From contig JAISGQ010000001.1 in NCBI GenBank assembly GCA_031262985.1, positions 688-64,687 on the forward strand: a DNA stretch of 64,000 nucleotides, given 5' to 3'. Positions within the stretch are counted from its first letter, which is position 1, and each line of letters starts with the position of its first letter. The translations under genes and the position numbers were made by a program. The stretch comes from Oscillospiraceae bacterium. GTDB lineage: Bacteria > Bacillota > Clostridia > Oscillospirales > Acutalibacteraceae. The notes under the pieces were generated by a model. It saw only the letters and a program-made list of their open reading frames with translations, was not told where the DNA came from and searched no databases. Below, piece after piece: positions 1 to 64,000 of the stretch.

Positions 1-259
1 TTTTGTCGGCAGGGCGAACGGTCACGTCCTTGTCCTCGACCTCCGGCGTGAGTTCGTCCTGCAAACCGTAGATGTCGATGAAAATGCGGTTGAGTTCTTC
101 TTCGTTGGCTTTGAGGGTGCTGAACCGCTCGTCGCACTCTTTCTCCCACTTATCAAACGCCGCCGCGACGCTCGTACCGCCAATCAGCGGATGCCGCTTG
201 AAATCCCAACTTGTCTCGAATGCGTCCCAGTCGGCACGGGAGAGGGAGACTGTATCGTT
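1..259 (-). pseudogene. 5'-truncated fragment of a PglX / type IIG-like N6-adenine DNA methyltransferase (C-terminal part; continues past the left window edge)
   Basis: The minus-strand frame is open from 259 to 1. It reads DTVSLSRADWDAFETSWDFKRHPLIGG...LKANEEELNRIFIDIYGLQDELTPEVEDKDVTVRPADK. I recall the SWDFKxHPL and ELNRIFIxIYGLQDELTPEV strings from BREX PglX / Eco57I-like methyltransferases. An in-frame TAA lies at 260-262 and there is no start codon, so the 5' part is missing. Confidence 0.5.
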
Positions 260-263
260 TTAA

Positions 264-485
264 CTGACCTTCAACGAGTTCTGGAGTTAGCTCGTAACAA
301 CGAAACCGAGTTTGTAAAACAGATTAAGCGGATAAGCGATGTTGAAAGCGAAAAGGCAATCAAGCAGAGTAAACGCGACTTCAAGCAAAAGAAGAACCGC
401 TCCGCCGCTATCGACAACATCATTCGTAGGCTCTACGAGGACAATGTCGCAGGGAAAGTGAGCGACGAGAGGTTTTTAAAAATCC
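264..485 (+). pseudogene. internal fragment of a large serine recombinase (coiled-coil region only)
   Basis: The translation includes AIDNIIRRLYEDNVAGKVSDERF. This is the characteristic LYEDxVxGKxSDERF motif of Firmicutes large serine recombinases. No catalytic N-terminal domain is present, and the similarity stops near 485 where the sequence becomes the antisense of the acyltransferase remnant. Confidence 0.5.
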
Positions 486-1215
486 GTTTCTCTGCGCTAA
501 AAGGCAGCCTAAAACAGCGGAGGCAAAATACTGAGTTATTTCACTGTTTCCTAAAAATCCTGCATAGTATAAAAAGGCAAAGCCAAACAGACCGATAAGC
601 TTGAATCTTTTGGTAAACGCAAAAACCAGCGGAAAAACAAGCACCAGCACAACCGCCAAGCTCATATACCACCATGTGGCGTTAAATTCAGGGGTTTTCA
701 TCAAATGTGAAAGCCCCAAAAAATCTATCAACGCGAAAACAGGAGAAGTTTTGACTCCGTAAACGTCAAATGGGTTTCTCCCAAAGAAAAAGCCCGAAAT
801 AATTGCAAGAACAAAAATAAACCAAAATCCGCTCATTAAGGATATATACCTGTCAAAAACAAATGCCGAATCTTTTTTTCTCCTCTTTCCATTTTGCATA
901 AGAAAGCGTTAATCCGTAAGAGCTGAGCAGAAAAAATATCGCTACACAAACTTTGCCGAGCTGACCGGTAAATTCTACGACGTCAATACCTCCTACAAAC
1001 ACCGTGGAGTAAAAAGAACCGCCTTGCCAAAAATAATGATGCCACAAGAGCAAACACACCGCAACTCCCTTGCAGGCTAATGTAATCTGCTTGGAGAAAC
1101 CCTTCGGGGCAATATCTTGCTTGTCCTTTGCTATTTTACTCATGCGTATTGTCAGATCCTTATTGTTTAGCGGCGGGAAGTCACTTCTCGCCGCCCTTCG
1201 TTTATCATTCTTCAT
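470..1215 (-). pseudogene. acyltransferase-3 family membrane protein, frameshifted and 3'-truncated
   Basis: Two overlapping minus-strand ORFs (853-1215 and 420-899) are both polytopic and hydrophobic, with motifs LLLWHHYF and NATWWYMSL. They lie in different frames and overlap at 853-899. The C-terminus runs into the recombinase fragment. Confidence 0.45.
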
Positions 1216-1309
1216 TTAAAGCCTCGTTCTCGTTCTCGCAGGAAACAAAAGCATCGTTTTAGCTCAAATGAAAAATGATGAATGATAAGTGATAAATGAT
1301 GAGTAAGAT

Positions 1310-2044
1310 TTACCTCGGCGAAATAGCCTCCGCAATCGCCCTGTACAGTTCATTCCTGTCGTTCGATATATCGTGGTCAAACACGCGTATCCGAACGCTC
1401 GGAATGAGCTTCTTCAGCCTCCCCGCGCTGTACTGCGAGAGGAGGTCTCCCTTCGTGTACCAAAACTCCGTGTACACATCGCCCTTGCCGATTTTCTCCG
1501 ACAGCCCTCTTACAAACGAGAGGGAGGAGAGATACGCGCTGTAGAGGCTCTCCTTCCCGACAAAGGAGGAGTACGCCTTGTCCCGCGCCGCCGTGCTTCC
1601 TACTCCCGCTAATTTGAGGAGGAGGGGAGAGGCGGTGGTGCGGAGCTTATCTGTAACGGCGGTTTTGAGTGCCGCCGCAGGTTTATTGAGTATGCCGAAG
1701 GAGTAGAGCTGCGCGGAATCCATGACGGCTTTTGCGATACGGATTTTCCTGTCGGAGAGGAGCTTGCACACTATGTTAGCTCCCAGCTCCGCGCCGTACA
1801 CGCCGTAGAGCCTGCCGGACAGCTCCTTTCGGACGAAGCTTTCTATCCGCGCGGCGGCGGCGGAGACCGACTTAAATGATGTAGTCTCGAGGTCGTCATA
1901 GCCGTCGAGAGAAACCATGATTACGTGAAAGTCCTCCCACAGAAGGGGAAGAAGCTGCTCGAAGCACTTATCCCAGCCTCGCTTGCTGTCGTGAATGAGC
2001 ATTAGGGTTTTCGCGTCTTTATCTCCGTATTCATAAAATCTCAT
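1310..2044 (-). CDS. alpha/beta-hydrolase-fold-like protein (nucleophile position reads GAELG, Ser not conserved)
   Basis: 244-aa ORF. It has the N-terminal LMLIHDS strand-loop pattern, and GVYGAELGANIV sits where GxSxG would be. The fold assignment is by pattern only. Confidence 0.35.
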   Translation of the reverse strand: MRFYEYGDKDAKTLMLIHDSKRGWDKCFEQLLPLLWEDFHVIMVSLDGYDDLETTSFKSVSAAAARIESFVRKELSGRLYGVYGAELGANIVCKLLSDRKIRIAKAVMDSAQLYSFGILNKPAAALKTAVTDKLRTTASPLLLKLAGVGSTAARDKAYSSFVGKESLYSAYLSSLSFVRGLSEKIGKGDVYTEFWYTKGDLLSQYSAGRLKKLIPSVRIRVFDHDISNDRNELYRAIAEAISPR

Positions 2045-2088
2045 ATGAGATTTGACCTCCCATGGATATTAATTAATATTAAACTGAA

Positions 2089-2500
2089 ATCTGTTGCCAA
2101 AGACTGAGAATTTGGCTCAAGCCTTTGTAAAGGCTTGCGGGTTCTTAGGGTAGCACCCTAAGTCGCCATCCGCAGATGGCGAAATCCTTAATCGTCAGAA
2201 AACGCAGGAGGGGGTAGGAAAAAATGTCCCTAAGGACATTTTTTCCGCAGGGGAACCCTCGTCGGGGGTTCCCCTGTATAGGTCGCCGTGCGACCTATAG
2301 TGCGTCCCCGTTAGGAAGATTGAGGGTTAACACACATTACGTAGGCTACAGGAATTAGCAACAGGGAACAGCATAGCAATAGGCAAGTATAGGGTTTCCC
2401 CGTTAGGCAAACCTGCCTCCCGCTCGCTTTGCGTAGGCTGCTGAAATTAGCGACAGGAACAGCAACCGCGTAGCAATAAGTAACGACCTGTATGCTGTAA
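2089..2500. repeat. multi-hairpin intergenic repeat, copy A (inverted partner at 62225-62630)
   Basis: Six consecutive perfect hairpins lie at 2118-2299 (caagccttt/aaaggcttg, cttagggt/accctaag, tcgccatc/gatggcga, aaaaaatgtcc/ggacatttttt, ggggaaccc/gggttcccc, tataggtcg/cgacctata). They are followed by two diverged units of about 95 bp containing tccccgttagg...gcgtaggct. The reverse complement of 62403-62630 aligns by eye over 2089-2315, with most positions matching. Confidence 0.85.
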
Positions 2501-2549
2501 TTAATACCGATACATCCTGCTGCAATTTTAATCAGCTATTCGCCTCCCC

Positions 2550-3278
2550 CTACTCCTTCGGGGTCATCTGAATCCCTTCACAGCTGTCAACAGGGAGTGA
2601 GATAACTATCCCCTCCGCTTGTGTGCTCATTCCGCAGCGTTTGTTGATGGCGGTCATAAGCTCCTTTTTGTAGCCGCGCGGGACGACAATCGCCACAACC
2701 TCCTTATCCGACTGGAGGGAGATTCCGAAAAACTTAGCCGATTCGCCCAAGTCGGGGCGGTGCGCCTTGATGATAGTGCCGCCTCTCGCTCCCGCCGAAT
2801 GAGCCGCGTCTATAACAGCGTCGCTGTGTCCTTGGTTGACCACAGTCAGAACGAGGTGAAAATGCGATTGCTGAGTGTGCTTCTCCGCTTCCTTATCCAT
2901 AGATTCCATCCGCCTTTCGTTGTGTTTTTCCGTCTCCGCCTCCAGCACACATGAAACCGCCGTACACAATCCCGAAACGGGGAGTGTGAAGGCAATTCCG
3001 TGACCGGGGCTTGTAAGTTCCATCCGCTCTACTACAGCGGTCATGAGCGTCTGTGCTTTTACCTCCGGTTCAATGCACACGCACACGGTTTTTTCCGTGC
3101 CGGAAAAGCCGAACGCCTTTAGTATCTCCGAATTTGCGCTTCCCATAGCACTTAACATGAAGTGAAAATGCGCGTGCTTCTCCCTTAGAAGCTTGCCGAA
3201 ACGGCGGTATTCACTGCGGTCGATTATCGCTACGAGCAGTCTTGGGGAGCTGTCTAAGCTACGAGCGTCATTCATCAT
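2550..3278 (-). CDS. P-II (GlnB-like) family protein with two tandem P-II-like halves, partner of the DUF1538 protein
   Basis: The start was moved to the MMNDARS methionines, which overlap the stop of the upstream gene. It has two beta-alpha-beta halves (LLVAIIDRSEY..., HLVLTVVNQGHSDAVIDAAHSAGARGGTI). The DUF1538 plus P-II gene pair is a known conserved arrangement. Confidence 0.55.
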   Translation of the reverse strand: MMNDARSLDSSPRLLVAIIDRSEYRRFGKLLREKHAHFHFMLSAMGSANSEILKAFGFSGTEKTVCVCIEPEVKAQTLMTAVVERMELTSPGHGIAFTLPVSGLCTAVSCVLEAETEKHNERRMESMDKEAEKHTQQSHFHLVLTVVNQGHSDAVIDAAHSAGARGGTIIKAHRPDLGESAKFFGISLQSDKEVVAIVVPRGYKKELMTAINKRCGMSTQAEGIVISLPVDSCEGIQMTPKE

Positions 3279-4806
3279 TTTCACCGTCCTCATCATCTTC
3301 TTCCATATATTCGATAATCTCTTCCTCGCCACTCTCCTCCTTGAGAGCAGCCGCCGCGAGCGACATTCTTTTCTTGTAGACAACGCCCATAATCTGTATC
3401 GCTATGAGAGGCGTCATAGCTACCATAGCAACAAGACCGAACGCGTCAGTCATTATATCGGCGGGGTTTGCACACGCCCCTATCGCAAAGGGGAGGAGGA
3501 ATGTCGAGGTCATAGGTCCGCTTACCACTCCGCCCGAGTCGAAGGCTATACCTGTAAATATCTTAGGCACAAAGAAGGTGAGCAATACGGCGGCAATGTA
3601 GCCGGGTATGAGGAAATAGTATATCGAAACTCCCGTAAGCACCCTGACCATGGCTATGGAGAGCGAAACTGCCACTCCCACCGAGAGGTAGGTCTGCACC
3701 GCCTTGCCCGGAATCGCGCCGCCCGACACCTCCTCCACCTGCTTCTTGAGGACGTGTACGGCAGGCTCTGCCGCTACGATGAAGTAGCCTATCAACGCAC
3801 CGAGAGGAATGAGCAGCCATTTAAGCTCCGAGCTGCCCAAGTCCGCGCCGAGCAGCTGCCCGACAGGGATAAACCCTACGTTTACTCCCGTCATGAACAG
3901 CACCAAGCCGGCGAGAGTGTAGATAAAGCCTATCAGTATCCGTATGAACCGCCGCATACTGTACCTGCGCGACAGGAGCTGAAACAGCGCGAGTACGGCG
4001 ACTATAGGCCACACGGCGTTAAGTACCTCCACAAAATAGTGGGGGATGTTTTTCATAAATTCGAGCGTTACGTCCCGCGACGACACTATTTCGGGTATCA
4101 CGGGAGCGGCGTACAGCGCGTCTGTAGGACGGTAGCAGATTCCCAAAATGAGTACCGCTAAGATAGGTCCTATACTGCACAGCGCGACAAGCCCGAAGCT
4201 GTCCTCCGCCGACTCCTTGTCTCCTCGCACAGAGGCGAGACCGAGACCCATTGCCATGATAAACGGCACGGTTACAGGTCCTGTGGTTACTCCGCCCGAA
4301 TCGAACGCGACGGCGACGAAATTAGTCGGAGCGAAAATCGACAGCACCATTAAGACAGCATAGCACACTATCAGCATTTTTGAAAGCTTTATTCTGAAAA
4401 TAATCCTCAGCACCGCAAGGACAAGGAACAGCCCAACTCCCGCTGCTACGGTGAAGATGAGAACCTTGTCGGGTATGCCCGGAACGAGCTTTGCCAAGAC
4501 CAGCAAATCAGGCTCGGCTACGGTGATTATTACTCCCATAAAAAAGCTCACGGAGATGACTATGACTATCCTTCGGGTTTTGGTCATTGCCGCGCCTATG
4601 TCCTCGCCCATTGACATGAGCGACATATCCGCGCCTAATGTGAACAGCCCCATTCCTACTATCAGCATGACCGAGCCGAACAGGAAGAGCATGAGCGTGC
4701 CTACCGGCATGGGGGAGAGAACTACGCTGAGCATGAACACGATTATCGTAATCGGAAGCACGGAGTGCAGAGCCTCCGTTGTAGTTTGCCTGAGTTTCTG
4801 CGTCAT
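3268..4806 (-). CDS. DUF1538 family polytopic membrane protein
   Basis: 512 aa, with two internally repeated hydrophobic halves. Each half has FDSGGVTTGP / FDSGGVVSGP motifs and AEPDLLVLA / AEPAVHVL. The C-terminal tail is acidic. Confidence 0.7.
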   Translation of the reverse strand: MTQKLRQTTTEALHSVLPITIIVFMLSVVLSPMPVGTLMLFLFGSVMLIVGMGLFTLGADMSLMSMGEDIGAAMTKTRRIVIVISVSFFMGVIITVAEPDLLVLAKLVPGIPDKVLIFTVAAGVGLFLVLAVLRIIFRIKLSKMLIVCYAVLMVLSIFAPTNFVAVAFDSGGVTTGPVTVPFIMAMGLGLASVRGDKESAEDSFGLVALCSIGPILAVLILGICYRPTDALYAAPVIPEIVSSRDVTLEFMKNIPHYFVEVLNAVWPIVAVLALFQLLSRRYSMRRFIRILIGFIYTLAGLVLFMTGVNVGFIPVGQLLGADLGSSELKWLLIPLGALIGYFIVAAEPAVHVLKKQVEEVSGGAIPGKAVQTYLSVGVAVSLSIAMVRVLTGVSIYYFLIPGYIAAVLLTFFVPKIFTGIAFDSGGVVSGPMTSTFLLPFAIGACANPADIMTDAFGLVAMVAMTPLIAIQIMGVVYKKRMSLAAAALKEESGEEEIIEYMEEDDEDGENDE

Positions 4807-4847
4807 TTAATCACCCCTCTTTCATTGTGTTTGCATTCCTGCTTTCA

Positions 4848-4867
4848 CTATCATATGTATATGATAG
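4848..4867. promoter_or_regulatory. perfect 9-bp inverted repeat (ctatcatat-gt-atatgatag) upstream of the DUF1538 / P-II operon
   Basis: The palindrome lies about 45 nt upstream of the start codon at 4806. It has an operator-like geometry. Confidence 0.3.
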
Positions 4868-4892
4868 CAAATCGGGGAGGAGAAGTCAAATA

Positions 4893-4976
4893 ACAGTTGA
4901 CAGGTGACAGTTGACAGTTGTCCGCCTGCGGGCGGGGCAGTACAGTTGACAAGTGACAGTTGACAGGTGACAGTTA
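4893..4976. repeat. two arrays of tandem heptamers ACAG[T/G]TG (4 + 5 units), each followed by a GC hairpin
   Basis: 4893-4920 reads acagttg acaggtg acagttg acagttg, followed by the hairpin ccgcctgcgggcgg. 4942-4976 reads acagttg acaagtg acagttg acaggtg acagtta, followed by the hairpin ccgccgctgcggcgg. Confidence 0.9.
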
Positions 4977-5285
4977 GGGTACGCCGCTGCGGCGGGGAAA
5001 TGAAAAATGATATTCGCTGTCGCTAATGATGAATGATGAATGAAGGCGAGGCGGGGAAAAGCGCCTCCTACTTCTTGGTGTAAGAGAGGCAGCCCGTAGT
5101 ATTCAACAAGGACGGTACTCCCCGCCGTGATTATATAGCGGAGGTGATGGGCTATAGTTAATTAACTTAGAAAACACCAAGAAAACACGGGCAAAAAGCC
5201 CTGATTTGTGCGGTTTTTGCCCGTGGAGGCTTGATTGTTTTCAAGTTAATTTAGTATATTCCCTTAACTATAATTTTTAAATTAT

Positions 5286-5424
5286 TAGCTTCCCCTCTCT
5301 CCCACATCGAAAAAGGGATTGTTTCACGTGAAACAATCCCTTTGTGCATTTCTTTACGAATTACAAATATTGGAGCAAAAGCCCGTTCCTTAACTGTCAC
5401 CTGTCAACTGTCACCTGTCAACTG
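5286..5424. repeat. module of about 140 bp downstream of genes, copy A (C-rich leader, GTTTCACGTGAAAC hairpin, conserved spacer, inverted heptamer array)
   Basis: It aligns in direct orientation with 18921-19058. It ends with taactgt cacctgt caactgt cacctgt caactg (5391-5424), which is the reverse complement of the 4893-4976 heptamers. Confidence 0.85.
5312..5343 (-). terminator. intrinsic terminator (perfect 32-nt palindrome) downstream of the 5433-6002 gene
   Basis: The palindrome is aaagggattgtttcac/gtgaaacaatcccttt. On the minus strand the GC-containing stem is followed by TTTTTCG, and on the plus strand by TTTGTG, so it may act in both directions. Confidence 0.6.
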
Positions 5425-5432
5425 AATCGTCG

Positions 5433-6002
5433 TCAGACGACAAACTTGTTCCCCTCTATCATCTCCAGCGTCCGTCTCCTGTAGTGGGAGTATATCTCGC
5501 TCCCAGCGGCGATAAACTGCCCGTCGTCCTCCCGCTCGCAGAGCATGGCGAACGACTTGCCCACATTCGCAGCACAGTCGCCTCCGCGCCTGATTGCGAG
5601 GTAGTAGAAGGAGGACGCACCCGACGCACTCATGTAATCGTATATCTCGGGGTCCTCCCGCTTGAGTATGTCGTAGAAGGTGTTGAGCGCGGTTCGCATG
5701 ATGTGCTTGTTGGGCGAATGCTGCTCGATAGTGGAAACTACGGTGAAAATCATCAGCATACGGTACTGAATGAGCATGGTGTCCTTCATGTCGAGGGAGG
5801 CAATTATCCCGCCTTCACCGAGCTTGTCGGTTTCGCTCTGTATGACGGAAACAACCGCCGAACCAAGACGGCGAGCGCGGATAATGTTTCCGTTTTCGAT
5901 TTGCAGCTCTATGCTGTCACTCTCATCCTGTGTCCTGTCTGCTGATTTAATGTCGATTTTTTCTCCTGCTATTTTCATATCGCTGTCGTCGTTTTGAAAC
6001 AA
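5433..6002 (-). CDS. hypothetical protein
   Basis: 189-aa ORF with a TTG start preceded by GGGGAGG. I recognise no motif. Confidence 0.4.
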   Translation of the reverse strand: MFQNDDSDMKIAGEKIDIKSADRTQDESDSIELQIENGNIIRARRLGSAVVSVIQSETDKLGEGGIIASLDMKDTMLIQYRMLMIFTVVSTIEQHSPNKHIMRTALNTFYDILKREDPEIYDYMSASGASSFYYLAIRRGGDCAANVGKSFAMLCEREDDGQFIAAGSEIYSHYRRRTLEMIEGNKFVV

Positions 6003-6150
6003 ATTAAACGCCTCCCCATATTTAGTTATGTAGTGTTAGTTATGTAGTGTTTTATCGCCTGAAAAGTACATTTCCCGCACTTCCCGCTGTGCCGCGTTCT
6101 GCCGCCTGCCGCACTCCGTTTCGCCGCGCTTGGTGCTGTACTCCCCGCGC

Positions 6151-7005
6151 TTATGACATTGCTTTCTCTATCTTCTCCCCTATGGAGATGAGCTTCTCCA
6201 GCTCGGTGTCGGGCATGGTGCAGGTGCCGATTGTTCGCGCCTCCCCGCCGTACATACCGTGAAAATCGGTGCCGCCCGTTTTAAGGAGCTGATACTTGTC
6301 CGCGATTTTGATGAGGTTCTCCGTCTGCTCCTCTGTCGTGCCGGGATACCACACCTCTATGCCGTGCAGCCCCTTCTCGCAAAGCTCGGGGATAATGTCG
6401 AGAGAATCGTATGTATACGGATGCGCCAGCACCGTGACAGTGCCCGAATCGAGGAGGAGCGGAAGCACCTCCATTATGTCGGGGTACTGGGTAGCCGAAT
6501 TACAGCTCCCGTTTTCGCCGAAGAGGGAGTCGTGCAGCTCCCCGAAAATAACATTGTCGTATCCGCAGTTGAGAAGTGCGTGCATGACGTGCTGTTTGAA
6601 TACGTTAGTACTCCCCACGGCGATTTTTGTGACCATATCGACCGTTATGGGATACTGCCGAATAACCTTCGCCAGCTTCTGCTGCATGGCTTTCTTCCGC
6701 GCGTCGCTTGTCCTCTTGCAAAGCCCGACAAGCTTGTCGGGACGGCAGCACATATATCCGAGAAGATGAACCTTTCGTCCTCTTTTGTAGTCATAGCATG
6801 AAAGCTCTATTCCGGGTATAACCTTTACTCCCTGTCGCGCGCCGAGAACCTTCGCTCTGTTAGCTCCCGCGAATGTGTCGTGGTCTGTGATACCAACAGC
6901 TGTAAGTCCGCTGTTTTTCGCTAAAATGACAAGCTCGTCGATACTCGTCGAGCCGTCCGAAATCTTTGTATGGCAATGTAAATCCGCCGGCATAGTGTAT
7001 GCCAC
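6151..7005 (-). CDS. PHP-domain metal-dependent phosphoesterase
   Basis: The N-terminus has DLHCHTKISDGS and GITDHDT. These are the characteristic PHP histidine/aspartate motifs. HP and DFHG motifs follow later in the protein. Confidence 0.7.
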   Translation of the reverse strand: MAYTMPADLHCHTKISDGSTSIDELVILAKNSGLTAVGITDHDTFAGANRAKVLGARQGVKVIPGIELSCYDYKRGRKVHLLGYMCCRPDKLVGLCKRTSDARKKAMQQKLAKVIRQYPITVDMVTKIAVGSTNVFKQHVMHALLNCGYDNVIFGELHDSLFGENGSCNSATQYPDIMEVLPLLLDSGTVTVLAHPYTYDSLDIIPELCEKGLHGIEVWYPGTTEEQTENLIKIADKYQLLKTGGTDFHGMYGGEARTIGTCTMPDTELEKLISIGEKIEKAMS

Positions 7006-7294
7006 CCCCTCAGTCTAACGGCATTGCTTAGTGCATAGTCTACAGCGCGGCAAAAATACCGATTCACTGTAGCCGCAAATACCGCCAATTTAATTATACA
7101 TCAAATATCGGCGCAGGACAAGCACTACTTTTGTATTTTTTCGGAAAATTTGGGGGAGGGGAGATGGGGGCTGCTCCTACTCTGCTTCCATTGAAACTAC
7201 TCCCCGAATCAGAAAACACCTGCATATTCTGCAAGTGTTTTCTTGTTAGGGAGTGAAGTTACGCCTCCCCCTGTTGTTTTCTGCTAATCTCCTG

Positions 7295-7522
7295 CTACCC
7301 CTTAAAATTGCTGATAGCCTTCCTGACGTCGTTGAGATACTGCGGCTTGATGAGGGAGATTGCCGCAGGAGTAATGCTCATGATATACGCCTGATTAAGT
7401 CCTCCCCGCTCCTGCCGCGCTATGACCTCATCTATGAGCTTTTGCGCCTCGCGCTGTTTGCCGTCTTTTACACGCGCTAAAATATAGCTGACAAGCTGTT
7501 CCTTGTTCATGCTTTCCACCAT
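7295..7522 (-). CDS. small hypothetical protein
   Basis: 75-aa ORF. It is followed by a hairpin plus T-tract at about 7213-7243 on the minus strand. Confidence 0.3.
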   Translation of the reverse strand: MVESMNKEQLVSYILARVKDGKQREAQKLIDEVIARQERGGLNQAYIMSITPAAISLIKPQYLNDVRKAISNFKG

Positions 7523-7633
7523 CCTTTAGATATTGCTCCCCCATTGTTCCCAAATAGGAGTATATACATATTATGCTCCTGCGAAAAGTCAGGTGACAGG
7601 GGAGGAGCAGTTTCGTTCGTGCCGCTGTTCATT

Positions 7634-8176
7634 CTAAAAAAGCGTCCTGATAAATTCCTTAAAAAGTATACGCATAATTTCGCTAAACTCTTCGCCTAAC
7701 ATTAAAAATTTTATGACATCACCAAAGCACATAACAGTCGCTTCGCCCCAATTCCAAATCACGAAAATGGAGATAATCAGATCGGTGATACCCGCAACTA
7801 TTCTCTTTCTCGCAATCGTAACTATAGCGGCGATTAGCCCCGTAAGCATAAGCTGTATTCCGATAACAGGAATCCACCATAAAAACAAGCTGAAAACAGA
7901 TGCCAAAAAGCTTATCTCCCCCAAGTCACTGCCCTTCTTCTTTGCGGCAAGGAGGAGCAGTTCGGGAGTAACGGAAGACGTAGCAACTTCCTCAACTACG
8001 GGGTCTGTTTCGACTGAGGGGTCAGTTTCGACTGCGGAGGCTTCCTCGGGAGTTGCCACCGCTTCCTCTGCTGCGGGGGCTTCGGGAACTACAGGGGCTT
8101 CTTCTGCTGTAGGAGCAACCTCGGCGACCTCCTCGGGAGCCGCGTCTATCTCAGGGATTATAGGATTATTTTCCAT
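7634..8176 (-). CDS. membrane protein, paralog 1 of 3: MENNPIIPE N-terminus, Pro/Glu/Val/Ala-rich spacer, C-terminal TM bundle
   Basis: It shares its leader DNA, its first residues and its architecture with 8259-8675 and 8851-9480. Confidence 0.55.
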   Translation of the reverse strand: MENNPIIPEIDAAPEEVAEVAPTAEEAPVVPEAPAAEEAVATPEEASAVETDPSVETDPVVEEVATSSVTPELLLLAAKKKGSDLGEISFLASVFSLFLWWIPVIGIQLMLTGLIAAIVTIARKRIVAGITDLIISIFVIWNWGEATVMCFGDVIKFLMLGEEFSEIMRILFKEFIRTLF

Positions 8177-8258
8177 TTTGCAAACCTCACTCTCACTTAA
8201 TTTACAGTAATTTTACCGATCTCTAATATCAAACTTATACTGATTCCAATTAGAAGTG

Positions 8259-8675
8259 TCAGACGAATATTTCCCTGTACAGCTCCAAAAGCTCATGAGG
8301 GCTTTCGATAGTAAAGAATGTCATACTGATATAACACACTATAATTGTAATTACAACGCAAGTAAAAAAACCGACAAGGGAGAGGACGAGGGCGGAAAAT
8401 CTTGCATTTGTTCTCCTCCTCACAAGCGCGACGATAGAGCAGATGAAGCCTATCAGCGGCAGGATAGCACCTGCAATCGGAATCCATGACAAAATCAAGC
8501 CGATAATAGATGTCACAAGTCCTGTCACCGCCGCGCCCTTGCCCTTCTTCTCGGGCTTGCCCTCTGCGGGAGGTGTAGCAACTTCCCCTACTGCGGGAGC
8601 TTCCTCTACTACGGGAGCTACTTCCTCTGCTATGGGAGCAACCTCAACCTCGGGGATGGTGGGATTATTTTCCAT
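8259..8675 (-). CDS. membrane protein, paralog 2 of 3 (DUF4190-like C-terminal TM region)
   Basis: The start was set at MENNPTIPE, preceded by gagagtgag. The motif KKGKGAAVTGLVTSIIGLILSWIPIAGAILPLIGFICSIVAL is nearly identical in paralog 3. Confidence 0.6.
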   Translation of the reverse strand: MENNPTIPEVEVAPIAEEVAPVVEEAPAVGEVATPPAEGKPEKKGKGAAVTGLVTSIIGLILSWIPIAGAILPLIGFICSIVALVRRRTNARFSALVLSLVGFFTCVVITIIVCYISMTFFTIESPHELLELYREIFV

Positions 8676-8850
8676 TTTGCAAAATCTCACTCTCATTGAA
8701 TTTATTCTAATTCTACAGCGCGTTCACAGATTTGTCAATGTTTCATATATTTTTTGCACATACGCACAACAAACAGCGGCAGTTTGCACCGCCGCTGTTT
8801 GTGTTATTCGCTATTTGGTTTGTCTTTACCGAATGACACTTGTCACCCGA

Positions 8851-9480
8851 TTAGCTGACTAATAAACCGCTGCTGTAGAGCTCGCTAATCTGATCTATGG
8901 TTATGTCTCCCTGCAGTATGCTCATGACCAAACTCCACGTTGCAAGCGACATAAACACGCAGACACCAATCCCGATAAGGGAGAGAATCAGAGCTACAAC
9001 GCCCGCGCCTACTCTCTTCTTCGCAAGCGCGACGATGGAGCAGATGAAGCCTATCAGCGGCAGAAGTGCGCCGAAAAACGGAATCCACGATCCGGTAAGT
9101 CCGAGAATGGAAGTCACAAGTCCTGTTACAGCCGCGCCCTTGCCCTTTTTCTTTGCAGGAGCTTCGACGACGATAACTTCCTCGACTACTACGGGAGCTT
9201 CTACTACTATAACAGCTTCCTCGACTACGGGAGCTTCCTCTGCTACAGGAGCAGCTTCCTCAGCTACGGGAGCTTCCTCGACTACGGGAGCTTCCTCTGC
9301 TACAGGTGCTTCCTCGACTACGGGAGCAGCTTCCTCTGCTACAGGAGCTTCCTCGACTGCGGGAGCTACTTCCTCTACTGCAGGTGCTTCCTCTGCTACG
9401 GGAGCAGCTTCGACCTCGGGAGCTACTTCCTCTGCTACGGGAGTAACCTCTACCTCGGGGATGATGGGATTATTTTCCAT
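8851..9480 (-). CDS. membrane protein, paralog 3 of 3, with an expanded (EEAPVA/EEAAPVV)n repeat
   Basis: The start was set at MENNPIIPE. A run of about 90 aa consists of tandem EEAPV-type units encoded by 18-21-nt DNA repeats at about 9170-9440. Confidence 0.6.
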   Translation of the reverse strand: MENNPIIPEVEVTPVAEEVAPEVEAAPVAEEAPAVEEVAPAVEEAPVAEEAAPVVEEAPVAEEAPVVEEAPVAEEAAPVAEEAPVVEEAVIVVEAPVVVEEVIVVEAPAKKKGKGAAVTGLVTSILGLTGSWIPFFGALLPLIGFICSIVALAKKRVGAGVVALILSLIGIGVCVFMSLATWSLVMSILQGDITIDQISELYSSGLLVS

Positions 9481-9666
9481 TTTACAAAACCTCACTCTCA
9501 CTAAATTTACAATAATGTTACCATATGTTCAAAAATTTGTCAATATTGCACAAACACAAAAAATATATGGAAAACTTTTGGCATTTTGTAACATTGTGCA
9601 TAAGGAATTGTGATATTTGCGAATATAATGAGTTACAGTTTTGTAATGTGAGGATATTCCCCTCGT

Positions 9667-12600
9667 TTAAAAAGATACTTCAATCAGCCGCCCTAACGTA
9701 AATGAATAGATACACAGCCGCTCCGCCTCGCACCCTGTCACCTCGCTCATAGCAAAGGAGTACAGCCGCAGTTGTCCTCCATAATTCGCCGCGTAGGCGT
9801 CCGGATTTCGCTCCCTGTCAGTCTTGTAGTCGATTATAGTGAGCTTCCCGTCCTTCACAAGCACCAAGTCGCACTCGCCCTGCAGCACAATATCCTCCCC
9901 ACGCAAAATAGAGTTGCCGCCGCTCGTCTGTCCGTCCGCTTGCTCCGACTGCCCCTCCGCCTCAGGCTTTAAGTAGGAGTAGTATTCCTCCGGCAGGAGT
10001 ACGGTAAATCGCCGCTCGCGGTAGACCTCGTCCGCCGATTTTATCAGTCTGCCCGCCTCCCCCGCAAAGAAGGAGTAGATTTTTTCCAAGTCCACAACAG
10101 CCGCCTCCTCCTCGCTCAAAAAGCCGAGGGAGACCAGCCGCGTGACCTCACGCTCCGCGCTTTCGGCGGCGAGGGAGCAGTCGCACAGCTCCATAAACTT
10201 GTGCAGTGCAGTGCCTCTTTCCGCCGCGTTCATGCCGTCCTTCTGCATGAAGGACGGGCGGCGCGACAGCCCTTCAAGCGGATTCTCCCCGCCTATCTTC
10301 TTGTTGAGGGAGGTGGCGACTACCTTCGCAGGGATTTCCCGTAGTTCCCGATATGGGTATCTGTAGGCGAATTTCTCCCTCAGCTTCTGCACCTCCCCGC
10401 CGTCAACCGAGGTGGTGGTGGAGAGGGAGGTGGTGTCCTCCCCGCCTTTCGCCGCAGGAGGAGTAGCAGCAGCGGCGTACTTATCCCAATCGCCGCCCGA
10501 AACTATATTGACGCGAACCGCGCCGAACTCCTCCTTCGGCAGATGAGAGGCAGGTGTGCCGCCGAACTCCTCCTTCGGCAGATGAGAAGCAGGAGTGCCG
10601 CCGTCCTCATTCGCGGAAAGAACACACCGTTCGGGGAGCTGGCATATCTGCCGAAGGTCGTATGAGCTTCGGCTCCTCAAAATACACGCCATAATCCACG
10701 CCGCGTATCTGACAGTGCCGGAGACGGCGTAGGGGTTGACCGAATACACGCCCTCCTCGCTCCTGCATATGAGTGACGCGCTGTCGCAGATAAACTTGTC
10801 GATATTGGGGACAGATGCGGTCATTATCATTTTTTCCTTTGCCCGCGTCATCGCCACATAGAGTACGCGGATGTGTTCGCTGACCGCCTCCCTTTGGTTG
10901 ACCGCGCGTATTGCCGAGGCGGCAAACGGTCTGTAGCGGTACGCGCCGTCCGCCGTTTTCATGTCCATGCCAAGCAGATAGCGCGGGTGGAGTGACAGCC
11001 GCCCCTCCGGCTTGGAGGAGTGGTTTACTCCCAACCCCGAGAGTATGCAGACGGGGAATTCCAGCCCCTTCGACTTGTGGATGGTCATCACCGTGACTGC
11101 TCCTTTGCCGCCGAGGGAGGGGGATGGAACGGCGAGATCGTCGCCCCGTTCGGACATAATATCAATTCTTCGCATGAATTTAGACAGTCCCTTAAATCCC
11201 GACTTCTCGAACCCTGCGGCGTACTCGATAAGCAGACGCACCGAGCCGAGCCGCTCCTCTCCTCCTGCGCCTGCGCGTATAATGCTGTCGTAGGAGGTGA
11301 CAGTCAGCATCTCCGAAATCAGCCGCCCGACTGTAGATGTGACTGCCGACTGCCTGAGCCGTGCGGTAGTTTCGAGAAACTCCCTGCACTGCGCGTCTCC
11401 GTCTCCTGCCTGCATGAGAAGCGCGGAGTAGAGGCTCGCCGTTTTGCTCCTCAGGCGAATCTGCGCGAGCTTATCGGGCGAAAAGCCGAACATGGGGGAG
11501 GACAGCACGGCGAGGAGCGGAATATCGCGAAGGGGATTATCTATCACTCGAAGGTAGGAGATAATCGTGCTTATCTGCACCTTATCGAAAAATCGCTCAT
11601 CGTTGTCGCTCCTCCTTGCCGGTATGCCGACATCGGCGAGAGCGGAGACGATATTCGCCCCCGCGTCTCCCTTGACCGAAAAGAGCAGGACGCAAAAGTC
11701 GTCGGGAGTACACACGCGAAGCTTCTTGCTCTCCTTGTCGGTGACGAGGAAGCCGCCGCCTATCATTTGGCTTATCCTCTCGGCTATGTACCGCGCCTCG
11801 GATTGCTCGGCTTCGTCGGAATCCTCTGCGCCTTCCTCTCCTCCTCTCCTCTTTTCGGGGCAGAGGAGGCAGAACTCGGTGCGGTTGCTCTGGGTGTCCT
11901 GCTCCTGCGCCGACTGTGCGGAGGAGGACTGCTCCCCTGCCGACTGTGCTGTGGAGGGCTGCTCCTTCACCGATTGCGCGGAGGAGGACTGCTCCTGCTC
12001 TCCTCCTGCCGCTTGCTTTTCGGGGTAGTAGGTCGCTCCGAATTTTAGCTCGTGGGAGCTGTCATAGTCTATCTCCCCGCACTCCCTCGACATTATCTGG
12101 GAGAACACAAAGTTGGCAAATGAGGTGATTTCCTCCCTACTTCTGTAATTTTTCGATAGAATAATACGCGTAGGATAGGGAATTTCGGGGATTTGGGGTG
12201 CGGCGGAGGTGTCGGTCGGGGTGCGGGAGGGGTTCTCCTCCGACAGATGGGAGGTGGGAGGAGTGCCGTTGTCCCCCTCCGACAGAAGGGAGGTAGGGGA
12301 TGTACCGCTGTTCTCCTCCGACGGGTAGGAGGCAGGGGGAGTGCCGCCGTTCTCCTCCGACAGATAGGAGGTGGGGGGTGTGTCGCCGCCCTCCCCCGAC
12401 AGATGGGAGGTGAGAGTAGTGTCCTCCTCTGACGGGTAGGGGTAGTCGGGGTATCGGTCGAGCTTCTGCGAAAAGAGGAGGGGCATGGCGCGTCTGAACT
12501 TATATATACTCTGCTTGACGTCGCCCACGAGGAAGAAGTTGTCTCCCTCCCCAATCTCATTGCCGTAGTTGCCGCTGTCCTTTGCGATAGCGCGGAAGAT

Positions 12601-13836
12601 TAAGTCCTGCACGGGGTTAGTGTCCTGATACTCATCTATCATAATCTCATCATAGCGGGAGGAAATCTCGCGGGCTATCTCCGTTTGGCAGTACCTGCCG
12701 TCCTTCTCCTCTGCCAGCAAGCGAACGGAGTACTGCTCTAAGTCGTTAAACTCCATTATTCCCCGCTCCCGCTTGAGGCTCTCGAGGGAGGCGAGATACT
12801 GCTCGGTAACTTCGCACAGAGCCTCTATCATAGGATACTGCGCCTTCATGTCCTCCAGATACTCGCTTTCTGTAGAACAGATTGCGCCGCTAATGGAGGA
12901 GAGGAGGGAATAAGCCTGATTGACAAGCCCCAGTATCCTCCTGTAGCCCATTGCGTCCTTGGTGCTTGTTTTCTTCTTGTAGCCGCCGCCCGAAAGCAGT
13001 TCGCGAAGGGCGTCAAAATCCCCTCTCTTTGCCGCAAGGAGTATGCCCTCCGCCGTTTCCATAAAGGCGGCAATGTCCTTTAGCAGACGGCTGTCCGCTA
13101 TGCCGTATTCGGTGCAGCACTCACGCGCCTCTTTGTACATACACAGTGCCGCCTCCGCTTTCCCTGCCGCCTCGCTCAGAAGGAGGCGCGACAGCTCCCA
13201 CTCCGCAAGGGGTTTCGGGTGCTTGTACATCTCCTTGATTCGCGAGAGCAGGCGGGAGGGGAACGGGTCGGCTGTGACATACCTCTCCATTTGCAAAATG
13301 AGGGAGGTGAAGTCCTTGTCGTTCCCCGACCTGCACACATTTTCAAAGAGGAGGAGAAAGCCGCCGTTGTTTTCGCTGTCTGATAAGTAACGCTCGGTCA
13401 GCTCCTCTATTATAGAAACGCGAACGGAGGACAACTCGTTCTCCTCGCTTATTCTGAAATCGGGGGAGAGTGACAGCCTGTAGAAATTCTCCCGTATCAG
13501 CTTGCCGCAAAAGGAGTGGATAGTGCATATATCGGCATTTTGGAGGAGCAGTCTCTGCCTCATAATCCATGTGCTGTCGGGGTTTTCGAGAAGCTTTTCG
13601 TACAGCCGCCTGCTGATTCGTTCGCGCATCTCGGCGGCGGCGGCGTTACTGAAGGTAACGACCGCCAAACGGTCGGCTCCGGTTCTCTTACTCTCGTCGG
13701 GGTGAGTGAGCTTTAAAACCGCACGCTCAGACAGAACTGCGGTTTTGCCGGAGCCCGCCGCCGCCGAGACCAGCACGCTCCCGCCGTTTGCGTTTATGGC
13801 GGCATACTGCTCCTTGTTCCAGTTGAAAGCCGGCAT
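9667..13836 (-). CDS. addA: ATP-dependent helicase/nuclease subunit A (AddA), with three in-frame low-complexity repeat insertions
   Basis: UvrD-type Walker A AAGSGKT, motif III GDVKQSIYKFR, NYRS, and the C-terminal RecB-type nuclease motif IIDYKTD. It lies immediately downstream of addB. At 1389 aa it is longer than typical AddA proteins. Confidence 0.85.
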   Translation of the reverse strand: MPAFNWNKEQYAAINANGGSVLVSAAAGSGKTAVLSERAVLKLTHPDESKRTGADRLAVVTFSNAAAAEMRERISRRLYEKLLENPDSTWIMRQRLLLQNADICTIHSFCGKLIRENFYRLSLSPDFRISEENELSSVRVSIIEELTERYLSDSENNGGFLLLFENVCRSGNDKDFTSLILQMERYVTADPFPSRLLSRIKEMYKHPKPLAEWELSRLLLSEAAGKAEAALCMYKEARECCTEYGIADSRLLKDIAAFMETAEGILLAAKRGDFDALRELLSGGGYKKKTSTKDAMGYRRILGLVNQAYSLLSSISGAICSTESEYLEDMKAQYPMIEALCEVTEQYLASLESLKRERGIMEFNDLEQYSVRLLAEEKDGRYCQTEIAREISSRYDEIMIDEYQDTNPVQDLIFRAIAKDSGNYGNEIGEGDNFFLVGDVKQSIYKFRRAMPLLFSQKLDRYPDYPYPSEEDTTLTSHLSGEGGDTPPTSYLSEENGGTPPASYPSEENSGTSPTSLLSEGDNGTPPTSHLSEENPSRTPTDTSAAPQIPEIPYPTRIILSKNYRSREEITSFANFVFSQIMSRECGEIDYDSSHELKFGATYYPEKQAAGGEQEQSSSAQSVKEQPSTAQSAGEQSSSAQSAQEQDTQSNRTEFCLLCPEKRRGGEEGAEDSDEAEQSEARYIAERISQMIGGGFLVTDKESKKLRVCTPDDFCVLLFSVKGDAGANIVSALADVGIPARRSDNDERFFDKVQISTIISYLRVIDNPLRDIPLLAVLSSPMFGFSPDKLAQIRLRSKTASLYSALLMQAGDGDAQCREFLETTARLRQSAVTSTVGRLISEMLTVTSYDSIIRAGAGGEERLGSVRLLIEYAAGFEKSGFKGLSKFMRRIDIMSERGDDLAVPSPSLGGKGAVTVMTIHKSKGLEFPVCILSGLGVNHSSKPEGRLSLHPRYLLGMDMKTADGAYRYRPFAASAIRAVNQREAVSEHIRVLYVAMTRAKEKMIMTASVPNIDKFICDSASLICRSEEGVYSVNPYAVSGTVRYAAWIMACILRSRSSYDLRQICQLPERCVLSANEDGGTPASHLPKEEFGGTPASHLPKEEFGAVRVNIVSGGDWDKYAAAATPPAAKGGEDTTSLSTTTSVDGGEVQKLREKFAYRYPYRELREIPAKVVATSLNKKIGGENPLEGLSRRPSFMQKDGMNAAERGTALHKFMELCDCSLAAESAEREVTRLVSLGFLSEEEAAVVDLEKIYSFFAGEAGRLIKSADEVYRERRFTVLLPEEYYSYLKPEAEGQSEQADGQTSGGNSILRGEDIVLQGECDLVLVKDGKLTIIDYKTDRERNPDAYAANYGGQLRLYSFAMSEVTGCEAERLCIYSFTLGRLIEVSF

Positions 13837-16800
13837 TTATTCGTCCTCCTCTCTGTATTTATCGAATAGGTATCTCACTGCCTCGCTCTGCTTGAGCTTT
13901 AGGACGGAGCGTTGTCCCTGCTTGTCCTCGTTTCGGCACACGGGCTTATACTCGCAGTAGTCGCACGCGCTGTACTTCGATTTCGAGGGGGAGATGTCGA
14001 TATTTCCGTCCATGACCATCTGTCCCATCTCCCGAAGCAGTTCTCTTATGTGCCGCGCCAGATAGTCGAAGGTCTTAGCGGGAACTGCCTTTGAGCTTGC
14101 GGAAATTCCGTTTTTGGTGAGCGACACGGGGATATACTCCCCCATGAGCCGCCGTTCCATAGCCTCAAGCACGTTCATGTCGTCCACCACCATGCCGCTC
14201 ATGGTAAGCTTGCCCTTCCCCTTCTGTTTGCTGTTGGGGGAGGAGGGGGGGAGGAGAGATGCGGTAGAGGGGGTAGTCAGCTTGCTTCCCTCCTCCTGCC
14301 AGCTGTTGGGGGTGGAGGAGAGGGCGGCGGCGCGGCTTGTGTCCTCCTGTCCGCTGTTGGGGGTAGAGGATAGTGCGGCAGCGCGGCTTGCGTCCTCCGG
14401 TCCGCCGTTGGGGGTAGAGGAGGAGAGTGCGGCGGCGCGGCTTGCGTCCTCCGCCTCGGATTTGGAGGGGACGTACAGCACACCTGCGGCGCGGTACTTG
14501 CCGTCCTTGTCGGGGGCTACCGCGTTCTCCCCCTCCCCGAGCAGCTTGCCTGAGTTACATATCAAATCGAGGTAAATAGGCATTTGCAGGTTCAGCCCGC
14601 TCATGGTCTCCGCTAAACTGAACTCCTTCTTCCCCGTCTTGTAGTCGACCACACGCACATAGGGCTTCCCGTCTATCACACAGGCGTCCACCCTGTCAGC
14701 CTTGCCGCCTATGGTTATAGTGCCGCCGTCAAGCTGCAGGGTCAGCGGCTTTATGTCGCCGCTCCTGCCTATTTCAAGCTCGAAGGCGACAGGGCGAAAC
14801 GCACTTTGTGAGAACTCCGCCACAAGGTGCTGTAATACATCCGTGACACTGCCCGAAAGCCGCTTGACGAGGTAGAGAAACCGCGCGCTTTTATCCCGCT
14901 CACCGCCCATGGTAATCTCTATGTAGCTATCAATATAGCGCGACACAAGTCCGCGCAGTCCGCCTCCCTCGGAGATGGCGTGAAGCTCCTTGACACTATG
15001 CTCGCGAAGTGCATTTTCGAGGACGTAGTGTACCGTGTTTCCGTAGGTTATGGGGTTAAGCTCTGCCTTTCTCCTGCCGCTTGCGCCTAAGGTGTACTTG
15101 CAGAAGTAGGAGAAGGGACATTGGAAGTACTGCTCTGCACGCGAGGGGGAGATGTACATATTCTTTCCGTAAAGCGCGGAGCGAAGGGCTGGGTCGGTTA
15201 TCCTCCTGCTCATATTCACAGCGGAGGACTGCTCCACTGCCGACAGCTTTCGGCTTACCTCCTCCTCGTTTTGCAGTGCCGCTCGGAGCGAATACGCCCT
15301 TTCATCCTTCTCTCCGTAGCAGACGCACAGCTGTTCAAACGCGGAGTTGGCACTCTCCGACAGCTCGAAGGGGGAGAGGAGTTCTATTTTCCTGTGGTTT
15401 TTGATTAACCGCTCTGTTTCGTATATTATCTCCGACGGCGAATTACTCTCCCTGCCGCCGCTCACGGGGTAGGAGATATACAGCCGCTCGGAGGCGCACA
15501 TCATGGCATTGTAGCACAAAAGGCGTTCCTCCAGCATTACCTGCTCCGCCGGCTCGGCTACCTCTAAATGATGAGCGATGAGGGCGGCGCGTTCGCTGTC
15601 TGTGAATACTCCGCCGCCCGATACGGATGCGGGGAACACGCCGTCAGCCGCGCCTAAAATGAACACAGCCTTCGGGGAGGAGGGGCGGATTCTGTCCGCC
15701 GCGCCGAAGCAAATCTCATCCAAGCCCTGCGGAATCTGCCCCACCGAACACTCGGAGAGCATGACGGAGAACAGCTCGGAGTACTCCTCCCTCGAGAGCC
15801 TGCCGTCGCCGATAATCGAGTGGAGCTGTTCGAGTATGTCTATAAGAACCTCCCATATCTGCGCCTGTATCTGCGCGTCAGATGGGGGGAGGAGGGAGCA
15901 TAGCCGCTCGATACACTCCGCACTGCCCGCTCGCTCTAAGAGGGAGAATATCGCCTTTGCCGCCTGCGTTCCGCTTGCGCCTTTCATCTCCTCTGAAAAG
16001 GAGAGATACACCTCGCAGAATCTTCGGCGAACGCAGTTGATTCTCGATAGAAGCTGCTTGTCCTCCTCTGTCAGCTCCGGCTCGAAGCCTCTCGGGTGGG
16101 AGGTAAATTCCATCCTCCACTGCGCGGCAGATATGCCCCACAGAAGGACGTACTCCTCGACCTCCGCGATAAGACGCTCCGTGTCGCTATTGCCGCTCTT
16201 GCCGCCATTTTCAGAGAGGGAGGAGAGGTCAATCATCCCGGTCTTTAGAAGGACGATAATATCGTCGGCGGAGGATAAAGTAAGCGCGGTCTCAACAAAC
16301 CGAATGAGCGGGGAGCAGTCCACGGGGCTTCTCCTGTCGATAAAACAGGGGATACTTTGCATATCCATGGCGTTCGAGAGCAGTTCGCTGTAGTCGCCCT
16401 CGTTCCGCGCAATTATTGCTATATCGCGGCAACGGTAGCCCTCTTCGCGGAGCAGCCGCCTGCACTCCGCCGCCGCGAACTGCACCTCCTGATACCTGTC
16501 ACGAGCGGCGTACACCGAAATTTCCTCCGCCTCGCCCTCGTATGCCTCCTCCTGCCGCGTGAATATTGAGCGATTGAGGAAGGCTATCGCCTTCGATTTG
16601 TAGCGCGGCAGGCAGGGCAGCACCTCGGGCACGGCTACGGGTACTCCGCGCCGCCGTGCCTCAGCTATCAGCTTTGCCGCAGTTTTGCGAACGGGAGAAA
16701 ACAAGCCCGCGCCGCCCTCCCGCTCATTCTCCCCGTCGGAGCAGAGTGTGACTACGCACTGTGCCGCCTGCGCGGCTATCTCGCCGATTACTGTCAGCTC

Positions 16801-17532
16801 CTGCTTTGTAAGCCCTCTGAAGGAGTCGAAAATCACGGTTTTTCCCTCGAAATACCTATGCTCCTTTAATATGCCTGCCAGCCGCGTAAGCTCGTCGAGG
16901 GGGTCGAGTGCCGAACGCGCCGTTATCCCCTCAAACGCCGAGTATATCAGCGACAGCTCGGAGAGCTTCACGCGAAGCGGCTCGGACTGCACCTCCCCAG
17001 CTGTGGCGAGGAGCATATCGGGGGTGATGCCGCACATTTTAAACTCCTTGACCGCGTGGAGGATGTGGGAGATGAAGCTCGCGCCCGACTTCTTCTTCCT
17101 GTAGAGCGTGAGGCTGTCGGCGGTCTCCCTCAGCGAGAGGGCTACCGCCGCCGCACGCCCTGTGTCGGAGAGGCGCGGGCGGGAGTTGCCCGAAAAGCGG
17201 CTTCCCAGCTCCTCCGCAAGGCGGGAGAAGCTGAATATCTCAATATTTTCGATTCCCTTAGCCGAAAGGCGAAGGAGCATTTTTTTCTCTGTCTCGAAGG
17301 AGTACTGCTCGGGAATGATGAGCACTGTGCGCGGGGCTTCTGCTACTGCCGCACCGACGGGTACTCCGGCGACTGAGCCGACTGCGCTTGTTGCTGTAGC
17401 TGAGCCGACCGAGCCGACTGCCGCTCCCTCTGCTCCTCCTGCGACTGCTCCCTCTGAGGCGAGCTGTGCCGCAAGCTCCCGCGCGAAGTGGGTTTTTCCT
17501 GTTCCCGCACGTCCGTAAATTAATTTAAGCAT
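13837..17532 (-). CDS. addB: ATP-dependent helicase/nuclease subunit B (AddB), with in-frame repeat insertions
   Basis: Walker A GRAGTGKTH, nuclease motif VVDYKTGKK, and Fe-S cysteines CPFSYFC and CDYCEYKPVC. Its stop abuts the addA start. Confidence 0.85.
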   Translation of the reverse strand: MLKLIYGRAGTGKTHFARELAAQLASEGAVAGGAEGAAVGSVGSATATSAVGSVAGVPVGAAVAEAPRTVLIIPEQYSFETEKKMLLRLSAKGIENIEIFSFSRLAEELGSRFSGNSRPRLSDTGRAAAVALSLRETADSLTLYRKKKSGASFISHILHAVKEFKMCGITPDMLLATAGEVQSEPLRVKLSELSLIYSAFEGITARSALDPLDELTRLAGILKEHRYFEGKTVIFDSFRGLTKQELTVIGEIAAQAAQCVVTLCSDGENEREGGAGLFSPVRKTAAKLIAEARRRGVPVAVPEVLPCLPRYKSKAIAFLNRSIFTRQEEAYEGEAEEISVYAARDRYQEVQFAAAECRRLLREEGYRCRDIAIIARNEGDYSELLSNAMDMQSIPCFIDRRSPVDCSPLIRFVETALTLSSADDIIVLLKTGMIDLSSLSENGGKSGNSDTERLIAEVEEYVLLWGISAAQWRMEFTSHPRGFEPELTEEDKQLLSRINCVRRRFCEVYLSFSEEMKGASGTQAAKAIFSLLERAGSAECIERLCSLLPPSDAQIQAQIWEVLIDILEQLHSIIGDGRLSREEYSELFSVMLSECSVGQIPQGLDEICFGAADRIRPSSPKAVFILGAADGVFPASVSGGGVFTDSERAALIAHHLEVAEPAEQVMLEERLLCYNAMMCASERLYISYPVSGGRESNSPSEIIYETERLIKNHRKIELLSPFELSESANSAFEQLCVCYGEKDERAYSLRAALQNEEEVSRKLSAVEQSSAVNMSRRITDPALRSALYGKNMYISPSRAEQYFQCPFSYFCKYTLGASGRRKAELNPITYGNTVHYVLENALREHSVKELHAISEGGGLRGLVSRYIDSYIEITMGGERDKSARFLYLVKRLSGSVTDVLQHLVAEFSQSAFRPVAFELEIGRSGDIKPLTLQLDGGTITIGGKADRVDACVIDGKPYVRVVDYKTGKKEFSLAETMSGLNLQMPIYLDLICNSGKLLGEGENAVAPDKDGKYRAAGVLYVPSKSEAEDASRAAALSSSTPNGGPEDASRAAALSSTPNSGQEDTSRAAALSSTPNSWQEEGSKLTTPSTASLLPPSSPNSKQKGKGKLTMSGMVVDDMNVLEAMERRLMGEYIPVSLTKNGISASSKAVPAKTFDYLARHIRELLREMGQMVMDGNIDISPSKSKYSACDYCEYKPVCRNEDKQGQRSVLKLKQSEAVRYLFDKYREEDE

Positions 17533-17710
17533 ATGTGTGGTTCTCCTTAGGGTGTGTACTGCTTTACATTATACTACAAAACAGCGGCAGTTGCACGGCA
17601 TAAATTCACATATCAGATAGAATATTTGCGGCGGAGTAAAAAAACACTTGCTTTTTGCTCCGCCGTGTATTATAATGTTATAGCACCTCAAGAGAGGGTG
17701 CAGTATATAT

Positions 17711-17786
<76 letters not shown>

Positions 17787-18195
17787 AAACTTTGCCTTAC
17801 GGCAAAGAGTGAAAAGATAAAAATGAAAAGTGAAGAGAAAAGGTGTGGGCAAGCCCACGATTTTAATCGGCAAAGTTTTGTACTCTTCTCTTTTCTCTTT
17901 TCTCTTTTCACTCTTCTCTTTTTCTGCCCGCAGGCACGCCCCTCTCCCCCGTTCCTCCCCGTAGGAGCAAAATCGGCTTCCTCCCCCATGATTCTTTCTT
18001 GAAAGAATCATTTTTTACTTTCCCTTTTGTGATAAATTAGTGAGAAAATCTCCTCTATCAGTATAAACGAGAGGAACAGTCCTCATGTATGTATCCTTGA
18101 AATTTCGCAGGGAGTAGTCGATAATTCGTGGCTTGCGGACGCGGATTTTTGGTATTTGAGCAAATAATAAATTAATCAAAGAAAGGAACATCTCA

Positions 18196-18783
18196 ATGAA
18201 ACGTATCATCACACTATTTCTCGCAGTCCTTCTCCTTTTCTCCTTGGTCTCTTGTGGAGGAGACACCGAAGGCGGTTCTTCCGCACCTGATGTTGCAAGC
18301 AATTCGGCTACACCCGACGAGCCAACTCCCGCAGATCCCGATGATGTGAGCATGATTAACGGCACACTGTACGCGGTTGTCGCTGAGGACGAAGTTCCTA
18401 CGAGAGATTTCGGCTACGAGGAGGGCAAATTAACTCCCGAAAGAGTTGCCGAGGCACTCTCCGCATGGACAGGACTGAATTTCAGCATCACCTCTGAGTT
18501 TGACGCGGAGTACGGAACTTATATTATCACTTGGAAGTCCGACTCCTCTCTCGCGACAGGTCAGCCTCCCATGGAGCAGAACGAGGAGTTCACATTCTAC
18601 GACGCTGTGACACTGCGCTTCTTCATGCTCAACAGCCTGTGCCGCACTATCAGAGAGAATATCGGCGAGTACGATATTTACTACGCGGTCGAAGGCGGCG
18701 ATTTGAACGAAATGGAGCTGGGAGTTGACTTCAACCCCGGCATGGCGTACAACAGAAACGAAAGTCCTAAGGTGTTAGGATAG
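18196..18783 (+). CDS. lipoprotein, function unknown
   Basis: The signal peptide has a lipobox (MKRIITLFLAVLLLFSLVSC-GGD). Confidence 0.55.
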   Translation: MKRIITLFLAVLLLFSLVSCGGDTEGGSSAPDVASNSATPDEPTPADPDDVSMINGTLYAVVAEDEVPTRDFGYEEGKLTPERVAEALSAWTGLNFSITSEFDAEYGTYIITWKSDSSLATGQPPMEQNEEFTFYDAVTLRFFMLNSLCRTIRENIGEYDIYYAVEGGDLNEMELGVDFNPGMAYNRNESPKVLG

Positions 18784-18920
18784 TTTAGTATAAAACGGTG
18801 GGTGCGGCAAAATTATCCGCCGCGACAAGCGAGTGACACTCCCAGTTTACAGTTGAAGGCGTGGAGGGGGAAGCCGTACCCATAACTGCCAGCTTCATTA
18901 AAACTATAATTTGCAAATTA

Positions 18921-19058
18921 TTAGTTTTGCCTCCCATCTCTCCTGCATAAACAAAAGGAGATTGTTTCACGTGAAACAATCTCCTTTTACGCATTACGCG
19001 CTACAAATATCGGAGCTGAAGCCCGTTTCCATAACTGTCACCTGTCAATTGTCAACTG
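18921..19058. repeat. module of about 140 bp downstream of genes, copy B (partner of 5286-5424)
   Basis: Same order of parts as copy A. The palindrome aaaaggagattgtttcac/gtgaaacaatctcctttt (18952-18987) shows compensatory stem changes relative to copy A. The heptamers taactgt cacctgt caattgt caactg lie at 19032-19058. Confidence 0.85.
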
Positions 19059-19073
19059 AAAAAGCCTCTTTTC

Positions 19074-19616
19074 CTACCCCAGCTTTATCTCAAAGCTGTA
19101 GTTCTTCAAGTCCCCAAATTTTGCGGTGTCATGCTCCTCCACGTCTATCGGTTGGTCTGAACCGATATACACCACAAACATAGAATCATCGGGAGGATAC
19201 GCAATCCATATCTTATACTCCCCCTTTGCGGAGGCGGGAACATCCGATAGCTCGCAAGTTTCCCCTACGGGATACTTCTCCCGCAGTTCATCGCTGCCTT
19301 TCGCGTCGTGGAACATTATCTCTATGCGGTATTTCCCAAGCGAGCCGTCGTTTTCAATGAGCCGCTCTCCCCTAAAGACAGGTTCGTCCTCCTCCATCAT
19401 CCTGACACTGTAGCCCGCATTTTCGGAGTACAGCCAGCCCATCGTCACTCTGATTGCCTGCTCCCCCGAAGAGCTTTGTGTCAGCTCGACTTTCCTCACT
19501 CCGTCGGGATGAGTGTCGCCTAACACCCTCACCGCAAAGACTGCCGCTATTGATATGAGTACAACTGCTACTCCTATAGCGGAAAGGAGTAGTATTTTCT
19601 TAGTGCTTTTCTTCAT
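19074..19616 (-). CDS. membrane-anchored hypothetical protein
   Basis: 180 aa with an N-terminal TM/signal anchor (KKILLLSAIGVAVVLISIAAVFAV). Confidence 0.45.
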   Translation of the reverse strand: MKKSTKKILLLSAIGVAVVLISIAAVFAVRVLGDTHPDGVRKVELTQSSSGEQAIRVTMGWLYSENAGYSVRMMEEDEPVFRGERLIENDGSLGKYRIEIMFHDAKGSDELREKYPVGETCELSDVPASAKGEYKIWIAYPPDDSMFVVYIGSDQPIDVEEHDTAKFGDLKNYSFEIKLG

Positions 19617-19797
19617 GCTCGTACCTCCGCAATTTATTTTACTACATCATAAAGCGTCAGTGCCGTATAGTCAAGAAACAATCCAATAACAGTATTGACA
19701 CCACCTCCCCCACAAAAGTAACACTCCCGTAACTGTAGGTCACAGCAGCGGGAGTGTTTGCATTAGGAGTAGTTATCTTAGGAGTGCGGCACTCGCC

Positions 19798-20910
19798 CTA
19801 CTCCACAACAGTCAGCTTGTAGTCGGCACTGCCCAGCCCGATACGCTCGGCGTGGCTCATCTGACTGCGCCAGTCGGTGGAGGGGTGGATTGTGCAGAAG
19901 TGGTCGCCGTCGTCGTGTCCCCTCTCGCTCAATATGCTGGTAGGTATGCCCGGCGCGGCATTTACCGCGTCGATACTCGCCTTATCCACCGCAACGGGGT
20001 CGAAGCCCGCGAAAATTCCTATGTCGGGAACTATAGCCGCGTCGCTCTCTCCGTGGCAGTCGCAGTAGGGGGAAACCTGCATTACTACGTTTATGTGGAA
20101 GTTCGGACGCCCGTCAACTACAGCCTTTGCGTATTCGGCTATCTTGCAGTTGAGCATATCGTTGCTCGAATCCCACTCTGTGCCTATGGCGTGGTAGCTG
20201 CAAGTGCCTATGCACCGCCCGCAGCCAACGCACTTCTCGTGGTCGATGAACGCCTTCTTGTCCTCCCCGAAGCTTATCGCGGAGTGAGCGCAGAATTTCG
20301 CGCAGAATCTGCACCCGACACAAGCCCCCTTGTCGGCGGAGGGCTTGCCGTCGTTGTGCATAGCCATCTTGCCCGCTCTGCTGCCGCAGCCCATGCCGAG
20401 GTTTTTCAGTGCGCCGCCGAAGCCTGCTCCCTCATGCCCCTTGAAGTGGTTGAGAGAAATTATAATATCCGCGTCCATAACCGCCCTGCCTATCATGGCG
20501 GTCTTTAGGTACACTCCGCCGTTCACGGGCACTTCTACGTCGTCCGTTCCTTTAAGTCCGTCGCCGATAATAATCTGACAACCTGTGGAGAGAGGGGAGA
20601 AGCCGTTCTCCAGCGCGGATTCGGTGTGGTCGATTGCGTTTGTACGCCGCCCGACATAGAGTGTCGCGCAGTCGGTCAGAAACGGAGTGCCTCCGTTCTT
20701 CTTCACCCTGTCCGCTACTGTTTTCGCAAAATTCGGTCGGAGGAAGGCAAGGTTGCCCGGCTCTCCGAAGTGGATTTTAATAGCTGTGAACTTGTTTTCG
20801 AAATCTATGCTGTCCATTCCCGCCTTTGCCATGAGCCTGTCGAGCTTGCTGAGCAGGCTGTCTCCTACCTTGCACCTCATACTTGTAAAATAAACCTCAG
20901 ACGCTGCCAT
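19798..20910 (-). CDS. DUF362 domain protein with an inserted 2x[4Fe-4S] ferredoxin domain
   Basis: Two CxxCxxCxxxC-type clusters are present (CVGCRFCAKFC, CVGCGRCIGTC). The flanks are DUF362-like (HFGEPGN, LNHFKGHEGAGFGGALKNLGMG). Confidence 0.65.
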   Translation of the reverse strand: MAASEVYFTSMRCKVGDSLLSKLDRLMAKAGMDSIDFENKFTAIKIHFGEPGNLAFLRPNFAKTVADRVKKNGGTPFLTDCATLYVGRRTNAIDHTESALENGFSPLSTGCQIIIGDGLKGTDDVEVPVNGGVYLKTAMIGRAVMDADIIISLNHFKGHEGAGFGGALKNLGMGCGSRAGKMAMHNDGKPSADKGACVGCRFCAKFCAHSAISFGEDKKAFIDHEKCVGCGRCIGTCSYHAIGTEWDSSNDMLNCKIAEYAKAVVDGRPNFHINVVMQVSPYCDCHGESDAAIVPDIGIFAGFDPVAVDKASIDAVNAAPGIPTSILSERGHDDGDHFCTIHPSTDWRSQMSHAERIGLGSADYKLTVVE

Positions 20911-21133
20911 GTAACTACCCCTTTCATTCTATTGCTTCACTAACCTCCACATTATAGCACACATTCTGATAAAGGAGTAGCAAAACAATTGCTTTTTATA
21001 TTAATTAATCGCAAATTAACCATAGCCTGATTTCGTAGGGAGAATAGTCAATATCTACGAGATAAATACTTTTATTTGAATATTTCGTAATGCATGAGCA
21101 TAATAGTGATTTTCAAAGCCATAATATGCATAT

Positions 21134-21154
21134 AATTACGAAAATATCGTAATT
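21134..21154. promoter_or_regulatory. operator-like inverted repeat AATTACGA-N5-TCGTAATT just upstream of the island promoter
   Basis: The arms are a perfect 8 bp and end 5 nt before the -35 box. Further TCGTA/TACGA half-sites occur at 21033, 21056 and 21085. Confidence 0.4.
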
Positions 21155-21158
21155 ATCG

Positions 21159-21187
21159 TTGACTTTTCTCTTGAATGGATTTACTAT
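21159..21187 (+). promoter_or_regulatory. sigma-A type promoter of the two-gene island
   Basis: TTGACT (21159-21164), a 17-nt spacer, TACTAT (21182-21187). The GGGGGA RBS sits 7 nt before the ATG at 21221. Confidence 0.55.
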
Positions 21188-21220
21188 AGTACCAAAATAT
21201 TATATCATGGGGGAATAGCT

Positions 21221-22495
21221 ATGTTATTGATGTTCAAAGTGAAAAATTACACATCATTTAAGGATGAGACTATTTTAGACATGAGAGCAACATCATATGT
21301 GCAGCACCCATCTCATGTAATAAATTTAAGCGATAAGCTAAGCTTGCTTAAAACCAATGCAATATACGGCGCAAATGCGTCAGGTAAATCAAATTTTGTT
21401 TCTGCTATGTTCTTTTTTGAGCAATACATTTTTTCTCAATTCATATATAAAAAAGAAGATGAGGATTTTAATTTAGATGAAAATAAGCCAAGGATGAAAT
21501 TAGAGCCGTTTACTCTTTCAAATGACGTAAATAACGCTTCTGAGTTTGATATCATTTTTCTGCATGGGGGAAAGCAAATACAATATGGATTTGAATGTAC
21601 TCCAAATGAAGTTCTTAATGAATGGTTATTTATAGATGATAAAAAAGTGTTTGAACGCAGTGGAAAGGAGTTGTCATTTGGCTCTAATTATAAAAAAGCA
21701 TTAAGTGATTATAAAAAGTTACCTGAGGAAAGACTTTATGTTGCTGTGCTTGATTATTTTCTTGATAGCGAAACCAAGAAAACAATTCTTGGCGATTTTA
21801 TTGCTTTCTTTGCTAATAAATATAATGTTTTCACTGAAATTTTATTTGAATCAACTGTAAAGGGGTTAGCCGGTATGGTTGGATTTTCCCCAAAGCTGGT
21901 AACCAACAAGTCCTATCGTAAAAAGGTAGAACACTATCTCAGATTAATTGATGTTGGTATTAAACGTCTCGACATTAAAACAGAAATCAAATTAAATCCG
22001 CAAACTGGTAGAAAAAAGAAAGAAAAAGTTGTATGTACAGTGCATGATATTTATGATGAAGAAGGAAATGCTGTTGGCGAAAAGCTGTTTGATTTCTCGC
22101 AAGAATCAAGCGGCACGCTCCGATTTTTTATGTATATACAAAATATTATTGAGATGATTTCCGGCGGCGGAGTGTTTGTTGTTGACGAAATGTCTGCGAG
22201 ACTTCATCCGCTTCTCACTAAGCTTATTGTCGATCTGTTTTGTTCCGAACAAAACAAGAAGGCACAGCTGATTTTTACTACTCACGACATCTCCCTGCTC
22301 AACTCTAATCAGTTTCGGCGAGATGAGGTGGTGTTTATAGATAAGAATGTGCGTGGTGAATCGAACCTATTTGCACTTTCTGATTTAAAAGTTCGCGAGG
22401 ATGCAACCTTCAGTAAAGATTATTTACAGGGTAAATACGGAGCTATTCCCATCTTTAATTACGATGAGTTGACAGGCGGTGAGTCTGGTGAGTAG
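21221..22495 (+). CDS. ABC-type (AAA_21/AAA_15-like) ATPase, AbiLi / AriA-like defence ATPase
   Basis: N-terminal KVKNYTSFKDE. Walker A GANASGKSN. Signature-like SSGTLRFF. Walker B VFVVDEMSARLHP. H-loop FTTHD. An insertion of about 270 aa separates Walker A from the signature motif, as in SMC/OLD-type ATPases. Confidence 0.75.
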   Translation: MLLMFKVKNYTSFKDETILDMRATSYVQHPSHVINLSDKLSLLKTNAIYGANASGKSNFVSAMFFFEQYIFSQFIYKKEDEDFNLDENKPRMKLEPFTLSNDVNNASEFDIIFLHGGKQIQYGFECTPNEVLNEWLFIDDKKVFERSGKELSFGSNYKKALSDYKKLPEERLYVAVLDYFLDSETKKTILGDFIAFFANKYNVFTEILFESTVKGLAGMVGFSPKLVTNKSYRKKVEHYLRLIDVGIKRLDIKTEIKLNPQTGRKKKEKVVCTVHDIYDEEGNAVGEKLFDFSQESSGTLRFFMYIQNIIEMISGGGVFVVDEMSARLHPLLTKLIVDLFCSEQNKKAQLIFTTHDISLLNSNQFRRDEVVFIDKNVRGESNLFALSDLKVREDATFSKDYLQGKYGAIPIFNYDELTGGESGE

Positions 22496-23138
22496 AACTC
22501 AATTGTCACCACGACGTTTAATTGAAACGAAGCCAACAAACATTGGACGAATTATTATATTTTGTGAGGGCGAAACCGACCAATACTATTTTGATTATTT
22601 TGCAGAGATCATTAATAAAAACAAGTACACTGATATTGAAGTCGTTTTGGAAACTGCCAATGGAAATGCTCAGACTGTCTTAAATCTTGCTAAGAAATTC
22701 ATGAATGACGAGAAATATAACCGCAAGTATAGTAACTATGGTAAGTATTTGGCGTTTGATTGTGATGACCCATCTAATATACAAGAAGTGATACGAGCCG
22801 CCAAAGATTATGAACTTCTCATATCAAACCACTTCTTTGAAACGTGGCTGTTAATGCATTTCGAAGATATTAATACAAAGTTGACAAGACAAGCAATATA
22901 CAACAGTCTATCTAAACATCTAAACGCGGAATACAAAAAGGCGAACAAAGGACAGGTTCGTGAAATTATCCAAAACGGTAGTGTTGAAAAGGCAATAGAT
23001 CACGCAAAACTACTTGAAAAAAGATATAAGGATGAAGCAAAATCTATTTTTACAAACATTAGTGAAATGAATCCGTATACAAGCGTTCATACGCTTGTTG
23101 AGCAATTTATGATTGAGATTTCTTCCAAAGCAAAATAA
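22479..23138 (+). CDS. RloB-like / TOPRIM (OLD-family nuclease-type) protein, AbiLii-like
   Basis: It overlaps the ATPase gene by 17 nt. Motifs are IIIFCEGETDQYYF (TOPRIM Glu), AFDCDD (DxD) and LISNHFFETWLLMHFED, which match my recollection of the RloB family (PF13707) pattern. An alternative GTG start lies at 22488. Confidence 0.7.
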   Translation: MSLVSRTQLSPRRLIETKPTNIGRIIIFCEGETDQYYFDYFAEIINKNKYTDIEVVLETANGNAQTVLNLAKKFMNDEKYNRKYSNYGKYLAFDCDDPSNIQEVIRAAKDYELLISNHFFETWLLMHFEDINTKLTRQAIYNSLSKHLNAEYKKANKGQVREIIQNGSVEKAIDHAKLLEKRYKDEAKSIFTNISEMNPYTSVHTLVEQFMIEISSKAK

Positions 23139-23283
23139 CGTCCCGTGTTTTTCTTACTTATAAGCAAACGCCCTATGTGAGAGACGTCTGTTTTAAAAAT
23201 TTTAATAAATCTTTCAATAAATATTGCAAAACTATTAATGATTTGCTACAATAAAGTACAAATTACTCAAAGGAAGTGCAAAT

Positions 23284-24871
23284 ATGAACGACCAATTGTT
23301 TTTCCTGCTCGCAATGGCGGCGTATATGCTTGTTATCGTGCTGATAGGCGTATTCACGGCCAAGAGAGCAAACAAGAATTCCGACGAATTTTTCATCGGA
23401 GGACGCAGACTCGGTCCGTGGGTAGCGGCAATGAGTGCCGAGGCATCGGATATGTCCGGCTGGCTTCTCATGGGCTTACCCGGAGTAGCATACTTCACCG
23501 GAGTTGCCGACGCTTTCTGGACTGCTTTCGGTCTCGCGCTGGGAACTTATATCAACTGGCTTATCGTAGCAAAGCGGCTGAGGAAGTACTCCGTAGTCGC
23601 GGGCAACGCGATAACCGTTCCCGACTTCCTGTCACAGCGTTTTAAGGAAAAATACAAGATAATACTTGTTATCGCCTCTCTCTTTATCCTTGTGTTCTTC
23701 ACCGTGTACGGCCGGTTCGTGCTTTGTGACGGTAGGAAAGCTGTTCTCCGCCCTCTTCGGCTTTGAATATAAGTGGATGATGGCTATCGGTGCGGTGTTT
23801 GTTATAGCTTACACCTTCCTCGGCGGATTCATGGCGGAGTCCATATCCGATTTCCTTCAGGCAATTGTCATGTTTGTCGCTCTGATTGCTGTTCTCGGCT
23901 TCGGAATCTTCGCCGCAGGCGGAGTAGAAACAGTAGCCGCTAACATCTCCTCCATCCCGGGATTTGTCGATTTCTTCGGCATGGCAGCTCCTGTTACACA
24001 GGATGTAGGAGGCGTAGCTACACAGGTAGTGGAAAACGGCGTTCCCCTCTTCGGAGAGTCAACACCGTACGCGCTTCTCACGATTCTCTCCACAATGTCA
24101 TGGGGTCTCGGCTACTTCGGTATGCCGCAGGTTCTCCTCCGCTTCTTTGCTATCCGCAAGGTTAAGGAGATTCGCCGCTCGCGCATAATCGCGATAGTGT
24201 GGTGTGTCATCTCCCTCGCGGTAGCTGTATGTATCGGACTTATGGGTCGTTCGCTTTTCCCAACTGCTCATCTCACATCGGGCGGCGCGGAGAATATCTT
24301 CATCACATTCGCGACCTTCCTCTTCCACCCGATAGTTGCGGGAATCGTAATGTCGGGCATACTCGCCGCCGCAATGAGTTCGTCAGACTCCTATCTCCTT
24401 ATAGCGGCGTCGGCGGTATCTAAGAACGTATTCAAGGGATTAATCTATAAGAAGGCTACAGAGAAGCAGATTATGCTTGTAACCCGTATAGCTCTCGCAG
24501 CTATCGCCATTATTGGAATAATCATAGCTCTCGACGAAAACAGCGTAATATTTAATATTGTAAGCTTTGCGTGGGCGGGCTTCGGCGCGACCTTCGGACC
24601 TATCATGCTCTTCTCCCTCTTCTGGAAGAGAACCAACACGGCGGGTGCTGTCGCGGGTATGCTTTCGGGCGGAATTACGGTGTTCGTATGGAAGCTTGTT
24701 GTCCGCGAATACTGCGTCGATTGGGGACTTTCCTTCCTCAACATCTACGAGCTTCTCCCCGCGTTCCTCCTCTCCTGCCTGTTCATAGTGGTCGTTTCGC
24801 TTATCACAAAGCGTCCGAGCAAGGCGATAGAGGAAGAGTTCGAGCTTGCAAAGACTATCGAGATGGAGTAG
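23284..24871 (+). pseudogene. putP: sodium:proline symporter (SSS family), interrupted by a +1 frameshift near 23710
   Basis: The ORFs 23284-23766 and 23666-24871 are the N- and C-terminal parts of one SSS transporter. Removing one G of the GG at 23710-23711 restores ...LFILVFFTVY-AGSCFVTVGKLFSALFG.... Confidence 0.6.
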
Positions 24872-24999
24872 TATAGCTTATCTATGTAGTTATAGTATAG
24901 CCTTACTGCTGCAAATCCTCAAATTAACAGCACAGACAAACACCTCCGCAAATTCTTGCGGAGGTGTTTTTGCGCGGTCGAAGGAGCTGATACTACTCC

Positions 25000-25710
25000 C
25001 TAACTGCAAAAATTGTGCTTTCCGATTCTCGCGATAATGGGACGCGACCATATCCACTTATTCGTGGCGGTGGAGGGGTTATAGTAGTATATAGCTCCGT
25101 TCGAGGGGTCCCAGCCGTTAAGGGCGTCCTTCGCGGCTTTTTTCGCGGAGTCTGTCGCCGCGCTGTGGAACTGCCCGTCCTTAAGTGCGTCGAACGCGCC
25201 GTTTTGGTAGAGTACACCCGATATTGAGTTGGGGAAGGAGGGATGCTCCACGCGGTTGAGAATGACCGCGCCTACAGCTACCTGCCCCGTGTACGGTTCT
25301 CCGCGTGCCTCGCCCGAAATCATTCGCGCCAGCATATCAACGTCGGAGGAGGAGTAACCGCCGCTTCCCGAACTGCCGCCTCCCGAGCTCCCGCTGCTGC
25401 TTCCTGTAGGCAGACCGATTGCGGCGAGAGTTTTCGGTCCTGCTATACCGTCGGCTGTGAGGTTGTTCTTCTTCTGGAACTTAATTACGGCGGCTTTTGT
25501 GAGCTGTCCGTACTGCCCGTCTACCGAACCTGTGTAGTACCCCCAGTTTTTGAGCCGCGTCTGGATGTTTCTGACCTCCGTGCCGGACGAACCGACCTTC
25601 GACAAAACGTCTTCTGTTTGGTTGAAGGTCTGCGCGGAGAGCGAGAGCATACCTATATTAATGCCGAGTGCCAGCACTATTACTGTTATAATACGAAATT
25701 TGGATTTCAC
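25000..25710 (-). CDS. sleB: spore cortex-lytic enzyme (PG-binding domain + Hydrolase_2 domain)
   Basis: Signal peptide. PG_binding_1 repeat (VRNIQTRLKNWGYYTGSVDGQYGQLTKAAVIKFQKKNNLTADGIAGPKT). Gly/Ser linker. SleB-type catalytic domain (ARMISGEARGEPYTGQVAVGAVILNRV...GAFDA). Confidence 0.75.
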   Translation of the reverse strand: MKSKFRIITVIVLALGINIGMLSLSAQTFNQTEDVLSKVGSSGTEVRNIQTRLKNWGYYTGSVDGQYGQLTKAAVIKFQKKNNLTADGIAGPKTLAAIGLPTGSSSGSSGGGSSGSGGYSSSDVDMLARMISGEARGEPYTGQVAVGAVILNRVEHPSFPNSISGVLYQNGAFDALKDGQFHSAATDSAKKAAKDALNGWDPSNGAIYYYNPSTATNKWIWSRPIIARIGKHNFCS

Positions 25711-25937
25711 TGACTAATCCTCCTTTGAAGCTTTATGGAATGAACATCATCTTTGGATGATAGTATCATTTGCGAAAAAAGGAGAAATATACAATACGAA
25801 AAATAGGGTCTGTCAAAAATAAAATAATCGACACAATTCGAGAAATGTGTTGACTTTCTGCAAAAAAATGTTAGGATAATATTATAGTAAAAGTGTTTTA
25901 CAAAAGTTATTTAAAGCAATTTAAGGACGTGATTTAA

Positions 25938-27071
25938 ATGGATGAATTAAGTGCTACCATTACCGAGCGGCGGCGGCAGACCAGAAACAGTATCTACAGG
26001 TGTATTTACGACGAGTGTGCCCCCATCTCAAAGCAGGAGTTGTCGCTGAAGCTTTCGCTCAGCCTGCCTACGGTGCATCAGAACATAACGGAGCTTCTCA
26101 ACGCCGGACTGATTCAGCCCGGAAGGATGCTCCAGTCAACGGGAGGGCGTCCCGCTCAAGGCTATGTCATCGTGGAGGACGCGCGGTTTTCCGTTGGAAT
26201 TTCCATTACCAACAACCGATTCCGCCTCCTCGCCGCCGATTTGCGCCTGCGCGAGATAACCTACAAGAAGATAAAGCACGAGGATTTTCGCAGTATCGCG
26301 GATATGGGCAAGGCTCTGGCGGAGGAGCTTGAGATTTTCCTCGACGAAAACAAGCTCGACAGAGACCTCCTCCTTGGCGTGGGAGTAGCAGTCCCCGCGG
26401 TTATTGACAACATGAGGGAAGAAATCATCATGTCCCCCAATCTTAGGATGAACAATGTCAGCTATCGGCAGCTGCTCGAACCGATTGCCTACGATACATA
26501 CATAGAAAACGACGCAACCAGCGGCGGCTTTGCAGAGAGTTTCTCTCATCCCGAAATCAAAAACATGGCGTACCTCTCTATCGAAGACGGCGTGGGAGGC
26601 GCAATCATGATTGACGGAGCGCGTTATGTCGGCGCGAACCACCGAAGCGGGGAGTTCGGGCATATGTGCGTCGAACCGAACGGGCGTGTCTGCCAGTGCG
26701 GAAAAACGGGCTGTCTTGAGACCTACTGCTCGGCGGCGCGGATAACTAAGGAGCTTGGCATTGCTCCCGAGGAGTTCTTCGAGGGGATTGACGGCGGCAA
26801 CGAGAGCTACAAGGCACTGTGGGGCAATATGCTCTCCTACCTCGCAATCGGCATTAACAACGTCCGCATGGCTCTCGACTGCGACGTGGTGCTGGGAGGA
26901 TTTCTAACTCAGTACATGGAGCCGTATATGGCGGAGATTCGGCGGCTGAGCCTTGCGTGCAGCACCTTCGACTCCGACGCGGAGTTTGTGCGGCTGTGCT
27001 GTCATCCTCGCCGTGCGGTCACGCTGGGCGTGGCACTGCACTTTGTCAGGCGGTTTATTGATAATATATAG
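25938..27071 (+). CDS. ROK family transcriptional regulator
   Basis: An N-terminal winged HTH is followed by a ROK sugar-kinase-like domain with the zinc motif GHMCVEPNGRVCQCGKTGCLETY. Confidence 0.75.
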   Translation: MDELSATITERRRQTRNSIYRCIYDECAPISKQELSLKLSLSLPTVHQNITELLNAGLIQPGRMLQSTGGRPAQGYVIVEDARFSVGISITNNRFRLLAADLRLREITYKKIKHEDFRSIADMGKALAEELEIFLDENKLDRDLLLGVGVAVPAVIDNMREEIIMSPNLRMNNVSYRQLLEPIAYDTYIENDATSGGFAESFSHPEIKNMAYLSIEDGVGGAIMIDGARYVGANHRSGEFGHMCVEPNGRVCQCGKTGCLETYCSAARITKELGIAPEEFFEGIDGGNESYKALWGNMLSYLAIGINNVRMALDCDVVLGGFLTQYMEPYMAEIRRLSLACSTFDSDAEFVRLCCHPRRAVTLGVALHFVRRFIDNI

Positions 27072-27109
27072 CGGAGAACTGCTCCTGCGCGTGTGATATG
27101 CACGGCACT
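26946..27109. repeat. direct repeat copy 1 (functional 3' end of the ROK gene plus about 40 nt downstream)
   Basis: Near-identical to 28085-28249 at an offset of 1139 bp, with only a few mismatches by eye. Weaker similarity continues about 30 bp further. Confidence 0.9.
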
Positions 27110-27171
27110 CCTGCGCGTTTAATATTGCAAGCACGTTTAAATTGATATACAAAGATTAAGGTGATTCATTT

Positions 27172-27993
27172 ATGAATAGTATCGGAAAAATGATCGGGCA
27201 GGGCAATACCGCCGAAATATATGAGTATGGTGAAGACTGTGTGCTCAAATTATACCGCAGTGCTATGCCGGAACAACTTTGCCATGATGAGTTCCGCTTT
27301 ACTATGATCGCCTATCAAGCAACGCAAAAAGTGCCGCAGCCGATTGAAATTATCAGAGCAGCCGGAAGAATTGGTGCTGTATACAAAAGAATCTCAGGCA
27401 AAACCATGTTGATTCAAATGCTTAAAAAACCTTGGAAATTAAAGTACTATGCAACTCTTCTTGCCGAATATCATAATTGTATACATACGCCGGTTATTGA
27501 TGCTGAAATTCCTGATGTCAAAGATAAATTAAGGCTTGATATTCAAAGCTCCGACGACTTATCGGAAGATGAAAAACAACAAATATATTCAAATTTACTC
27601 AGTTTGCCGGACGGCAACGCCTTATGCCATTTCGATTTTCATCCGGATAACGTTCTGGTTTTTGAAAATCAATATTGCGTTCTTGATTGGATGACTGCTT
27701 GCAAAGGCGACGAATTGTCCGATGTGGCACGAACAGGCATTATCCTGAAATTCGGCAAGATGCCGAGAGTGCCCGATATTGTTAACCTCGTAGTCGGCAC
27801 TTTTCAAAAAAGCGTTTATAAAAAATATATTCGCCGCTATATTGAAATAACCGGAGCAAATATAGAGTGTATTGAAAAATGGGAGTTGGCTATAGCGGCG
27901 GCAAGACTTCGGGAATGGATACCTGCAAAAGAAAAACAAGTATTATTAAAGTTTATCAGACAACGTTTGAAACTGATTTCGTTTATTGCGTAA
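27172..27993 (+). CDS. APH-family (aminoglycoside/macrolide phosphotransferase-like) kinase
   Basis: N-terminal GQGNTAEIYEY glycine loop, catalytic-loop LCHFDFHPDNVLV, and VLDW. The gene is AT-richer than its flanks. Confidence 0.65.
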   Translation: MNSIGKMIGQGNTAEIYEYGEDCVLKLYRSAMPEQLCHDEFRFTMIAYQATQKVPQPIEIIRAAGRIGAVYKRISGKTMLIQMLKKPWKLKYYATLLAEYHNCIHTPVIDAEIPDVKDKLRLDIQSSDDLSEDEKQQIYSNLLSLPDGNALCHFDFHPDNVLVFENQYCVLDWMTACKGDELSDVARTGIILKFGKMPRVPDIVNLVVGTFQKSVYKKYIRRYIEITGANIECIEKWELAIAAARLREWIPAKEKQVLLKFIRQRLKLISFIA

Positions 27994-28084
27994 AGTTGAA
28001 GAAGCAAAGAAGTGGCGACAGGCGGGTCTGCGGATGTACGCTCTCTCTGTTCGGCAAATGCAAATCCTGCGGCAGGAAGAATTA

Positions 28085-28249
28085 CTGAGCCTTGCGTGCA
28101 GCACCTTCGACTCCGACGCGGAGTTTGTGCGGCTGTGATGTCATCCTCGCCGTGCGGTAACGCTGGGTGTGGCACTGCACTTTGTCAGGCGGTTTATTGA
28201 TAATATATAGCGGAGAACTGCTCCTGCGCGTGTCATATATGCGGCACTT
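28085..28249. repeat. direct repeat copy 2 (decayed duplicate of the ROK 3' end)
   Basis: Same sequence as 26946-27109, but TGC has become TGA in the ROK reading frame (gctgtgatg versus gctgtgctg), so this copy is non-coding. Confidence 0.9.
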
Positions 28250-28468
28250 ATCGCTCGGTTTCTACTGCAAGCACGCCGCGATTTCTCCTGCGCGGAGAAG
28301 TCCTGCAGGGGAAGATGAAAAGAAATGACGCCTCCTGTTTTAGCTGCATCAGCAGTTAAAACGGGAGGTGTTGCCTACGAGGAAAAGAAGATAGAAGGAA
28401 ATGCAGAAAAACGCAAAAAAAATGTTGCAATCGGAGCGGAGCAGTGATATAATACTCACAGAAAATGT

Positions 28469-28544
28469 GGGGGCGTAGCTCAGCTGGGAGAGCGCTGCGT
28501 TCGCAACGCAGAGGTCGAGAGTTCGATCCTCTTCGTCTCCACCA
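28469..28544 (+). tRNA. tRNA-Ala (CGC), CCA encoded
   Basis: Cloverleaf folded by hand. The anticodon loop is TTCGCAA and the G3:U70 identity pair is present. Confidence 0.85.
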
Positions 28545-28568
28545 TGCGGACGGCGAAAGCCGTCCGCA
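28545..28568 (+). terminator. hairpin directly after tRNA-Ala
   Basis: tgcggacggc-gaaa-gccgtccgca, a perfect 10-bp stem with a GAAA loop. No strong T-tract follows. Confidence 0.4.
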
Positions 28569-28799
28569 ATTAAGTTTTGCCCTATCGAATAGATTAAGTA
28601 TCTTTCAGAAATGAAGTTCGATTCGCAGTATTGAGGCAAACTTAACTTTACTTTTTAACGAAGTTAAAACACTTCACTAATTTGCGAAAGCAAATTTACT
28701 TCATTTCGTGCAACGCACGATACTTCACTAAAAACACATCGTTTTCATCATATCCTGCTCATTTATTGAAATTTTCAACCGCTTAGGGCAAATTAACTA

Positions 28800-28828
28800 T
28801 TGCATTTCACTTCCTTTTGTGGTATTAT
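28800..28828 (+). promoter_or_regulatory. promoter of tRNA-Arg
   Basis: TTGCAT (28800-28805), a 17-nt spacer, and an extended -10 TGgTATTAT (TATTAT at 28823-28828). It lies about 20 nt upstream of the tRNA 5' end. Confidence 0.5.
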
Positions 28829-28848
28829 CTTTTGGCAGTTAAATAAAT

Positions 28849-28925
28849 GCGCTGTTAGCTCAGCTGGATAGAGTGTTTGGCTACGAACCAAAAGGTCAGG
28901 GGTTCGAATCCCTTACAGCGCGCCA
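28849..28925 (+). tRNA. tRNA-Arg (ACG), CCA encoded; prophage integration target
   Basis: Cloverleaf folded by hand, anticodon loop CTACGAA. Its 3' 52 nt plus 6 nt downstream are duplicated at 59059-59116. Confidence 0.85.
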
Positions 28926-28931
28926 GAAAAA
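28874..28931. repeat. attL core (58 bp, within and just past tRNA-Arg)
   Basis: tgtttggctacgaaccaaaaggtcaggggttcgaatcccttacagcgcgccagaaaaa, identical to 59059-59116. Confidence 0.9.
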
Positions 28932-29148
28932 TAACCGTAAAAACGCTTGTTTAATGCCGTTTCTACGGTTATTTTATTTATTTGTAAAACTTTAATTCTT
29001 TCGTCATTTCGCCTAAAATCGCTGTAATTCGCAGTAATTGCGTTACAACTGCGTTACATAGTCAAGATGCACCCGTGCATCAGAGCGAAGTCGACGAAGG
29101 CACTCATTTTTTAAGGAGGCAGAGCAATGAAGCCCTGCCGCCTACAAT

Positions 29149-29556
29149 TTATTCTGCTGTATCCTCTTTCTCCCGTATCTGCTCGAGCACTTCCATGAGC
29201 TTTTTCGGGATAGGCAGTCCGCTCCTGGCGCAGTTTTCCAGTATGCTTATCCCCTCATTGGCTACAAGGAAAGCAATCACCAGCGTGCGTAGTGAGCCGC
29301 CGAGGTTGGTAGCCTCGTCCACTATGTGAGCTACCGCCACTATGGCAAAGTAGAGGATTTTCTTGAGTATGCCCACAAATCCCGAGCGGGATGAGAGTGC
29401 CTTGTTGACCACCGCCGCGACAATGCCTGTTGCGTAGTCGATAATCACGAAGGCAATCAGCGCGTACAGCCACATATCCGCGCCGCCGAATAGGAAGGTG
29501 CAGAGGGAGGCGAGGAGGGCGGCAGCTCCCTTACAGAAATTTATGTGGTCGCTCAT
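29149..29556 (-). CDS. phage holin (holin_4/TcdE-like family)
   Basis: 135 aa with 3 TM segments. The motif IIDYATGIVAA is typical of this holin family. It lies directly downstream of the endolysin with a 4-nt overlap. Confidence 0.7.
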   Translation of the reverse strand: MSDHINFCKGAAALLASLCTFLFGGADMWLYALIAFVIIDYATGIVAAVVNKALSSRSGFVGILKKILYFAIVAVAHIVDEATNLGGSLRTLVIAFLVANEGISILENCARSGLPIPKKLMEVLEQIREKEDTAE

Positions 29557-30260
29557 TTTGCCACCGCCTTTTGAAGTGCGGAGCGTGTAGCCGGACCTAC
29601 GCTTCCGTCAACCTCTAACTTCTGCGCCTTCTGAAACGCCTTGACCGCCGCGAGCGTCTTGCTGCCGAACTTGCCGTCCACCGCCAAATCTTTGTAGGTG
29701 AGCTGCTTCAAGTGCCACTGCACCCACTTAACTGAGTTTCCACTCGTACCCTGCTTTACTGCCTTTGTCGGCGCGGCATACGGGCATTTCGGCTTAGAGG
29801 TACTGCCGCCGCTTGCGCTCGGAGCTTTCCCGCCGAACGTAGACACCGTCTTGTAACTCCCGCTCGTCTTGTCGTAGAAGTGCTTAGGACTTCGCAAATC
29901 CACGTGGACGAACGTCTTGTAGAGGATAATGCCCGTGAATCCGCACGTCTCCGCCAGCTTTGCCGTCTCCTTTGGAGTGCGCCCCTTGATGTTAATATCA
30001 GCCGCAGAACCCGTCATGTGGTTGGAGTTTGTAGACGCGCCGTCCACCTCCGCGTTGTGCTTCTTGCAGCGGTAGCCGCTTCCCGTGACGTTGATTGACA
30101 CGTTCCCAGCAAGCTTTCGGAGCTGCTCGAGTTTGTCAATGAGCTTGCTCTCAATTTTTGTGGTAGAACAGCAACCTTTGCCCTTGCAGTCGAACTCCGT
30201 TGACTTGAAATTCGCACTCAGCTTAGTTGTAACGCCTCGTTTGTATGTTTTTTCTGCCAT
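29553..30260 (-). CDS. endolysin: peptidase M15 (zinc D-Ala-D-Ala carboxypeptidase-like) + PG_binding_1 domain
   Basis: Zinc-ligand pattern SGYRCKKHN...HMTGSAADI...HVD. The C-terminal motif is LAVDGKFGSKTLAAVKAFQKAQKLEVDGSVGPAT. Confidence 0.75.
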   Translation of the reverse strand: MAEKTYKRGVTTKLSANFKSTEFDCKGKGCCSTTKIESKLIDKLEQLRKLAGNVSINVTGSGYRCKKHNAEVDGASTNSNHMTGSAADINIKGRTPKETAKLAETCGFTGIILYKTFVHVDLRSPKHFYDKTSGSYKTVSTFGGKAPSASGGSTSKPKCPYAAPTKAVKQGTSGNSVKWVQWHLKQLTYKDLAVDGKFGSKTLAAVKAFQKAQKLEVDGSVGPATRSALQKAVAK

Positions 30261-30289
30261 GATTTATGCCTCCTTATGTAATATTTTAT

Positions 30290-31513
30290 CTATACGACCA
30301 GTTTTCTGTAAGGACTTGTAGTCCTGTTCGGCAATGCCGCTTTCCAAGTGGATGCCGCTGTGCCGAGAAGCAATATGCCCGTGCCATTGTTGCTCGTTTT
30401 GGTGTTGAGTAATTGTGCTAACGAGTATGCGCCTATTGGATTTGGTGAGCCCCCTACGTTCAGTGTATTTAAACCGTAACACTCGTGCAGAAACGTGTGA
30501 GATATAGATATAAGGCTTGTCAAGGCACTTATATCTACATATGTCAGGTTATGGCATTGCTGTAGAAAACCTACGCCAATAGTTTGCAGTTTGGAAAACG
30601 CGCTTAAATCTATGCTTTGTAGGGCATAGCAACTAATCATAGCGTATTGCCCTATGGCAATCACATTCGTAAATGCGCTCAAATCCACATCGGTTATGGC
30701 GTAACACCCGCCCATGAAATTATCTCCGATAGAGGTAACATTTGTAAAACCGCTCAAATCCACATCGGACAGACCTGTGCAATTGCTGAGAAAATTGTGT
30801 CCAATAGAGGTGACATTTGTAAGCGCGCTCAAATCTGCATTTTTTAAGGAGTAACAGTAAGATAAGCAATAATTGTCAATAGAAGTGATACCGCTGCTGT
30901 CCTTGGCACAACTAAACGCTATTATCTGATGGCTGTATACCGTGCCATACCATAGATTTCCGTTGCTTGAAAACGTAGGTAAGCTGTTGCTGAGTATATA
31001 CCCGTAATCATTGCCGAAGGTCGTAAGCTGGCTGTGGGGAGTTCTGAAATTTTTTGCATATAGAATTATATGGCTTGCCGCGTTTACCGTACTGCCGATA
31101 TAGTAAATCCCCGCGTCAAACACGCGCGATTGCCCGTTTTTTGCAGCAGTAATCGTAAACGGCTTGATGAAATCGCTCCTAACGCTGTCGGTAATGGTTA
31201 ATGTGACATCTCTTGTTCCGTTTCCGCTTATCGTGCCGTAGTTGCCGACACTGCTGAGCGTGAGCGTGTAGCTGTCACTGTGGTATTGGTAAATTTTCCT
31301 ACGAGGAGTGTTGCCGGAGGGGTCATAATTTCCGATAACATACCTTATGCCCGTGAATACACCACCCTGAGAGCCGCCACCCGTGCCGCCCGTAGGGATA
31401 GCTCGTATTTTAGCTCCGTAGTCGGCAACGGGAATCAGCTCAGAGCTGCCATCCTTCTCGCGTATGGCGTCCGCGACGTCCTGCACCATGTCGGTTAGAG
31501 TGTTGTATGCCAT
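30290..31513 (-). CDS. tail-fibre-module protein with BspA-type leucine-rich repeats
   Basis: The C-terminal half contains at least 5 units of about 23 aa of the form DLSxFTNVTSIGxxFxxxCxxL. Confidence 0.55.
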   Translation of the reverse strand: MAYNTLTDMVQDVADAIREKDGSSELIPVADYGAKIRAIPTGGTGGGSQGGVFTGIRYVIGNYDPSGNTPRRKIYQYHSDSYTLTLSSVGNYGTISGNGTRDVTLTITDSVRSDFIKPFTITAAKNGQSRVFDAGIYYIGSTVNAASHIILYAKNFRTPHSQLTTFGNDYGYILSNSLPTFSSNGNLWYGTVYSHQIIAFSCAKDSSGITSIDNYCLSYCYSLKNADLSALTNVTSIGHNFLSNCTGLSDVDLSGFTNVTSIGDNFMGGCYAITDVDLSAFTNVIAIGQYAMISCYALQSIDLSAFSKLQTIGVGFLQQCHNLTYVDISALTSLISISHTFLHECYGLNTLNVGGSPNPIGAYSLAQLLNTKTSNNGTGILLLGTAASTWKAALPNRTTSPYRKLVV

Positions 31514-32199
31514 TAATAACTACCTCCTAATACCTGCCCTATCGCCGTCTGTATTGATAGCGCGATAGCGGCTTGCGTCATTGTTCCGTCTGTGTTCGCC
31601 CCTGCGGCGGAATAGAGCTTCATAACTCCCTTTGCTGTCGGCGTAGCGTCCTGTACCATGAGCGGTTCGTATGTCCAGTCTATCGCCGTGCCGTCGGCAT
31701 TAACTTTGCCGTATGCCGTACCACTCTTTCCCGCGTCCTGAGCGAGGTCAACAAAGGAGCTTGTAACTTTAAGCATATACTGGTCGTTCGGGTCATATGG
31801 TGCAGATAGAGGCTGATTATCTGCCACTTTCCACGCAAGAGTATTATCAGTGTCATACAGTGTGTTGGTATTAAAATCAAAATAATTCTGTGTCGCTGAC
31901 GCAGGAGCGGGCATAACCGTGCCGATGTTAGTTTTTCCGAACCAAACTCCCTCTAAAAGGTGTAGAGAATCGCCCGAACCCGCCGCTTCTTGCAATACAC
32001 CTATAGCGGTAGTGTTTGCGGCGATGTTGGTTGCGTTCGTGCCGATAGCTGTGGTGTTTGCCGTGATTTGCTCCTGCAAGGCAGTGTCGGCAGTAGTGCG
32101 GTCGGTGATTTCTCCGTTAACCGCCGCCTGCGCCGCAGAGGCTACTTGCACTGTCGGGATGCGTAATAATGCGTTAAACTCCGGCACGTAGTGGCGCAT
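31513..32199 (-). CDS. tail fibre protein (coiled-coil/heptad N-terminal part)
   Basis: The repeat ITANTTAIGTNATNIAANTTAIG is typical of fibre shafts. Position in the tail module supports the call. Confidence 0.45.
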   Translation of the reverse strand: MRHYVPEFNALLRIPTVQVASAAQAAVNGEITDRTTADTALQEQITANTTAIGTNATNIAANTTAIGVLQEAAGSGDSLHLLEGVWFGKTNIGTVMPAPASATQNYFDFNTNTLYDTDNTLAWKVADNQPLSAPYDPNDQYMLKVTSSFVDLAQDAGKSGTAYGKVNADGTAIDWTYEPLMVQDATPTAKGVMKLYSAAGANTDGTMTQAAIALSIQTAIGQVLGGSY

Positions 32200-32307
32200 T
32201 CGTGCGTACCTACGGGTCTGTTTCCTTATGCCATTTTTGCATTAGATATAGCCTCCATAATTTGCCTGCTGTTTTTTTATTTTGGGACTTGATTTTTATT
32301 AGCAGGT

Positions 32308-34659
32308 TTAATCTACTGGAAATGAATAGTCGAGCGGAATCCACACATTGGATGAAGTTGCTATCCCTACGCCGCCGCTCTCGAGTCTCCCAAAGGTAAC
32401 TGCACCATCTGTCCTCACTCTGCCTAAATATCCGCTGTAGCTACTCGAGTGTCCGTTAATGTCAACCTCTATTGTTGGTCTGAAACCTTCGGGCAATATA
32501 AACATAGGGTAATCCGTGGTGCTTGCCGCGATAGTATTGGTAGCCGTGCAAGCTCCCGTAACATATACTGTATTGCCGATTTTTCTGTAACGAGGAGCGG
32601 TAGTGTCGCTGTATGCCTCAAAATTATTTTGAAACTCCGTGACCTCAATCCATCCTGTATCTTGCTGACTTTGGAACACGCTCCACGCCGTCCATGCGGT
32701 ATTGATATATACCCTTGTGTAGATGGCATTTCCGTCCCCAAACGCCGTGAATCGCTGAATAAGGTTGCCTCCTGCGGCGGCTAATACTTCGAGCAGTCCC
32801 GCTCCTGCGCCTGCTGGAGCGTTATCTGATGCGGTTTGAGCGGTGTATAGGTGGATTCCCGTATCGTTAATGTTGTCGAAATCTTCGCCGTCTACCGTTC
32901 TCACATAGCCCATAACATTGTAGCCGTTCATCCCGACATCGCCTGTCACGTCCCATGCGCGTGTGGGAGCGGGATTGAATACGCCCCAAAATTCTTGACG
33001 TTCGCCGTCTACGTATTTTCTGAGATACCTTAAAGTGGGAATTCCGCGCGGCAGAGTTGCAGTTACGGTGTTGCTCGAAAGCTTATCCGATATGGTAAAC
33101 TGGATATTATACGTAAAATCAGCGTCAAAGCTTGCGAAACCATCACTATTAAAGGTAATCTTCGTGTCGGTAACGGTAATATCCTCGGCAGGGATAGAGG
33201 TGTAATCGCTGTAGTTTTCCTCATTGTTTTTTTTGCATCGGTATTGAAGTGATACAAGCCCATTTTTGTTCACGTCTGCAATGAGGATTTCGGAGATATT
33301 GGCACTGATTTCAGCCTGTGTAAGAGCGTCAACTCCGTTCGCACGGCGGATTGCGTAGGAATCAATCCATATGTCTACATATGCGGACACCTCGACATTT
33401 TGCGTCAGTACTGCGGAATAGCCCCTGCTATCTGTGACCGTGACCGTTATAACCTGTGTACCGCTTTTGGATATGCTCCCCATATCAATAGTAGTGCCGC
33501 TCCCGCTCTTTGACACATCCGCGCATACAGATGAGTAAGAGACGATGCTTGCTCCATTTTGAGCGGTAGCCTCGTCACATACGATTGTGAGCGACGAATA
33601 ATTTTGTACGAGCTTTGAACTGTCTCCCGTAATACCTAAGGTAGTCGCGTTGGTGTCAGAAAACGAGAATCCGCTGAATAACGGCGCGGAGTTTGCCGCC
33701 GTGGTCTGAACCGTACATGGAAATGTAAACGGGCCTCCCATAGAGCTGCTGCCGTTGAGGGTCTGCAGCGACAATGTCGCGGTAAACGATTTCACCGAGG
33801 ACATAGCGGCAAGAAGCGCGGTTCTCTGCGCGGCAGTCAATGTTATTGTTCGCGTGGCTGTTCCTGCGCTCCAGCTTATACCGGAGATTGTGAATATAAC
33901 TGAGTTGCCGTTCATGACGCTCAAATTATGCGTATAGGAGGCGTTCATTACGGTGGTGTTGAGCGTGATTGTCACCGTGGAATTATCCGCTGTGATTGTG
34001 TCCGCGCTGTTTATTACTGTGCCGCCAAGTGTTTTTACCAAGAAAGCGGCAGACTGCCCCTCCACTTGATTGCTTTTTTTCCGCGCCTTAACTTTAACAG
34101 TGTATTGCGTGTTAGATGATAACCCCGTGATGGTGTACGACTTCGCTGTGCCCTCCGTTGAATCAAACAAAGTCCACGTGCTGCCGTTGTCGGTGCTGTA
34201 ATACCACCTGTCACAAGTAGTTGAGGAACTTGCAGAAACTACTATGCTTGACACGGTGACGCTCGAATAAGTCATGGAGACAGTCGGCGCGGTTCGGTCT
34301 ATGTTAGTCAGTGCCATACTGCCGCCGTACTCGCTTGCCGTCCCGTAGTAGACGGCGGTCGAAAAGCCGATAGAAACTGTTTTCTTGCCGTCCGTGTTAT
34401 GCGTAACATTTATAGTGCCTGATATGCTGCCTTTTTTCGCGGGAAATACTTCCGTGTCCCACGATGTAGCACCTTTGTTGTAAACCGTAGTGCCATTGAT
34501 GGTTACTTTCGTGGGAGCGATGCTGTAAAAATTTGAACTTCCTCCCGTTGATGTGAGTGTCCACGAGAGGGCGGATGTATTGCTTGCGGAGTTTACTTTT
34601 TCCGTTACAACAAGTTGTAGGTATCGTCCTTGGTATGTATTACTCTTGTATGTTGCCAT
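32308..34659 (-). CDS. tail receptor-binding/host-specificity protein (DUF859-like N-terminus, FN3-like domain)
   Basis: 783 aa and Ser/Thr-rich. It has an FN3-like segment (APTVSMTYSSVTVSSIVVSASS...YTITGLSSNTQYTVKVKA). It lies downstream of the tail-associated lysin. Confidence 0.5.
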   Translation of the reverse strand: MATYKSNTYQGRYLQLVVTEKVNSASNTSALSWTLTSTGGSSNFYSIAPTKVTINGTTVYNKGATSWDTEVFPAKKGSISGTINVTHNTDGKKTVSIGFSTAVYYGTASEYGGSMALTNIDRTAPTVSMTYSSVTVSSIVVSASSSTTCDRWYYSTDNGSTWTLFDSTEGTAKSYTITGLSSNTQYTVKVKARKKSNQVEGQSAAFLVKTLGGTVINSADTITADNSTVTITLNTTVMNASYTHNLSVMNGNSVIFTISGISWSAGTATRTITLTAAQRTALLAAMSSVKSFTATLSLQTLNGSSSMGGPFTFPCTVQTTAANSAPLFSGFSFSDTNATTLGITGDSSKLVQNYSSLTIVCDEATAQNGASIVSYSSVCADVSKSGSGTTIDMGSISKSGTQVITVTVTDSRGYSAVLTQNVEVSAYVDIWIDSYAIRRANGVDALTQAEISANISEILIADVNKNGLVSLQYRCKKNNEENYSDYTSIPAEDITVTDTKITFNSDGFASFDADFTYNIQFTISDKLSSNTVTATLPRGIPTLRYLRKYVDGERQEFWGVFNPAPTRAWDVTGDVGMNGYNVMGYVRTVDGEDFDNINDTGIHLYTAQTASDNAPAGAGAGLLEVLAAAGGNLIQRFTAFGDGNAIYTRVYINTAWTAWSVFQSQQDTGWIEVTEFQNNFEAYSDTTAPRYRKIGNTVYVTGACTATNTIAASTTDYPMFILPEGFRPTIEVDINGHSSSYSGYLGRVRTDGAVTFGRLESGGVGIATSSNVWIPLDYSFPVD

Positions 34660-34671
34660 TTATCCGCCTCC

Positions 34672-37056
34672 TTAATCAAGCACTACTATATCTACAATAT
34701 AATCTATCCCCTCGCTTGGAGCGTCTTGCGGGATGAATTTCAGTTTACCTACCGTTAGATTCTCTTTGATTTCTGTTTCTGTGAGAGTAGTTTTTCTTTC
34801 AGCTACAGTCAAAACCTTTTCCTCGCGATTATATACGGCAAATCCCTCGTGATTCATGACCGTTCTGTTGTCGCTGTCAGGATTTTCTACCGACACTCCG
34901 TTTCGGTCGATTTTTGTTTGCTCTGTGTATATCTCGTCCGGCGCGGGTGTCCATCCTTGCGCCTCAGAACCCTCGGAGAGCATAATATCCGCTATAGAGA
35001 GATAATCTCCCGTAGTGTATATTTCGAGTTGTACTACACCATCTTGCAGTTCGGGAATGGCTATGTTAAAATCTGTCCACCCGAAGGTTGTAGAGGATGC
35101 GTCAAACAAATACGCCTCAGCCGTGCCGTTGTAGGTGAGCTTGCAATATGCACGTGTTGTGCTTGACTTGTACACTTTCGCGGAGAGATTGTAGGTGTGA
35201 CCTACTACCATGCTGTCAATCAGCTGTGTGAGTGTCGCGCCGCCCGAGAGACGGAAACATGAATCTGAAACAGTGGCGTTTTTCGTGTCCTCGCTCTGCT
35301 GTGCGTCAACTATCCCTGTGGCTGTCCAGTCGTTTGATACTCCGTTCAGTCCGCTTGAGTTTCTGACAAAGTTTACGCCGCCCATGTACGAATCGGTAAA
35401 ACGCGCCGTAAGTCCGTTGACAGAAGCGGTTAAATCTGTTATATGCTGCCGGAGTACGTCAAGCTCTCCGCTCCCGTCATCGTTTGTAAGATACTGCGAT
35501 ATTTGAGATATAGCGGCTTGGATTAATCCTTCGGCGGCGGTAAATGACTGGTCAAGTACTCCGTCCGTGTAGGCTTGGGATATAGCGAAGGTGGTTATGC
35601 TGTCAGCCGCTATGAGAGAGCCGTTCAAAATCCCTGTTGTTATAAAATCGGCGACTATTTGCCCGTCCATAGTTATTGCAGTGCCGTAATCTCCGTTGTA
35701 GCCAGTGGTCGAGTGACCTAATCCGCCCGAGTTGAAACGCCATACATCAACAGCCTCCGCGATTGAGGGCGTATCGAGTATAAGGATCTCTTGGGGGTTA
35801 TTTGGAGGATTGAGAACGACATAGCCGCCGTTCTGCCCTGTGATTAAGTTTGTTGCGTTGGTTATTGCGTCGGCAATTTGTTTTGTGACATTTGACAATC
35901 CTTTTGAAACGGTTTTTTCAATATTTGAGACTGCGCTTTCTTGCTTTAGTATCGTATTGGCAAAATTGCTCTTTGCGTCACCTAACTCAATGCTCACATA
36001 TCGCTCCCTCACGCTGTCGTAAACTGTTTTTATTACTTTGGCAGTCGCGTCAATGCCTAATTTTGTAAAACGCACCGTTACAGTGTCGCACAAGCTAACT
36101 CGCTCGAGGGGAGCGATAGTTTTGTACTCCTCTGTCTGCCACAGTTGCACAAAAGAGGCAGTTATGCTCACCTTCGGCACTCCAAGATTAGAGGTGGCAG
36201 CGTATGAGGTCGCTTTTGTCCGCAGGGTGTCGGCGGTAATATCCTCGCCCTCCGCGAAAAGGTCGGTTAAGTTAGCAATATAAGCCCTGTTGTGTCCTAT
36301 ATCCTCCGTATCGGTAAGCGGCAACACCATCTCAGGGAGCGAGATAACCTCCTCTGTATCTACAGTGTTTCCGCTGTCGTCTGTTGATTGTGTCGTTTTG
36401 ACTGCGTAAGGCATAATGTGCGTGTAGCACTCCGATATATTTTTTTCCTGCTTTGCGTCTGTTAGATTTTTGCCGTATGCAATAACAACTCCCGTTTCCG
36501 TCCCTCGGTGTTGATGTAGTTTGATGGTGTAGTTATCAAATTCGTACTCCCCTCCCCAAACATCAAGCACCGAGCCTGTTTGTCCTCCGAGTATGGAGCG
36601 TAACGAGCATGGGGTGATGATGTTCGTCCCGTTGGTAGTAGCAATATCACTCCACGCGACAAACGGACTTTCAAGTCCCGCCTCCGAGATGGCTTGTGTG
36701 ATCGCCATTTGAGCTGTTGACCCCGTTATAGATAGTCCTAATGTCGGGATTCCGTTAGCGTCGTAGCTGATATGTTCCGCCGAAAATGTTACAATTCCCG
36801 CTATCGGCTTACTGTCGCCGTATATGCGGAATAGCTGTAAGTCGCTTGTTTCATTTGCTTTCGCTCGGATGATAGAGCCTGTAGTAATGTCCTCGTAATG
36901 CTGTCCGCTTATTGGGTATTGCATTAAGAGTTCGTACTCGCCGTTTCGCTCCTCGGTTACTTTGCACTCTATAATATCAGATAGAAATCCTATTCCGTTT
37001 CCCGAAAAATCAGTAGTATCCTTGCTGTATAAAATCGGAATCACAAACAGCACCAC
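34672..37056 (-). CDS. tail-associated lysin / prophage tail endopeptidase (Tal)
   Basis: The N-terminus IPILYSKDTTDFSGNGIGFLSD matches the 'phage minor structural protein, N-terminal region' pattern. It follows Dit and overlaps it. Confidence 0.65.
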   Translation of the reverse strand: MVLFVIPILYSKDTTDFSGNGIGFLSDIIECKVTEERNGEYELLMQYPISGQHYEDITTGSIIRAKANETSDLQLFRIYGDSKPIAGIVTFSAEHISYDANGIPTLGLSITGSTAQMAITQAISEAGLESPFVAWSDIATTNGTNIITPCSLRSILGGQTGSVLDVWGGEYEFDNYTIKLHQHRGTETGVVIAYGKNLTDAKQEKNISECYTHIMPYAVKTTQSTDDSGNTVDTEEVISLPEMVLPLTDTEDIGHNRAYIANLTDLFAEGEDITADTLRTKATSYAATSNLGVPKVSITASFVQLWQTEEYKTIAPLERVSLCDTVTVRFTKLGIDATAKVIKTVYDSVRERYVSIELGDAKSNFANTILKQESAVSNIEKTVSKGLSNVTKQIADAITNATNLITGQNGGYVVLNPPNNPQEILILDTPSIAEAVDVWRFNSGGLGHSTTGYNGDYGTAITMDGQIVADFITTGILNGSLIAADSITTFAISQAYTDGVLDQSFTAAEGLIQAAISQISQYLTNDDGSGELDVLRQHITDLTASVNGLTARFTDSYMGGVNFVRNSSGLNGVSNDWTATGIVDAQQSEDTKNATVSDSCFRLSGGATLTQLIDSMVVGHTYNLSAKVYKSSTTRAYCKLTYNGTAEAYLFDASSTTFGWTDFNIAIPELQDGVVQLEIYTTGDYLSIADIMLSEGSEAQGWTPAPDEIYTEQTKIDRNGVSVENPDSDNRTVMNHEGFAVYNREEKVLTVAERKTTLTETEIKENLTVGKLKFIPQDAPSEGIDYIVDIVVLD

Positions 37057-37766
37057 CTCGGCACAATTTCAATACTCTCGACATTGCCTACCCATGCTAT
37101 AGGGTTATCGCCCGATGCAAATTTTGGGAAATTAGGAGTGTGCATATTGTTATTTTGATTTACTATCCCTTTATACGCAATCATAGCCTCAGAATCAAGC
37201 TCTATGTACTCGTCAACACCCGAAAACAGATACGACCCCGCTCCGACCGTGAGTGTAATATCGCCGCTCCCTGTGATTTTGATATACGGATACGAGGTAA
37301 ACTGTTCCGCGTTCTGTATAGTATCGGGTTCTGAGAGCGTTATTGTGTTCTGTCCGTCAAAAGAGTATCTAAACGGTTTGCAATTAAACGACAGTGATGT
37401 GTTCCCGATTTGTCGAAGCTCCTGCTCTATCTCCGTTCCGTCGCTATAGGCGGCGTATCGGAAGTGGTCAGTATCGTAGCTATCATAGAGCCTAAAATAT
37501 CCAGATTCGGACAACAACCAATTTTTTATATTGTAGGCAAGTTCAGTAAAATTTTGCTCGCCGCTTGCGATAGCTGACATACCATACGTTATGGTTATGT
37601 TATTAAATCGCCCGTTATCTATAATAAGGTCGCCGCTTCTTCCGGGGATATTTTGAAAAATCATATCTCTCGAAGGAGCGTTAAATGAGTTTTTATTGGC
37701 AATGTACAGCCCTAAATCGAGAGAGGAAGTGTCCTTAAACGACAGCCACGGCAATGTGTCCATCAT
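37041..37766 (-). CDS. distal tail protein (Dit)
   Basis: 241 aa, located between the tape measure and Tal. It has a Sipho_tail-like N-terminus (LPWLSFKDTSSLDLGLYI). Confidence 0.6.
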   Translation of the reverse strand: MMDTLPWLSFKDTSSLDLGLYIANKNSFNAPSRDMIFQNIPGRSGDLIIDNGRFNNITITYGMSAIASGEQNFTELAYNIKNWLLSESGYFRLYDSYDTDHFRYAAYSDGTEIEQELRQIGNTSLSFNCKPFRYSFDGQNTITLSEPDTIQNAEQFTSYPYIKITGSGDITLTVGAGSYLFSGVDEYIELDSEAMIAYKGIVNQNNNMHTPNFPKFASGDNPIAWVGNVESIEIVPRWCCL

Positions 37767-39895
37767 GCAAATACAGCTCCTTTACGCCTTATTTTATCCT
37801 CTATAAGCTCCATGAGCGTATCAATAAGATTATCCGCGTCCGCTCCTGTGTCGTTGTGGAAACGCTCAATATTGACCGCTCCTTTTTCGACAACAATATT
37901 AATATTGGCGGCGGGAGTGTCTCCTTTTGCTTGTTTTTCTACAGTCTCCTTGTATGCCCGTGCTTCTCCTGCGGTTAGGACTTGTTCGCCCTTGTGGAGG
38001 ATTGCGGGGAAATCATCATACGGAACATATTCAAGTCCTACGCGGAGGCGGCTAATTGTCTTGAAGTTAAACCCCTTGCCGCCGACACCCGGCACCCAAT
38101 CAGGAATTTTAATTCTGTTTAAAGCTCTTAAAAATATGTTGATTCCATCGATTATGAAGTTTAATGGGATTTTTGCCACGCTGACTATGCTGTTAAAAAT
38201 ACTTGAAAAAAAGTTGCTTATTTTGCCAAATGCACTCTTTATGCGTTCAACCGCGTCACTAAATACGCCCGCGAAAAAGTCGCCGACTTTCGCAAATACC
38301 TTTTTAACACTTTCCCACGCATCGCTAAATATACCAGTAAGCGCGTCCCATATTTTATATCCGTAAGACAATAGAGAGTTGGCGATGCTTGTTATGACGA
38401 GAGGCATGGCTAAAACTAATCCGTCTATAATATGCGGTAATGCTTTCACGATGCCGATCACGAGTTTGATTAAACCCTCAATAAGTTGCGGTAATGCGTC
38501 TAATATACCTGTGATTACCATATCAATAATTATGGGGGTTGATTCTATTAAAACTGAGATGATTTGAGGGATGGCTTGCACGATACCGATTACAAGATTT
38601 ATAAGTCCCTCTATTATTTGCGGTAAATTGCTCATGATTGCGTCAATAATTGAAATTATTATACTCGGCAACGCGTCAATGATAAGTTTAAGTATTTGCG
38701 GCATAGCGCGCACAATAGCTAAAACAATTTGTATTGCGCCTGTTATAAGAGCGGGTAAAATTATCGGTAAGGCAGCTATAATCGGTTGTATGATTTCGGG
38801 TAGACTTTGCGCCAATAGCGCAAAAATGCTTACAAAACCCTGTATAAGTTGCGGTAATGCACCTACCAAAACATTAATAAGACTTGGGATTGCAGAAATA
38901 AGTCCGTTTATAATAGTTGTCGCGCCTAAAATGATTGGCGGCAACACTTTATTGATAATCGGTGGAATTTTTGGGATTAATTTTTCAACAATTTCAGATA
39001 TTCCGTTTGTAAGGCGAGGTAAAAGAGTTTCTAAGTTTTTAATAACAACATTTGCAACATTGGAAAATGATTCAACTACGCCGCTTGCATCACCTGCACC
39101 GCTTAAAAAATTAGATAAGGATGCTTTAGCTGTGCCGAGACTTCCGGCAAGCGTTTCGTTTTCTTTTGCGTAATTTCCTGCGGCGTAGGCGGTTTTATCA
39201 AGAAACATTTGCATTGCTATGCCGATTTTTTCTTGTTGTGTCATTTCCTTGCCTGTTGTTTTAATTCCTTTTTCAAGAGCATACGCCTTAATCGCGGTAT
39301 CGTTCATCGATACCCCGAGATTGTCCATCATTGTAAAGTTGCCTTTAGCCGCTCCGGCTACTGCTTCCATGGCTTCCGATGTGTCAAGACCCATGATCGA
39401 GGCGACATCGGCGGCGCGTTGCATTGCTTCGGAGGACATGTCTGCCGATTGTTTTATTGTAAACCCTGATCCTTGAAATAGAGCCCCCATTTTATTGGCT
39501 GTTGTCAAGAATTCCGAGGCATTTAAACCCATATTTTTATATGCGTCCTTGGCTGTGTTTTGCATATCTTTTGCATAGTTTTTAAATACGGAGTTTGAGC
39601 CACCCATGTTTTGTTCTAAATCTCCACCGAGTTCTAACGACTTTATTGTTAATCCCGTCATTGCAGTTGCGCCAATTGCAAGCCCACTCATTATAACCTT
39701 TCCTGCTTGGACGGCGAGCGAACCAACTTTTTTAAACGCATTTCCAAGGCGGCTTTCTGTTTTTTCGCCTTTTGTTGCTAAATCTTCAACTCCGGTTGCT
39801 GCTTCTTTGCCTTTTTTGGTAGTCTCGTCAATGCCTTTGTTCGCTTTTTCGTTGTCAATAAAAATCGTGCCGAACAGTGAAAAAATGTTCGCCAT
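37763..39895 (-). CDS. tape measure protein
   Basis: 710 aa and alpha-helical. Internal repeats follow the pattern ALPQLIEGLIKLVIGIV. It is preceded by the G/GT chaperone pair. Confidence 0.8.
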   Translation of the reverse strand: MANIFSLFGTIFIDNEKANKGIDETTKKGKEAATGVEDLATKGEKTESRLGNAFKKVGSLAVQAGKVIMSGLAIGATAMTGLTIKSLELGGDLEQNMGGSNSVFKNYAKDMQNTAKDAYKNMGLNASEFLTTANKMGALFQGSGFTIKQSADMSSEAMQRAADVASIMGLDTSEAMEAVAGAAKGNFTMMDNLGVSMNDTAIKAYALEKGIKTTGKEMTQQEKIGIAMQMFLDKTAYAAGNYAKENETLAGSLGTAKASLSNFLSGAGDASGVVESFSNVANVVIKNLETLLPRLTNGISEIVEKLIPKIPPIINKVLPPIILGATTIINGLISAIPSLINVLVGALPQLIQGFVSIFALLAQSLPEIIQPIIAALPIILPALITGAIQIVLAIVRAMPQILKLIIDALPSIIISIIDAIMSNLPQIIEGLINLVIGIVQAIPQIISVLIESTPIIIDMVITGILDALPQLIEGLIKLVIGIVKALPHIIDGLVLAMPLVITSIANSLLSYGYKIWDALTGIFSDAWESVKKVFAKVGDFFAGVFSDAVERIKSAFGKISNFFSSIFNSIVSVAKIPLNFIIDGINIFLRALNRIKIPDWVPGVGGKGFNFKTISRLRVGLEYVPYDDFPAILHKGEQVLTAGEARAYKETVEKQAKGDTPAANINIVVEKGAVNIERFHNDTGADADNLIDTLMELIEDKIRRKGAVFA

Positions 39896-39916
39896 GCTCG
39901 CCGCCTCCTCTCGTGC

Positions 39917-40261
39917 TTAATGTTTTTCTTTGTCTGCCGCTATAATCGGGGCAAATTCATTTATAATTTCTTCGGGTGTGCGATTGTTCCGTTTTGTTTT
40001 TAACATTTCGTTGGTGTTTTTAAAAATATTTTCTTGATACTCTGCGTAATCTGTTGCCGGAACGCCTCTAAGTTTACAAAAAGCGTAATCAGCAATCCAA
40101 AGAGGAAAGGTTTTTATTTCAACATCTCTCTTTATTGCATTTGAAAGAAGCTCCTCAAGCATAGAGAGCGGGAGTTGTTTTATAAGATCCCACTCGTAAT
40201 ATTTGTGGAGGATTATCAGTGCGTTTGCTCTACCTTCTTCCGAATAGCACGTGAAAAAAAA
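39917..40261 (-). CDS. gpT-like extension of the tail assembly chaperone (reached by -1 frameshift)
   Basis: This frame is open upstream of its first ATG back to the T-run at 40254-40261. It has no RBS of its own. Confidence 0.55.
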   Translation of the reverse strand, partial: FFFTCYSEEGRANALIILHKYYEWDLIKQLPLSMLEELLSNAIKRDVEIKTFPLWIADYAFCKLRGVPATDYAEYQENIFKNTNEMLKTKRNNRTPEEIINEFAPIIAADKEKH

Positions 40262-40581
40262 GAGCGTATTCCTTGGTCGTTGATAATCTCGTTAATTACC
40301 TCCGCAGCGTCAAGTTTTTTCGCTTCATCGAGGGTAACTTCTTTGTAAACGGAGACAAATAACGGGAGGTCGTCGGCGATTCTGCCTAACTGCGGCAAAA
40401 TTTCGGATAGAACTTCTCCGGCAAGAAAACCTAATTTTTCGCGCGATAACTGTTTTATTATTTCGCTTTTGTCTGTAGCTGCCTCAAAAATGTCCGCGCC
40501 TTTTACCCGCTCTATAATCGGCGCGAGGTCGAGCTTTGCCGCGATTTTCATCAAAATTGGCAACATCTCAATAGTTATCAT
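40216..40581 (-). CDS. tail assembly chaperone (gpG-like)
   Basis: 121 aa and acidic, located between the major tail protein and the tape measure. Confidence 0.6.
   Translation of the reverse strand: MITIEMLPILMKIAAKLDLAPIIERVKGADIFEAATDKSEIIKQLSREKLGFLAGEVLSEILPQLGRIADDLPLFVSVYKEVTLDEAKKLDAAEVINEIINDQGIRSFFSRAIRKKVEQTH
40254..40261 (-). promoter_or_regulatory. slippery run (T8 on the coding strand) for a programmed -1 frameshift
   Basis: The coding strand reads cgc tct ttt ttt tca. Slipping back one nucleotide gives ...FFFTCYSEEGRANALIILHKYYEWD..., which is continuous with the 39917-40162 ORF. Confidence 0.55.
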
Positions 40582-40584
40582 GTT

Positions 40585-41178
40585 TTACTCCTCCTCTGTT
40601 GCTGGTGTTGATGTAGGGGTTGTAGTTATAGAGGCGACTTCCTCCACTTTCCATAAATCGCCGTCAAGTGCGTCAGTGGTATAGTGAGCGTTGAACTCAA
40701 GAGAGAGTTCGCCCTCTGCTTTTTGTACGGCTTTTGCGGTAAACCCTGTTTCGTGCATTGGGTTGTACATGGTAATTTTTTTGTATGTTCCGTCAATAAG
40801 TTTTGCGAAGGTGGTCACATTTTCAAGGTATGCCGAGGTAGGTATAATGCCTGTTTTAGGGTTCTTGAGAACGGCGGCAGCTCCTGTTCCTGTGATTGAG
40901 CAGTTAGGCACTGCGAGGGCTAAATCCTCCTGTGACATACAGAGTGATACAAGTTTAAGTGTTGCCCCCTGTTCCTCAATAACTTGCATTCCTGCGGTTT
41001 TCCCGTTACGTCCGTCAAATTCAATATCCCGAACGGTTACAGTTGCCGCGAACTCCCCGCCGCCGCGCGTGGGTGCGAGAACCCTTTCGCTGTCAAGCCC
41101 GTAATTGAGATAGGTGATACTCTCGTCAATTTGGATTTTCTCAATTTGCTGTTGAGTGAGATTTGTGGTAGTACTCAT
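40585..41178 (-). CDS. major tail protein
   Basis: 197 aa. The call rests on its position immediately upstream of the chaperones, plus a Thr-rich C-terminus. Confidence 0.5.
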   Translation of the reverse strand: MSTTTNLTQQQIEKIQIDESITYLNYGLDSERVLAPTRGGGEFAATVTVRDIEFDGRNGKTAGMQVIEEQGATLKLVSLCMSQEDLALAVPNCSITGTGAAAVLKNPKTGIIPTSAYLENVTTFAKLIDGTYKKITMYNPMHETGFTAKAVQKAEGELSLEFNAHYTTDALDGDLWKVEEVASITTTPTSTPATEEE

Positions 41179-41190
41179 TATGTAGACCTC

Positions 41191-41619
41191 CTAATAATAA
41201 AAAATTCGTGCCGCGAATGATAAGCGGCGGTGTGATAAGTCAAATTCAGATTCTTGGATCATATTTTGATTTTCAAATCCTATATGAGATGAAAATTTGC
41301 CCTCTGCCGCGACAACTGTGTTGTGGAGTTCGTTTCTCAAGGTGTCGCAAAGGCTGTCTAATTGCTCTGTTGCGGTTGGCAATTTATTATCCGTCCACAC
41401 ATCAACGTAAAAAGAGGTGAGGTCGCCGCTTTCTTCGAGGTCGATAATGTTGATTCCGCTAAGCACCGCATACGGAAAATCCCAATTGCCGGAGTACGTT
41501 TCGTTGATGGGGGCAAGCTCGTATGTGGTTGGTATAATTTCATTTATCCGAGCGGTCATAGCTGTTATAAATGCTTTTGTGTTAACATTTTTAATCGTCC
41601 TCCACCTCCTCGCTTTCAA
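41191..41619 (-). CDS. tail completion / tail terminator-like protein
   Basis: The call rests on position between the HK97 gp10-like gene and the major tail gene. The start is uncertain (alternative Met at 41559). Confidence 0.3.
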   Translation of the reverse strand: MKARRWRTIKNVNTKAFITAMTARINEIIPTTYELAPINETYSGNWDFPYAVLSGINIIDLEESGDLTSFYVDVWTDNKLPTATEQLDSLCDTLRNELHNTVVAAEGKFSSHIGFENQNMIQESEFDLSHRRLSFAARIFYY

Positions 41620-42121
41620 CTATTTTTGCTCCAGCGGCGGCAAGCTCCTTATTAAGCTCAGCGAGAAACTCTGCTTGTGCCTCCTTGATAGCCGAGACAT
41701 TGTTGTGAACAGTGTCTCGCAGTACGTTAGTTGCTTTTTGACCGGGGTGAGAAACCTCAGAGCCAAAAAAAACATCGTTAAAAGTTAAGACGCGAGCATT
41801 TTTAATCCGTATTTTATGCGGTCTCGTACCGAACTCAATCCAGTGCGGAGAGGCGTGGGACGGTAATTTCCCGCGTTTTTTTACACGTTGCCGCCCGTAA
41901 AATCCTACTTGGAGTTGAGGTTGTCCTGTGGAGCGGTCAACAAAAGCCCATGAAGCAATATGATTTTTTATTCGTTTTGAGCGGGTATAGATGTTGTCGC
42001 GCAAGAGTTTTCTTACAACTTTTCCGCTTGCGCGGAGTGCGGTTTTTGATAGTCCGATTAATGCCTTTTTTACTTCGGGGCTTGTGTCTACAAACGTGAC
42101 TTCCGATTTGTTAGCTGCCAT
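41591..42121 (-). CDS. HK97 gp10 family head-tail joining protein
   Basis: The motif HWIEFGTRPH resembles the gp10-family (E/F)GT signature. Gene order supports the call. Confidence 0.55.
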   Translation of the reverse strand: MAANKSEVTFVDTSPEVKKALIGLSKTALRASGKVVRKLLRDNIYTRSKRIKNHIASWAFVDRSTGQPQLQVGFYGRQRVKKRGKLPSHASPHWIEFGTRPHKIRIKNARVLTFNDVFFGSEVSHPGQKATNVLRDTVHNNVSAIKEAQAEFLAELNKELAAAGAKIVESEEVEDD

Positions 42122-42422
42122 TTTGCACTACAAGCGGATTGCATATGATTTCGAGATTTTCTCCTTTTACTGGATATGTGCGTATAATACGATACATTAT
42201 TTCTCGAAACTCAAAATGTGTCTCGCCGCCGAACTCGCTTTCTTTTATTTCAACACACAATTCAGGCTTGTATCCCTGCGCCTGTGCCTGATAAAATTCG
42301 TTGCGCTTTACGCCTTTCTCGTTGCAAAAAACCTCTCGCTTGGTAAAGCTTTTTTGAGGTTTACGCATACTGTCGAGCGTAGTTGTTTCTTTGCACAGGT
42401 AGCCTATATCGCGCCAATACAT
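42111..42422 (-). CDS. head closure / head-tail adaptor protein
   Basis: 103 aa. Size, order and general pattern resemble SPP1 gp16-type adaptors. Confidence 0.5.
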   Translation of the reverse strand: MYWRDIGYLCKETTTLDSMRKPQKSFTKREVFCNEKGVKRNEFYQAQAQGYKPELCVEIKESEFGGETHFEFREIMYRIIRTYPVKGENLEIICNPLVVQNGS

Positions 42423-42428
42423 TTTTTC

Positions 42429-42728
42429 TCACTCGCTCCCTAAATAATCTGACGATAGCATGAGGGCTTGTCTTTGCAAATTGTAGCTTTCGCGGTACTT
42501 AACCGCGTCGGCACTATCAAGTCCAAACTCCGCCTTAACATAGCACATAATCGCGCGTCTGATCAATGGATCTGTCTCATTCTCTACCTTGTCGGGGAGG
42601 ACACCGCCTAAAATCAAATCAGCTTTTGCTGCCGCTATAAGGTCGGCTATTTCTCCGTCAAAGGAGGAGTGCCGGATACGGAGAACTTCCCGAGCGTCAA
42701 ATATAATTTGCTGTGATATAACTCCCAT
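42429..42728 (-). CDS. gp6-like head-tail connector protein
   Basis: 99 aa, directly downstream of the capsid gene. It has a LILGGVLPD-type pattern. Confidence 0.5.
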   Translation of the reverse strand: MGVISQQIIFDAREVLRIRHSSFDGEIADLIAAAKADLILGGVLPDKVENETDPLIRRAIMCYVKAEFGLDSADAVKYRESYNLQRQALMLSSDYLGSE

Positions 42729-42752
42729 TGCGGCACACCTCCTTGTTTTTTA

Positions 42753-43952
42753 TTATGCGGCGGTAGTAGATATGACAAGCTTTATAAATGCACCCAATTT
42801 GTCAATCGGCTTGCTATCAAATACGCACGTTCCGCGATAATCAATAGCGTTGTTTCTGAATCCGCTTTCTTTGGATTTTTCCACAACAATATCTTGCGAG
42901 AAATTGCCGAAAATGTAAGAAAAGTCTCCGTAATAAGCGACCCCTGCCGCGAGACTGCCTGTGAAATAAACTTCTGCACCCATGATGTAGTACTTGCCGC
43001 CTGCGAACTCAATGAGGTTGTTTTTGCTTTTATTCATGAGCGAGTAGTAGCTTGCGAAGAATGTCGACTTACTCATGCACCATACGGCATTTCTCTCGTA
43101 ACCGCTCCCAAGCATACCATAAGCGGCGATAACATTTGCCTCAGTCGGTGCGGCGGTGACGGTAAGGAGGTCAGTGCCTTCGATGTATGCTCCGCCCGTG
43201 CCTTTCCCCGCTGTAGAAACTCCCCCCGGCTCTGATGTGCCATTGCCATTAAAAATATAGTTTTCGAGCTTGCGAGCAATATCTTCGGCGAGTGCGTCTA
43301 CAATGTAGCTCTCAAATGCCGAGAGTGCCATAGCGGTAGAGGCGGCGGAGGCGGACACAATTTTAATGATTTCGTAGCCCGCAAGAGTGACAACCCTTAA
43401 ATTATCGTTCGCCGTTGTTGTAGCAGCGTTTTCCGTGTGGAGTGTCGCCTCGTCCCGCGTGTCCTCCACCGAAAATTTAAATGTTCCGGGGACATGATAG
43501 ATTTTGCATCTCTGCAAAATAGGCGACACCTCATACATCTTTTTAACGATGGCGTTAGCTGTGGTTTCGGGGATAATTGGCGCGGCGGAATCGGCGGCGG
43601 TAGAGTATGCCCTATATTCTGCCTCGTTCAATGTTTTGCCCTGTAATGTTTTAATCCACGCCGAACGGTATTCAGGCGTTTTATATGATTCTTCGGGGTT
43701 GATTTCCTGCGTCTTGCCTGCTCGTGAAACGGGGTTTGCTATAGCCGGAAGGGTGGCGGAAGTTGCAGGAGAGACGCTGTTCAAAATAGCCATGCGCTTT
43801 TCGAGGTTTGCAAGCTCGGTATCAAGCTCTCCGATTTCTGCGCTAAATAAATCAAGTGTGGCATTGTCGGCGGTGTCTAGAGAGCTTCGGATTTCGGTTT
43901 TTCTCGCTCTGATTTCCGCTATGCGGGTTTGCATTTCAAGTTTTAGATTCAT
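42753..43952 (-). CDS. major capsid protein, HK97 fold family
   Basis: 399 aa with an N-terminal coiled-coil scaffold-like segment. It follows the prohead protease. Confidence 0.8.
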   Translation of the reverse strand: MNLKLEMQTRIAEIRARKTEIRSSLDTADNATLDLFSAEIGELDTELANLEKRMAILNSVSPATSATLPAIANPVSRAGKTQEINPEESYKTPEYRSAWIKTLQGKTLNEAEYRAYSTAADSAAPIIPETTANAIVKKMYEVSPILQRCKIYHVPGTFKFSVEDTRDEATLHTENAATTTANDNLRVVTLAGYEIIKIVSASAASTAMALSAFESYIVDALAEDIARKLENYIFNGNGTSEPGGVSTAGKGTGGAYIEGTDLLTVTAAPTEANVIAAYGMLGSGYERNAVWCMSKSTFFASYYSLMNKSKNNLIEFAGGKYYIMGAEVYFTGSLAAGVAYYGDFSYIFGNFSQDIVVEKSKESGFRNNAIDYRGTCVFDSKPIDKLGAFIKLVISTTAA

Positions 43953-43972
43953 TTGTTGTTCACTCCTATTTT

Positions 43973-44560
43973 TTAAAGTAATGTTTTAACCACAAGTAAC
44001 TTGCGGAGGCGGGCTTGCTCTGAATTGCGTATTTCCTTTTCGTTCTCCTCCTTAAAAAAATTTCGTGCCGATATGCTCGTTTCGTTGTAGGCGGGAATGT
44101 CAACTGCCGAAACGTCATACAGCTTTTTTATTTTTAAAATGGTTCTTGTGCGAGTTTCGGAGTTATAATTTTCCTCCTCCACCGTAAAAGAAAAACTCAT
44201 TTTATCAATTAATCCGCTCCTAATGTCGCGATATAACTGCTGATGTCCCGTATCGTCCGGCATAAGACGCGCCGTGATATTAAATGCATTGTTTCCAATA
44301 TCATAATCAAGTGTCCCGTTTCGGGTGCGGGCGTAAACTCGCCCATGGTGATTGTAGTTGAAAATAATATCCGATAAATCCGCTCTATCAAATGCGCCTC
44401 GGGCGATTTGCTCATAGTACTTTATTCCATCCGTCTCAAATATAACCGTTGGAGCGTCGAACACTATAGGAACGCCGCGCAAAATAAGGCTTTTATTTTC
44501 TGCGTCACCCGCCAAAAATCCACTCGCGGCGCGGTATAGTCTATCAGGATTTAGTGACAT
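43973..44560 (-). CDS. prohead serine protease, HK97 family
   Basis: The start was set at MSLNPDRLY, preceded by GAGGGGGA. Family-like segments are FNYNHHGRVYARTRNGTL and DVSAVDIPAY. Confidence 0.7.
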   Translation of the reverse strand: MSLNPDRLYRAASGFLAGDAENKSLILRGVPIVFDAPTVIFETDGIKYYEQIARGAFDRADLSDIIFNYNHHGRVYARTRNGTLDYDIGNNAFNITARLMPDDTGHQQLYRDIRSGLIDKMSFSFTVEEENYNSETRTRTILKIKKLYDVSAVDIPAYNETSISARNFFKEENEKEIRNSEQARLRKLLVVKTLL

Positions 44561-45836
44561 TTTTATCCCCCTCGCTATCTTTATTTTTTTCTTCTTCATC
44601 TTTCGGCGGCGCGTCTGCGGCAGATTTGTTCGTTTGATTTTTACCCATTTGGTACTCATCCACTATCGCTACATTCGCGTCGTTGAGGGTTTGGGTGCGT
44701 CTTTTCCCTTCCTCGCCGCCGATGGGAGCTATGTTAAAAATTTCAAGGATTTGGTCAAGTGTGATTGCTCCTTTATCCGAGAGAAATTTAGCGGCGTTGA
44801 CCTTGTCCGAGAGGCTTGCATATTGTAGGCGGTTGCTTTCGTGGATTATTTCGTTGCCGAATCCGCGTTGTTTGGAAGTGAAACAGCAATTTGTAAAACC
44901 CTGCGACAGCTGGATGAAAAACGGTTCGATTTCTCCTTCATAGTAGCTGTTCCACTCCTCGGGTGTGGCTTTGTTCTGTACAATTTTTTCATTTGTCCCA
45001 AAATAATTATAAATTTCTTCGTTTATATATTGGAGTTGCCCCGTGGGTATGGGAGATTGTTTACTTTGCAACTCTGTGTAGTCTAATTGGCTGTCAGTGA
45101 CGACTACTCCTGCTCCGTTTCTCTCCATTTCGAGGTTGTCGCGGATAAATTCATTTCGGCGGTCAATTCTGTCTTTCTCCTTCGGCGAGCCGTTTAGTTT
45201 GAGTATCCCTCGCACTAATGCCACAAGTTCCGCGAATTTGTTCATCGACTGATTAAAGGTGTTGGCAGTTTTTAGCACAGGCAAGATAGGTTCGTTATCT
45301 GAGCCAAAAATATCATTGTCATTGTAGTGGCGGCGAATATGTATAATCTCACTGTGATGTACGATATGTTTCCGCTCCCGCACGAATTTAAAACTGTAGT
45401 AAAGCTCGCCGTTAGCCTCTAATAGGTCAACCTCTATCGCGTTAATCGGGTAAAATGCTGTAATAACTCCATTTTCGACCACAGGGAAAATAAAAGCGTT
45501 ATTGTTTAATTTGTACTGCGCGGCAACACGGTAATAAAAGGCGTATGCCGTCATATACTGGTTGGGTTGATACTGTAAAAGATGGTTTAAATTGCTATTT
45601 TCCACATCTGTAACCGTGCCTCCTGCTTTGCGGATGTGGCGAGGCGAGACCTTGGCGGCATTTCGGGCGAACGCATCGACCGAGGCGCGGACGGCGTTAA
45701 TATCCCACGCGTTTCCGCTAAATGGAATGAAATGAGATTGCCACGAACTTAAAAGCCTAAATTCTCCATAGTCACGAGTGGGAGTGGGCGGCTTTTTCCC
45801 AAAAACATTTTGAAAAAGTCCTCGTTTTTCTGCCAA
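44544..45836 (-). CDS. portal protein, HK97 family
   Basis: 430 aa, located between the large terminase and the protease. Confidence 0.8.
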   Translation of the reverse strand: MAEKRGLFQNVFGKKPPTPTRDYGEFRLLSSWQSHFIPFSGNAWDINAVRASVDAFARNAAKVSPRHIRKAGGTVTDVENSNLNHLLQYQPNQYMTAYAFYYRVAAQYKLNNNAFIFPVVENGVITAFYPINAIEVDLLEANGELYYSFKFVRERKHIVHHSEIIHIRRHYNDNDIFGSDNEPILPVLKTANTFNQSMNKFAELVALVRGILKLNGSPKEKDRIDRRNEFIRDNLEMERNGAGVVVTDSQLDYTELQSKQSPIPTGQLQYINEEIYNYFGTNEKIVQNKATPEEWNSYYEGEIEPFFIQLSQGFTNCCFTSKQRGFGNEIIHESNRLQYASLSDKVNAAKFLSDKGAITLDQILEIFNIAPIGGEEGKRRTQTLNDANVAIVDEYQMGKNQTNKSAADAPPKDEEEKNKDSEGDKNVTKS

Positions 45837-45851
45837 AGATAACCACCTCTT

Positions 45852-47504
45852 TTAGTTTATATAGTACATAAATTGCTCATAATCGTGAACGTATACGACC
45901 CACGCATTTAAAAGACTTACAGCTCCATCAATACGGCGTTTATCCGTTATTTTTATCGGCTGAATATTGTTTAATCCCGTCTTTTTAACCGCAGTATTGC
46001 ACAGACACCACAAAAGCATGGGGTTGTTGTTGTAATTTACTTTGTTGTCACTCAAAGCCGCTCCCATTTCTTTCATTGGCTGTGACCAAGTGAAAGGACC
46101 TTGTGCTACCTGTTCCATAATGAAACCATTTTGCTTCATTTCATCTACCCAATATCCGGCTAAAGCTCGGTCATACCCCACCTTGTAGCACGTTATCTTG
46201 TGTTTGTCCCGCATTTCACAAAACCACGCCGTGACAGCTGAAAAATCTACTCGTTTGCCTTCGCAAACAGTGAGTAGTCCTCGTTCCGCCCAAAGTTTAT
46301 AGGGTGCTTCGTTTGTGTTTTTCTCCTCTAAATACTTTATCCGTGCCTCGGGCAAGAAATATTGTTGCAGAACGTACACCGTATCGTCTTTGGGTTTGCG
46401 TATGAGCAGTGTTGCACACGTCAGATCAGTAGTGGCGGACAGGTCGCACCCGCCTATAGCGTAGGTGTCATATATATTCGCCATTGAGTAGGTGGCGGTG
46501 TTTTGTGCCTCCTCAAAAGTTAGCCATGCAGTTGACGGATTTTCTCTTATATTAAAATCCTTGCACAGAACACCCGGTAAATCCGGCGGACTATTCTTCG
46601 CGCGTTCGACAAAATTAGCCAATGTTTTAAATTGCTTAATCGTACCAAGACCGGGGTTTGCTTTTATCCACATTTGAGGGTCTGTCCACTCCTCGCGATT
46701 ATCAAGCTCATATAACACGGGTAAAAATGTAGGCTCGTTTACTTTCCCATCCGCTATATCACAGGCAAACTCGTACATTTCATCAAAAATACACTCCCGC
46801 ACCATGCCGGAGGTAGTTATCATAACTACAAGCGGCTGGCGACGCGAGGAGGTTGATTGTTTCATGACCTCGTAAAGATTACGATCTCGAATAGCGTGAA
46901 GCTCGTCAATAATTACAGCATGAGAGTTCAATCCGTCAAGCGTGTTGCTGTCGCTTGCCAGTGCCTCAAATTCACTCGATGTGGCAGGGAAACATACCGA
47001 TGTTCGTCGTTTTTTGGTGACAGCCCGAAGCTCCGGCGATTGCTTAATCATGTTCACTGCCTCGGTGAGCACCTTTTTTGCTTGGTCTTTTTTTGTGGCA
47101 ACACTGTATATTTCCGCCGCTCCCTCATAATCAGCTATAAGCATATACAAGGCAATACAAGAGAGTAGAGTTGTTTTTCCGTTTTTACGCGCGACTAAAA
47201 ACATTGTCTCGCGAAATCGGCGGTTATTTGTCTCTTTTTCTAAAAAACCGAATAAAGCAGATATGTAAGCTTTTTGAAACAGGTCAAGAACTATCGGTTC
47301 GCCGATAACGCCCTGTGACTGCTTGCAAAACCGCTCAATAAAAGCAATAGGACGATTCGCCGCCTCCTCGGAAAAGTAGTAGGGTGAGCTTTTATCGGGA
47401 GCGGATATTTCGTTCGCGAGTTTGGTGTAAACAGCTTTAACGCGGCGGCTCGTTATAATTTCCCCTTTGTTAATTTTGTTTGCGTATTCGGTGATGTAAT
47501 TCAT
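45852..47504 (-). CDS. terLarge: terminase large subunit
   Basis: 550 aa. Walker A is ARKNGKTTLL, Walker B-like is AVIIDELH, and the C-terminal half is nuclease-like. Confidence 0.85.
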   Translation of the reverse strand: MNYITEYANKINKGEIITSRRVKAVYTKLANEISAPDKSSPYYFSEEAANRPIAFIERFCKQSQGVIGEPIVLDLFQKAYISALFGFLEKETNNRRFRETMFLVARKNGKTTLLSCIALYMLIADYEGAAEIYSVATKKDQAKKVLTEAVNMIKQSPELRAVTKKRRTSVCFPATSSEFEALASDSNTLDGLNSHAVIIDELHAIRDRNLYEVMKQSTSSRRQPLVVMITTSGMVRECIFDEMYEFACDIADGKVNEPTFLPVLYELDNREEWTDPQMWIKANPGLGTIKQFKTLANFVERAKNSPPDLPGVLCKDFNIRENPSTAWLTFEEAQNTATYSMANIYDTYAIGGCDLSATTDLTCATLLIRKPKDDTVYVLQQYFLPEARIKYLEEKNTNEAPYKLWAERGLLTVCEGKRVDFSAVTAWFCEMRDKHKITCYKVGYDRALAGYWVDEMKQNGFIMEQVAQGPFTWSQPMKEMGAALSDNKVNYNNNPMLLWCLCNTAVKKTGLNNIQPIKITDKRRIDGAVSLLNAWVVYVHDYEQFMYYIN

Positions 47505-47515
47505 GGTTCTCCGCC

Positions 47516-47902
47516 TTATTTAGGTTTTGCAACAAAGCCCATAAGAGCCTGTCCCGCGTTTTCTTGCTCGCTATCGGGGAGCATGTCGCAAAGTGTTTTT
47601 GTGAGTGAAATATACCCTTTAATTGTCGCGTTATAGTCTTTTAAAGCAGTGTTTCCGCGCTTAAATTGCTGTGAACCCTGTGTAAAATCCTCTAAAATTT
47701 CACCTTTATTTATTTCCTCAACAAGTCGGGCGAGGGTCACTTGCATAAACGCCAATTGGTATATCATTTTTTCAATGAACCGCTTTTTATCTCTGTCTAA
47801 ATATTTGAATAAAGGCTTTATTTTTTTCTGCTCATCGTTAATACGCTGTTCTATTGTCAGCGAGGTTTTTATCGCTGTTTCTTTTGATGCTTTTAAATTC
47901 AA
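47516..47902 (-). CDS. terminase small subunit (P27-like)
   Basis: 128 aa, immediately upstream of the large terminase subunit. Confidence 0.5.
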   Translation of the reverse strand: MNLKASKETAIKTSLTIEQRINDEQKKIKPLFKYLDRDKKRFIEKMIYQLAFMQVTLARLVEEINKGEILEDFTQGSQQFKRGNTALKDYNATIKGYISLTKTLCDMLPDSEQENAGQALMGFVAKPK

Positions 47903-48010
47903 ATTGCTCTCCTCCTGTTTGGTTTTGGAATTGATGCCCCCCCTTATGTACGCCCCCGTGGAGTTCTAAAAGGGACTTAACTGCGGTTCTGTAAAATCGT
48001 GCCGAAAGTT

Positions 48011-48307
48011 TTAAGGTGGGGGGGATATGTTTTCCTCCACGTCCTCATGCACCTCAATTGCGACAACGTTGATTGCGCCGAAAATAAGTTTGCCCCCATC
48101 TGTCATGTCTAATATAACCGTACCATTTTCGAGCGCGGCAGACAGAACAGAGGCAAAGTCCTGCGCGGTTTGTTTGACCATGAATGAGTAAGCTCCGTTC
48201 GCCGTATATATAATAATTTCGCATAGTTCCACAGGCTCAACTCCTTTTTGCGAGATTCCCCTCGCTATCAAACATAAGCCCTTTAACTGTGGGCGATACC
48301 CCCTCAT
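48011..48307 (-). CDS. hypothetical phage protein (start uncertain; overlaps the HNH gene end)
   Basis: It is the only long ORF in this slot. The true start is probably internal. Confidence 0.25.
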   Translation of the reverse strand: MRGYRPQLKGLCLIARGISQKGVEPVELCEIIIYTANGAYSFMVKQTAQDFASVLSAALENGTVILDMTDGGKLIFGAINVVAIEVHEDVEENISPPP

Positions 48308-48527
48308 GTTCTATCGCGTGGCACTCTCGGCACAGGGTTTCGAGATTGTCCTCGCCTAAAGCTATGTGAGGTATATCTATGTTGTTTGGTGTTAGGTGCT
48401 GCTTGTGGTGGACTATCTCCCCCGGCGAACCGCACCGCACACATAACCCCATGTCGCGGCGATATATATATCCCCGCGTTTCTTTCCACGCTTTGGATTG
48501 ATAAAAGACTTTGGCAAACTCTCTCAC
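48237..48527 (-). CDS. HNH endonuclease (packaging-associated)
   Basis: CVRCGSPGEIVHHKQHL...NLETLCRECHAIEH. It lies next to the terminase genes, as in cos-type HK97-like phages. Confidence 0.75.
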   Translation of the reverse strand: MREFAKVFYQSKAWKETRGYIYRRDMGLCVRCGSPGEIVHHKQHLTPNNIDIPHIALGEDNLETLCRECHAIEHEGVSPTVKGLMFDSEGNLAKRS

Positions 48528-48627
48528 CTTATACTGCTCCTGTCTTTGTTTGTTTATACGAGAGATGCTATCCCCCTTAATAAAATCATCATATCACAAA
48601 ATATAAGCCTACTACTGACACCTTTGA

Positions 48628-48984
48628 TTATGTTCTAAGCCCTCTCAATGAGGCACATAGTAGTCGAGCTTCGTGTAGCCACCTGTATACCGTGCGTTCG
48701 TCTGTCGGTACTGACAACGCGTAACTGCACACGCGAGAGGATATATCTCCAGCCCTAAGCGGCTGAGAAGGATATTTAAAATATACCTCTCGCAAGGCGG
48801 TAACTATGTGGGATTTTTCTCCCCGCTCTAATAATTCGATCGTTTTTTGTGCCGCCAAAATATCAAGCAGTAAAGGAGGGTTGTTTTCGGCGTAAATTTT
48901 TGCTTGCTCGTATGTCGGACACCCTTGTTGTGCGTATAATCGGAATATCTCGGTTGTGTAGTCTCTTGTAAAATCTTTTTTCAT
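48628..48984 (-). CDS. putative phage transcriptional regulator (C-terminal HTH)
   Basis: The start was set at MKKDFTRDY, preceded by AAGGAG. The C-terminal DERTVYRWLHEARLL looks like an HTH recognition helix. It is the last gene before the packaging module. Confidence 0.3.
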   Translation of the reverse strand: MKKDFTRDYTTEIFRLYAQQGCPTYEQAKIYAENNPPLLLDILAAQKTIELLERGEKSHIVTALREVYFKYPSQPLRAGDISSRVCSYALSVPTDERTVYRWLHEARLLCASLRGLRT

Positions 48985-48988
48985 GTTT

Positions 48989-49744
48989 TCAGCTCCTTTT
49001 GTACATAACAATATCAACATACCAGTATCCGTTGTAATCGTTGTAGCGGATTTCCGATTCTAAAAATCTGTAGCCTTTGTACCTGCTCTCCCAGTAGGCG
49101 GAATCGTCCGCGCGTTCTGTCGCAAGCTTCGCTAAATATTTTTTAGATATTTTCCCATCCCTCGGAGGTGATATGTTTGGTTTGTGTAAATTCCTTGATT
49201 CGCACCATCTTTTTGCGCCTTCGGGTTTTTTGGCTAAGTAGACGGCGATTGCCGCGAACCCGTGTTCTCCCGCTTGCAAACGGTCGGCATTAACATAATC
49301 CCCATGTCCCCATAGTTTTTCAGTGTCGTTTCTGTCCATGCCCGACATTATCATGTGAGTATGCCAACGGAGTACACCTGTTCTTTTGCTTACTTTAGCT
49401 TCGATTACAAAAATGTATTTCATTTCACAAAGTCCGTTTTTTGCTCTGTAACGCTTTACTCGCTTTATGTAGTTTTGCACTACGCGCAGACAATCGTCGT
49501 AATTGTCGGGCATTTCGCTGTCGCGAAATGTTCCGTGAAAAACGGTGTCATTTTCTGAAAAGTTGGTTTCAATAAGTTGCTTTAATTTCTTTCTCGCGTT
49601 TTTTGCGTTTAAAAGCTTTTGTTCGTTTGATGTGGGTTTTGTTTTTGGGGCGCGAGCAGGAGCTTTTCGACCGTCACTTTGAACAGGGAAAAAGGAGGCT
49701 TCAAAAAGTTTTCCCGAATGAATCTTTTTCTCTCGAATTGTCAT
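48989..49744 (-). CDS. HUH-type rolling-circle replication initiator-like protein
   Basis: Three Rep motifs occur in the canonical order: TVFHGTF (motif 1-like), LRWHTHMIMSG (HUH) and AIAVYLAKK (catalytic YxxK). Confidence 0.5.
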   Translation of the reverse strand: MTIREKKIHSGKLFEASFFPVQSDGRKAPARAPKTKPTSNEQKLLNAKNARKKLKQLIETNFSENDTVFHGTFRDSEMPDNYDDCLRVVQNYIKRVKRYRAKNGLCEMKYIFVIEAKVSKRTGVLRWHTHMIMSGMDRNDTEKLWGHGDYVNADRLQAGEHGFAAIAVYLAKKPEGAKRWCESRNLHKPNISPPRDGKISKKYLAKLATERADDSAYWESRYKGYRFLESEIRYNDYNGYWYVDIVMYKRS

Positions 49745-49755
49745 TTGTCCTCACC

Positions 49756-50172
49756 TCAGCTATGCAAAATGTGATTAACCGTATTTGCTACATCTGATTC
49801 AAATTCAAAAACCGAATTGTAAAGGGCGGTTCGCAAATAGGCTTTTTTATTTTTTATGAGATGTGTTTGCCGTGAAAAATTATTAAGTACCATCTCTATA
49901 TGTTCGGCAGTGAGCTGTCCGAAAATTTCTTGCACCGCATGAGCGGGTAAAAGCTCTCCCGCGATTTTTATTCTGTCGTCAGGATAAAATAAATAAATTT
50001 CTGAGATTATAAAACAAATTTCTTTAAGCTGCCCCTCTGCTTGTCCTGCATTTTGCTCTCGGAGGCTCTGATATTCTATTTGTGTTTTTGTCCTTAATAG
50101 GATTTCATCAAATGACAGACGGACGGACTGATTTTTTTCCGCACAATTATTTTTCTTATTTTCTAAATTCAC
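49756..50172 (-). CDS. hypothetical phage protein, possibly a replication accessory
   Basis: 138 aa. The C-terminal KNKKAYLRTALYNSV resembles motifs I associate with Firmicutes mobile-element replication proteins. This recollection is weak. Confidence 0.25.
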   Translation of the reverse strand: MNLENKKNNCAEKNQSVRLSFDEILLRTKTQIEYQSLREQNAGQAEGQLKEICFIISEIYLFYPDDRIKIAGELLPAHAVQEIFGQLTAEHIEMVLNNFSRQTHLIKNKKAYLRTALYNSVFEFESDVANTVNHILHS

Positions 50173-50432
50173 TGCGAAACTCCCCTTAATAAAATTTATT
50201 TGCTGGAGGCGGCGGAGGTAGTTGGGTGGTCGTTAAGATAATATTACATACTAGCCCACAACGCTCTGTGTGAGCGTTTTTTAGAAAAATTTTCCGATTA
50301 TGAACATTTGTTTATTTTGCGCGTAAAATATTGTATTTTTAAAGAGGTTAGCTTGTGTTTGATTGCTAACCTCTTTTCTTTTTTTGTGCATCTGCTGTGC
50401 GTTTTTGAATTTATGTAGTGTTAATAAATTTG

Positions 50433-50494
50433 CCTATATATAAGGTATAGAAAATGCGTGAGGGTTTCCGCTCCTCCTATACCTTATATATAGG
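50433..50494. repeat. perfect 18-bp inverted repeat with a 26-nt loop
   Basis: cctatatataaggtatag (50433-50450) pairs with ctataccttatatatagg (50477-50494). It lies in the largest intergenic gap of the prophage. Confidence 0.9.
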
Positions 50495-50507
50495 ATATAA
50501 GAGGAGG

Positions 50508-50873
50508 TTAAGCGAGTGGTGCAATACTTGTTGTTATCGGATGTATTGGGCAATCGCAATTGCCGCACCTGTTGCCGTCGATTCTGTTTTTTGGGTGTAA
50601 GCTTATCGAGTGGCAATTAGGACACTCAAACACAACAAAACAGCTTTTATTTGTTGTAACTTGCGACAATACAGTGTGCAGATCAGTTTTAACGCGTAGT
50701 TCGCTGTGCCTTAAATTCCAAAAATGGGCGGCTTCCGTGTTTGTCGTATAACGTCCGCTCTCGGCTCTGCAATCGCCGACACTATCACATTTTACGTAAA
50801 AATTACCATCCATGTCGCACAGCATAACCGCTTCCCCTCCGCAAAACGGGCAGGGTAATAACTTATCACTCAT
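50508..50873 (-). CDS. Lar-family restriction-alleviation-like protein with an extra C-terminal zinc ribbon
   Basis: N-terminal LLPCPFCGGEAV...C is the Lar family pattern. A second CPNCH...CGNCDC cluster follows. Confidence 0.5.
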   Translation of the reverse strand: MSDKLLPCPFCGGEAVMLCDMDGNFYVKCDSVGDCRAESGRYTTNTEAAHFWNLRHSELRVKTDLHTVLSQVTTNKSCFVVFECPNCHSISLHPKNRIDGNRCGNCDCPIHPITTSIAPLA

Positions 50874-51109
50874 TTTATTCCGACTCCTTCATGTTGTATT
50901 TGTTTTATGTCGCCGACTATAATTACACTGTTTAAGTTTTTGTCAAGTAGTTCGGCGGAGATATGTACCCGTTTGTTTTTATCGGCACGGTAAATAATTG
51001 CCGAAACGCAAGCGTAATGTAGCTTAGTTTCATAGTTTCCGTGTGAAAGCGGATTAAAAACAACAGGGGATTGATTTAAAAGAGCTTCCTTTAATTCTTG
51101 GGCTGTCAT
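50870..51109 (-). CDS. hypothetical phage protein
   Basis: 79-aa ORF, translationally coupled to its neighbours. Confidence 0.3.
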   Translation of the reverse strand: MTAQELKEALLNQSPVVFNPLSHGNYETKLHYACVSAIIYRADKNKRVHISAELLDKNLNSVIIVGDIKQIQHEGVGIK

Positions 51110-51134
51110 TACTTAACCGCTCCTTTGCTTTCAA

Positions 51135-51662
51135 TTATTCGTCAACATCTTGTGTAACTTTTTTTGTTTCACTGCGTTCAACTTTGATAGTTCCCTTTGC
51201 CCCGCGCGTGAGTTTTGCGCGTGTGCCGCTCGGCAACACAAATGCTATTGCGTAAAATTTACAATTTGCTATCTGTTCGGCGGCGAGCTGTAAAAATATG
51301 ATATTTTCTTCGGTGACGGGAATAAAGCCTTTTGCTTTACACTGCTCGCCAAAGGTTTCCTGTATCGCTTCATTTGCTCGAATAATTTGATTTGCGACCT
51401 TGGCGGCTTTTTTTGCACCGTGACAACTGCACTCCGCTCCCGAAAGCTGTATTTGACCGCAATGAGGACAGGCGGTCTCACTGTCAAATCCGATAGCAGT
51501 TGTATCTTGCGTGTTGCCTTTTGAGATACCAAGCGCGGAGGCTCTGCCGCGTACCGCTCCCTCGCTTCTGTTTAAGAGCAGTGCAATCTCTTTTACAGGT
51601 CGGTCGAGATAGTACGCTTGTCGCAGAGTATCATCTTCCTGTTTGCTCCAGTTAGTTTGCAT
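51135..51662 (-). CDS. hypothetical phage protein with an N-terminal Myb/SANT-like HTH and a Cys cluster
   Basis: WSKQEDDTLRQAYYLDRPVKEIALLLNRSEGAVRGRASALGI, then CPHCG...CSCH. Confidence 0.3.
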   Translation of the reverse strand: MQTNWSKQEDDTLRQAYYLDRPVKEIALLLNRSEGAVRGRASALGISKGNTQDTTAIGFDSETACPHCGQIQLSGAECSCHGAKKAAKVANQIIRANEAIQETFGEQCKAKGFIPVTEENIIFLQLAAEQIANCKFYAIAFVLPSGTRAKLTRGAKGTIKVERSETKKVTQDVDE

Positions 51663-51817
51663 TATTTCTCCCCTTCTTTCTCCTCTTGTTCTTCTAACGT
51701 TTTTTCAATCCTTTCGCGATCGAATAGATACCTGAGCATAGAGATTTCGTAGTGGGTTTTAATGGGATTGTTTATAACCGCCAGCACAATGTTTGGGATT
51801 AATTCAGAGTTTTTCAT
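51662..51817 (-). CDS. small hypothetical phage protein
   Basis: The start was set at MKNSELIPN, preceded by AAGGAG. Confidence 0.25.
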   Translation of the reverse strand: MKNSELIPNIVLAVINNPIKTHYEISMLRYLFDRERIEKTLEEQEEKEGEK

Positions 51818-51834
51818 TTTATACTCCTTTGTCC

Positions 51835-52320
51835 TTACGTTAGGTGTGAGTTTAAGATTTTTACTAAGGCAACTTTGCAATTTAAATTATCGTTTGTAAC
51901 ATCACATGGATATTCGCAAGAATTGCAAAGCTCTGCGCTACGCGCTATTGATAATGCATAATTAAGGAGCTTCTCCGTATCCCATCCAAATTTCTCACAC
52001 AACTTGAATAGAGGAGTGTTTGTATACCATAGGTCATTGTGGTCACAAAACTTGATTTTAGAGGGAGCAACTTCCTCGACTTGTCCATCACCGTATTCAA
52101 TCATTCCCAAAACGCAACTGTTCCAAATATTCCATCGGCAGAATAATGCCTCTTTGCCATTTACAATACACTGCCTCAGCTTTGGGTCTTCCACATTTTG
52201 ATACAGATTAGTGACGTGTATCTCCTTCTGCGGCTCAATCTCGTCAGGGCATTGCGTTGCCATGCGTTCTTCGACTGCTCTTTCTATGGATTTTCTAAAA
52301 AATCGGGTTAATATGCTCAT
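51835..52320 (-). CDS. hypothetical phage protein
   Basis: 161-aa Cys-rich ORF in the early operon. Confidence 0.3.
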   Translation of the reverse strand: MSILTRFFRKSIERAVEERMATQCPDEIEPQKEIHVTNLYQNVEDPKLRQCIVNGKEALFCRWNIWNSCVLGMIEYGDGQVEEVAPSKIKFCDHNDLWYTNTPLFKLCEKFGWDTEKLLNYALSIARSAELCNSCEYPCDVTNDNLNCKVALVKILNSHLT

Positions 52321-52326
52321 TAATTG

Positions 52327-53205
52327 TCATCCTTTCTTTGGGTCAAAATCTTCAAATCGACGGCACGAGTTAAAGATAATCCGATTGTTTACCCACCGTT
52401 GTAAAAGGCGAGTTTCACGCGGCGCGGCTTCTTTATTAAAAATCATCACATACGGGTCATAGCCTAACTCGCGCAAAGTATAAATTCTATGCAAATCTTC
52501 TTCATGTGTGCTGTTGAAATTTGTTAAAACATAAACGCCTAATTTTCTGTGGTCATATTTCAGCCAATCTTTAACGCGTTTGAATTGAGAGGTAAGGTCT
52601 TGCTTTGGATTGTCCCATGCGAAATGGAGCATTTTAACACGCAAATGCTTTATGAGTTCGGCGCGTTCAGCGTCCATCAGCCTAATATCAAGCCCTTGTG
52701 TAAAATCTATAAATGCCCTCGTTTTGCTTAAACCCTTTAATATGCGTTCTGCGGCGATGCAAGCTAAAAGATTTGGGTCAAGCAATTTTATGATTTTCTG
52801 ACCTCTGTAAAATCCGTCAATATCTGATACTTGCTTGCTCTCCAATCCTTCTTTTTCACCTACGCAACAAAACGCACATCCGCGAGGGCAGCCCCGCGTA
52901 ATAAATCCGTATGCCTCGCTGAATTGTGGATATAAAGAGTAGTCGGGACACATGGTTTCTATTTCTTTTGGCAATACGCTCTTTATGTCATATCCCGTGC
53001 CGCCCTCGATAACCTCGTCTGCTAAAATTACGCTTTCAACGTCCGGCGTGAAGGTGAAAACCTTGCTTTTGTACACGCAGTCATATCTTTCAAGCCCGAA
53101 CCACCACTTCACGTTATCTCCTTTAGATTTGTGATATGAAGATATTTTCATGAGTGCGAGATTTGGAAAGTTGTGACCGTCAACATCAATTAATCCGATA
53201 TTCAT
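52327..53205 (-). CDS. phage-encoded radical SAM enzyme
   Basis: CxxxCxxC motif GCPRGCAFC. The N-terminal segment IGLIDVDGHNFPNLALMKISSYHKSKGDNV resembles the Rossmann-like domain of B12-binding-type radical SAM proteins. Confidence 0.65.
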   Translation of the reverse strand: MNIGLIDVDGHNFPNLALMKISSYHKSKGDNVKWWFGLERYDCVYKSKVFTFTPDVESVILADEVIEGGTGYDIKSVLPKEIETMCPDYSLYPQFSEAYGFITRGCPRGCAFCCVGEKEGLESKQVSDIDGFYRGQKIIKLLDPNLLACIAAERILKGLSKTRAFIDFTQGLDIRLMDAERAELIKHLRVKMLHFAWDNPKQDLTSQFKRVKDWLKYDHRKLGVYVLTNFNSTHEEDLHRIYTLRELGYDPYVMIFNKEAAPRETRLLQRWVNNRIIFNSCRRFEDFDPKKG

Positions 53206-53615
53206 GTACTATTTTTCCGTGCTTCGTATCGGAGGCGGCGTTCTTCGCTTTCTTGCTCTATTCGCCGTTGCTCCTCCGGCGTAAGTTTTTCCCACTTAAA
53301 ACACCGTATATCTGACCGCAGTCGATTTACAAATTTTTGCAGCTCATCTGTTGCCGCATCGATAACGGTGATTTCGGGATTGTCCTCTGTTCTTTCAAAC
53401 ATCTTCCTTATGCGTTCGAGTTCGTCTGATGTGATTTCTGCGTAAGCGTAAGCTTCATGCGCGTCTTCGTAGCTTTCGTACTGAGCAAGCTCCTGTGTGC
53501 GTTTAAGTATTTCGGCTTGTTCTTTATCTTGCGCCGACCGTAATAGCTTTAACGGATTTTTAAGCCGTTTTAATAGCAGTTCTCGCCACGCTATTTCAAA
53601 ATCAATATCACTCAT
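53202..53615 (-). CDS. hypothetical phage protein (acidic, helical)
   Basis: 137-aa ORF with 4-nt overlaps on both sides. Confidence 0.3.
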   Translation of the reverse strand: MSDIDFEIAWRELLLKRLKNPLKLLRSAQDKEQAEILKRTQELAQYESYEDAHEAYAYAEITSDELERIRKMFERTEDNPEITVIDAATDELQKFVNRLRSDIRCFKWEKLTPEEQRRIEQESEERRLRYEARKNST

Positions 53616-53958
53616 TCTCGCTCCAATCTAACCGCTGACCGCATAATCTACAGTACTCATACGGTTGTTGTGTTCGCTGATTTTTGTCCTTATCGCAAAA
53701 ATGTTCGCAGTTCGGGCACACATAATACCTGCCTGAATCTGATTTTATTGGCTTAACCGCCACAGGCTCAATGGTCGCAGGGTCTACGGCGATAATATCA
53801 AAATCGCCATCACCTCTATGCTGAACAATGTAGGTATCTTCATCTTCATAACCAAAAGCAACGCCGCCAGTTATAACTTGTCCGAACATGCCGCTTGCAC
53901 CTTCTTCAATACTTTCGCCTGTATACATATATCTTTCCTTAATGCTCATTTTACTCAC
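53608..53958 (-). CDS. hypothetical phage protein with a zinc ribbon
   Basis: CPNCEHFC...CRLCGQ. Confidence 0.3.
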   Translation of the reverse strand: MSKMSIKERYMYTGESIEEGASGMFGQVITGGVAFGYEDEDTYIVQHRGDGDFDIIAVDPATIEPVAVKPIKSDSGRYYVCPNCEHFCDKDKNQRTQQPYEYCRLCGQRLDWSENE

Positions 53959-53962
53959 TCCT

Positions 53963-54156
53963 CTACTTATTCGCTCTATAGCCTGTGGGAGTTATCGCCC
54001 GTGCGAACGCCTCCGCAAATGCGGCGCGTCTATCTTTAGCGGGTAGGCTGTTAAGGTAATCACCCGCACATCATACCCCGCCTCTTTATACGGTATGCTC
54101 CATGCTCCGCTCCCTCCGCACAGGTCGAGTATTATCTTTCCGCTGTTGTCACTCAT
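53963..54156 (-). pseudogene. remnant of a phage DNA methyltransferase (motif I and the C-terminal end only)
   Basis: The ATG at 54156 overlaps the upstream stop (ATGA). The translation MSDNSGKIILDLCGGSGAWSIPYKEAGYDVRVI is a SAM-binding motif I. After a frame change, the last codons read RRAAFAEAFARAITPTGYRANK, and that stop lies 5 nt before the next gene. Only 194 bp remain. Confidence 0.35.
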
Positions 54157-54407
54157 ACGCCGTAATCTCCCGCCCTAAGCACGTCCGTCACGATTGCGCC
54201 GAGGCTGTCGGCAGTCACGCAGGCGGTAAATATCTTGCGTCCTTTTACGATTTTGCACCCTTCACCGAGATGTTTCTCGTAAACGCATACAAACTCCTCG
54301 CAGTCTTTCTGTTCATATTCCGCTCCGAAGATTCGCTTGTCCAATTTCTTCAACACCGCAGTAAGTTCATTCTCGACAAAGTTTTGTTTCATTTGTGCCG
54401 CTGTCAT
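54153..54407 (-). CDS. hypothetical phage protein
   Basis: 84-aa ORF, coupled to its neighbours. Confidence 0.3.
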   Translation of the reverse strand: MTAAQMKQNFVENELTAVLKKLDKRIFGAEYEQKDCEEFVCVYEKHLGEGCKIVKGRKIFTACVTADSLGAIVTDVLRAGDYGV

Positions 54408-54745
54408 TACTTGTCCCCTCCCACATTAAACCATTTCGTGTAGCACTCCTCGGAGCAGTTGCCCGCGTGAGAGTTAGACAATGCGAGCACTGCCGACAAT
54501 GGCACGCCTGTGACAAAAATTGATATCCAGTCTTGACCGTTGGCAGATATGTGGACAATATTAGCGTTGAGAACTTCCGAAAACTGTGATAGCCCATCCT
54601 CCGTGAAGTTATTTAGACAGCATTCCGCTATTGTCGCGCCTTCCGCATCATAATCGTCCGCGCCTTCCGCATCATAATCGTCATGGTAGAGGTCTACGTT
54701 CTGTGGGTGTCCGTTAAATGTTTTGAGTAATTCTCTAAGTTTCAT
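54407..54745 (-). CDS. hypothetical phage protein with a DDYDAEGA tandem duplication
   Basis: 112-aa ORF. A 24-nt perfect tandem duplication lies at about 54640-54690. Confidence 0.3.
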   Translation of the reverse strand: MKLRELLKTFNGHPQNVDLYHDDYDAEGADDYDAEGATIAECCLNNFTEDGLSQFSEVLNANIVHISANGQDWISIFVTGVPLSAVLALSNSHAGNCSEECYTKWFNVGGDK

Positions 54746-54763
54746 TTTATTTTTCTCCTCTCG

Positions 54764-55012
54764 TTAATTTTTTGGAATTTGCGGGATTGGTTCTTGGGTT
54801 ATTCTTTCGTCAATCCACGCTTCAAATTTTGATGCATATACCAAATACACCCCTTTTGACATTTCGATGTAGTCTCCAAAGGGGAAAACTTTGTCCCGTA
54901 TTCCCTTTTTGAAGGTTTCGACGCCAATTGAAACGCCGACATCACGCAAGCGGCGCGTTGCCTCCTCAGGTGTAATAGTCCTTAAAACTGATTGGTATTT
55001 GACACCGTCCAT
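54764..55012 (-). CDS. first gene of the early operon, small hypothetical protein
   Basis: The start was set at MDGVKYQS, preceded by AGGGAGAGAG. The longer ORF reaching 55192 would run through the divergent promoter. Confidence 0.3.
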   Translation of the reverse strand: MDGVKYQSVLRTITPEEATRRLRDVGVSIGVETFKKGIRDKVFPFGDYIEMSKGVYLVYASKFEAWIDERITQEPIPQIPKN

Positions 55013-55048
55013 TTTTCTCTCTCCCTTCATCGTTATCGAAATTGCCTG

Positions 55049-55077
55049 TTGAAATTTGTGTGTAAATGTCATATAAT
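55049..55077 (+). promoter_or_regulatory. near-consensus sigma-A promoter of the plus-strand moron cassette
   Basis: TTGAAA (55049-55054), a 17-nt spacer, TATAAT (55072-55077). The small inverted repeat aatgtt-caca-aacatt follows it. Confidence 0.55.
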
Positions 55078-55108
55078 GTTCACAAACATTGATAAAGGAG
55101 TGTAAACT

Positions 55109-55630
55109 ATGGTGACGCAGACAGATTTCAAAACTAAGCTGATTGACTATTTCAGGGCGTTCCCCGAAATGTTTAAACAGTACTGGAGGCAACTTATACC
55201 TCTGTTGCTTATTGTTATTTTGCTGTTTTCAAGCGCAGAAAGTCCGGCGGAAGCCGATACGGACAAGCCCGACGTAAATACTACTTCAAGTAATTTGGCG
55301 GGTGAAGTTGATGGAGACGCGGGCTATTCCTCGGATGATGTTGTTCCGGCTTTAAAAACTGTCTCGGGTTCTGACGCGGCGACCACGGCGGGGACTACCG
55401 CCGCAGGAGGCGAAACAACCGACGAGAGTGCCACAAGCACAACATCGACAACTAAAACCACCAAGAAAACCACCAAGAAGACAACTAAGAAAGTCTCAAG
55501 GACGGTATATGTCACTCGTACAGGCAAACGGTATCATTATAGCAAAAGTTGTGCGGGTAACAATGCCAGTGCAATATCTTTAGACAACGCGAAAAAACAG
55601 GGATATACTCCTTGTAAAAAATGCGTTTAG
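55109..55630 (+). CDS. membrane-anchored protein with a Thr/Lys-rich linker and a C-terminal Cys-rich TGKxYH...C...PCxxC domain
   Basis: TM segment LIPLLLIVILLF. Linker TSTTKTTKKTTKKTTKK. C-terminus VYVTRTGKRYHYSKSCAGNNASAISLDNAKKQGYTPCKKC, which shares its pattern with the C-terminus of 57006-57803. Confidence 0.45.
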   Translation: MVTQTDFKTKLIDYFRAFPEMFKQYWRQLIPLLLIVILLFSSAESPAEADTDKPDVNTTSSNLAGEVDGDAGYSSDDVVPALKTVSGSDAATTAGTTAAGGETTDESATSTTSTTKTTKKTTKKTTKKVSRTVYVTRTGKRYHYSKSCAGNNASAISLDNAKKQGYTPCKKCV

Positions 55631-55665
55631 TTAAATAATCGCACGCAGGAAAGAGGTGTAGCACT

Positions 55666-55875
55666 ATGGGAAAAGGCGGCTTTAGTTGGAAACGAGCTTT
55701 AGGCGTTACAAAAGCTAAAAATAAAATATCAAGAGCTACAGGAATCCCCTTAACAAAATCGGGGAGGCAAAGGAAAGTAGGTAAAATGGTGACAGGCGGC
55801 GGATGTTGCTTGCCGACATTAACCGTGTTGATTTTAGCCTTTTCGGTGTTGTTTATAATTGGATCGTTGTTTTAG
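55666..55875 (+). CDS. small tail-anchored membrane protein
   Basis: 69 aa. The basic N-terminus is KAKNKISRATGIPLTKSGRQRKVGK. The C-terminal TM segment is CCLPTLTVLILAFSVLFIIGSLF. Confidence 0.4.
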   Translation: MGKGGFSWKRALGVTKAKNKISRATGIPLTKSGRQRKVGKMVTGGGCCLPTLTVLILAFSVLFIIGSLF

Positions 55876-55904
55876 TTTTCGGGGCATCGGTGTCCCCGTC
55901 CCCC

Positions 55905-55936
55905 GCCCCTCTGTCAACGGCAGAGGGGCATTTGTT
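55905..55936 (+). terminator. intrinsic terminator of the moron cassette
   Basis: gcccctctg-tcaacgg-cagaggggc followed by atttgtt. No T-tract is present on the minus strand. Confidence 0.5.
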
Positions 55937-56144
55937 ATGCTGTGCTATCTTCTATTGCAAATAGTTCATCTAAAGGCTTTGTGCTTCCTAAATAGTTCTT
56001 TATTGCAAATGCTTCATTGAGAGTAAATTTGCCCTTGCCTTTTAACTTGTAATTAAGAGCATTGAGAGTAATGCCGAGGGCTTCTGCTAAGTCGGCAGAA
56101 GTTTTTCTTTTTGACAGCAACTCTATCTGTAGATTAATAAACAC
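55935..56144 (-). CDS. Cro-like XRE-family HTH protein
   Basis: KTSADLAEALGITLNALNYKLKGKGKFTLNEA is a classic XRE HTH. The gene is divergent from the repressor gene. A GTG start at 56144 is preferred over TTG at 56150 because of its spacing from GGAGGTGA. Confidence 0.6.
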   Translation of the reverse strand: MFINLQIELLSKRKTSADLAEALGITLNALNYKLKGKGKFTLNEAFAIKNYLGSTKPLDELFAIEDSTA

Positions 56145-56167
56145 GAACAATCACCTCCTTTAATTTG

Positions 56168-56181
56168 TACGAATATTCGTA
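56168..56181. promoter_or_regulatory. operator: perfect 14-bp palindrome TACGAATATTCGTA
   Basis: It lies between the Cro-like promoter -10 box and its RBS. Related TTCGTAA(A) half-sites occur at 56207, 56229 and 56237. Confidence 0.55.
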
Positions 56182-56191
56182 ACATGATTTA

Positions 56192-56219
56192 ATTATATTC
56201 GGATTTTCGTAAATGTCAA
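56192..56219 (-). promoter_or_regulatory. consensus promoter for the Cro-like gene / lytic transcription
   Basis: On the minus strand: TTGACA (56219-56214), a 16-nt spacer, TATAAT (56197-56192). Confidence 0.6.
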
Positions 56220-56291
56220 CACTTATTTTCGTAAATTCGTAAATTAATTTTAAGTTTTATATTTATATTTTCGGTTTTTCGCAAATTATTG

Positions 56292-56320
56292 TTGATTTAT
56301 TAAAAAACATCTGATATACT
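56292..56320 (+). promoter_or_regulatory. promoter of the repressor gene
   Basis: TTGATT (56292-56297), a 17-nt spacer, TATACT (56315-56320). Confidence 0.5.
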
Positions 56321-56346
56321 TGGAACAAATTAAAGGAGGGTTAATT

Positions 56347-56889
56347 TTGAGTATTGAAGAAGAATTAAGGCAACACATATTGTTTGAATATGGAAGCATC
56401 AGACAATTTTCGATTGCCGCTAATATTCCTAATTCCACAGTTGAAACAATATTAAATCGAGGCATCGGAAATGCAAATGTCACAAATATTATAAATATGT
56501 GCAAAACCTTAAAAATATCTGTCGATTCGCTGTGTTATGGTAAAATAGAATTTGTCTCCCCGATTGTCGAAACGATAGGTGCAAAAAAAACACACTATAC
56601 TCCTCATCAAAAAGCTGTGATAGAAGCTTATATACAAAAGCCCGAAATGCAACTGGCAGTAGATAGATTGCTGGAGGTTAACACGCCTCCACGCGCAGAA
56701 CCGGAAGCACCCTACAGCATAGGGCGGTCAGTCGCATACGGAGGTCGCGAGATGTTCCATCCTCATACGCAAGCGGAGTACGGGAATATTCAAAAATTAG
56801 CCGAGGAAGCATTTGCTGAGGAAGAAGAAAACAAGCGTAAGAGAAAGAAAGAACTGGAAGAAGCTCAGAGGATTCTTGACCAGCTATAA
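56347..56889 (+). CDS. prophage repressor, XRE family (ImmR/CI-like)
   Basis: HTH segment GSIRQFSIAANIPNSTVETILNRG. The TTG at 56347 lies 7 nt after AAAGGAGGG. The upstream start at 56320 given in the ORF track falls inside the -10 box. Confidence 0.65.
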   Translation: MSIEEELRQHILFEYGSIRQFSIAANIPNSTVETILNRGIGNANVTNIINMCKTLKISVDSLCYGKIEFVSPIVETIGAKKTHYTPHQKAVIEAYIQKPEMQLAVDRLLEVNTPPRAEPEAPYSIGRSVAYGGREMFHPHTQAEYGNIQKLAEEAFAEEEENKRKRKKELEEAQRILDQL

Positions 56890-57005
56890 AGATTAAATTG
56901 ATACAAAATAAACACGAATAAAACTCCGTTACCAATATTTACCTGTTAAAAAACAAGAATCCTCCAAGTAAAATTAAATGTAAATCTTACTTGGAGGACT
57001 GAAAA

Positions 57006-57803
57006 ATGAAGCTGTTTGATGATTACGTGAGGAAAAACGACCTTTCCCGAAGATACATAACACTCGAAATTATCGAAAGGTCGATTGCTTTGAGCGGTTA
57101 TAGGATAGTCACTTACGGTGAAAGTGTAACTATCGAAAGACTTGTAGACACTCTCGGAGTGCGTGACCGAACCAATGTTACCGATAGTTATACCTACTCA
57201 GAGGGCGGCGTAAAGGCAGTTTTTATCCGTTACGGAATAAGTGACAACGATAAGTTTGAGCTACTGGCGCATGAATTGGGACATATCCTGTACGGGAGCG
57301 CAGGCACATCCTCCGAGCAGGAGGACGCGGCGAATTCCTTTAAAGCGAATGTATTCCTTCATAACACGTCATTAGAGGAGCATACGCCCGTTGTCATAAA
57401 GCCTCGCTCGACCGCTCCTCTTACCGCTCCCAAGGGCGATAGAACAGGCGCGAATCTCTTGAAATTAGTCGTATTGCTTGCGGCGGTAGTGATAATTATC
57501 GTTGTTATAATCTTCTTGGCACGAGAGCCGAGTGAAAATCCTGCACCGTTATCAGAGGATAATATCGGCGTTTCCTCCGTTGTTGTTGATTCCGACCGCT
57601 CCTCCGCTCCGACAACGGCAGAGGGAGAAACACCACCAAGCGAAAGAATTGTGTGGGTCACACAAACGGGTGAGAAGTACCACAGCAAAACTTGCTCCTA
57701 CGTGCGGTACAAGACGAACATCGTAAGCATGGAGGAGGCAGAGGCAATCCGCATGAATTACGAGCCTTGCTCAAGGTGCAGAGGATATAAGGAGTATGAA
57801 TAA
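57006..57803 (+). CDS. ImmA/IrrE-family metalloprotease fused to a TM segment and a C-terminal Cys-rich domain
   Basis: HExxH motif (LLAHELGHILYG). TM segment LLKLVVLLAAVVIIIVVIIFLA. C-terminus VWVTQTGEKYHSKTCSYVRYKTNIVSMEEAEAIRMNYEPCSRC. It lies directly downstream of the XRE repressor. Confidence 0.6.
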   Translation: MKLFDDYVRKNDLSRRYITLEIIERSIALSGYRIVTYGESVTIERLVDTLGVRDRTNVTDSYTYSEGGVKAVFIRYGISDNDKFELLAHELGHILYGSAGTSSEQEDAANSFKANVFLHNTSLEEHTPVVIKPRSTAPLTAPKGDRTGANLLKLVVLLAAVVIIIVVIIFLAREPSENPAPLSEDNIGVSSVVVDSDRSSAPTTAEGETPPSERIVWVTQTGEKYHSKTCSYVRYKTNIVSMEEAEAIRMNYEPCSRCRGYKEYE

Positions 57804-57844
57804 AAACCGCCTGTTTTGGATAGGCGGCGAAAGGTCGATAAACT

Positions 57845-59017
57845 ATGATATGCCGAAAATGTAAGCAAGTAGTACCTGAAAACTCGATTTTTTGTATGTT
57901 TTGCGGAATATCTATCAAAAAAGGAGAAAACAAGAAACGACGAAAGAAGCTAACTCGGCGGCTCATGGGAAGCGGCACTATACGAAATTTGGGCGCGGGG
58001 CGGCATAAACCATACGCCGCTTATCTCCCGAGGTCGCTTGGAGAAAAATATATAGGCTCGTTTGCAACGGCGGCGGAGGCGGATATCGCTATCGCTTTGG
58101 CACGTACAAACAGATTGACAACCTCACGCGCCGACTGGACCGTAGAAGATTTTTATAATTTTTACGTAAATTCGGAATCGTTTAGCGATAAAGCGCAAGG
58201 AACGCGGGGGAGTGTTAAATCGTCATGGAGATATTGCGAGCAAATTAAAGACATTAAGATGTGCCAAGTAAAAACACAGGAATGGCAAAACTGTGTAGAT
58301 TTGGCATTGATGCAAGGCAAGTCAAGTTCCACTTGCCGAAATATCAAAGACTTAGCCTCCGCTCTATGTAAGGAGGCTATGAGGGATGATGTTATCACTA
58401 AAAATTATTCGACGTTGATAAATATGCCGAAAGATACTACAAGAAAAAAGGACATACTGAAAGAGACTGAGATTGAATTGCTGAAAGCGCATGACAACGA
58501 CTGGCGGGTGCGGCTGATTTTAATTTTAGCGTACACAGGTATGCGTATAGGCGAGTTGTTGACCATGCTTAACGATAATGTTTATGACAAGTATATGGTG
58601 GGCGGCGAAAAAACGGAGGCGGGGAAAAACAGGATAATCCCTATCTTGCCTGAAATATCCCAGTATATTATCAGATTGAAAAGCGAAGGCGAGAAGTATT
58701 TGGTTAATAAAAACGGGCGGAGAATGACCGAGAATTATTTTAGAAAATATGTTTTTTACGCGTGTATGGTAGAGTTGGAAATTATGACAGCGGAGGAAAC
58801 ACAGATCGGCGGCAAGCCTCGCTTAACTCCCCATTGTATGCGGCGTACCTTTGCGACAAAAGCGCGGCAGGCGGGAATTGAAAAAGATGTGTTGAAGCGA
58901 GTTGTAGGGCATACGGAATACGAGACTACCGATAAGCACTATATTGATATGCAGGCGGAGTATTTATGCGCGGAACTAATGAAAATGTCTAACCAAGTTA
59001 CTACTGCGTTACAGTGA
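57845..59017 (+). CDS. int: tyrosine integrase with an N-terminal zinc ribbon and an arm-binding-like domain
   Basis: N-terminal CRKC...CMFCG. The C-terminal catalytic pattern is HCMRRTFAT...VGHTEYETTDKHY. It ends 42 nt before attR. Confidence 0.85.
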   Translation: MICRKCKQVVPENSIFCMFCGISIKKGENKKRRKKLTRRLMGSGTIRNLGAGRHKPYAAYLPRSLGEKYIGSFATAAEADIAIALARTNRLTTSRADWTVEDFYNFYVNSESFSDKAQGTRGSVKSSWRYCEQIKDIKMCQVKTQEWQNCVDLALMQGKSSSTCRNIKDLASALCKEAMRDDVITKNYSTLINMPKDTTRKKDILKETEIELLKAHDNDWRVRLILILAYTGMRIGELLTMLNDNVYDKYMVGGEKTEAGKNRIIPILPEISQYIIRLKSEGEKYLVNKNGRRMTENYFRKYVFYACMVELEIMTAEETQIGGKPRLTPHCMRRTFATKARQAGIEKDVLKRVVGHTEYETTDKHYIDMQAEYLCAELMKMSNQVTTALQ

Positions 59018-59058
59018 TATAGCTAAAATGGCATGGTTGAGCCATTTTTAATAATTTA

Positions 59059-59116
59059 TGTTTGGCTACGAACCAAAAGGTCAGGGGTTCGAATCCCTTA
59101 CAGCGCGCCAGAAAAA
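59059..59116. repeat. attR core (displaced 3' half of tRNA-Arg)
   Basis: Identical to 28874-28931. It lacks the 5' half of the tRNA. Confidence 0.9.
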
Positions 59117-59188
59117 ACACGTGTAAGCCGTTAAGGCTTGCGCGTGGCTTTTTATATGCAAGCGTTGGGAGTCGAACGCCGAGGTTTA

Positions 59189-59212
59189 GAATCCCTTACA
59201 GCGCGCCAGAAA
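59189..59212. repeat. third, shorter copy of the tRNA-Arg 3' end
   Basis: gaatcccttacagcgcgccagaaa is identical to the last 24 nt of the att core. It lies 73 bp past attR. Confidence 0.8.
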
Positions 59213-59437
59213 GGTTAGTAGTGTTATGTAAAACTTCAAAAAAGGCTTACATAGCACTATTAGCTCAAATCGCCTGTCATGCCAAAGTCCCTTCCTGTCG
59301 CAGTACCGTGACTTGCTGTCTTATGTAGGGGCAGGAGTGGGAGAGTGGAGCAGAGCAGTACACTAATTAATCTCTATGAGCGGATTGCCGTACTTTCACT
59401 TAAAGATGCGTTCTAATTTGTTATTTGCTATTTGCCA

Positions 59438-59495
59438 TTAAAACTCCCTTTGTGCGAAATTGTCGGTGAATCAATTCGCACAAAGGGAGTTTTTG
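59438..59495 (-). terminator. intrinsic terminator downstream of rplL
   Basis: An 18-bp perfect stem (aaactccctttgtgcgaa / ttcgcacaaagggagttt) is followed by TTTTAA on the minus strand. Confidence 0.7.
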
Positions 59496-59530
59496 AAATT
59501 CTTTAATTACGCATTAAGAATTAAGCAAAA

Positions 59531-59899
59531 CTACTTAATCTCAACAGTAGCTCCTGCTTCCTTGAGCTGAGCGGCAACTGCCTCTGCGTCTTCCTTAGTA
59601 ACGCCTTCCTTGACTGTCTTAGGTGCACCCTCAACGAACTCCTTAGCTTCCTTAAGACCGAGAGCTGTGATAGTACGGATAGCCTTGATGACGTTCATCT
59701 TCGCGCCGCCGTCGTTTACGAGAACAACGTCGAAGGAAGTCTTCTCCTCAACCTCAGCCGCAGGACCTGCAACAACCTGTGCAACAGGAGCAGCAGCGGA
59801 GACGTTGAAACGCTCCTCGATAGCCTTAACAACTTCTGAAAGCTCGATTACTGTCATTTCAGCAATCATGTCAACAATCTGTGTAATTTTCTCAGACAT
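59531..59899 (-). CDS. rplL: 50S ribosomal protein L7/L12
   Basis: [33 protein letters not shown]...[41 protein letters not shown]. The start at 59899 follows GGAGG. Confidence 0.95.
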
Positions 59900-60014
59900 G
59901 GTAAAATCCTCCAATATTAATTATAATTTTTAAGTAATCCCTCTATCAGGCGCAGTACATCTCCCGTTTGCAGGAAATGCGGAATCGCCCTGATATTTTT
60001 CCCGATTCTTCCGA

Positions 60015-60554
60015 TTACTCGGCGGCGGGAGCTTCCTCTGCTGCGGGAGCGGCAGTTCCGTCTGACTTAGCGTCGGCGACAGCCTGCACAGCTCTTGCGA
60101 AGGATGCGATAATGCTGTTGCACGTTCCGGCGATAGTAGCGAGAAGTACGTCGCGTCCGGGGAGCTTGGCAAGCTTGTTGACCTCAGCGGCGGAGATAAC
60201 CTTTCCGTCCATGTAGCCCAGCTTTACCTCGAAGCCTGTCTTGCTCTTATCCGCGAATTCTGCGAGTATACGAGCGGCGTTTGTGTAGTCAGAATCGACA
60301 GCCACAGCCGTAGTACCCTCGAGAGCGGGGTCAAGTCCTTCGATGCCCGCCTTCTCTGCGGCACGGCGGAGGAGGGTGTTCTTGACTACTCTGTAGTCAA
60401 CTCCCGCCTCGCGAAGCTCCTTGCGGAGTTTGGTGTCAGCGGCAACCGTGATACCCTTGTAGCTCACGATTACGCCTACCTTCGACTGCTTGAGAATCTC
60501 AGCATAATCAGCGACAAACTGAATCTTCTGTTCAAGAATTGCGTTGCTTGGCAT
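60015..60554 (-). CDS. rplJ: 50S ribosomal protein L10
   Basis: VGVIVSYKGITVAADTKLRKELREAGVDYRVVKNTLLRRA. It lies upstream of rplL. The start at 60554 follows AGGAGGTGA. Confidence 0.9.
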   Translation of the reverse strand: MPSNAILEQKIQFVADYAEILKQSKVGVIVSYKGITVAADTKLRKELREAGVDYRVVKNTLLRRAAEKAGIEGLDPALEGTTAVAVDSDYTNAARILAEFADKSKTGFEVKLGYMDGKVISAAEVNKLAKLPGRDVLLATIAGTCNSIIASFARAVQAVADAKSDGTAAPAAEEAPAAE

Positions 60555-60762
60555 AATAAATTTCACCTCCTGATATGAATATTATGCTGTCACATTGTAT
60601 AGTAGTTCCACTGGACATTTACGATTTTCTTGACGGTCTTTTTGCCGTCAAACTTCGTTGTCCTTCTTGACTTGCGTCCAGCAAGCCGGCGTCGTCCGCC
60701 TTGTTTGGCAACAAAAATCCTCGCCAATAAAATCATATATGCCAAGCGGAACTACTATATAG

Positions 60763-60950
60763 AAAAACTCCTACCCTGTTGAGGATAGGAGTACATATCG
60801 GTTCTACGCTGTGCGAAAATTTGCGGGGATTACTCCTGCACGATTTATCCGATGCACGCGGTATAACGAAAGCTCCTCCTCGGCAGGCGGCACGGTGTGC
60901 CTTACACGAAATGTACCTGCGGTCTTTGGACAGCGAGTAAATCATAGCAT
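60763..60950 (-). ncRNA. candidate rplJ (L10) leader with an attenuator terminator
   Basis: This is the upstream part of a long untranslated region ahead of rplJ. It has paired segments (gaccgcaggt...gcctgccgagg). The hairpin actcctatcc/gggtaggagt followed by TTTTTCT lies at 60763-60792 (minus strand). Assignment to the L10 leader family is from memory and context only. Confidence 0.4.
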
Positions 60951-61142
60951 AGATATGGGCTTATGTCAAGGAGAAATTTGGGAAAAAGGCAAATGGAGAT
61001 GCAAGTTGACAGGCGACAGGTGGAAAGTGAAGGTTATCTGCCGCGACAAGCGAGGTTTAATTCATTATATTGACCTCGGGGGTATGAAATTTCTATAAAC
61101 TATTGACGGTATTTTTACTCCGCCGCAAATATTCCGAATATC

Positions 61143-62165
61143 CTACCCCACAGCACCCGCAAAGTCGAGGTAGCTGCCCTCGTTCCCCTCCTCCTGCCGT
61201 GTGGCGGAGGTGGTGGAAGCGGTAGTTTTCGCTGTAGTAGTTTTTGCTGTAGTAGTTTTTGCTGTAGTGGTAGTAGTTTTCGCGGGTGCGTCCTCAAAAT
61301 ACGGGTTGCCCTCCGCCCACTCGTCCGTAGGGTCCCAGCCGCTGTACTTCGCCGCCTTGTTCCTCTTTGGGATAGGACGTCCGGCAGGACCTTTCCCCGT
61401 GACGACCTTGACCTTCGTTCCTACAGGCACATTGTCGTAAATCCACTTCGCGTCGCGGACACACATACGGATACACCCGTGGGAGGCTCTTGTTCCCAGC
61501 CTGTCATAGCCGGCGTTACTCATGGCGTTGGGCTTTTTCTGGTCTCCCGGAACGGAGTGGAAAAGATAGCCGTTGCCTATCTCCGACGCGAACTGCCCGA
61601 ACGAGCCTTCCATCAAGCTGCGCCAGCGATACTGCGCCATGATTTTGTATGTACCGTAGTCGGTGGGGTTCGTCACCGTTCCCGTAGAGCAGATGAAGCT
61701 GATTTCGAGAATGGAGTACTTCCCGTCGTCGTCCTTTCGGTAAACTCCCACTGTCTGACTTCCGACATAGACGGTAATCTCGTATTTAGACGACACATTT
61801 TTTGCCGGAGATTTCGCCGCCGTAGTCTTCTCGGTTTTCGCGGCTACCGTCTTCTTTGTGGAGGAGGAGGTTTTTTTGCTCTCCTCGGTTTTATCTCCCT
61901 CGCCGTCTTTCTTCGAGGAGGACTGTCCCTGCTCCTCCTCGCCGACGTCCTCTGTGACAGAATCGCCGCTGTTCGGAGTTTGGCTGACGTTTGTGGTCAA
62001 CGCCCTGAAGGAGGAGGAGTATTTCGGCAGAACATAGCAAAACAGGATTCCCGATATCAGAAATACCGAGAGAACAATCCCTATGTGCTTGTTTTTATCT
62101 GCTCCTGCCGCTTTTTTCTTGCGGGAGTTGGATTTGGATTTTGATGAAGTTTTTCCCGATGCCAT
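61143..62165 (-). CDS. L,D-transpeptidase (YkuD domain) with an N-terminal anchor and low-complexity regions
   Basis: Catalytic motif GTRASHGCIRM. TM segment IGIVLSVFLISGILFCYV. C-terminal (KTTTA)n repeat. Confidence 0.8.
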   Translation of the reverse strand: MASGKTSSKSKSNSRKKKAAGADKNKHIGIVLSVFLISGILFCYVLPKYSSSFRALTTNVSQTPNSGDSVTEDVGEEEQGQSSSKKDGEGDKTEESKKTSSSTKKTVAAKTEKTTAAKSPAKNVSSKYEITVYVGSQTVGVYRKDDDGKYSILEISFICSTGTVTNPTDYGTYKIMAQYRWRSLMEGSFGQFASEIGNGYLFHSVPGDQKKPNAMSNAGYDRLGTRASHGCIRMCVRDAKWIYDNVPVGTKVKVVTGKGPAGRPIPKRNKAAKYSGWDPTDEWAEGNPYFEDAPAKTTTTTAKTTTAKTTTAKTTASTTSATRQEEGNEGSYLDFAGAVG

Positions 62166-62224
62166 AGGAATTTCTCCCTCCTGTTTGTGATGTTATTAGG
62201 GGTGGGTATGGGGGAATACAATCG

Positions 62225-62630
62225 TTTTGGCAGAAGCAGGGCGCAAGTGCTTCTCATGCTGTGTTTACTCTGGTCTCAGTAACCTGCGCAAAATGGGGGG
62301 ACGCAGGTTTAACTAACGGGGACGCACTATAGGGCGTAAGTGTTTCTCATGCTGCTTACTCTGACTTCAGTAACCTACGCAAAATGAGAGGACGCAAGTT
62401 TTCCTAACGGGGATGCACTATAGGTCGCACGGCGACCTATACAGGGAACCCCCCGACGAGGGTTCCCCTGCGAAAAAAATGTCCTTAGGGACATTTTTTT
62501 CTACCCCCTCCTGCGTTTTTGAACGATAAAGGATTTCGCCATCTGCGGATGGCGAGTCAGGGCTCTGCCCTAACAACCCGCAAGCCTTTAAAAAGGCTTG
62601 ACCTAAACTTTTCAGTCTTTGGCAACAGAT
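62225..62630. repeat. multi-hairpin intergenic repeat, copy B (inverted relative to 2089-2500)
   Basis: Two tandem units of about 95 bp (62230-62330, 62331-62425) are followed by the same six hairpins in reverse order (62419-62600). Confidence 0.85.
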
Positions 62631-62708
62631 TGAAGTTGGTGCTTTGTCTCCTTGGCAATAGATTGTAGTTGGGTGTGCCTCTTTGGCAACAGATTGAAGT
62701 TGAGTGTG
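62615..62708. repeat. three tandem units of about 31 bp (ttggcaacagattgaagttg + variable tail)
   Basis: The units start near 62617, 62650 and 62681. Copy A of the element has only one such unit (2086-2106, inverted). Confidence 0.8.
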
Positions 62709-62710
62709 TA

Positions 62711-63445
62711 CTATAACACCTTCGACAGAAATTCCTTCAATCTCGGGTGCTTCGGATTTCCGAAGAACTCCGCCGGCTCTGCCTCCTCAACCACTAAGCC
62801 TTCATCCATGAACAGCACCCTCGTGCCGACCTCCTTGGCAAAGCCCATCTCGTGAGTGACTACCACCATAGTCATGCCATCCTCGGCAAGCTCCTTCATT
62901 ACCTCAAGCACCTCGCCCACCATCTCAGGGTCGAGTGCGGAGGTAGGTTCGTCAAAAAGCATAACCTCAGGGTCCATAGCCAGTGCGCGTACAATAGCGA
63001 TTCTCTGCTTCTGACCGCCCGAAATTTGGGAGGGATACGCGTCCGCCTTGTCGAGCAGTCCTACACGTTCTAAAAGCTCACGTCCGCGAGTTGCCGCCTC
63101 CTCCTTGGATTTGAGCTTGAGCGTAACAGGCGCGATTGTGATATTCTCCAGCACCGTAAGGTGAGGAAACAGATTGAAGTGCTGAAAGACCATGCCCATC
63201 TTCTGACGGAGCTTGTCCACGTCGCACTTAGGGTCGGTCAGCTCCGCGCCGTCGAGCATGACAGAGCCGCTTGTGGGTGTTTCCAGCATATTGAGACAGC
63301 GCAGGAACGTACTTTTGCCCGAGCCGGAAGGACCGACGATTACAACCTTCTCGCCCTTCTTTATCTCCTGTGTGATTCCCTTGAGGACGGCGAGCTTTCC
63401 GTTCGCGGTGTCGAAGTCCTTTGTAAGATTTTTAACGGCTATCAC
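62711..63445 (-). CDS. amino-acid ABC transporter ATP-binding protein (GlnQ-like)
   Basis: Walker [10 protein letters not shown], signature ISGGQKQR, Walker [12 protein letters not shown]. Confidence 0.9.
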
Positions 63446-64000
63446 GTTTCCTCAGCCTCCCTTCCAATGCTCTTAATCCGATTGTCATTAACTTTACTAT
63501 TATGAAGTAGACCACCGCAATGGCGATAAGCGGCATGAACGCCTTGTATGTGCGGCTTATGATGAAGTCGCCCGCCTTGGTGAGGTCAACCGCGCCGATG
63601 TAACCGACTATTGACGTCTCCTTTAAAAGGACTATCGCCTCGTTGCCCATTGCGGGCAGGATATTCTTTATCGCCTGAGGAATAATGATTTTTCCCATTG
63701 TCTGGGAGTAATTCATGCCTAAGGAGCGTCCTGCCTCCATCTGTCCTTTATCGACAGAGAGTATTCCTCCGCGTATTATTTCTGATACATATGCCGAAGA
63801 GTTTATTCCGAACGCTATGACAGCCGCCAGTTCCTTATCTACCTGAAACGGCGCGAGAATGGCGAAATAAACTATCATGAGCTGAACAACCGTAGGAGTT
63901 CCCCTTATTACGTCTATGTAGCCGTAGGCGAACCGTGACCATATTGTTTTCTTTCCCCTGCGTTCGCTTGTCAGGCTCATTATTGAGAGAATCAGCCCGA
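63432..64000 (-). CDS. amino-acid ABC transporter permease (5' end beyond the window)
   Basis: EAA-loop motif [34 protein letters not shown]. The reading frame stays open to the window edge. Confidence 0.8.

Follow-up and report, generated by a model that had tools for sequence, protein, structure and literature searches.

A predicted AbiL/RloAB-type two-gene cassette in an AT-rich tract of an Oscillospiraceae chromosome

The window (the whole 64,000-nt stretch of Oscillospiraceae DNA that was analyzed) contains an AT-rich tract located between a DUF362 gene (PF04015, 3.7e-53) and a sodium:solute symporter (SSF) gene, both assigned with Pfam, and this tract carries two co-oriented genes (Table 1). 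Its GC content compares with 0.53 and 0.52 in the 2-kb flanks, and third-position GC (GC3) is 0.32 for both cassette genes versus 0.71 for the DUF362 gene and 0.61 for the SSF gene. An AT-rich island of two genes had been proposed in an earlier note on this DNA, and both the drop in composition and the two open reading frames were confirmed. Conservation with other genomes is limited to positions 21125-23138, and the remainder of the tract is ordinary AT-rich intergenic DNA. An Rfam scan of the cassette returned zero RNA families, and antisense ORFs within it are at most 59 aa and lack support.

Table 1. Positions in the window of the cassette features and of the prophage gene discussed in the text
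Feature	Position	Strand	Basis
AT-rich tract (GC 0.337), DUF362 gene to SSF/putP-like gene	20945..23283	.	composition, conservation extent
Half-site-like extra copy GAATATTTCGTAAT, direct (family D16)	21078-21091		
Dyad TTACGAAAATATCGTAA (TTACG-N7-CGTAA), 7 nt upstream of the -35 hexamer	21136..21152	.	conservation
Sigma-70-type promoter of the cassette, TTGACT-17-TACTAT	21159..21187	+	consensus scan (9/12); kept in 7 contexts
Ribosome-binding site GGGGGA, 6 nt before the ORF1 ATG (homologs: TGGAGG)	21209..21214	+	sequence, alignment
ORF1, abiLi-type ABC/AAA_21 ATPase, 424 aa	21221..22495	+	Pfam, PADLOC, motifs
ORF2, abiLii/rloB-type TOPRIM-like nuclease candidate, 216 aa, GTG start	22488..23138	+	Pfam, PADLOC, homologs, AF2
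Lar-family protein encoded by the prophage	50508-50873	minus	PF14354, 9.1e-12

As the earlier note had stated, integrase and R-M genes are absent within ~6 kb of the cassette, as is any other recognizable defense gene, and no UvrD-like gene adjoins it. Pfam found no hsd genes over 9.6-28 kb of the window; the AddAB genes at 9.7-17.5 kb are housekeeping genes. The resident prophage that had been placed about 6 kb away begins ~6.4 kb downstream, extends from an endolysin gene (29553-30260) to an integrase gene (57845-59017), and does encode a Lar-family protein.

ORF1 matches the PADLOC AbiLi model (PDLC02335) at 3.7e-84 (280 bits), Pfam AAA_21 at 4.5e-26 (93 bits; gathering score 27), and AAA_15 at 2.2e-8. 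ORF2 matches Pfam RloB (PF13707) at 6.8e-29 (101.9 bits; gathering score 31.5), covering model positions 1-194 of 195, and PADLOC AbiLii at 4.7e-19. These are the profile matches that had been predicted. When compared by BLASTP with the pair labeled “abortive phage resistance” in the Lactococcus prophage proPhi7, both proteins align over their full length (ATPase, 3e-31, 26% identity; RloB, 6e-20, 30% identity). The arrangement is also that of AbiL, with the AbiLi-family ATPase first and the AbiLii/RloB protein second, adjacent and co-oriented in a single operon. Judged from sequence, the cassette is an AbiL/RloAB-type two-gene module, of a known kind that existing annotation tools already recognize. 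Proteins identical to both are present in NCBI (from an Oscillospiraceae MAG), the second of them named “RloB family protein.”

The description “AbiL/PARIS-like” held for AbiL, given the PADLOC matches, but for PARIS it does not go beyond architectural analogy. PARIS is ruled out by ORF2, which has no DUF4435 or AriB match at E ≤ 1 in Pfam or PADLOC, and AbiLii and AriB are reported to lack sequence similarity and to superpose poorly in structure (review, PMC13064643). Gabija and fused class 1-2 OLD systems are ruled out as well, because the genes are separate and there is no helicase.

All motif strings that had been quoted are present in the translations (GANASGKSN, QESSGTLRFF, VFVVDEMSARLHP, and FTTHD in the ATPase; CEGETDQYYF, FDCDD, and ISNHFFETWLLMHFED in RloB). 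In the ATPase, Walker A (G50-ANASGKS-N58), Q73, the signature-like Q294-ESSGT, Walker B (D322-E323), and the H-loop (H355) are invariant across 28 sequences, one lactococcal homolog included. Both cassette genes are under purifying selection, with pN far below pS (0.11-0.15 vs. ~0.75 for the ATPase gene). Sequence and profile searches of the ATPase against PDB chains gave nothing significant (PtuA alone appeared, at 0.0029), and hhalign of its profile against P2 Old returned motif-level matches only.

Read from its first GTG, ORF2 would span 22479..23138 on the + strand (219 aa), and an overlap of 17 nt between the genes had been claimed. However, the GTG at 22488 is the codon that aligns with the starts of homologs and is the start of NCBI's 216-aa call for the identical protein. 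Because homologs place the RloB start there, the overlap is 8 nt (GTGAGTAG). Nor is RloB unusually short, as the earlier note had supposed, given that the Pfam model is fully covered and that the full-length relatives among the matches listed are mostly ~190-250 aa. Its motifs are E27-G-x-T30-E31, D91-x-D93, S113-N114, E118, W120, and H124, and among 73 diverse sequences (25% mean identity) residues E27, T30, E31, D91, D93, N114, E118, and H124 each show at least 90% conservation or no variation at all. All 73 of these relatives match both the RloB and AbiLii models, and some also match models for OLD-like_TOPRIM (10/73), GajA (best 6.9e-7), mad4, and RT-Toprim. The EGxTE of RloB aligns with LLVEGKTE of P2 Old, and hhalign of the RloB profile against P2 Old matched only over 22 columns at the motif (E 0.004, probability 8%).

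The AlphaFold2 (AF2) prediction for RloB depended on the alignment supplied. With a shallow one (43 sequences, mostly ~70% identical) the pLDDT was 64.7 and Foldseek matches were meaningless, whereas the diverse 73-sequence alignment gave a pLDDT of 93.4; a homolog search started from the lactococcal RloB found only two proteins and did not widen the alignment. The better model has a b-a-b-a-b-a-b core with E27 after strand b1 and D91/D93 ending strand b3, i.e., the Glu motif and DxD occur in TOPRIM order on this core. Compared with the PDB by Foldseek, it matched no solved structure at E ≤ 1e-3, and OLD, GajA, and AriB were absent from the top 50; sequence and profile searches of RloB against PDB chains gave zero matches, and the BFVD returned another RloB-like phage protein and nothing else. 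RloB is modeled as an N-terminal alpha/beta domain with a candidate OLD-type TOPRIM signature (EGxTE, DxD), followed by a C-terminal helical domain.

Promoter-like sites are not more common in the AT-rich stretch than in shuffled sequence (14 vs. 10.5 ± 2.9). In the case of the cassette promoter, TTGA, TACT, and the spacing between them are kept in seven unrelated genomic contexts despite saturated synonymous sites in the genes, and it is this conservation, rather than closeness to consensus, that leads us to consider the promoter real. The promoter of the earlier note therefore stands, but its description as near-consensus does not (9/12 only). The dyad upstream occurs once in the window, where 0.12 matches are expected by chance; ACGAAA is invariant, and the dyad is perfect in three of the seven contexts. 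It is a candidate operator or UP-like element.

Gut Clostridia carry hundreds of pairs at 65-81% identity, and across the sampled loci with intact rloB the sizes (424 aa and 212-215 aa) and the 8-nt overlap are conserved. The same cassette occurs in at least 10 unrelated genomic contexts, which together with composition supports the horizontal acquisition that had been claimed. No empty site was identified: across 185,579 species genomes, the DUF362 gene has no relative above 74% identity, and neither the SSF gene nor the cassette is near any of these relatives. Searches on either side of the cassette gave no convincing target-site duplication and no convincing terminal repeats, whether inverted or direct. 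The cassette includes no mobility gene, and conservation downstream ends at the rloB stop codon. The motifs are intact, the genes are coupled and under purifying selection, the promoter is conserved, and the cassette moves between genomes.

The check for association with defense islands gave a divided result. In roughly half of the contexts sampled the pair stands alone, without a defense neighbor, whereas some homologs do lie in defense or mobile-element surroundings: one close-homolog pair adjoins a GmrSD_N gene and an AAA_15/DUF3696 ATPase, another adjoins a nucleotidyltransferase pair, a third has a serine recombinase as neighbor at the end of a prophage, and in Acetivibrio cellulolyticus a 72%-identical pair is inside a type I R-M operon (hsdM-hsdS-[pair]-hsdR).

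The A. cellulolyticus operon raises the question of whether the cassette is an Rlo accessory of type I R-M, serving for example as a back-up when restriction is blocked, in which case the copy in the window would be an orphan and may be inert alone. The RloB family name derives from type I R-M loci, the A. cellulolyticus pair is situated between hsdS and hsdR, the prophage in the window encodes an anti-restriction protein of the Lar family, and the trigger of PARIS, an architectural analog, is the anti-restriction protein Ocr (PMC13064643). Even so, we consider this reading very improbable, given that only one of ~10 sampled contexts is an R-M operon, that the cassette's own conserved promoter and purifying selection persist in solitary contexts, that a cloned two-gene fragment of lactococcal AbiL works (PMC13064643), and that the Pfam survey around the cassette (9.6-28 kb of the window) revealed no hsd genes. 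Embedding in an hsd locus, which defines Rlo genes, is seen in the A. cellulolyticus homolog only and not in the present cassette, whose neighbors are the DUF362 and SSF genes.

In our assessment, the cassette is probably a self-contained, horizontally spread AbiL-type module that acts by abortive infection, with the ATPase as sensor/neutralizer and RloB as nuclease effector. For these roles, as for the substrate, trigger, and phenotype, we infer from relatives. The single promoter would drive a translationally coupled operon for the ABC-type AAA_21 ATPase and the small RloB, and in an uninfected cell an ATPase oligomer would keep RloB inactive. A phage-derived cue would then bring about an ATP-dependent change in the state of the ATPase, and the released RloB would act as a metal-dependent nuclease, with host tRNAs or the translation apparatus as the likeliest targets (cf. 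PARIS AriB, P2 Old) and DNA (cf. GajA) as a less likely one. Growth of the infected cell would cease before phage release. The sensor and release logic is likely that of PARIS, by analogy.

Several observations on relatives concern the division of roles. An IS66-like insertion, in a lineage represented on 14 contigs, truncates rloB after ~17 codons; that it destroys this gene while the ATPase stays intact suggests a toxin/neutralizer logic. The AbiLii of F. nucleatum is toxic in E. coli (PMC3985639), and an RloB-type toxin with an AAA ATPase from Clostridium algidicarnis has been validated as a toxin-antitoxin (TA) pair (PMC10440598). However, the AbiLi of F. nucleatum failed to neutralize AbiLii, and lactococcal AbiLii was nontoxic in E. 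coli (Dy et al. 2014, PMC3985639), which suggests that the neutralizer role of the ATPase is either not general or not simple.

It could be argued that the pair is simply a selfish addiction module, in which RloB is the toxin and the ATPase its neutralizer, with post-segregational killing or DNA stabilization as the outcome and no dedicated anti-phage role. AAA (D29)-RloB (D44) pairs, the validated one among them, are placed in a type II TA network by NetFlax (PMC10440598), lone insertions among housekeeping genes are common, and a lineage that lost rloB but kept the ATPase is consistent with TA decay. We nevertheless judge this to be improbable: the lactococcal founder has a phage-abortive phenotype, with infection aborted after transcription (PMC13064643), neutralization needs far less than an ABC ATPase of 424 aa that is under strong purifying selection and whose motifs for ATP binding and hydrolysis are fully conserved, and profiles of the sensor ATPases from PARIS, Septu, and Gabija match it. 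It should be noted that TA behavior and defense are not mutually exclusive.

A variant of the preferred abortive-infection reading retains the sensor/effector architecture and has the effector degrade DNA, of phage or host, like Gabija GajA, rather than tRNA. Several RloB relatives match GajA TOPRIM-containing models (with the best value given above), and the NetFlax paper describes GajA as a DNA endonuclease (PMC10440598). We consider a DNase fairly unlikely. The TOPRIM domains of the best-studied relatives, separate in PARIS AriB (PMC11464382) and fused in P2 Old (bioRxiv 10.64898/2026.07.10.737580), cleave tRNA, Old did not cleave dsDNA in the same 2026 preprint, and action of lactococcal AbiL after phage transcription is better suited to a block in translation (PMC13064643).

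A bolder combination would have RloB represent a structurally separate TOPRIM-like branch, the cassette sense phage anti-restriction proteins as a guard (e.g., the Lar-family protein of the neighboring prophage), and the dyad mediate autoregulation. The first part is suggested by the confident model that had no Foldseek match among solved structures, and the second, if true, would explain the presence of the same cassette inside type I R-M operons. Neither cassette protein has a recognizable DNA-binding domain, which counts against autoregulation through the dyad, and we regard the three parts taken together as distinctly unlikely.

For the field, the finding changes little, given that PADLOC and Pfam already recognize the pair and NCBI names RloB; the earlier note was correct that the broad architecture had been described. 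The gut Clostridia clade may, however, be a convenient model for AbiL function, because it is abundant, with near-constant gene lengths and strong purifying selection, because the cassette is a defined 2-kb unit (promoter, dyad, and two coupled genes) with a confident RloB model, and because the IS-disrupted rloB constitutes a natural toxin-knockout allele.

Among known systems, RloA/RloB of type I R-M loci (Campylobacter jejuni) likewise pair RloB (PF13707) with an AAA ATPase, but those ORFs are restriction-linked, whereas DUF362 and SSF genes, rather than any R-M gene, adjoin the pair here. PARIS (AriA/AriB) shares the split between an ABC ATPase and a separate TOPRIM-type effector, and the AriA model matches ORF1 at 2.1e-26; it differs in its effector, AriB being ~35 kDa and RloB 216 aa. 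In the OLD family (P2 Old, class 2 OLD, GajA), an ABC ATPase is similarly combined with a TOPRIM domain having EGxTE and DxD, and there are weak profile links, but the domains are fused in one polypeptide, to which Gabija adds GajB, whereas here there are two genes and no helicase partner. The AAA(D29):TOPRIM_OLD(D44) type II TA pairs of NetFlax have the same domain pair, and their D44 node is an RloB homolog. Lactococcal AbiL (AbiLi/AbiLii) shares the gene order, the RloB-family gene coming second, after that for an AAA_21-type ABC ATPase, although identity to the AbiL-like pair of proPhi7 is only 26-30%. It is carried on a plasmid or prophage, whereas the present cassette is chromosomal in a gut Oscillospiraceae MAG and belongs to a very tight clade, at 65-81% identity and 424 + 212-216 aa, that has a conserved promoter and dyad of its own.

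Both genes of the AT-rich tract can be assigned to known families. The product of ORF1 (the abiLi-type ATPase gene) matches Pfam AAA_21 at 4.5e-26 (93 bits; gathering score 27), as well as AAA_15 and PADLOC AbiLi (3.7e-84), and that of ORF2 (the rloB or abiLii-type gene) matches Pfam RloB at 6.8e-29 (101.9 bits; gathering score 31.5) and PADLOC AbiLii at 4.7e-19. Each is a full-length homolog of its counterpart at the end of the Lactococcus prophage proPhi7 (E 3e-31, 26% identity; 6e-20, 30% identity), annotated “abortive phage resistance protein”; the lactococcal locus is placed after the lysin gene. The earlier note proposed an AbiL- or PARIS-like island, and these matches support AbiL/RloB. 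PARIS was rejected because Pfam and PADLOC profile searches gave no DUF4435 or AriB match for ORF2, so the pair is AbiL-type. The AriA model does match ORF1 (2.1e-26), on the residues, and over the profile span, that Pfam AAA_21 matches too.

The island is, as first described, made up of two co-oriented ORFs in AT-rich DNA (GC 0.337; the 2-kb flanks have 0.53 and 0.52), and every motif string quoted for it was found in the translations. Both island genes have a GC3 of 0.32; the DUF362 gene upstream has 0.71 and the symporter gene downstream 0.61. Three details required correction, of which the promoter is taken up below. The overlap had been given as 17 nt; because close ORF2 homologs all start MGRTQLSP..., in line with GTG 22488, and the identical NCBI protein has 216 aa, it is 8 nt (GTGAGTAG), and this is repeated in every homologous locus with an intact rloB. 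Nor is the RloB partner unusually short, given that it covers positions 1-194 of the 195 in the Pfam model; among 1.84 billion cluster representatives, 1257 relatives were found at E <= 1e-3, and of the matches listed, those of full length mostly measure ~190-250 aa.

Features of the cassette and of the resident prophage (window coordinates)
Feature	Position	Orientation or placement	Size, score, or conservation
ORF1	21221-22495	co-oriented with ORF2	424 aa
ORF2	22479/22488-23138	co-oriented with ORF1	219/216 aa by start chosen
Dyad TTACG-N7-CGTAA	21136-21152 (half-site-like copy at 21078-21091)	just upstream of -35 hexamer	conserved in seven contexts
Prophage endolysin	29553-30260		
Prophage tail protein	32308-34659		
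Prophage tape measure	37763-39895		
Prophage large terminase	45852-47504		
Prophage HNH	48237-48527		
Prophage Lar-family anti-restriction protein	50508-50873	minus	9.1e-12
Prophage tyrosine integrase	57845-59017		

Neither gene is disrupted, and strong purifying selection acts on abiLi, the gene measured (non-synonymous difference 0.11-0.15, with synonymous sites saturated at pS 0.72-0.78). The ATPase motifs (Walker A G50-N58, Q73, QES-GT 294-299, Walker B D322-E323, and H355) are invariant across 28 sequences, including the lactococcal homolog. In a 73-sequence RloB alignment (25% mean identity), G28, Y34, D91, D93, W120, A169, and P196 are invariant, and conservation is 90% or higher at E27, T30, E31, F90, N114, F117, E118, H124, and K151. 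Published work assigns the RloB family to the OLD-type TOPRIM group. The structural model (mcc5f5db4c28d, window 22488-23138) has a pLDDT of 93.4, and Foldseek returned no PDB match at E <= 1e-3. The first 20 residues are conserved in the close clade, yet are modelled at lower confidence (pLDDT 68-79).

Similar pairs occur in hundreds of clusters (at 90% identity), with ATPases 78-81% and RloB proteins 65-72% identical to those in the window; clusters with an organism name come from Lachnospiraceae, Oscillospiraceae, Ruminococcus, Dorea, Clostridium, Acetivibrio, and Anaerotaenia, and gut metagenomes contain the AbiL-type pair in abundance. The conserved DNA unit starts ~95 bp before the ATG and ends with the rloB stop codon (~21125-23138); around the window cassette, a search for terminal repeats, a target duplication, or a mobility gene showed none. 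The cassette keeps a GC of 31-40% across hosts, with flanks of 36% to 49% in other loci and ~52% in the window. The upstream block, kept in seven unrelated contexts despite the saturated synonymous sites, contains the dyad and, after it, TTGAC(T), a spacer of 17-18 nt, TATACT/TACTAT, and a ribosome-binding site of the TGGAGG type. The pair had been credited with its own near-consensus promoter. The promoter is indeed conserved across contexts, but TTGACT-17-TACTAT (21159-21187) matches the consensus at only 9/12 positions, and such matches are not enriched in the tract (14 vs. 10.5 +/- 2.9 in shuffles); what makes it credible is its conservation rather than its fit to the consensus. Within the dyad, ACGAAA is invariant in the seven contexts, and the dyad is perfect in the window, in Acetivibrio cellulolyticus, and on a viral contig (both described below). 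The dyad, at 21136-21152, occurs only once in the window, where chance would give 0.12 matches. Neither protein of the cassette has a recognizable DNA-binding domain, so there is no obvious protein to bind it.

About 10 distinct contexts were sampled. The cassette is solitary between housekeeping or metabolic genes in the window, at loci L003 and L019/L109, and, within a pilus-sortase cluster, at L106. Elsewhere it adjoins small variable genes (at L008, DUF6414 and a fragment of YhcG_C; at L016, a nucleotidyltransferase pair, NTP_transf_2 and NTase_sub_bind) or, at the locus of an RloB protein assigned by NCBI to Anaerotaenia torta, GmrSD_N and an AAA_15/DUF3696 ATPase. On IMGVR_UViG_3300029731_000110 (locus L103, 1402-6639), the cassette (69-78% identical) follows a 545-aa large serine recombinase at a distance of 1.7 kb and lies <250 bp from the end of the 42-kb predicted viral contig. 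In A. cellulolyticus (JH556653.1; locus L014, 4901-14169), the operon of a type I R-M system, hsdM-hsdS-[pair]-hsdR, includes a 72%-identical cassette and is followed by a YgjP-like gene. On a rival and less likely reading, the pair would be an accessory to type I restriction that has become an orphan; across the contexts sampled, the module is self-sufficient and often alone, and its defence-island association is real but partial. At L003 (8267-12469; ATPase cluster labelled Ruminococcus sp. by NCBI), short fragments flank the cassette (Sulfatase, 243 aa; Glyco_hydro_3_C, 253 aa; MFS_2, 144 aa), which suggests a decayed or rearranged carbohydrate-utilisation locus.

The window cassette itself is flanked by a DUF362/4Fe-4S gene (3.7e-53) and a sodium:solute symporter gene. 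The latter (putP-like, directly downstream) is split into ORFs 23284-23766 (SSF positions 1-100) and 23666-24871 (102-406), overlapping calls that indicate a frameshift and that recur in a separate Logan assembly of run SRR14710920. Farther upstream are minus-strand AddA/AddB-type helicase-nuclease genes (9667-13836 and 13837-17532), tRNA-Met (17711-17786), and, before DUF362, two ORFs that Pfam does not match (18196-18783 and 19074-19616). A resident prophage with a Lar-like protein was anticipated in the earlier note, and a tailed prophage with a Lar-family match occupies ~29.5-59.1 kb (29553-59107). What is left of the attachment site may be seen at 59031-59107, where there is a weak tRNA-like match (30.5 bits).

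From family membership and the literature, we propose that the ATPase would act as sensor and neutraliser and RloB as a metal-dependent nuclease toxin whose action would lead to abortive infection. Lactococcal AbiL blocks phage after transcription (PMC13064643), and in PARIS the AriA ATPase senses a phage protein, upon which the TOPRIM tRNase AriB is released (PMC13064643, PMC11464382). An RloB-type toxin and AAA ATPase of C. algidicarnis are a validated toxin-antitoxin pair (PMC10440598). The AbiLii of F. nucleatum proved toxic to E. coli, although its own AbiLi did not neutralise it in trans (PMC3985639). A natural rloB knock-out fits RloB being the harmful partner: in a lineage on 14 contigs (L107 and L108, 8268-9138), rloB is cut after ~17 codons (MGRTQLSPQRLSETKSKRGI, then a stop) and followed by unrelated sequence, and the 424-aa ATPase gene is intact. 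Read by eye, the frame that follows (...GYTDMRKSIDGL...LFCGRRCDRLKAL...) is IS66 accessory-protein-like. On another rival and less likely reading, the pair would be a purely selfish toxin-antitoxin module. As to the target of the proposed nuclease, the effector could cut DNA; tRNA is somewhat more likely, P2 Old having been described in 2026 as a tRNase without detectable dsDNA cleavage (bioRxiv 10.64898/2026.07.10.737580).

What interest remains lies in how AbiL works, in RloB having no solved or Foldseek-detectable structural relative, in a conserved dyad with no evident partner to bind it, and in the recurring type I R-M link, here near a Lar-encoding prophage. Identical sequences from an Oscillospiraceae MAG can already be found in NCBI under the names “ATP-binding protein” and “RloB family protein”. 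The pair is a new example of an already described system, matched by current PADLOC models and with ORF2 named by NCBI, and its placement between hsdS and hsdR in A. cellulolyticus is the classical “restriction-linked ORF” arrangement.
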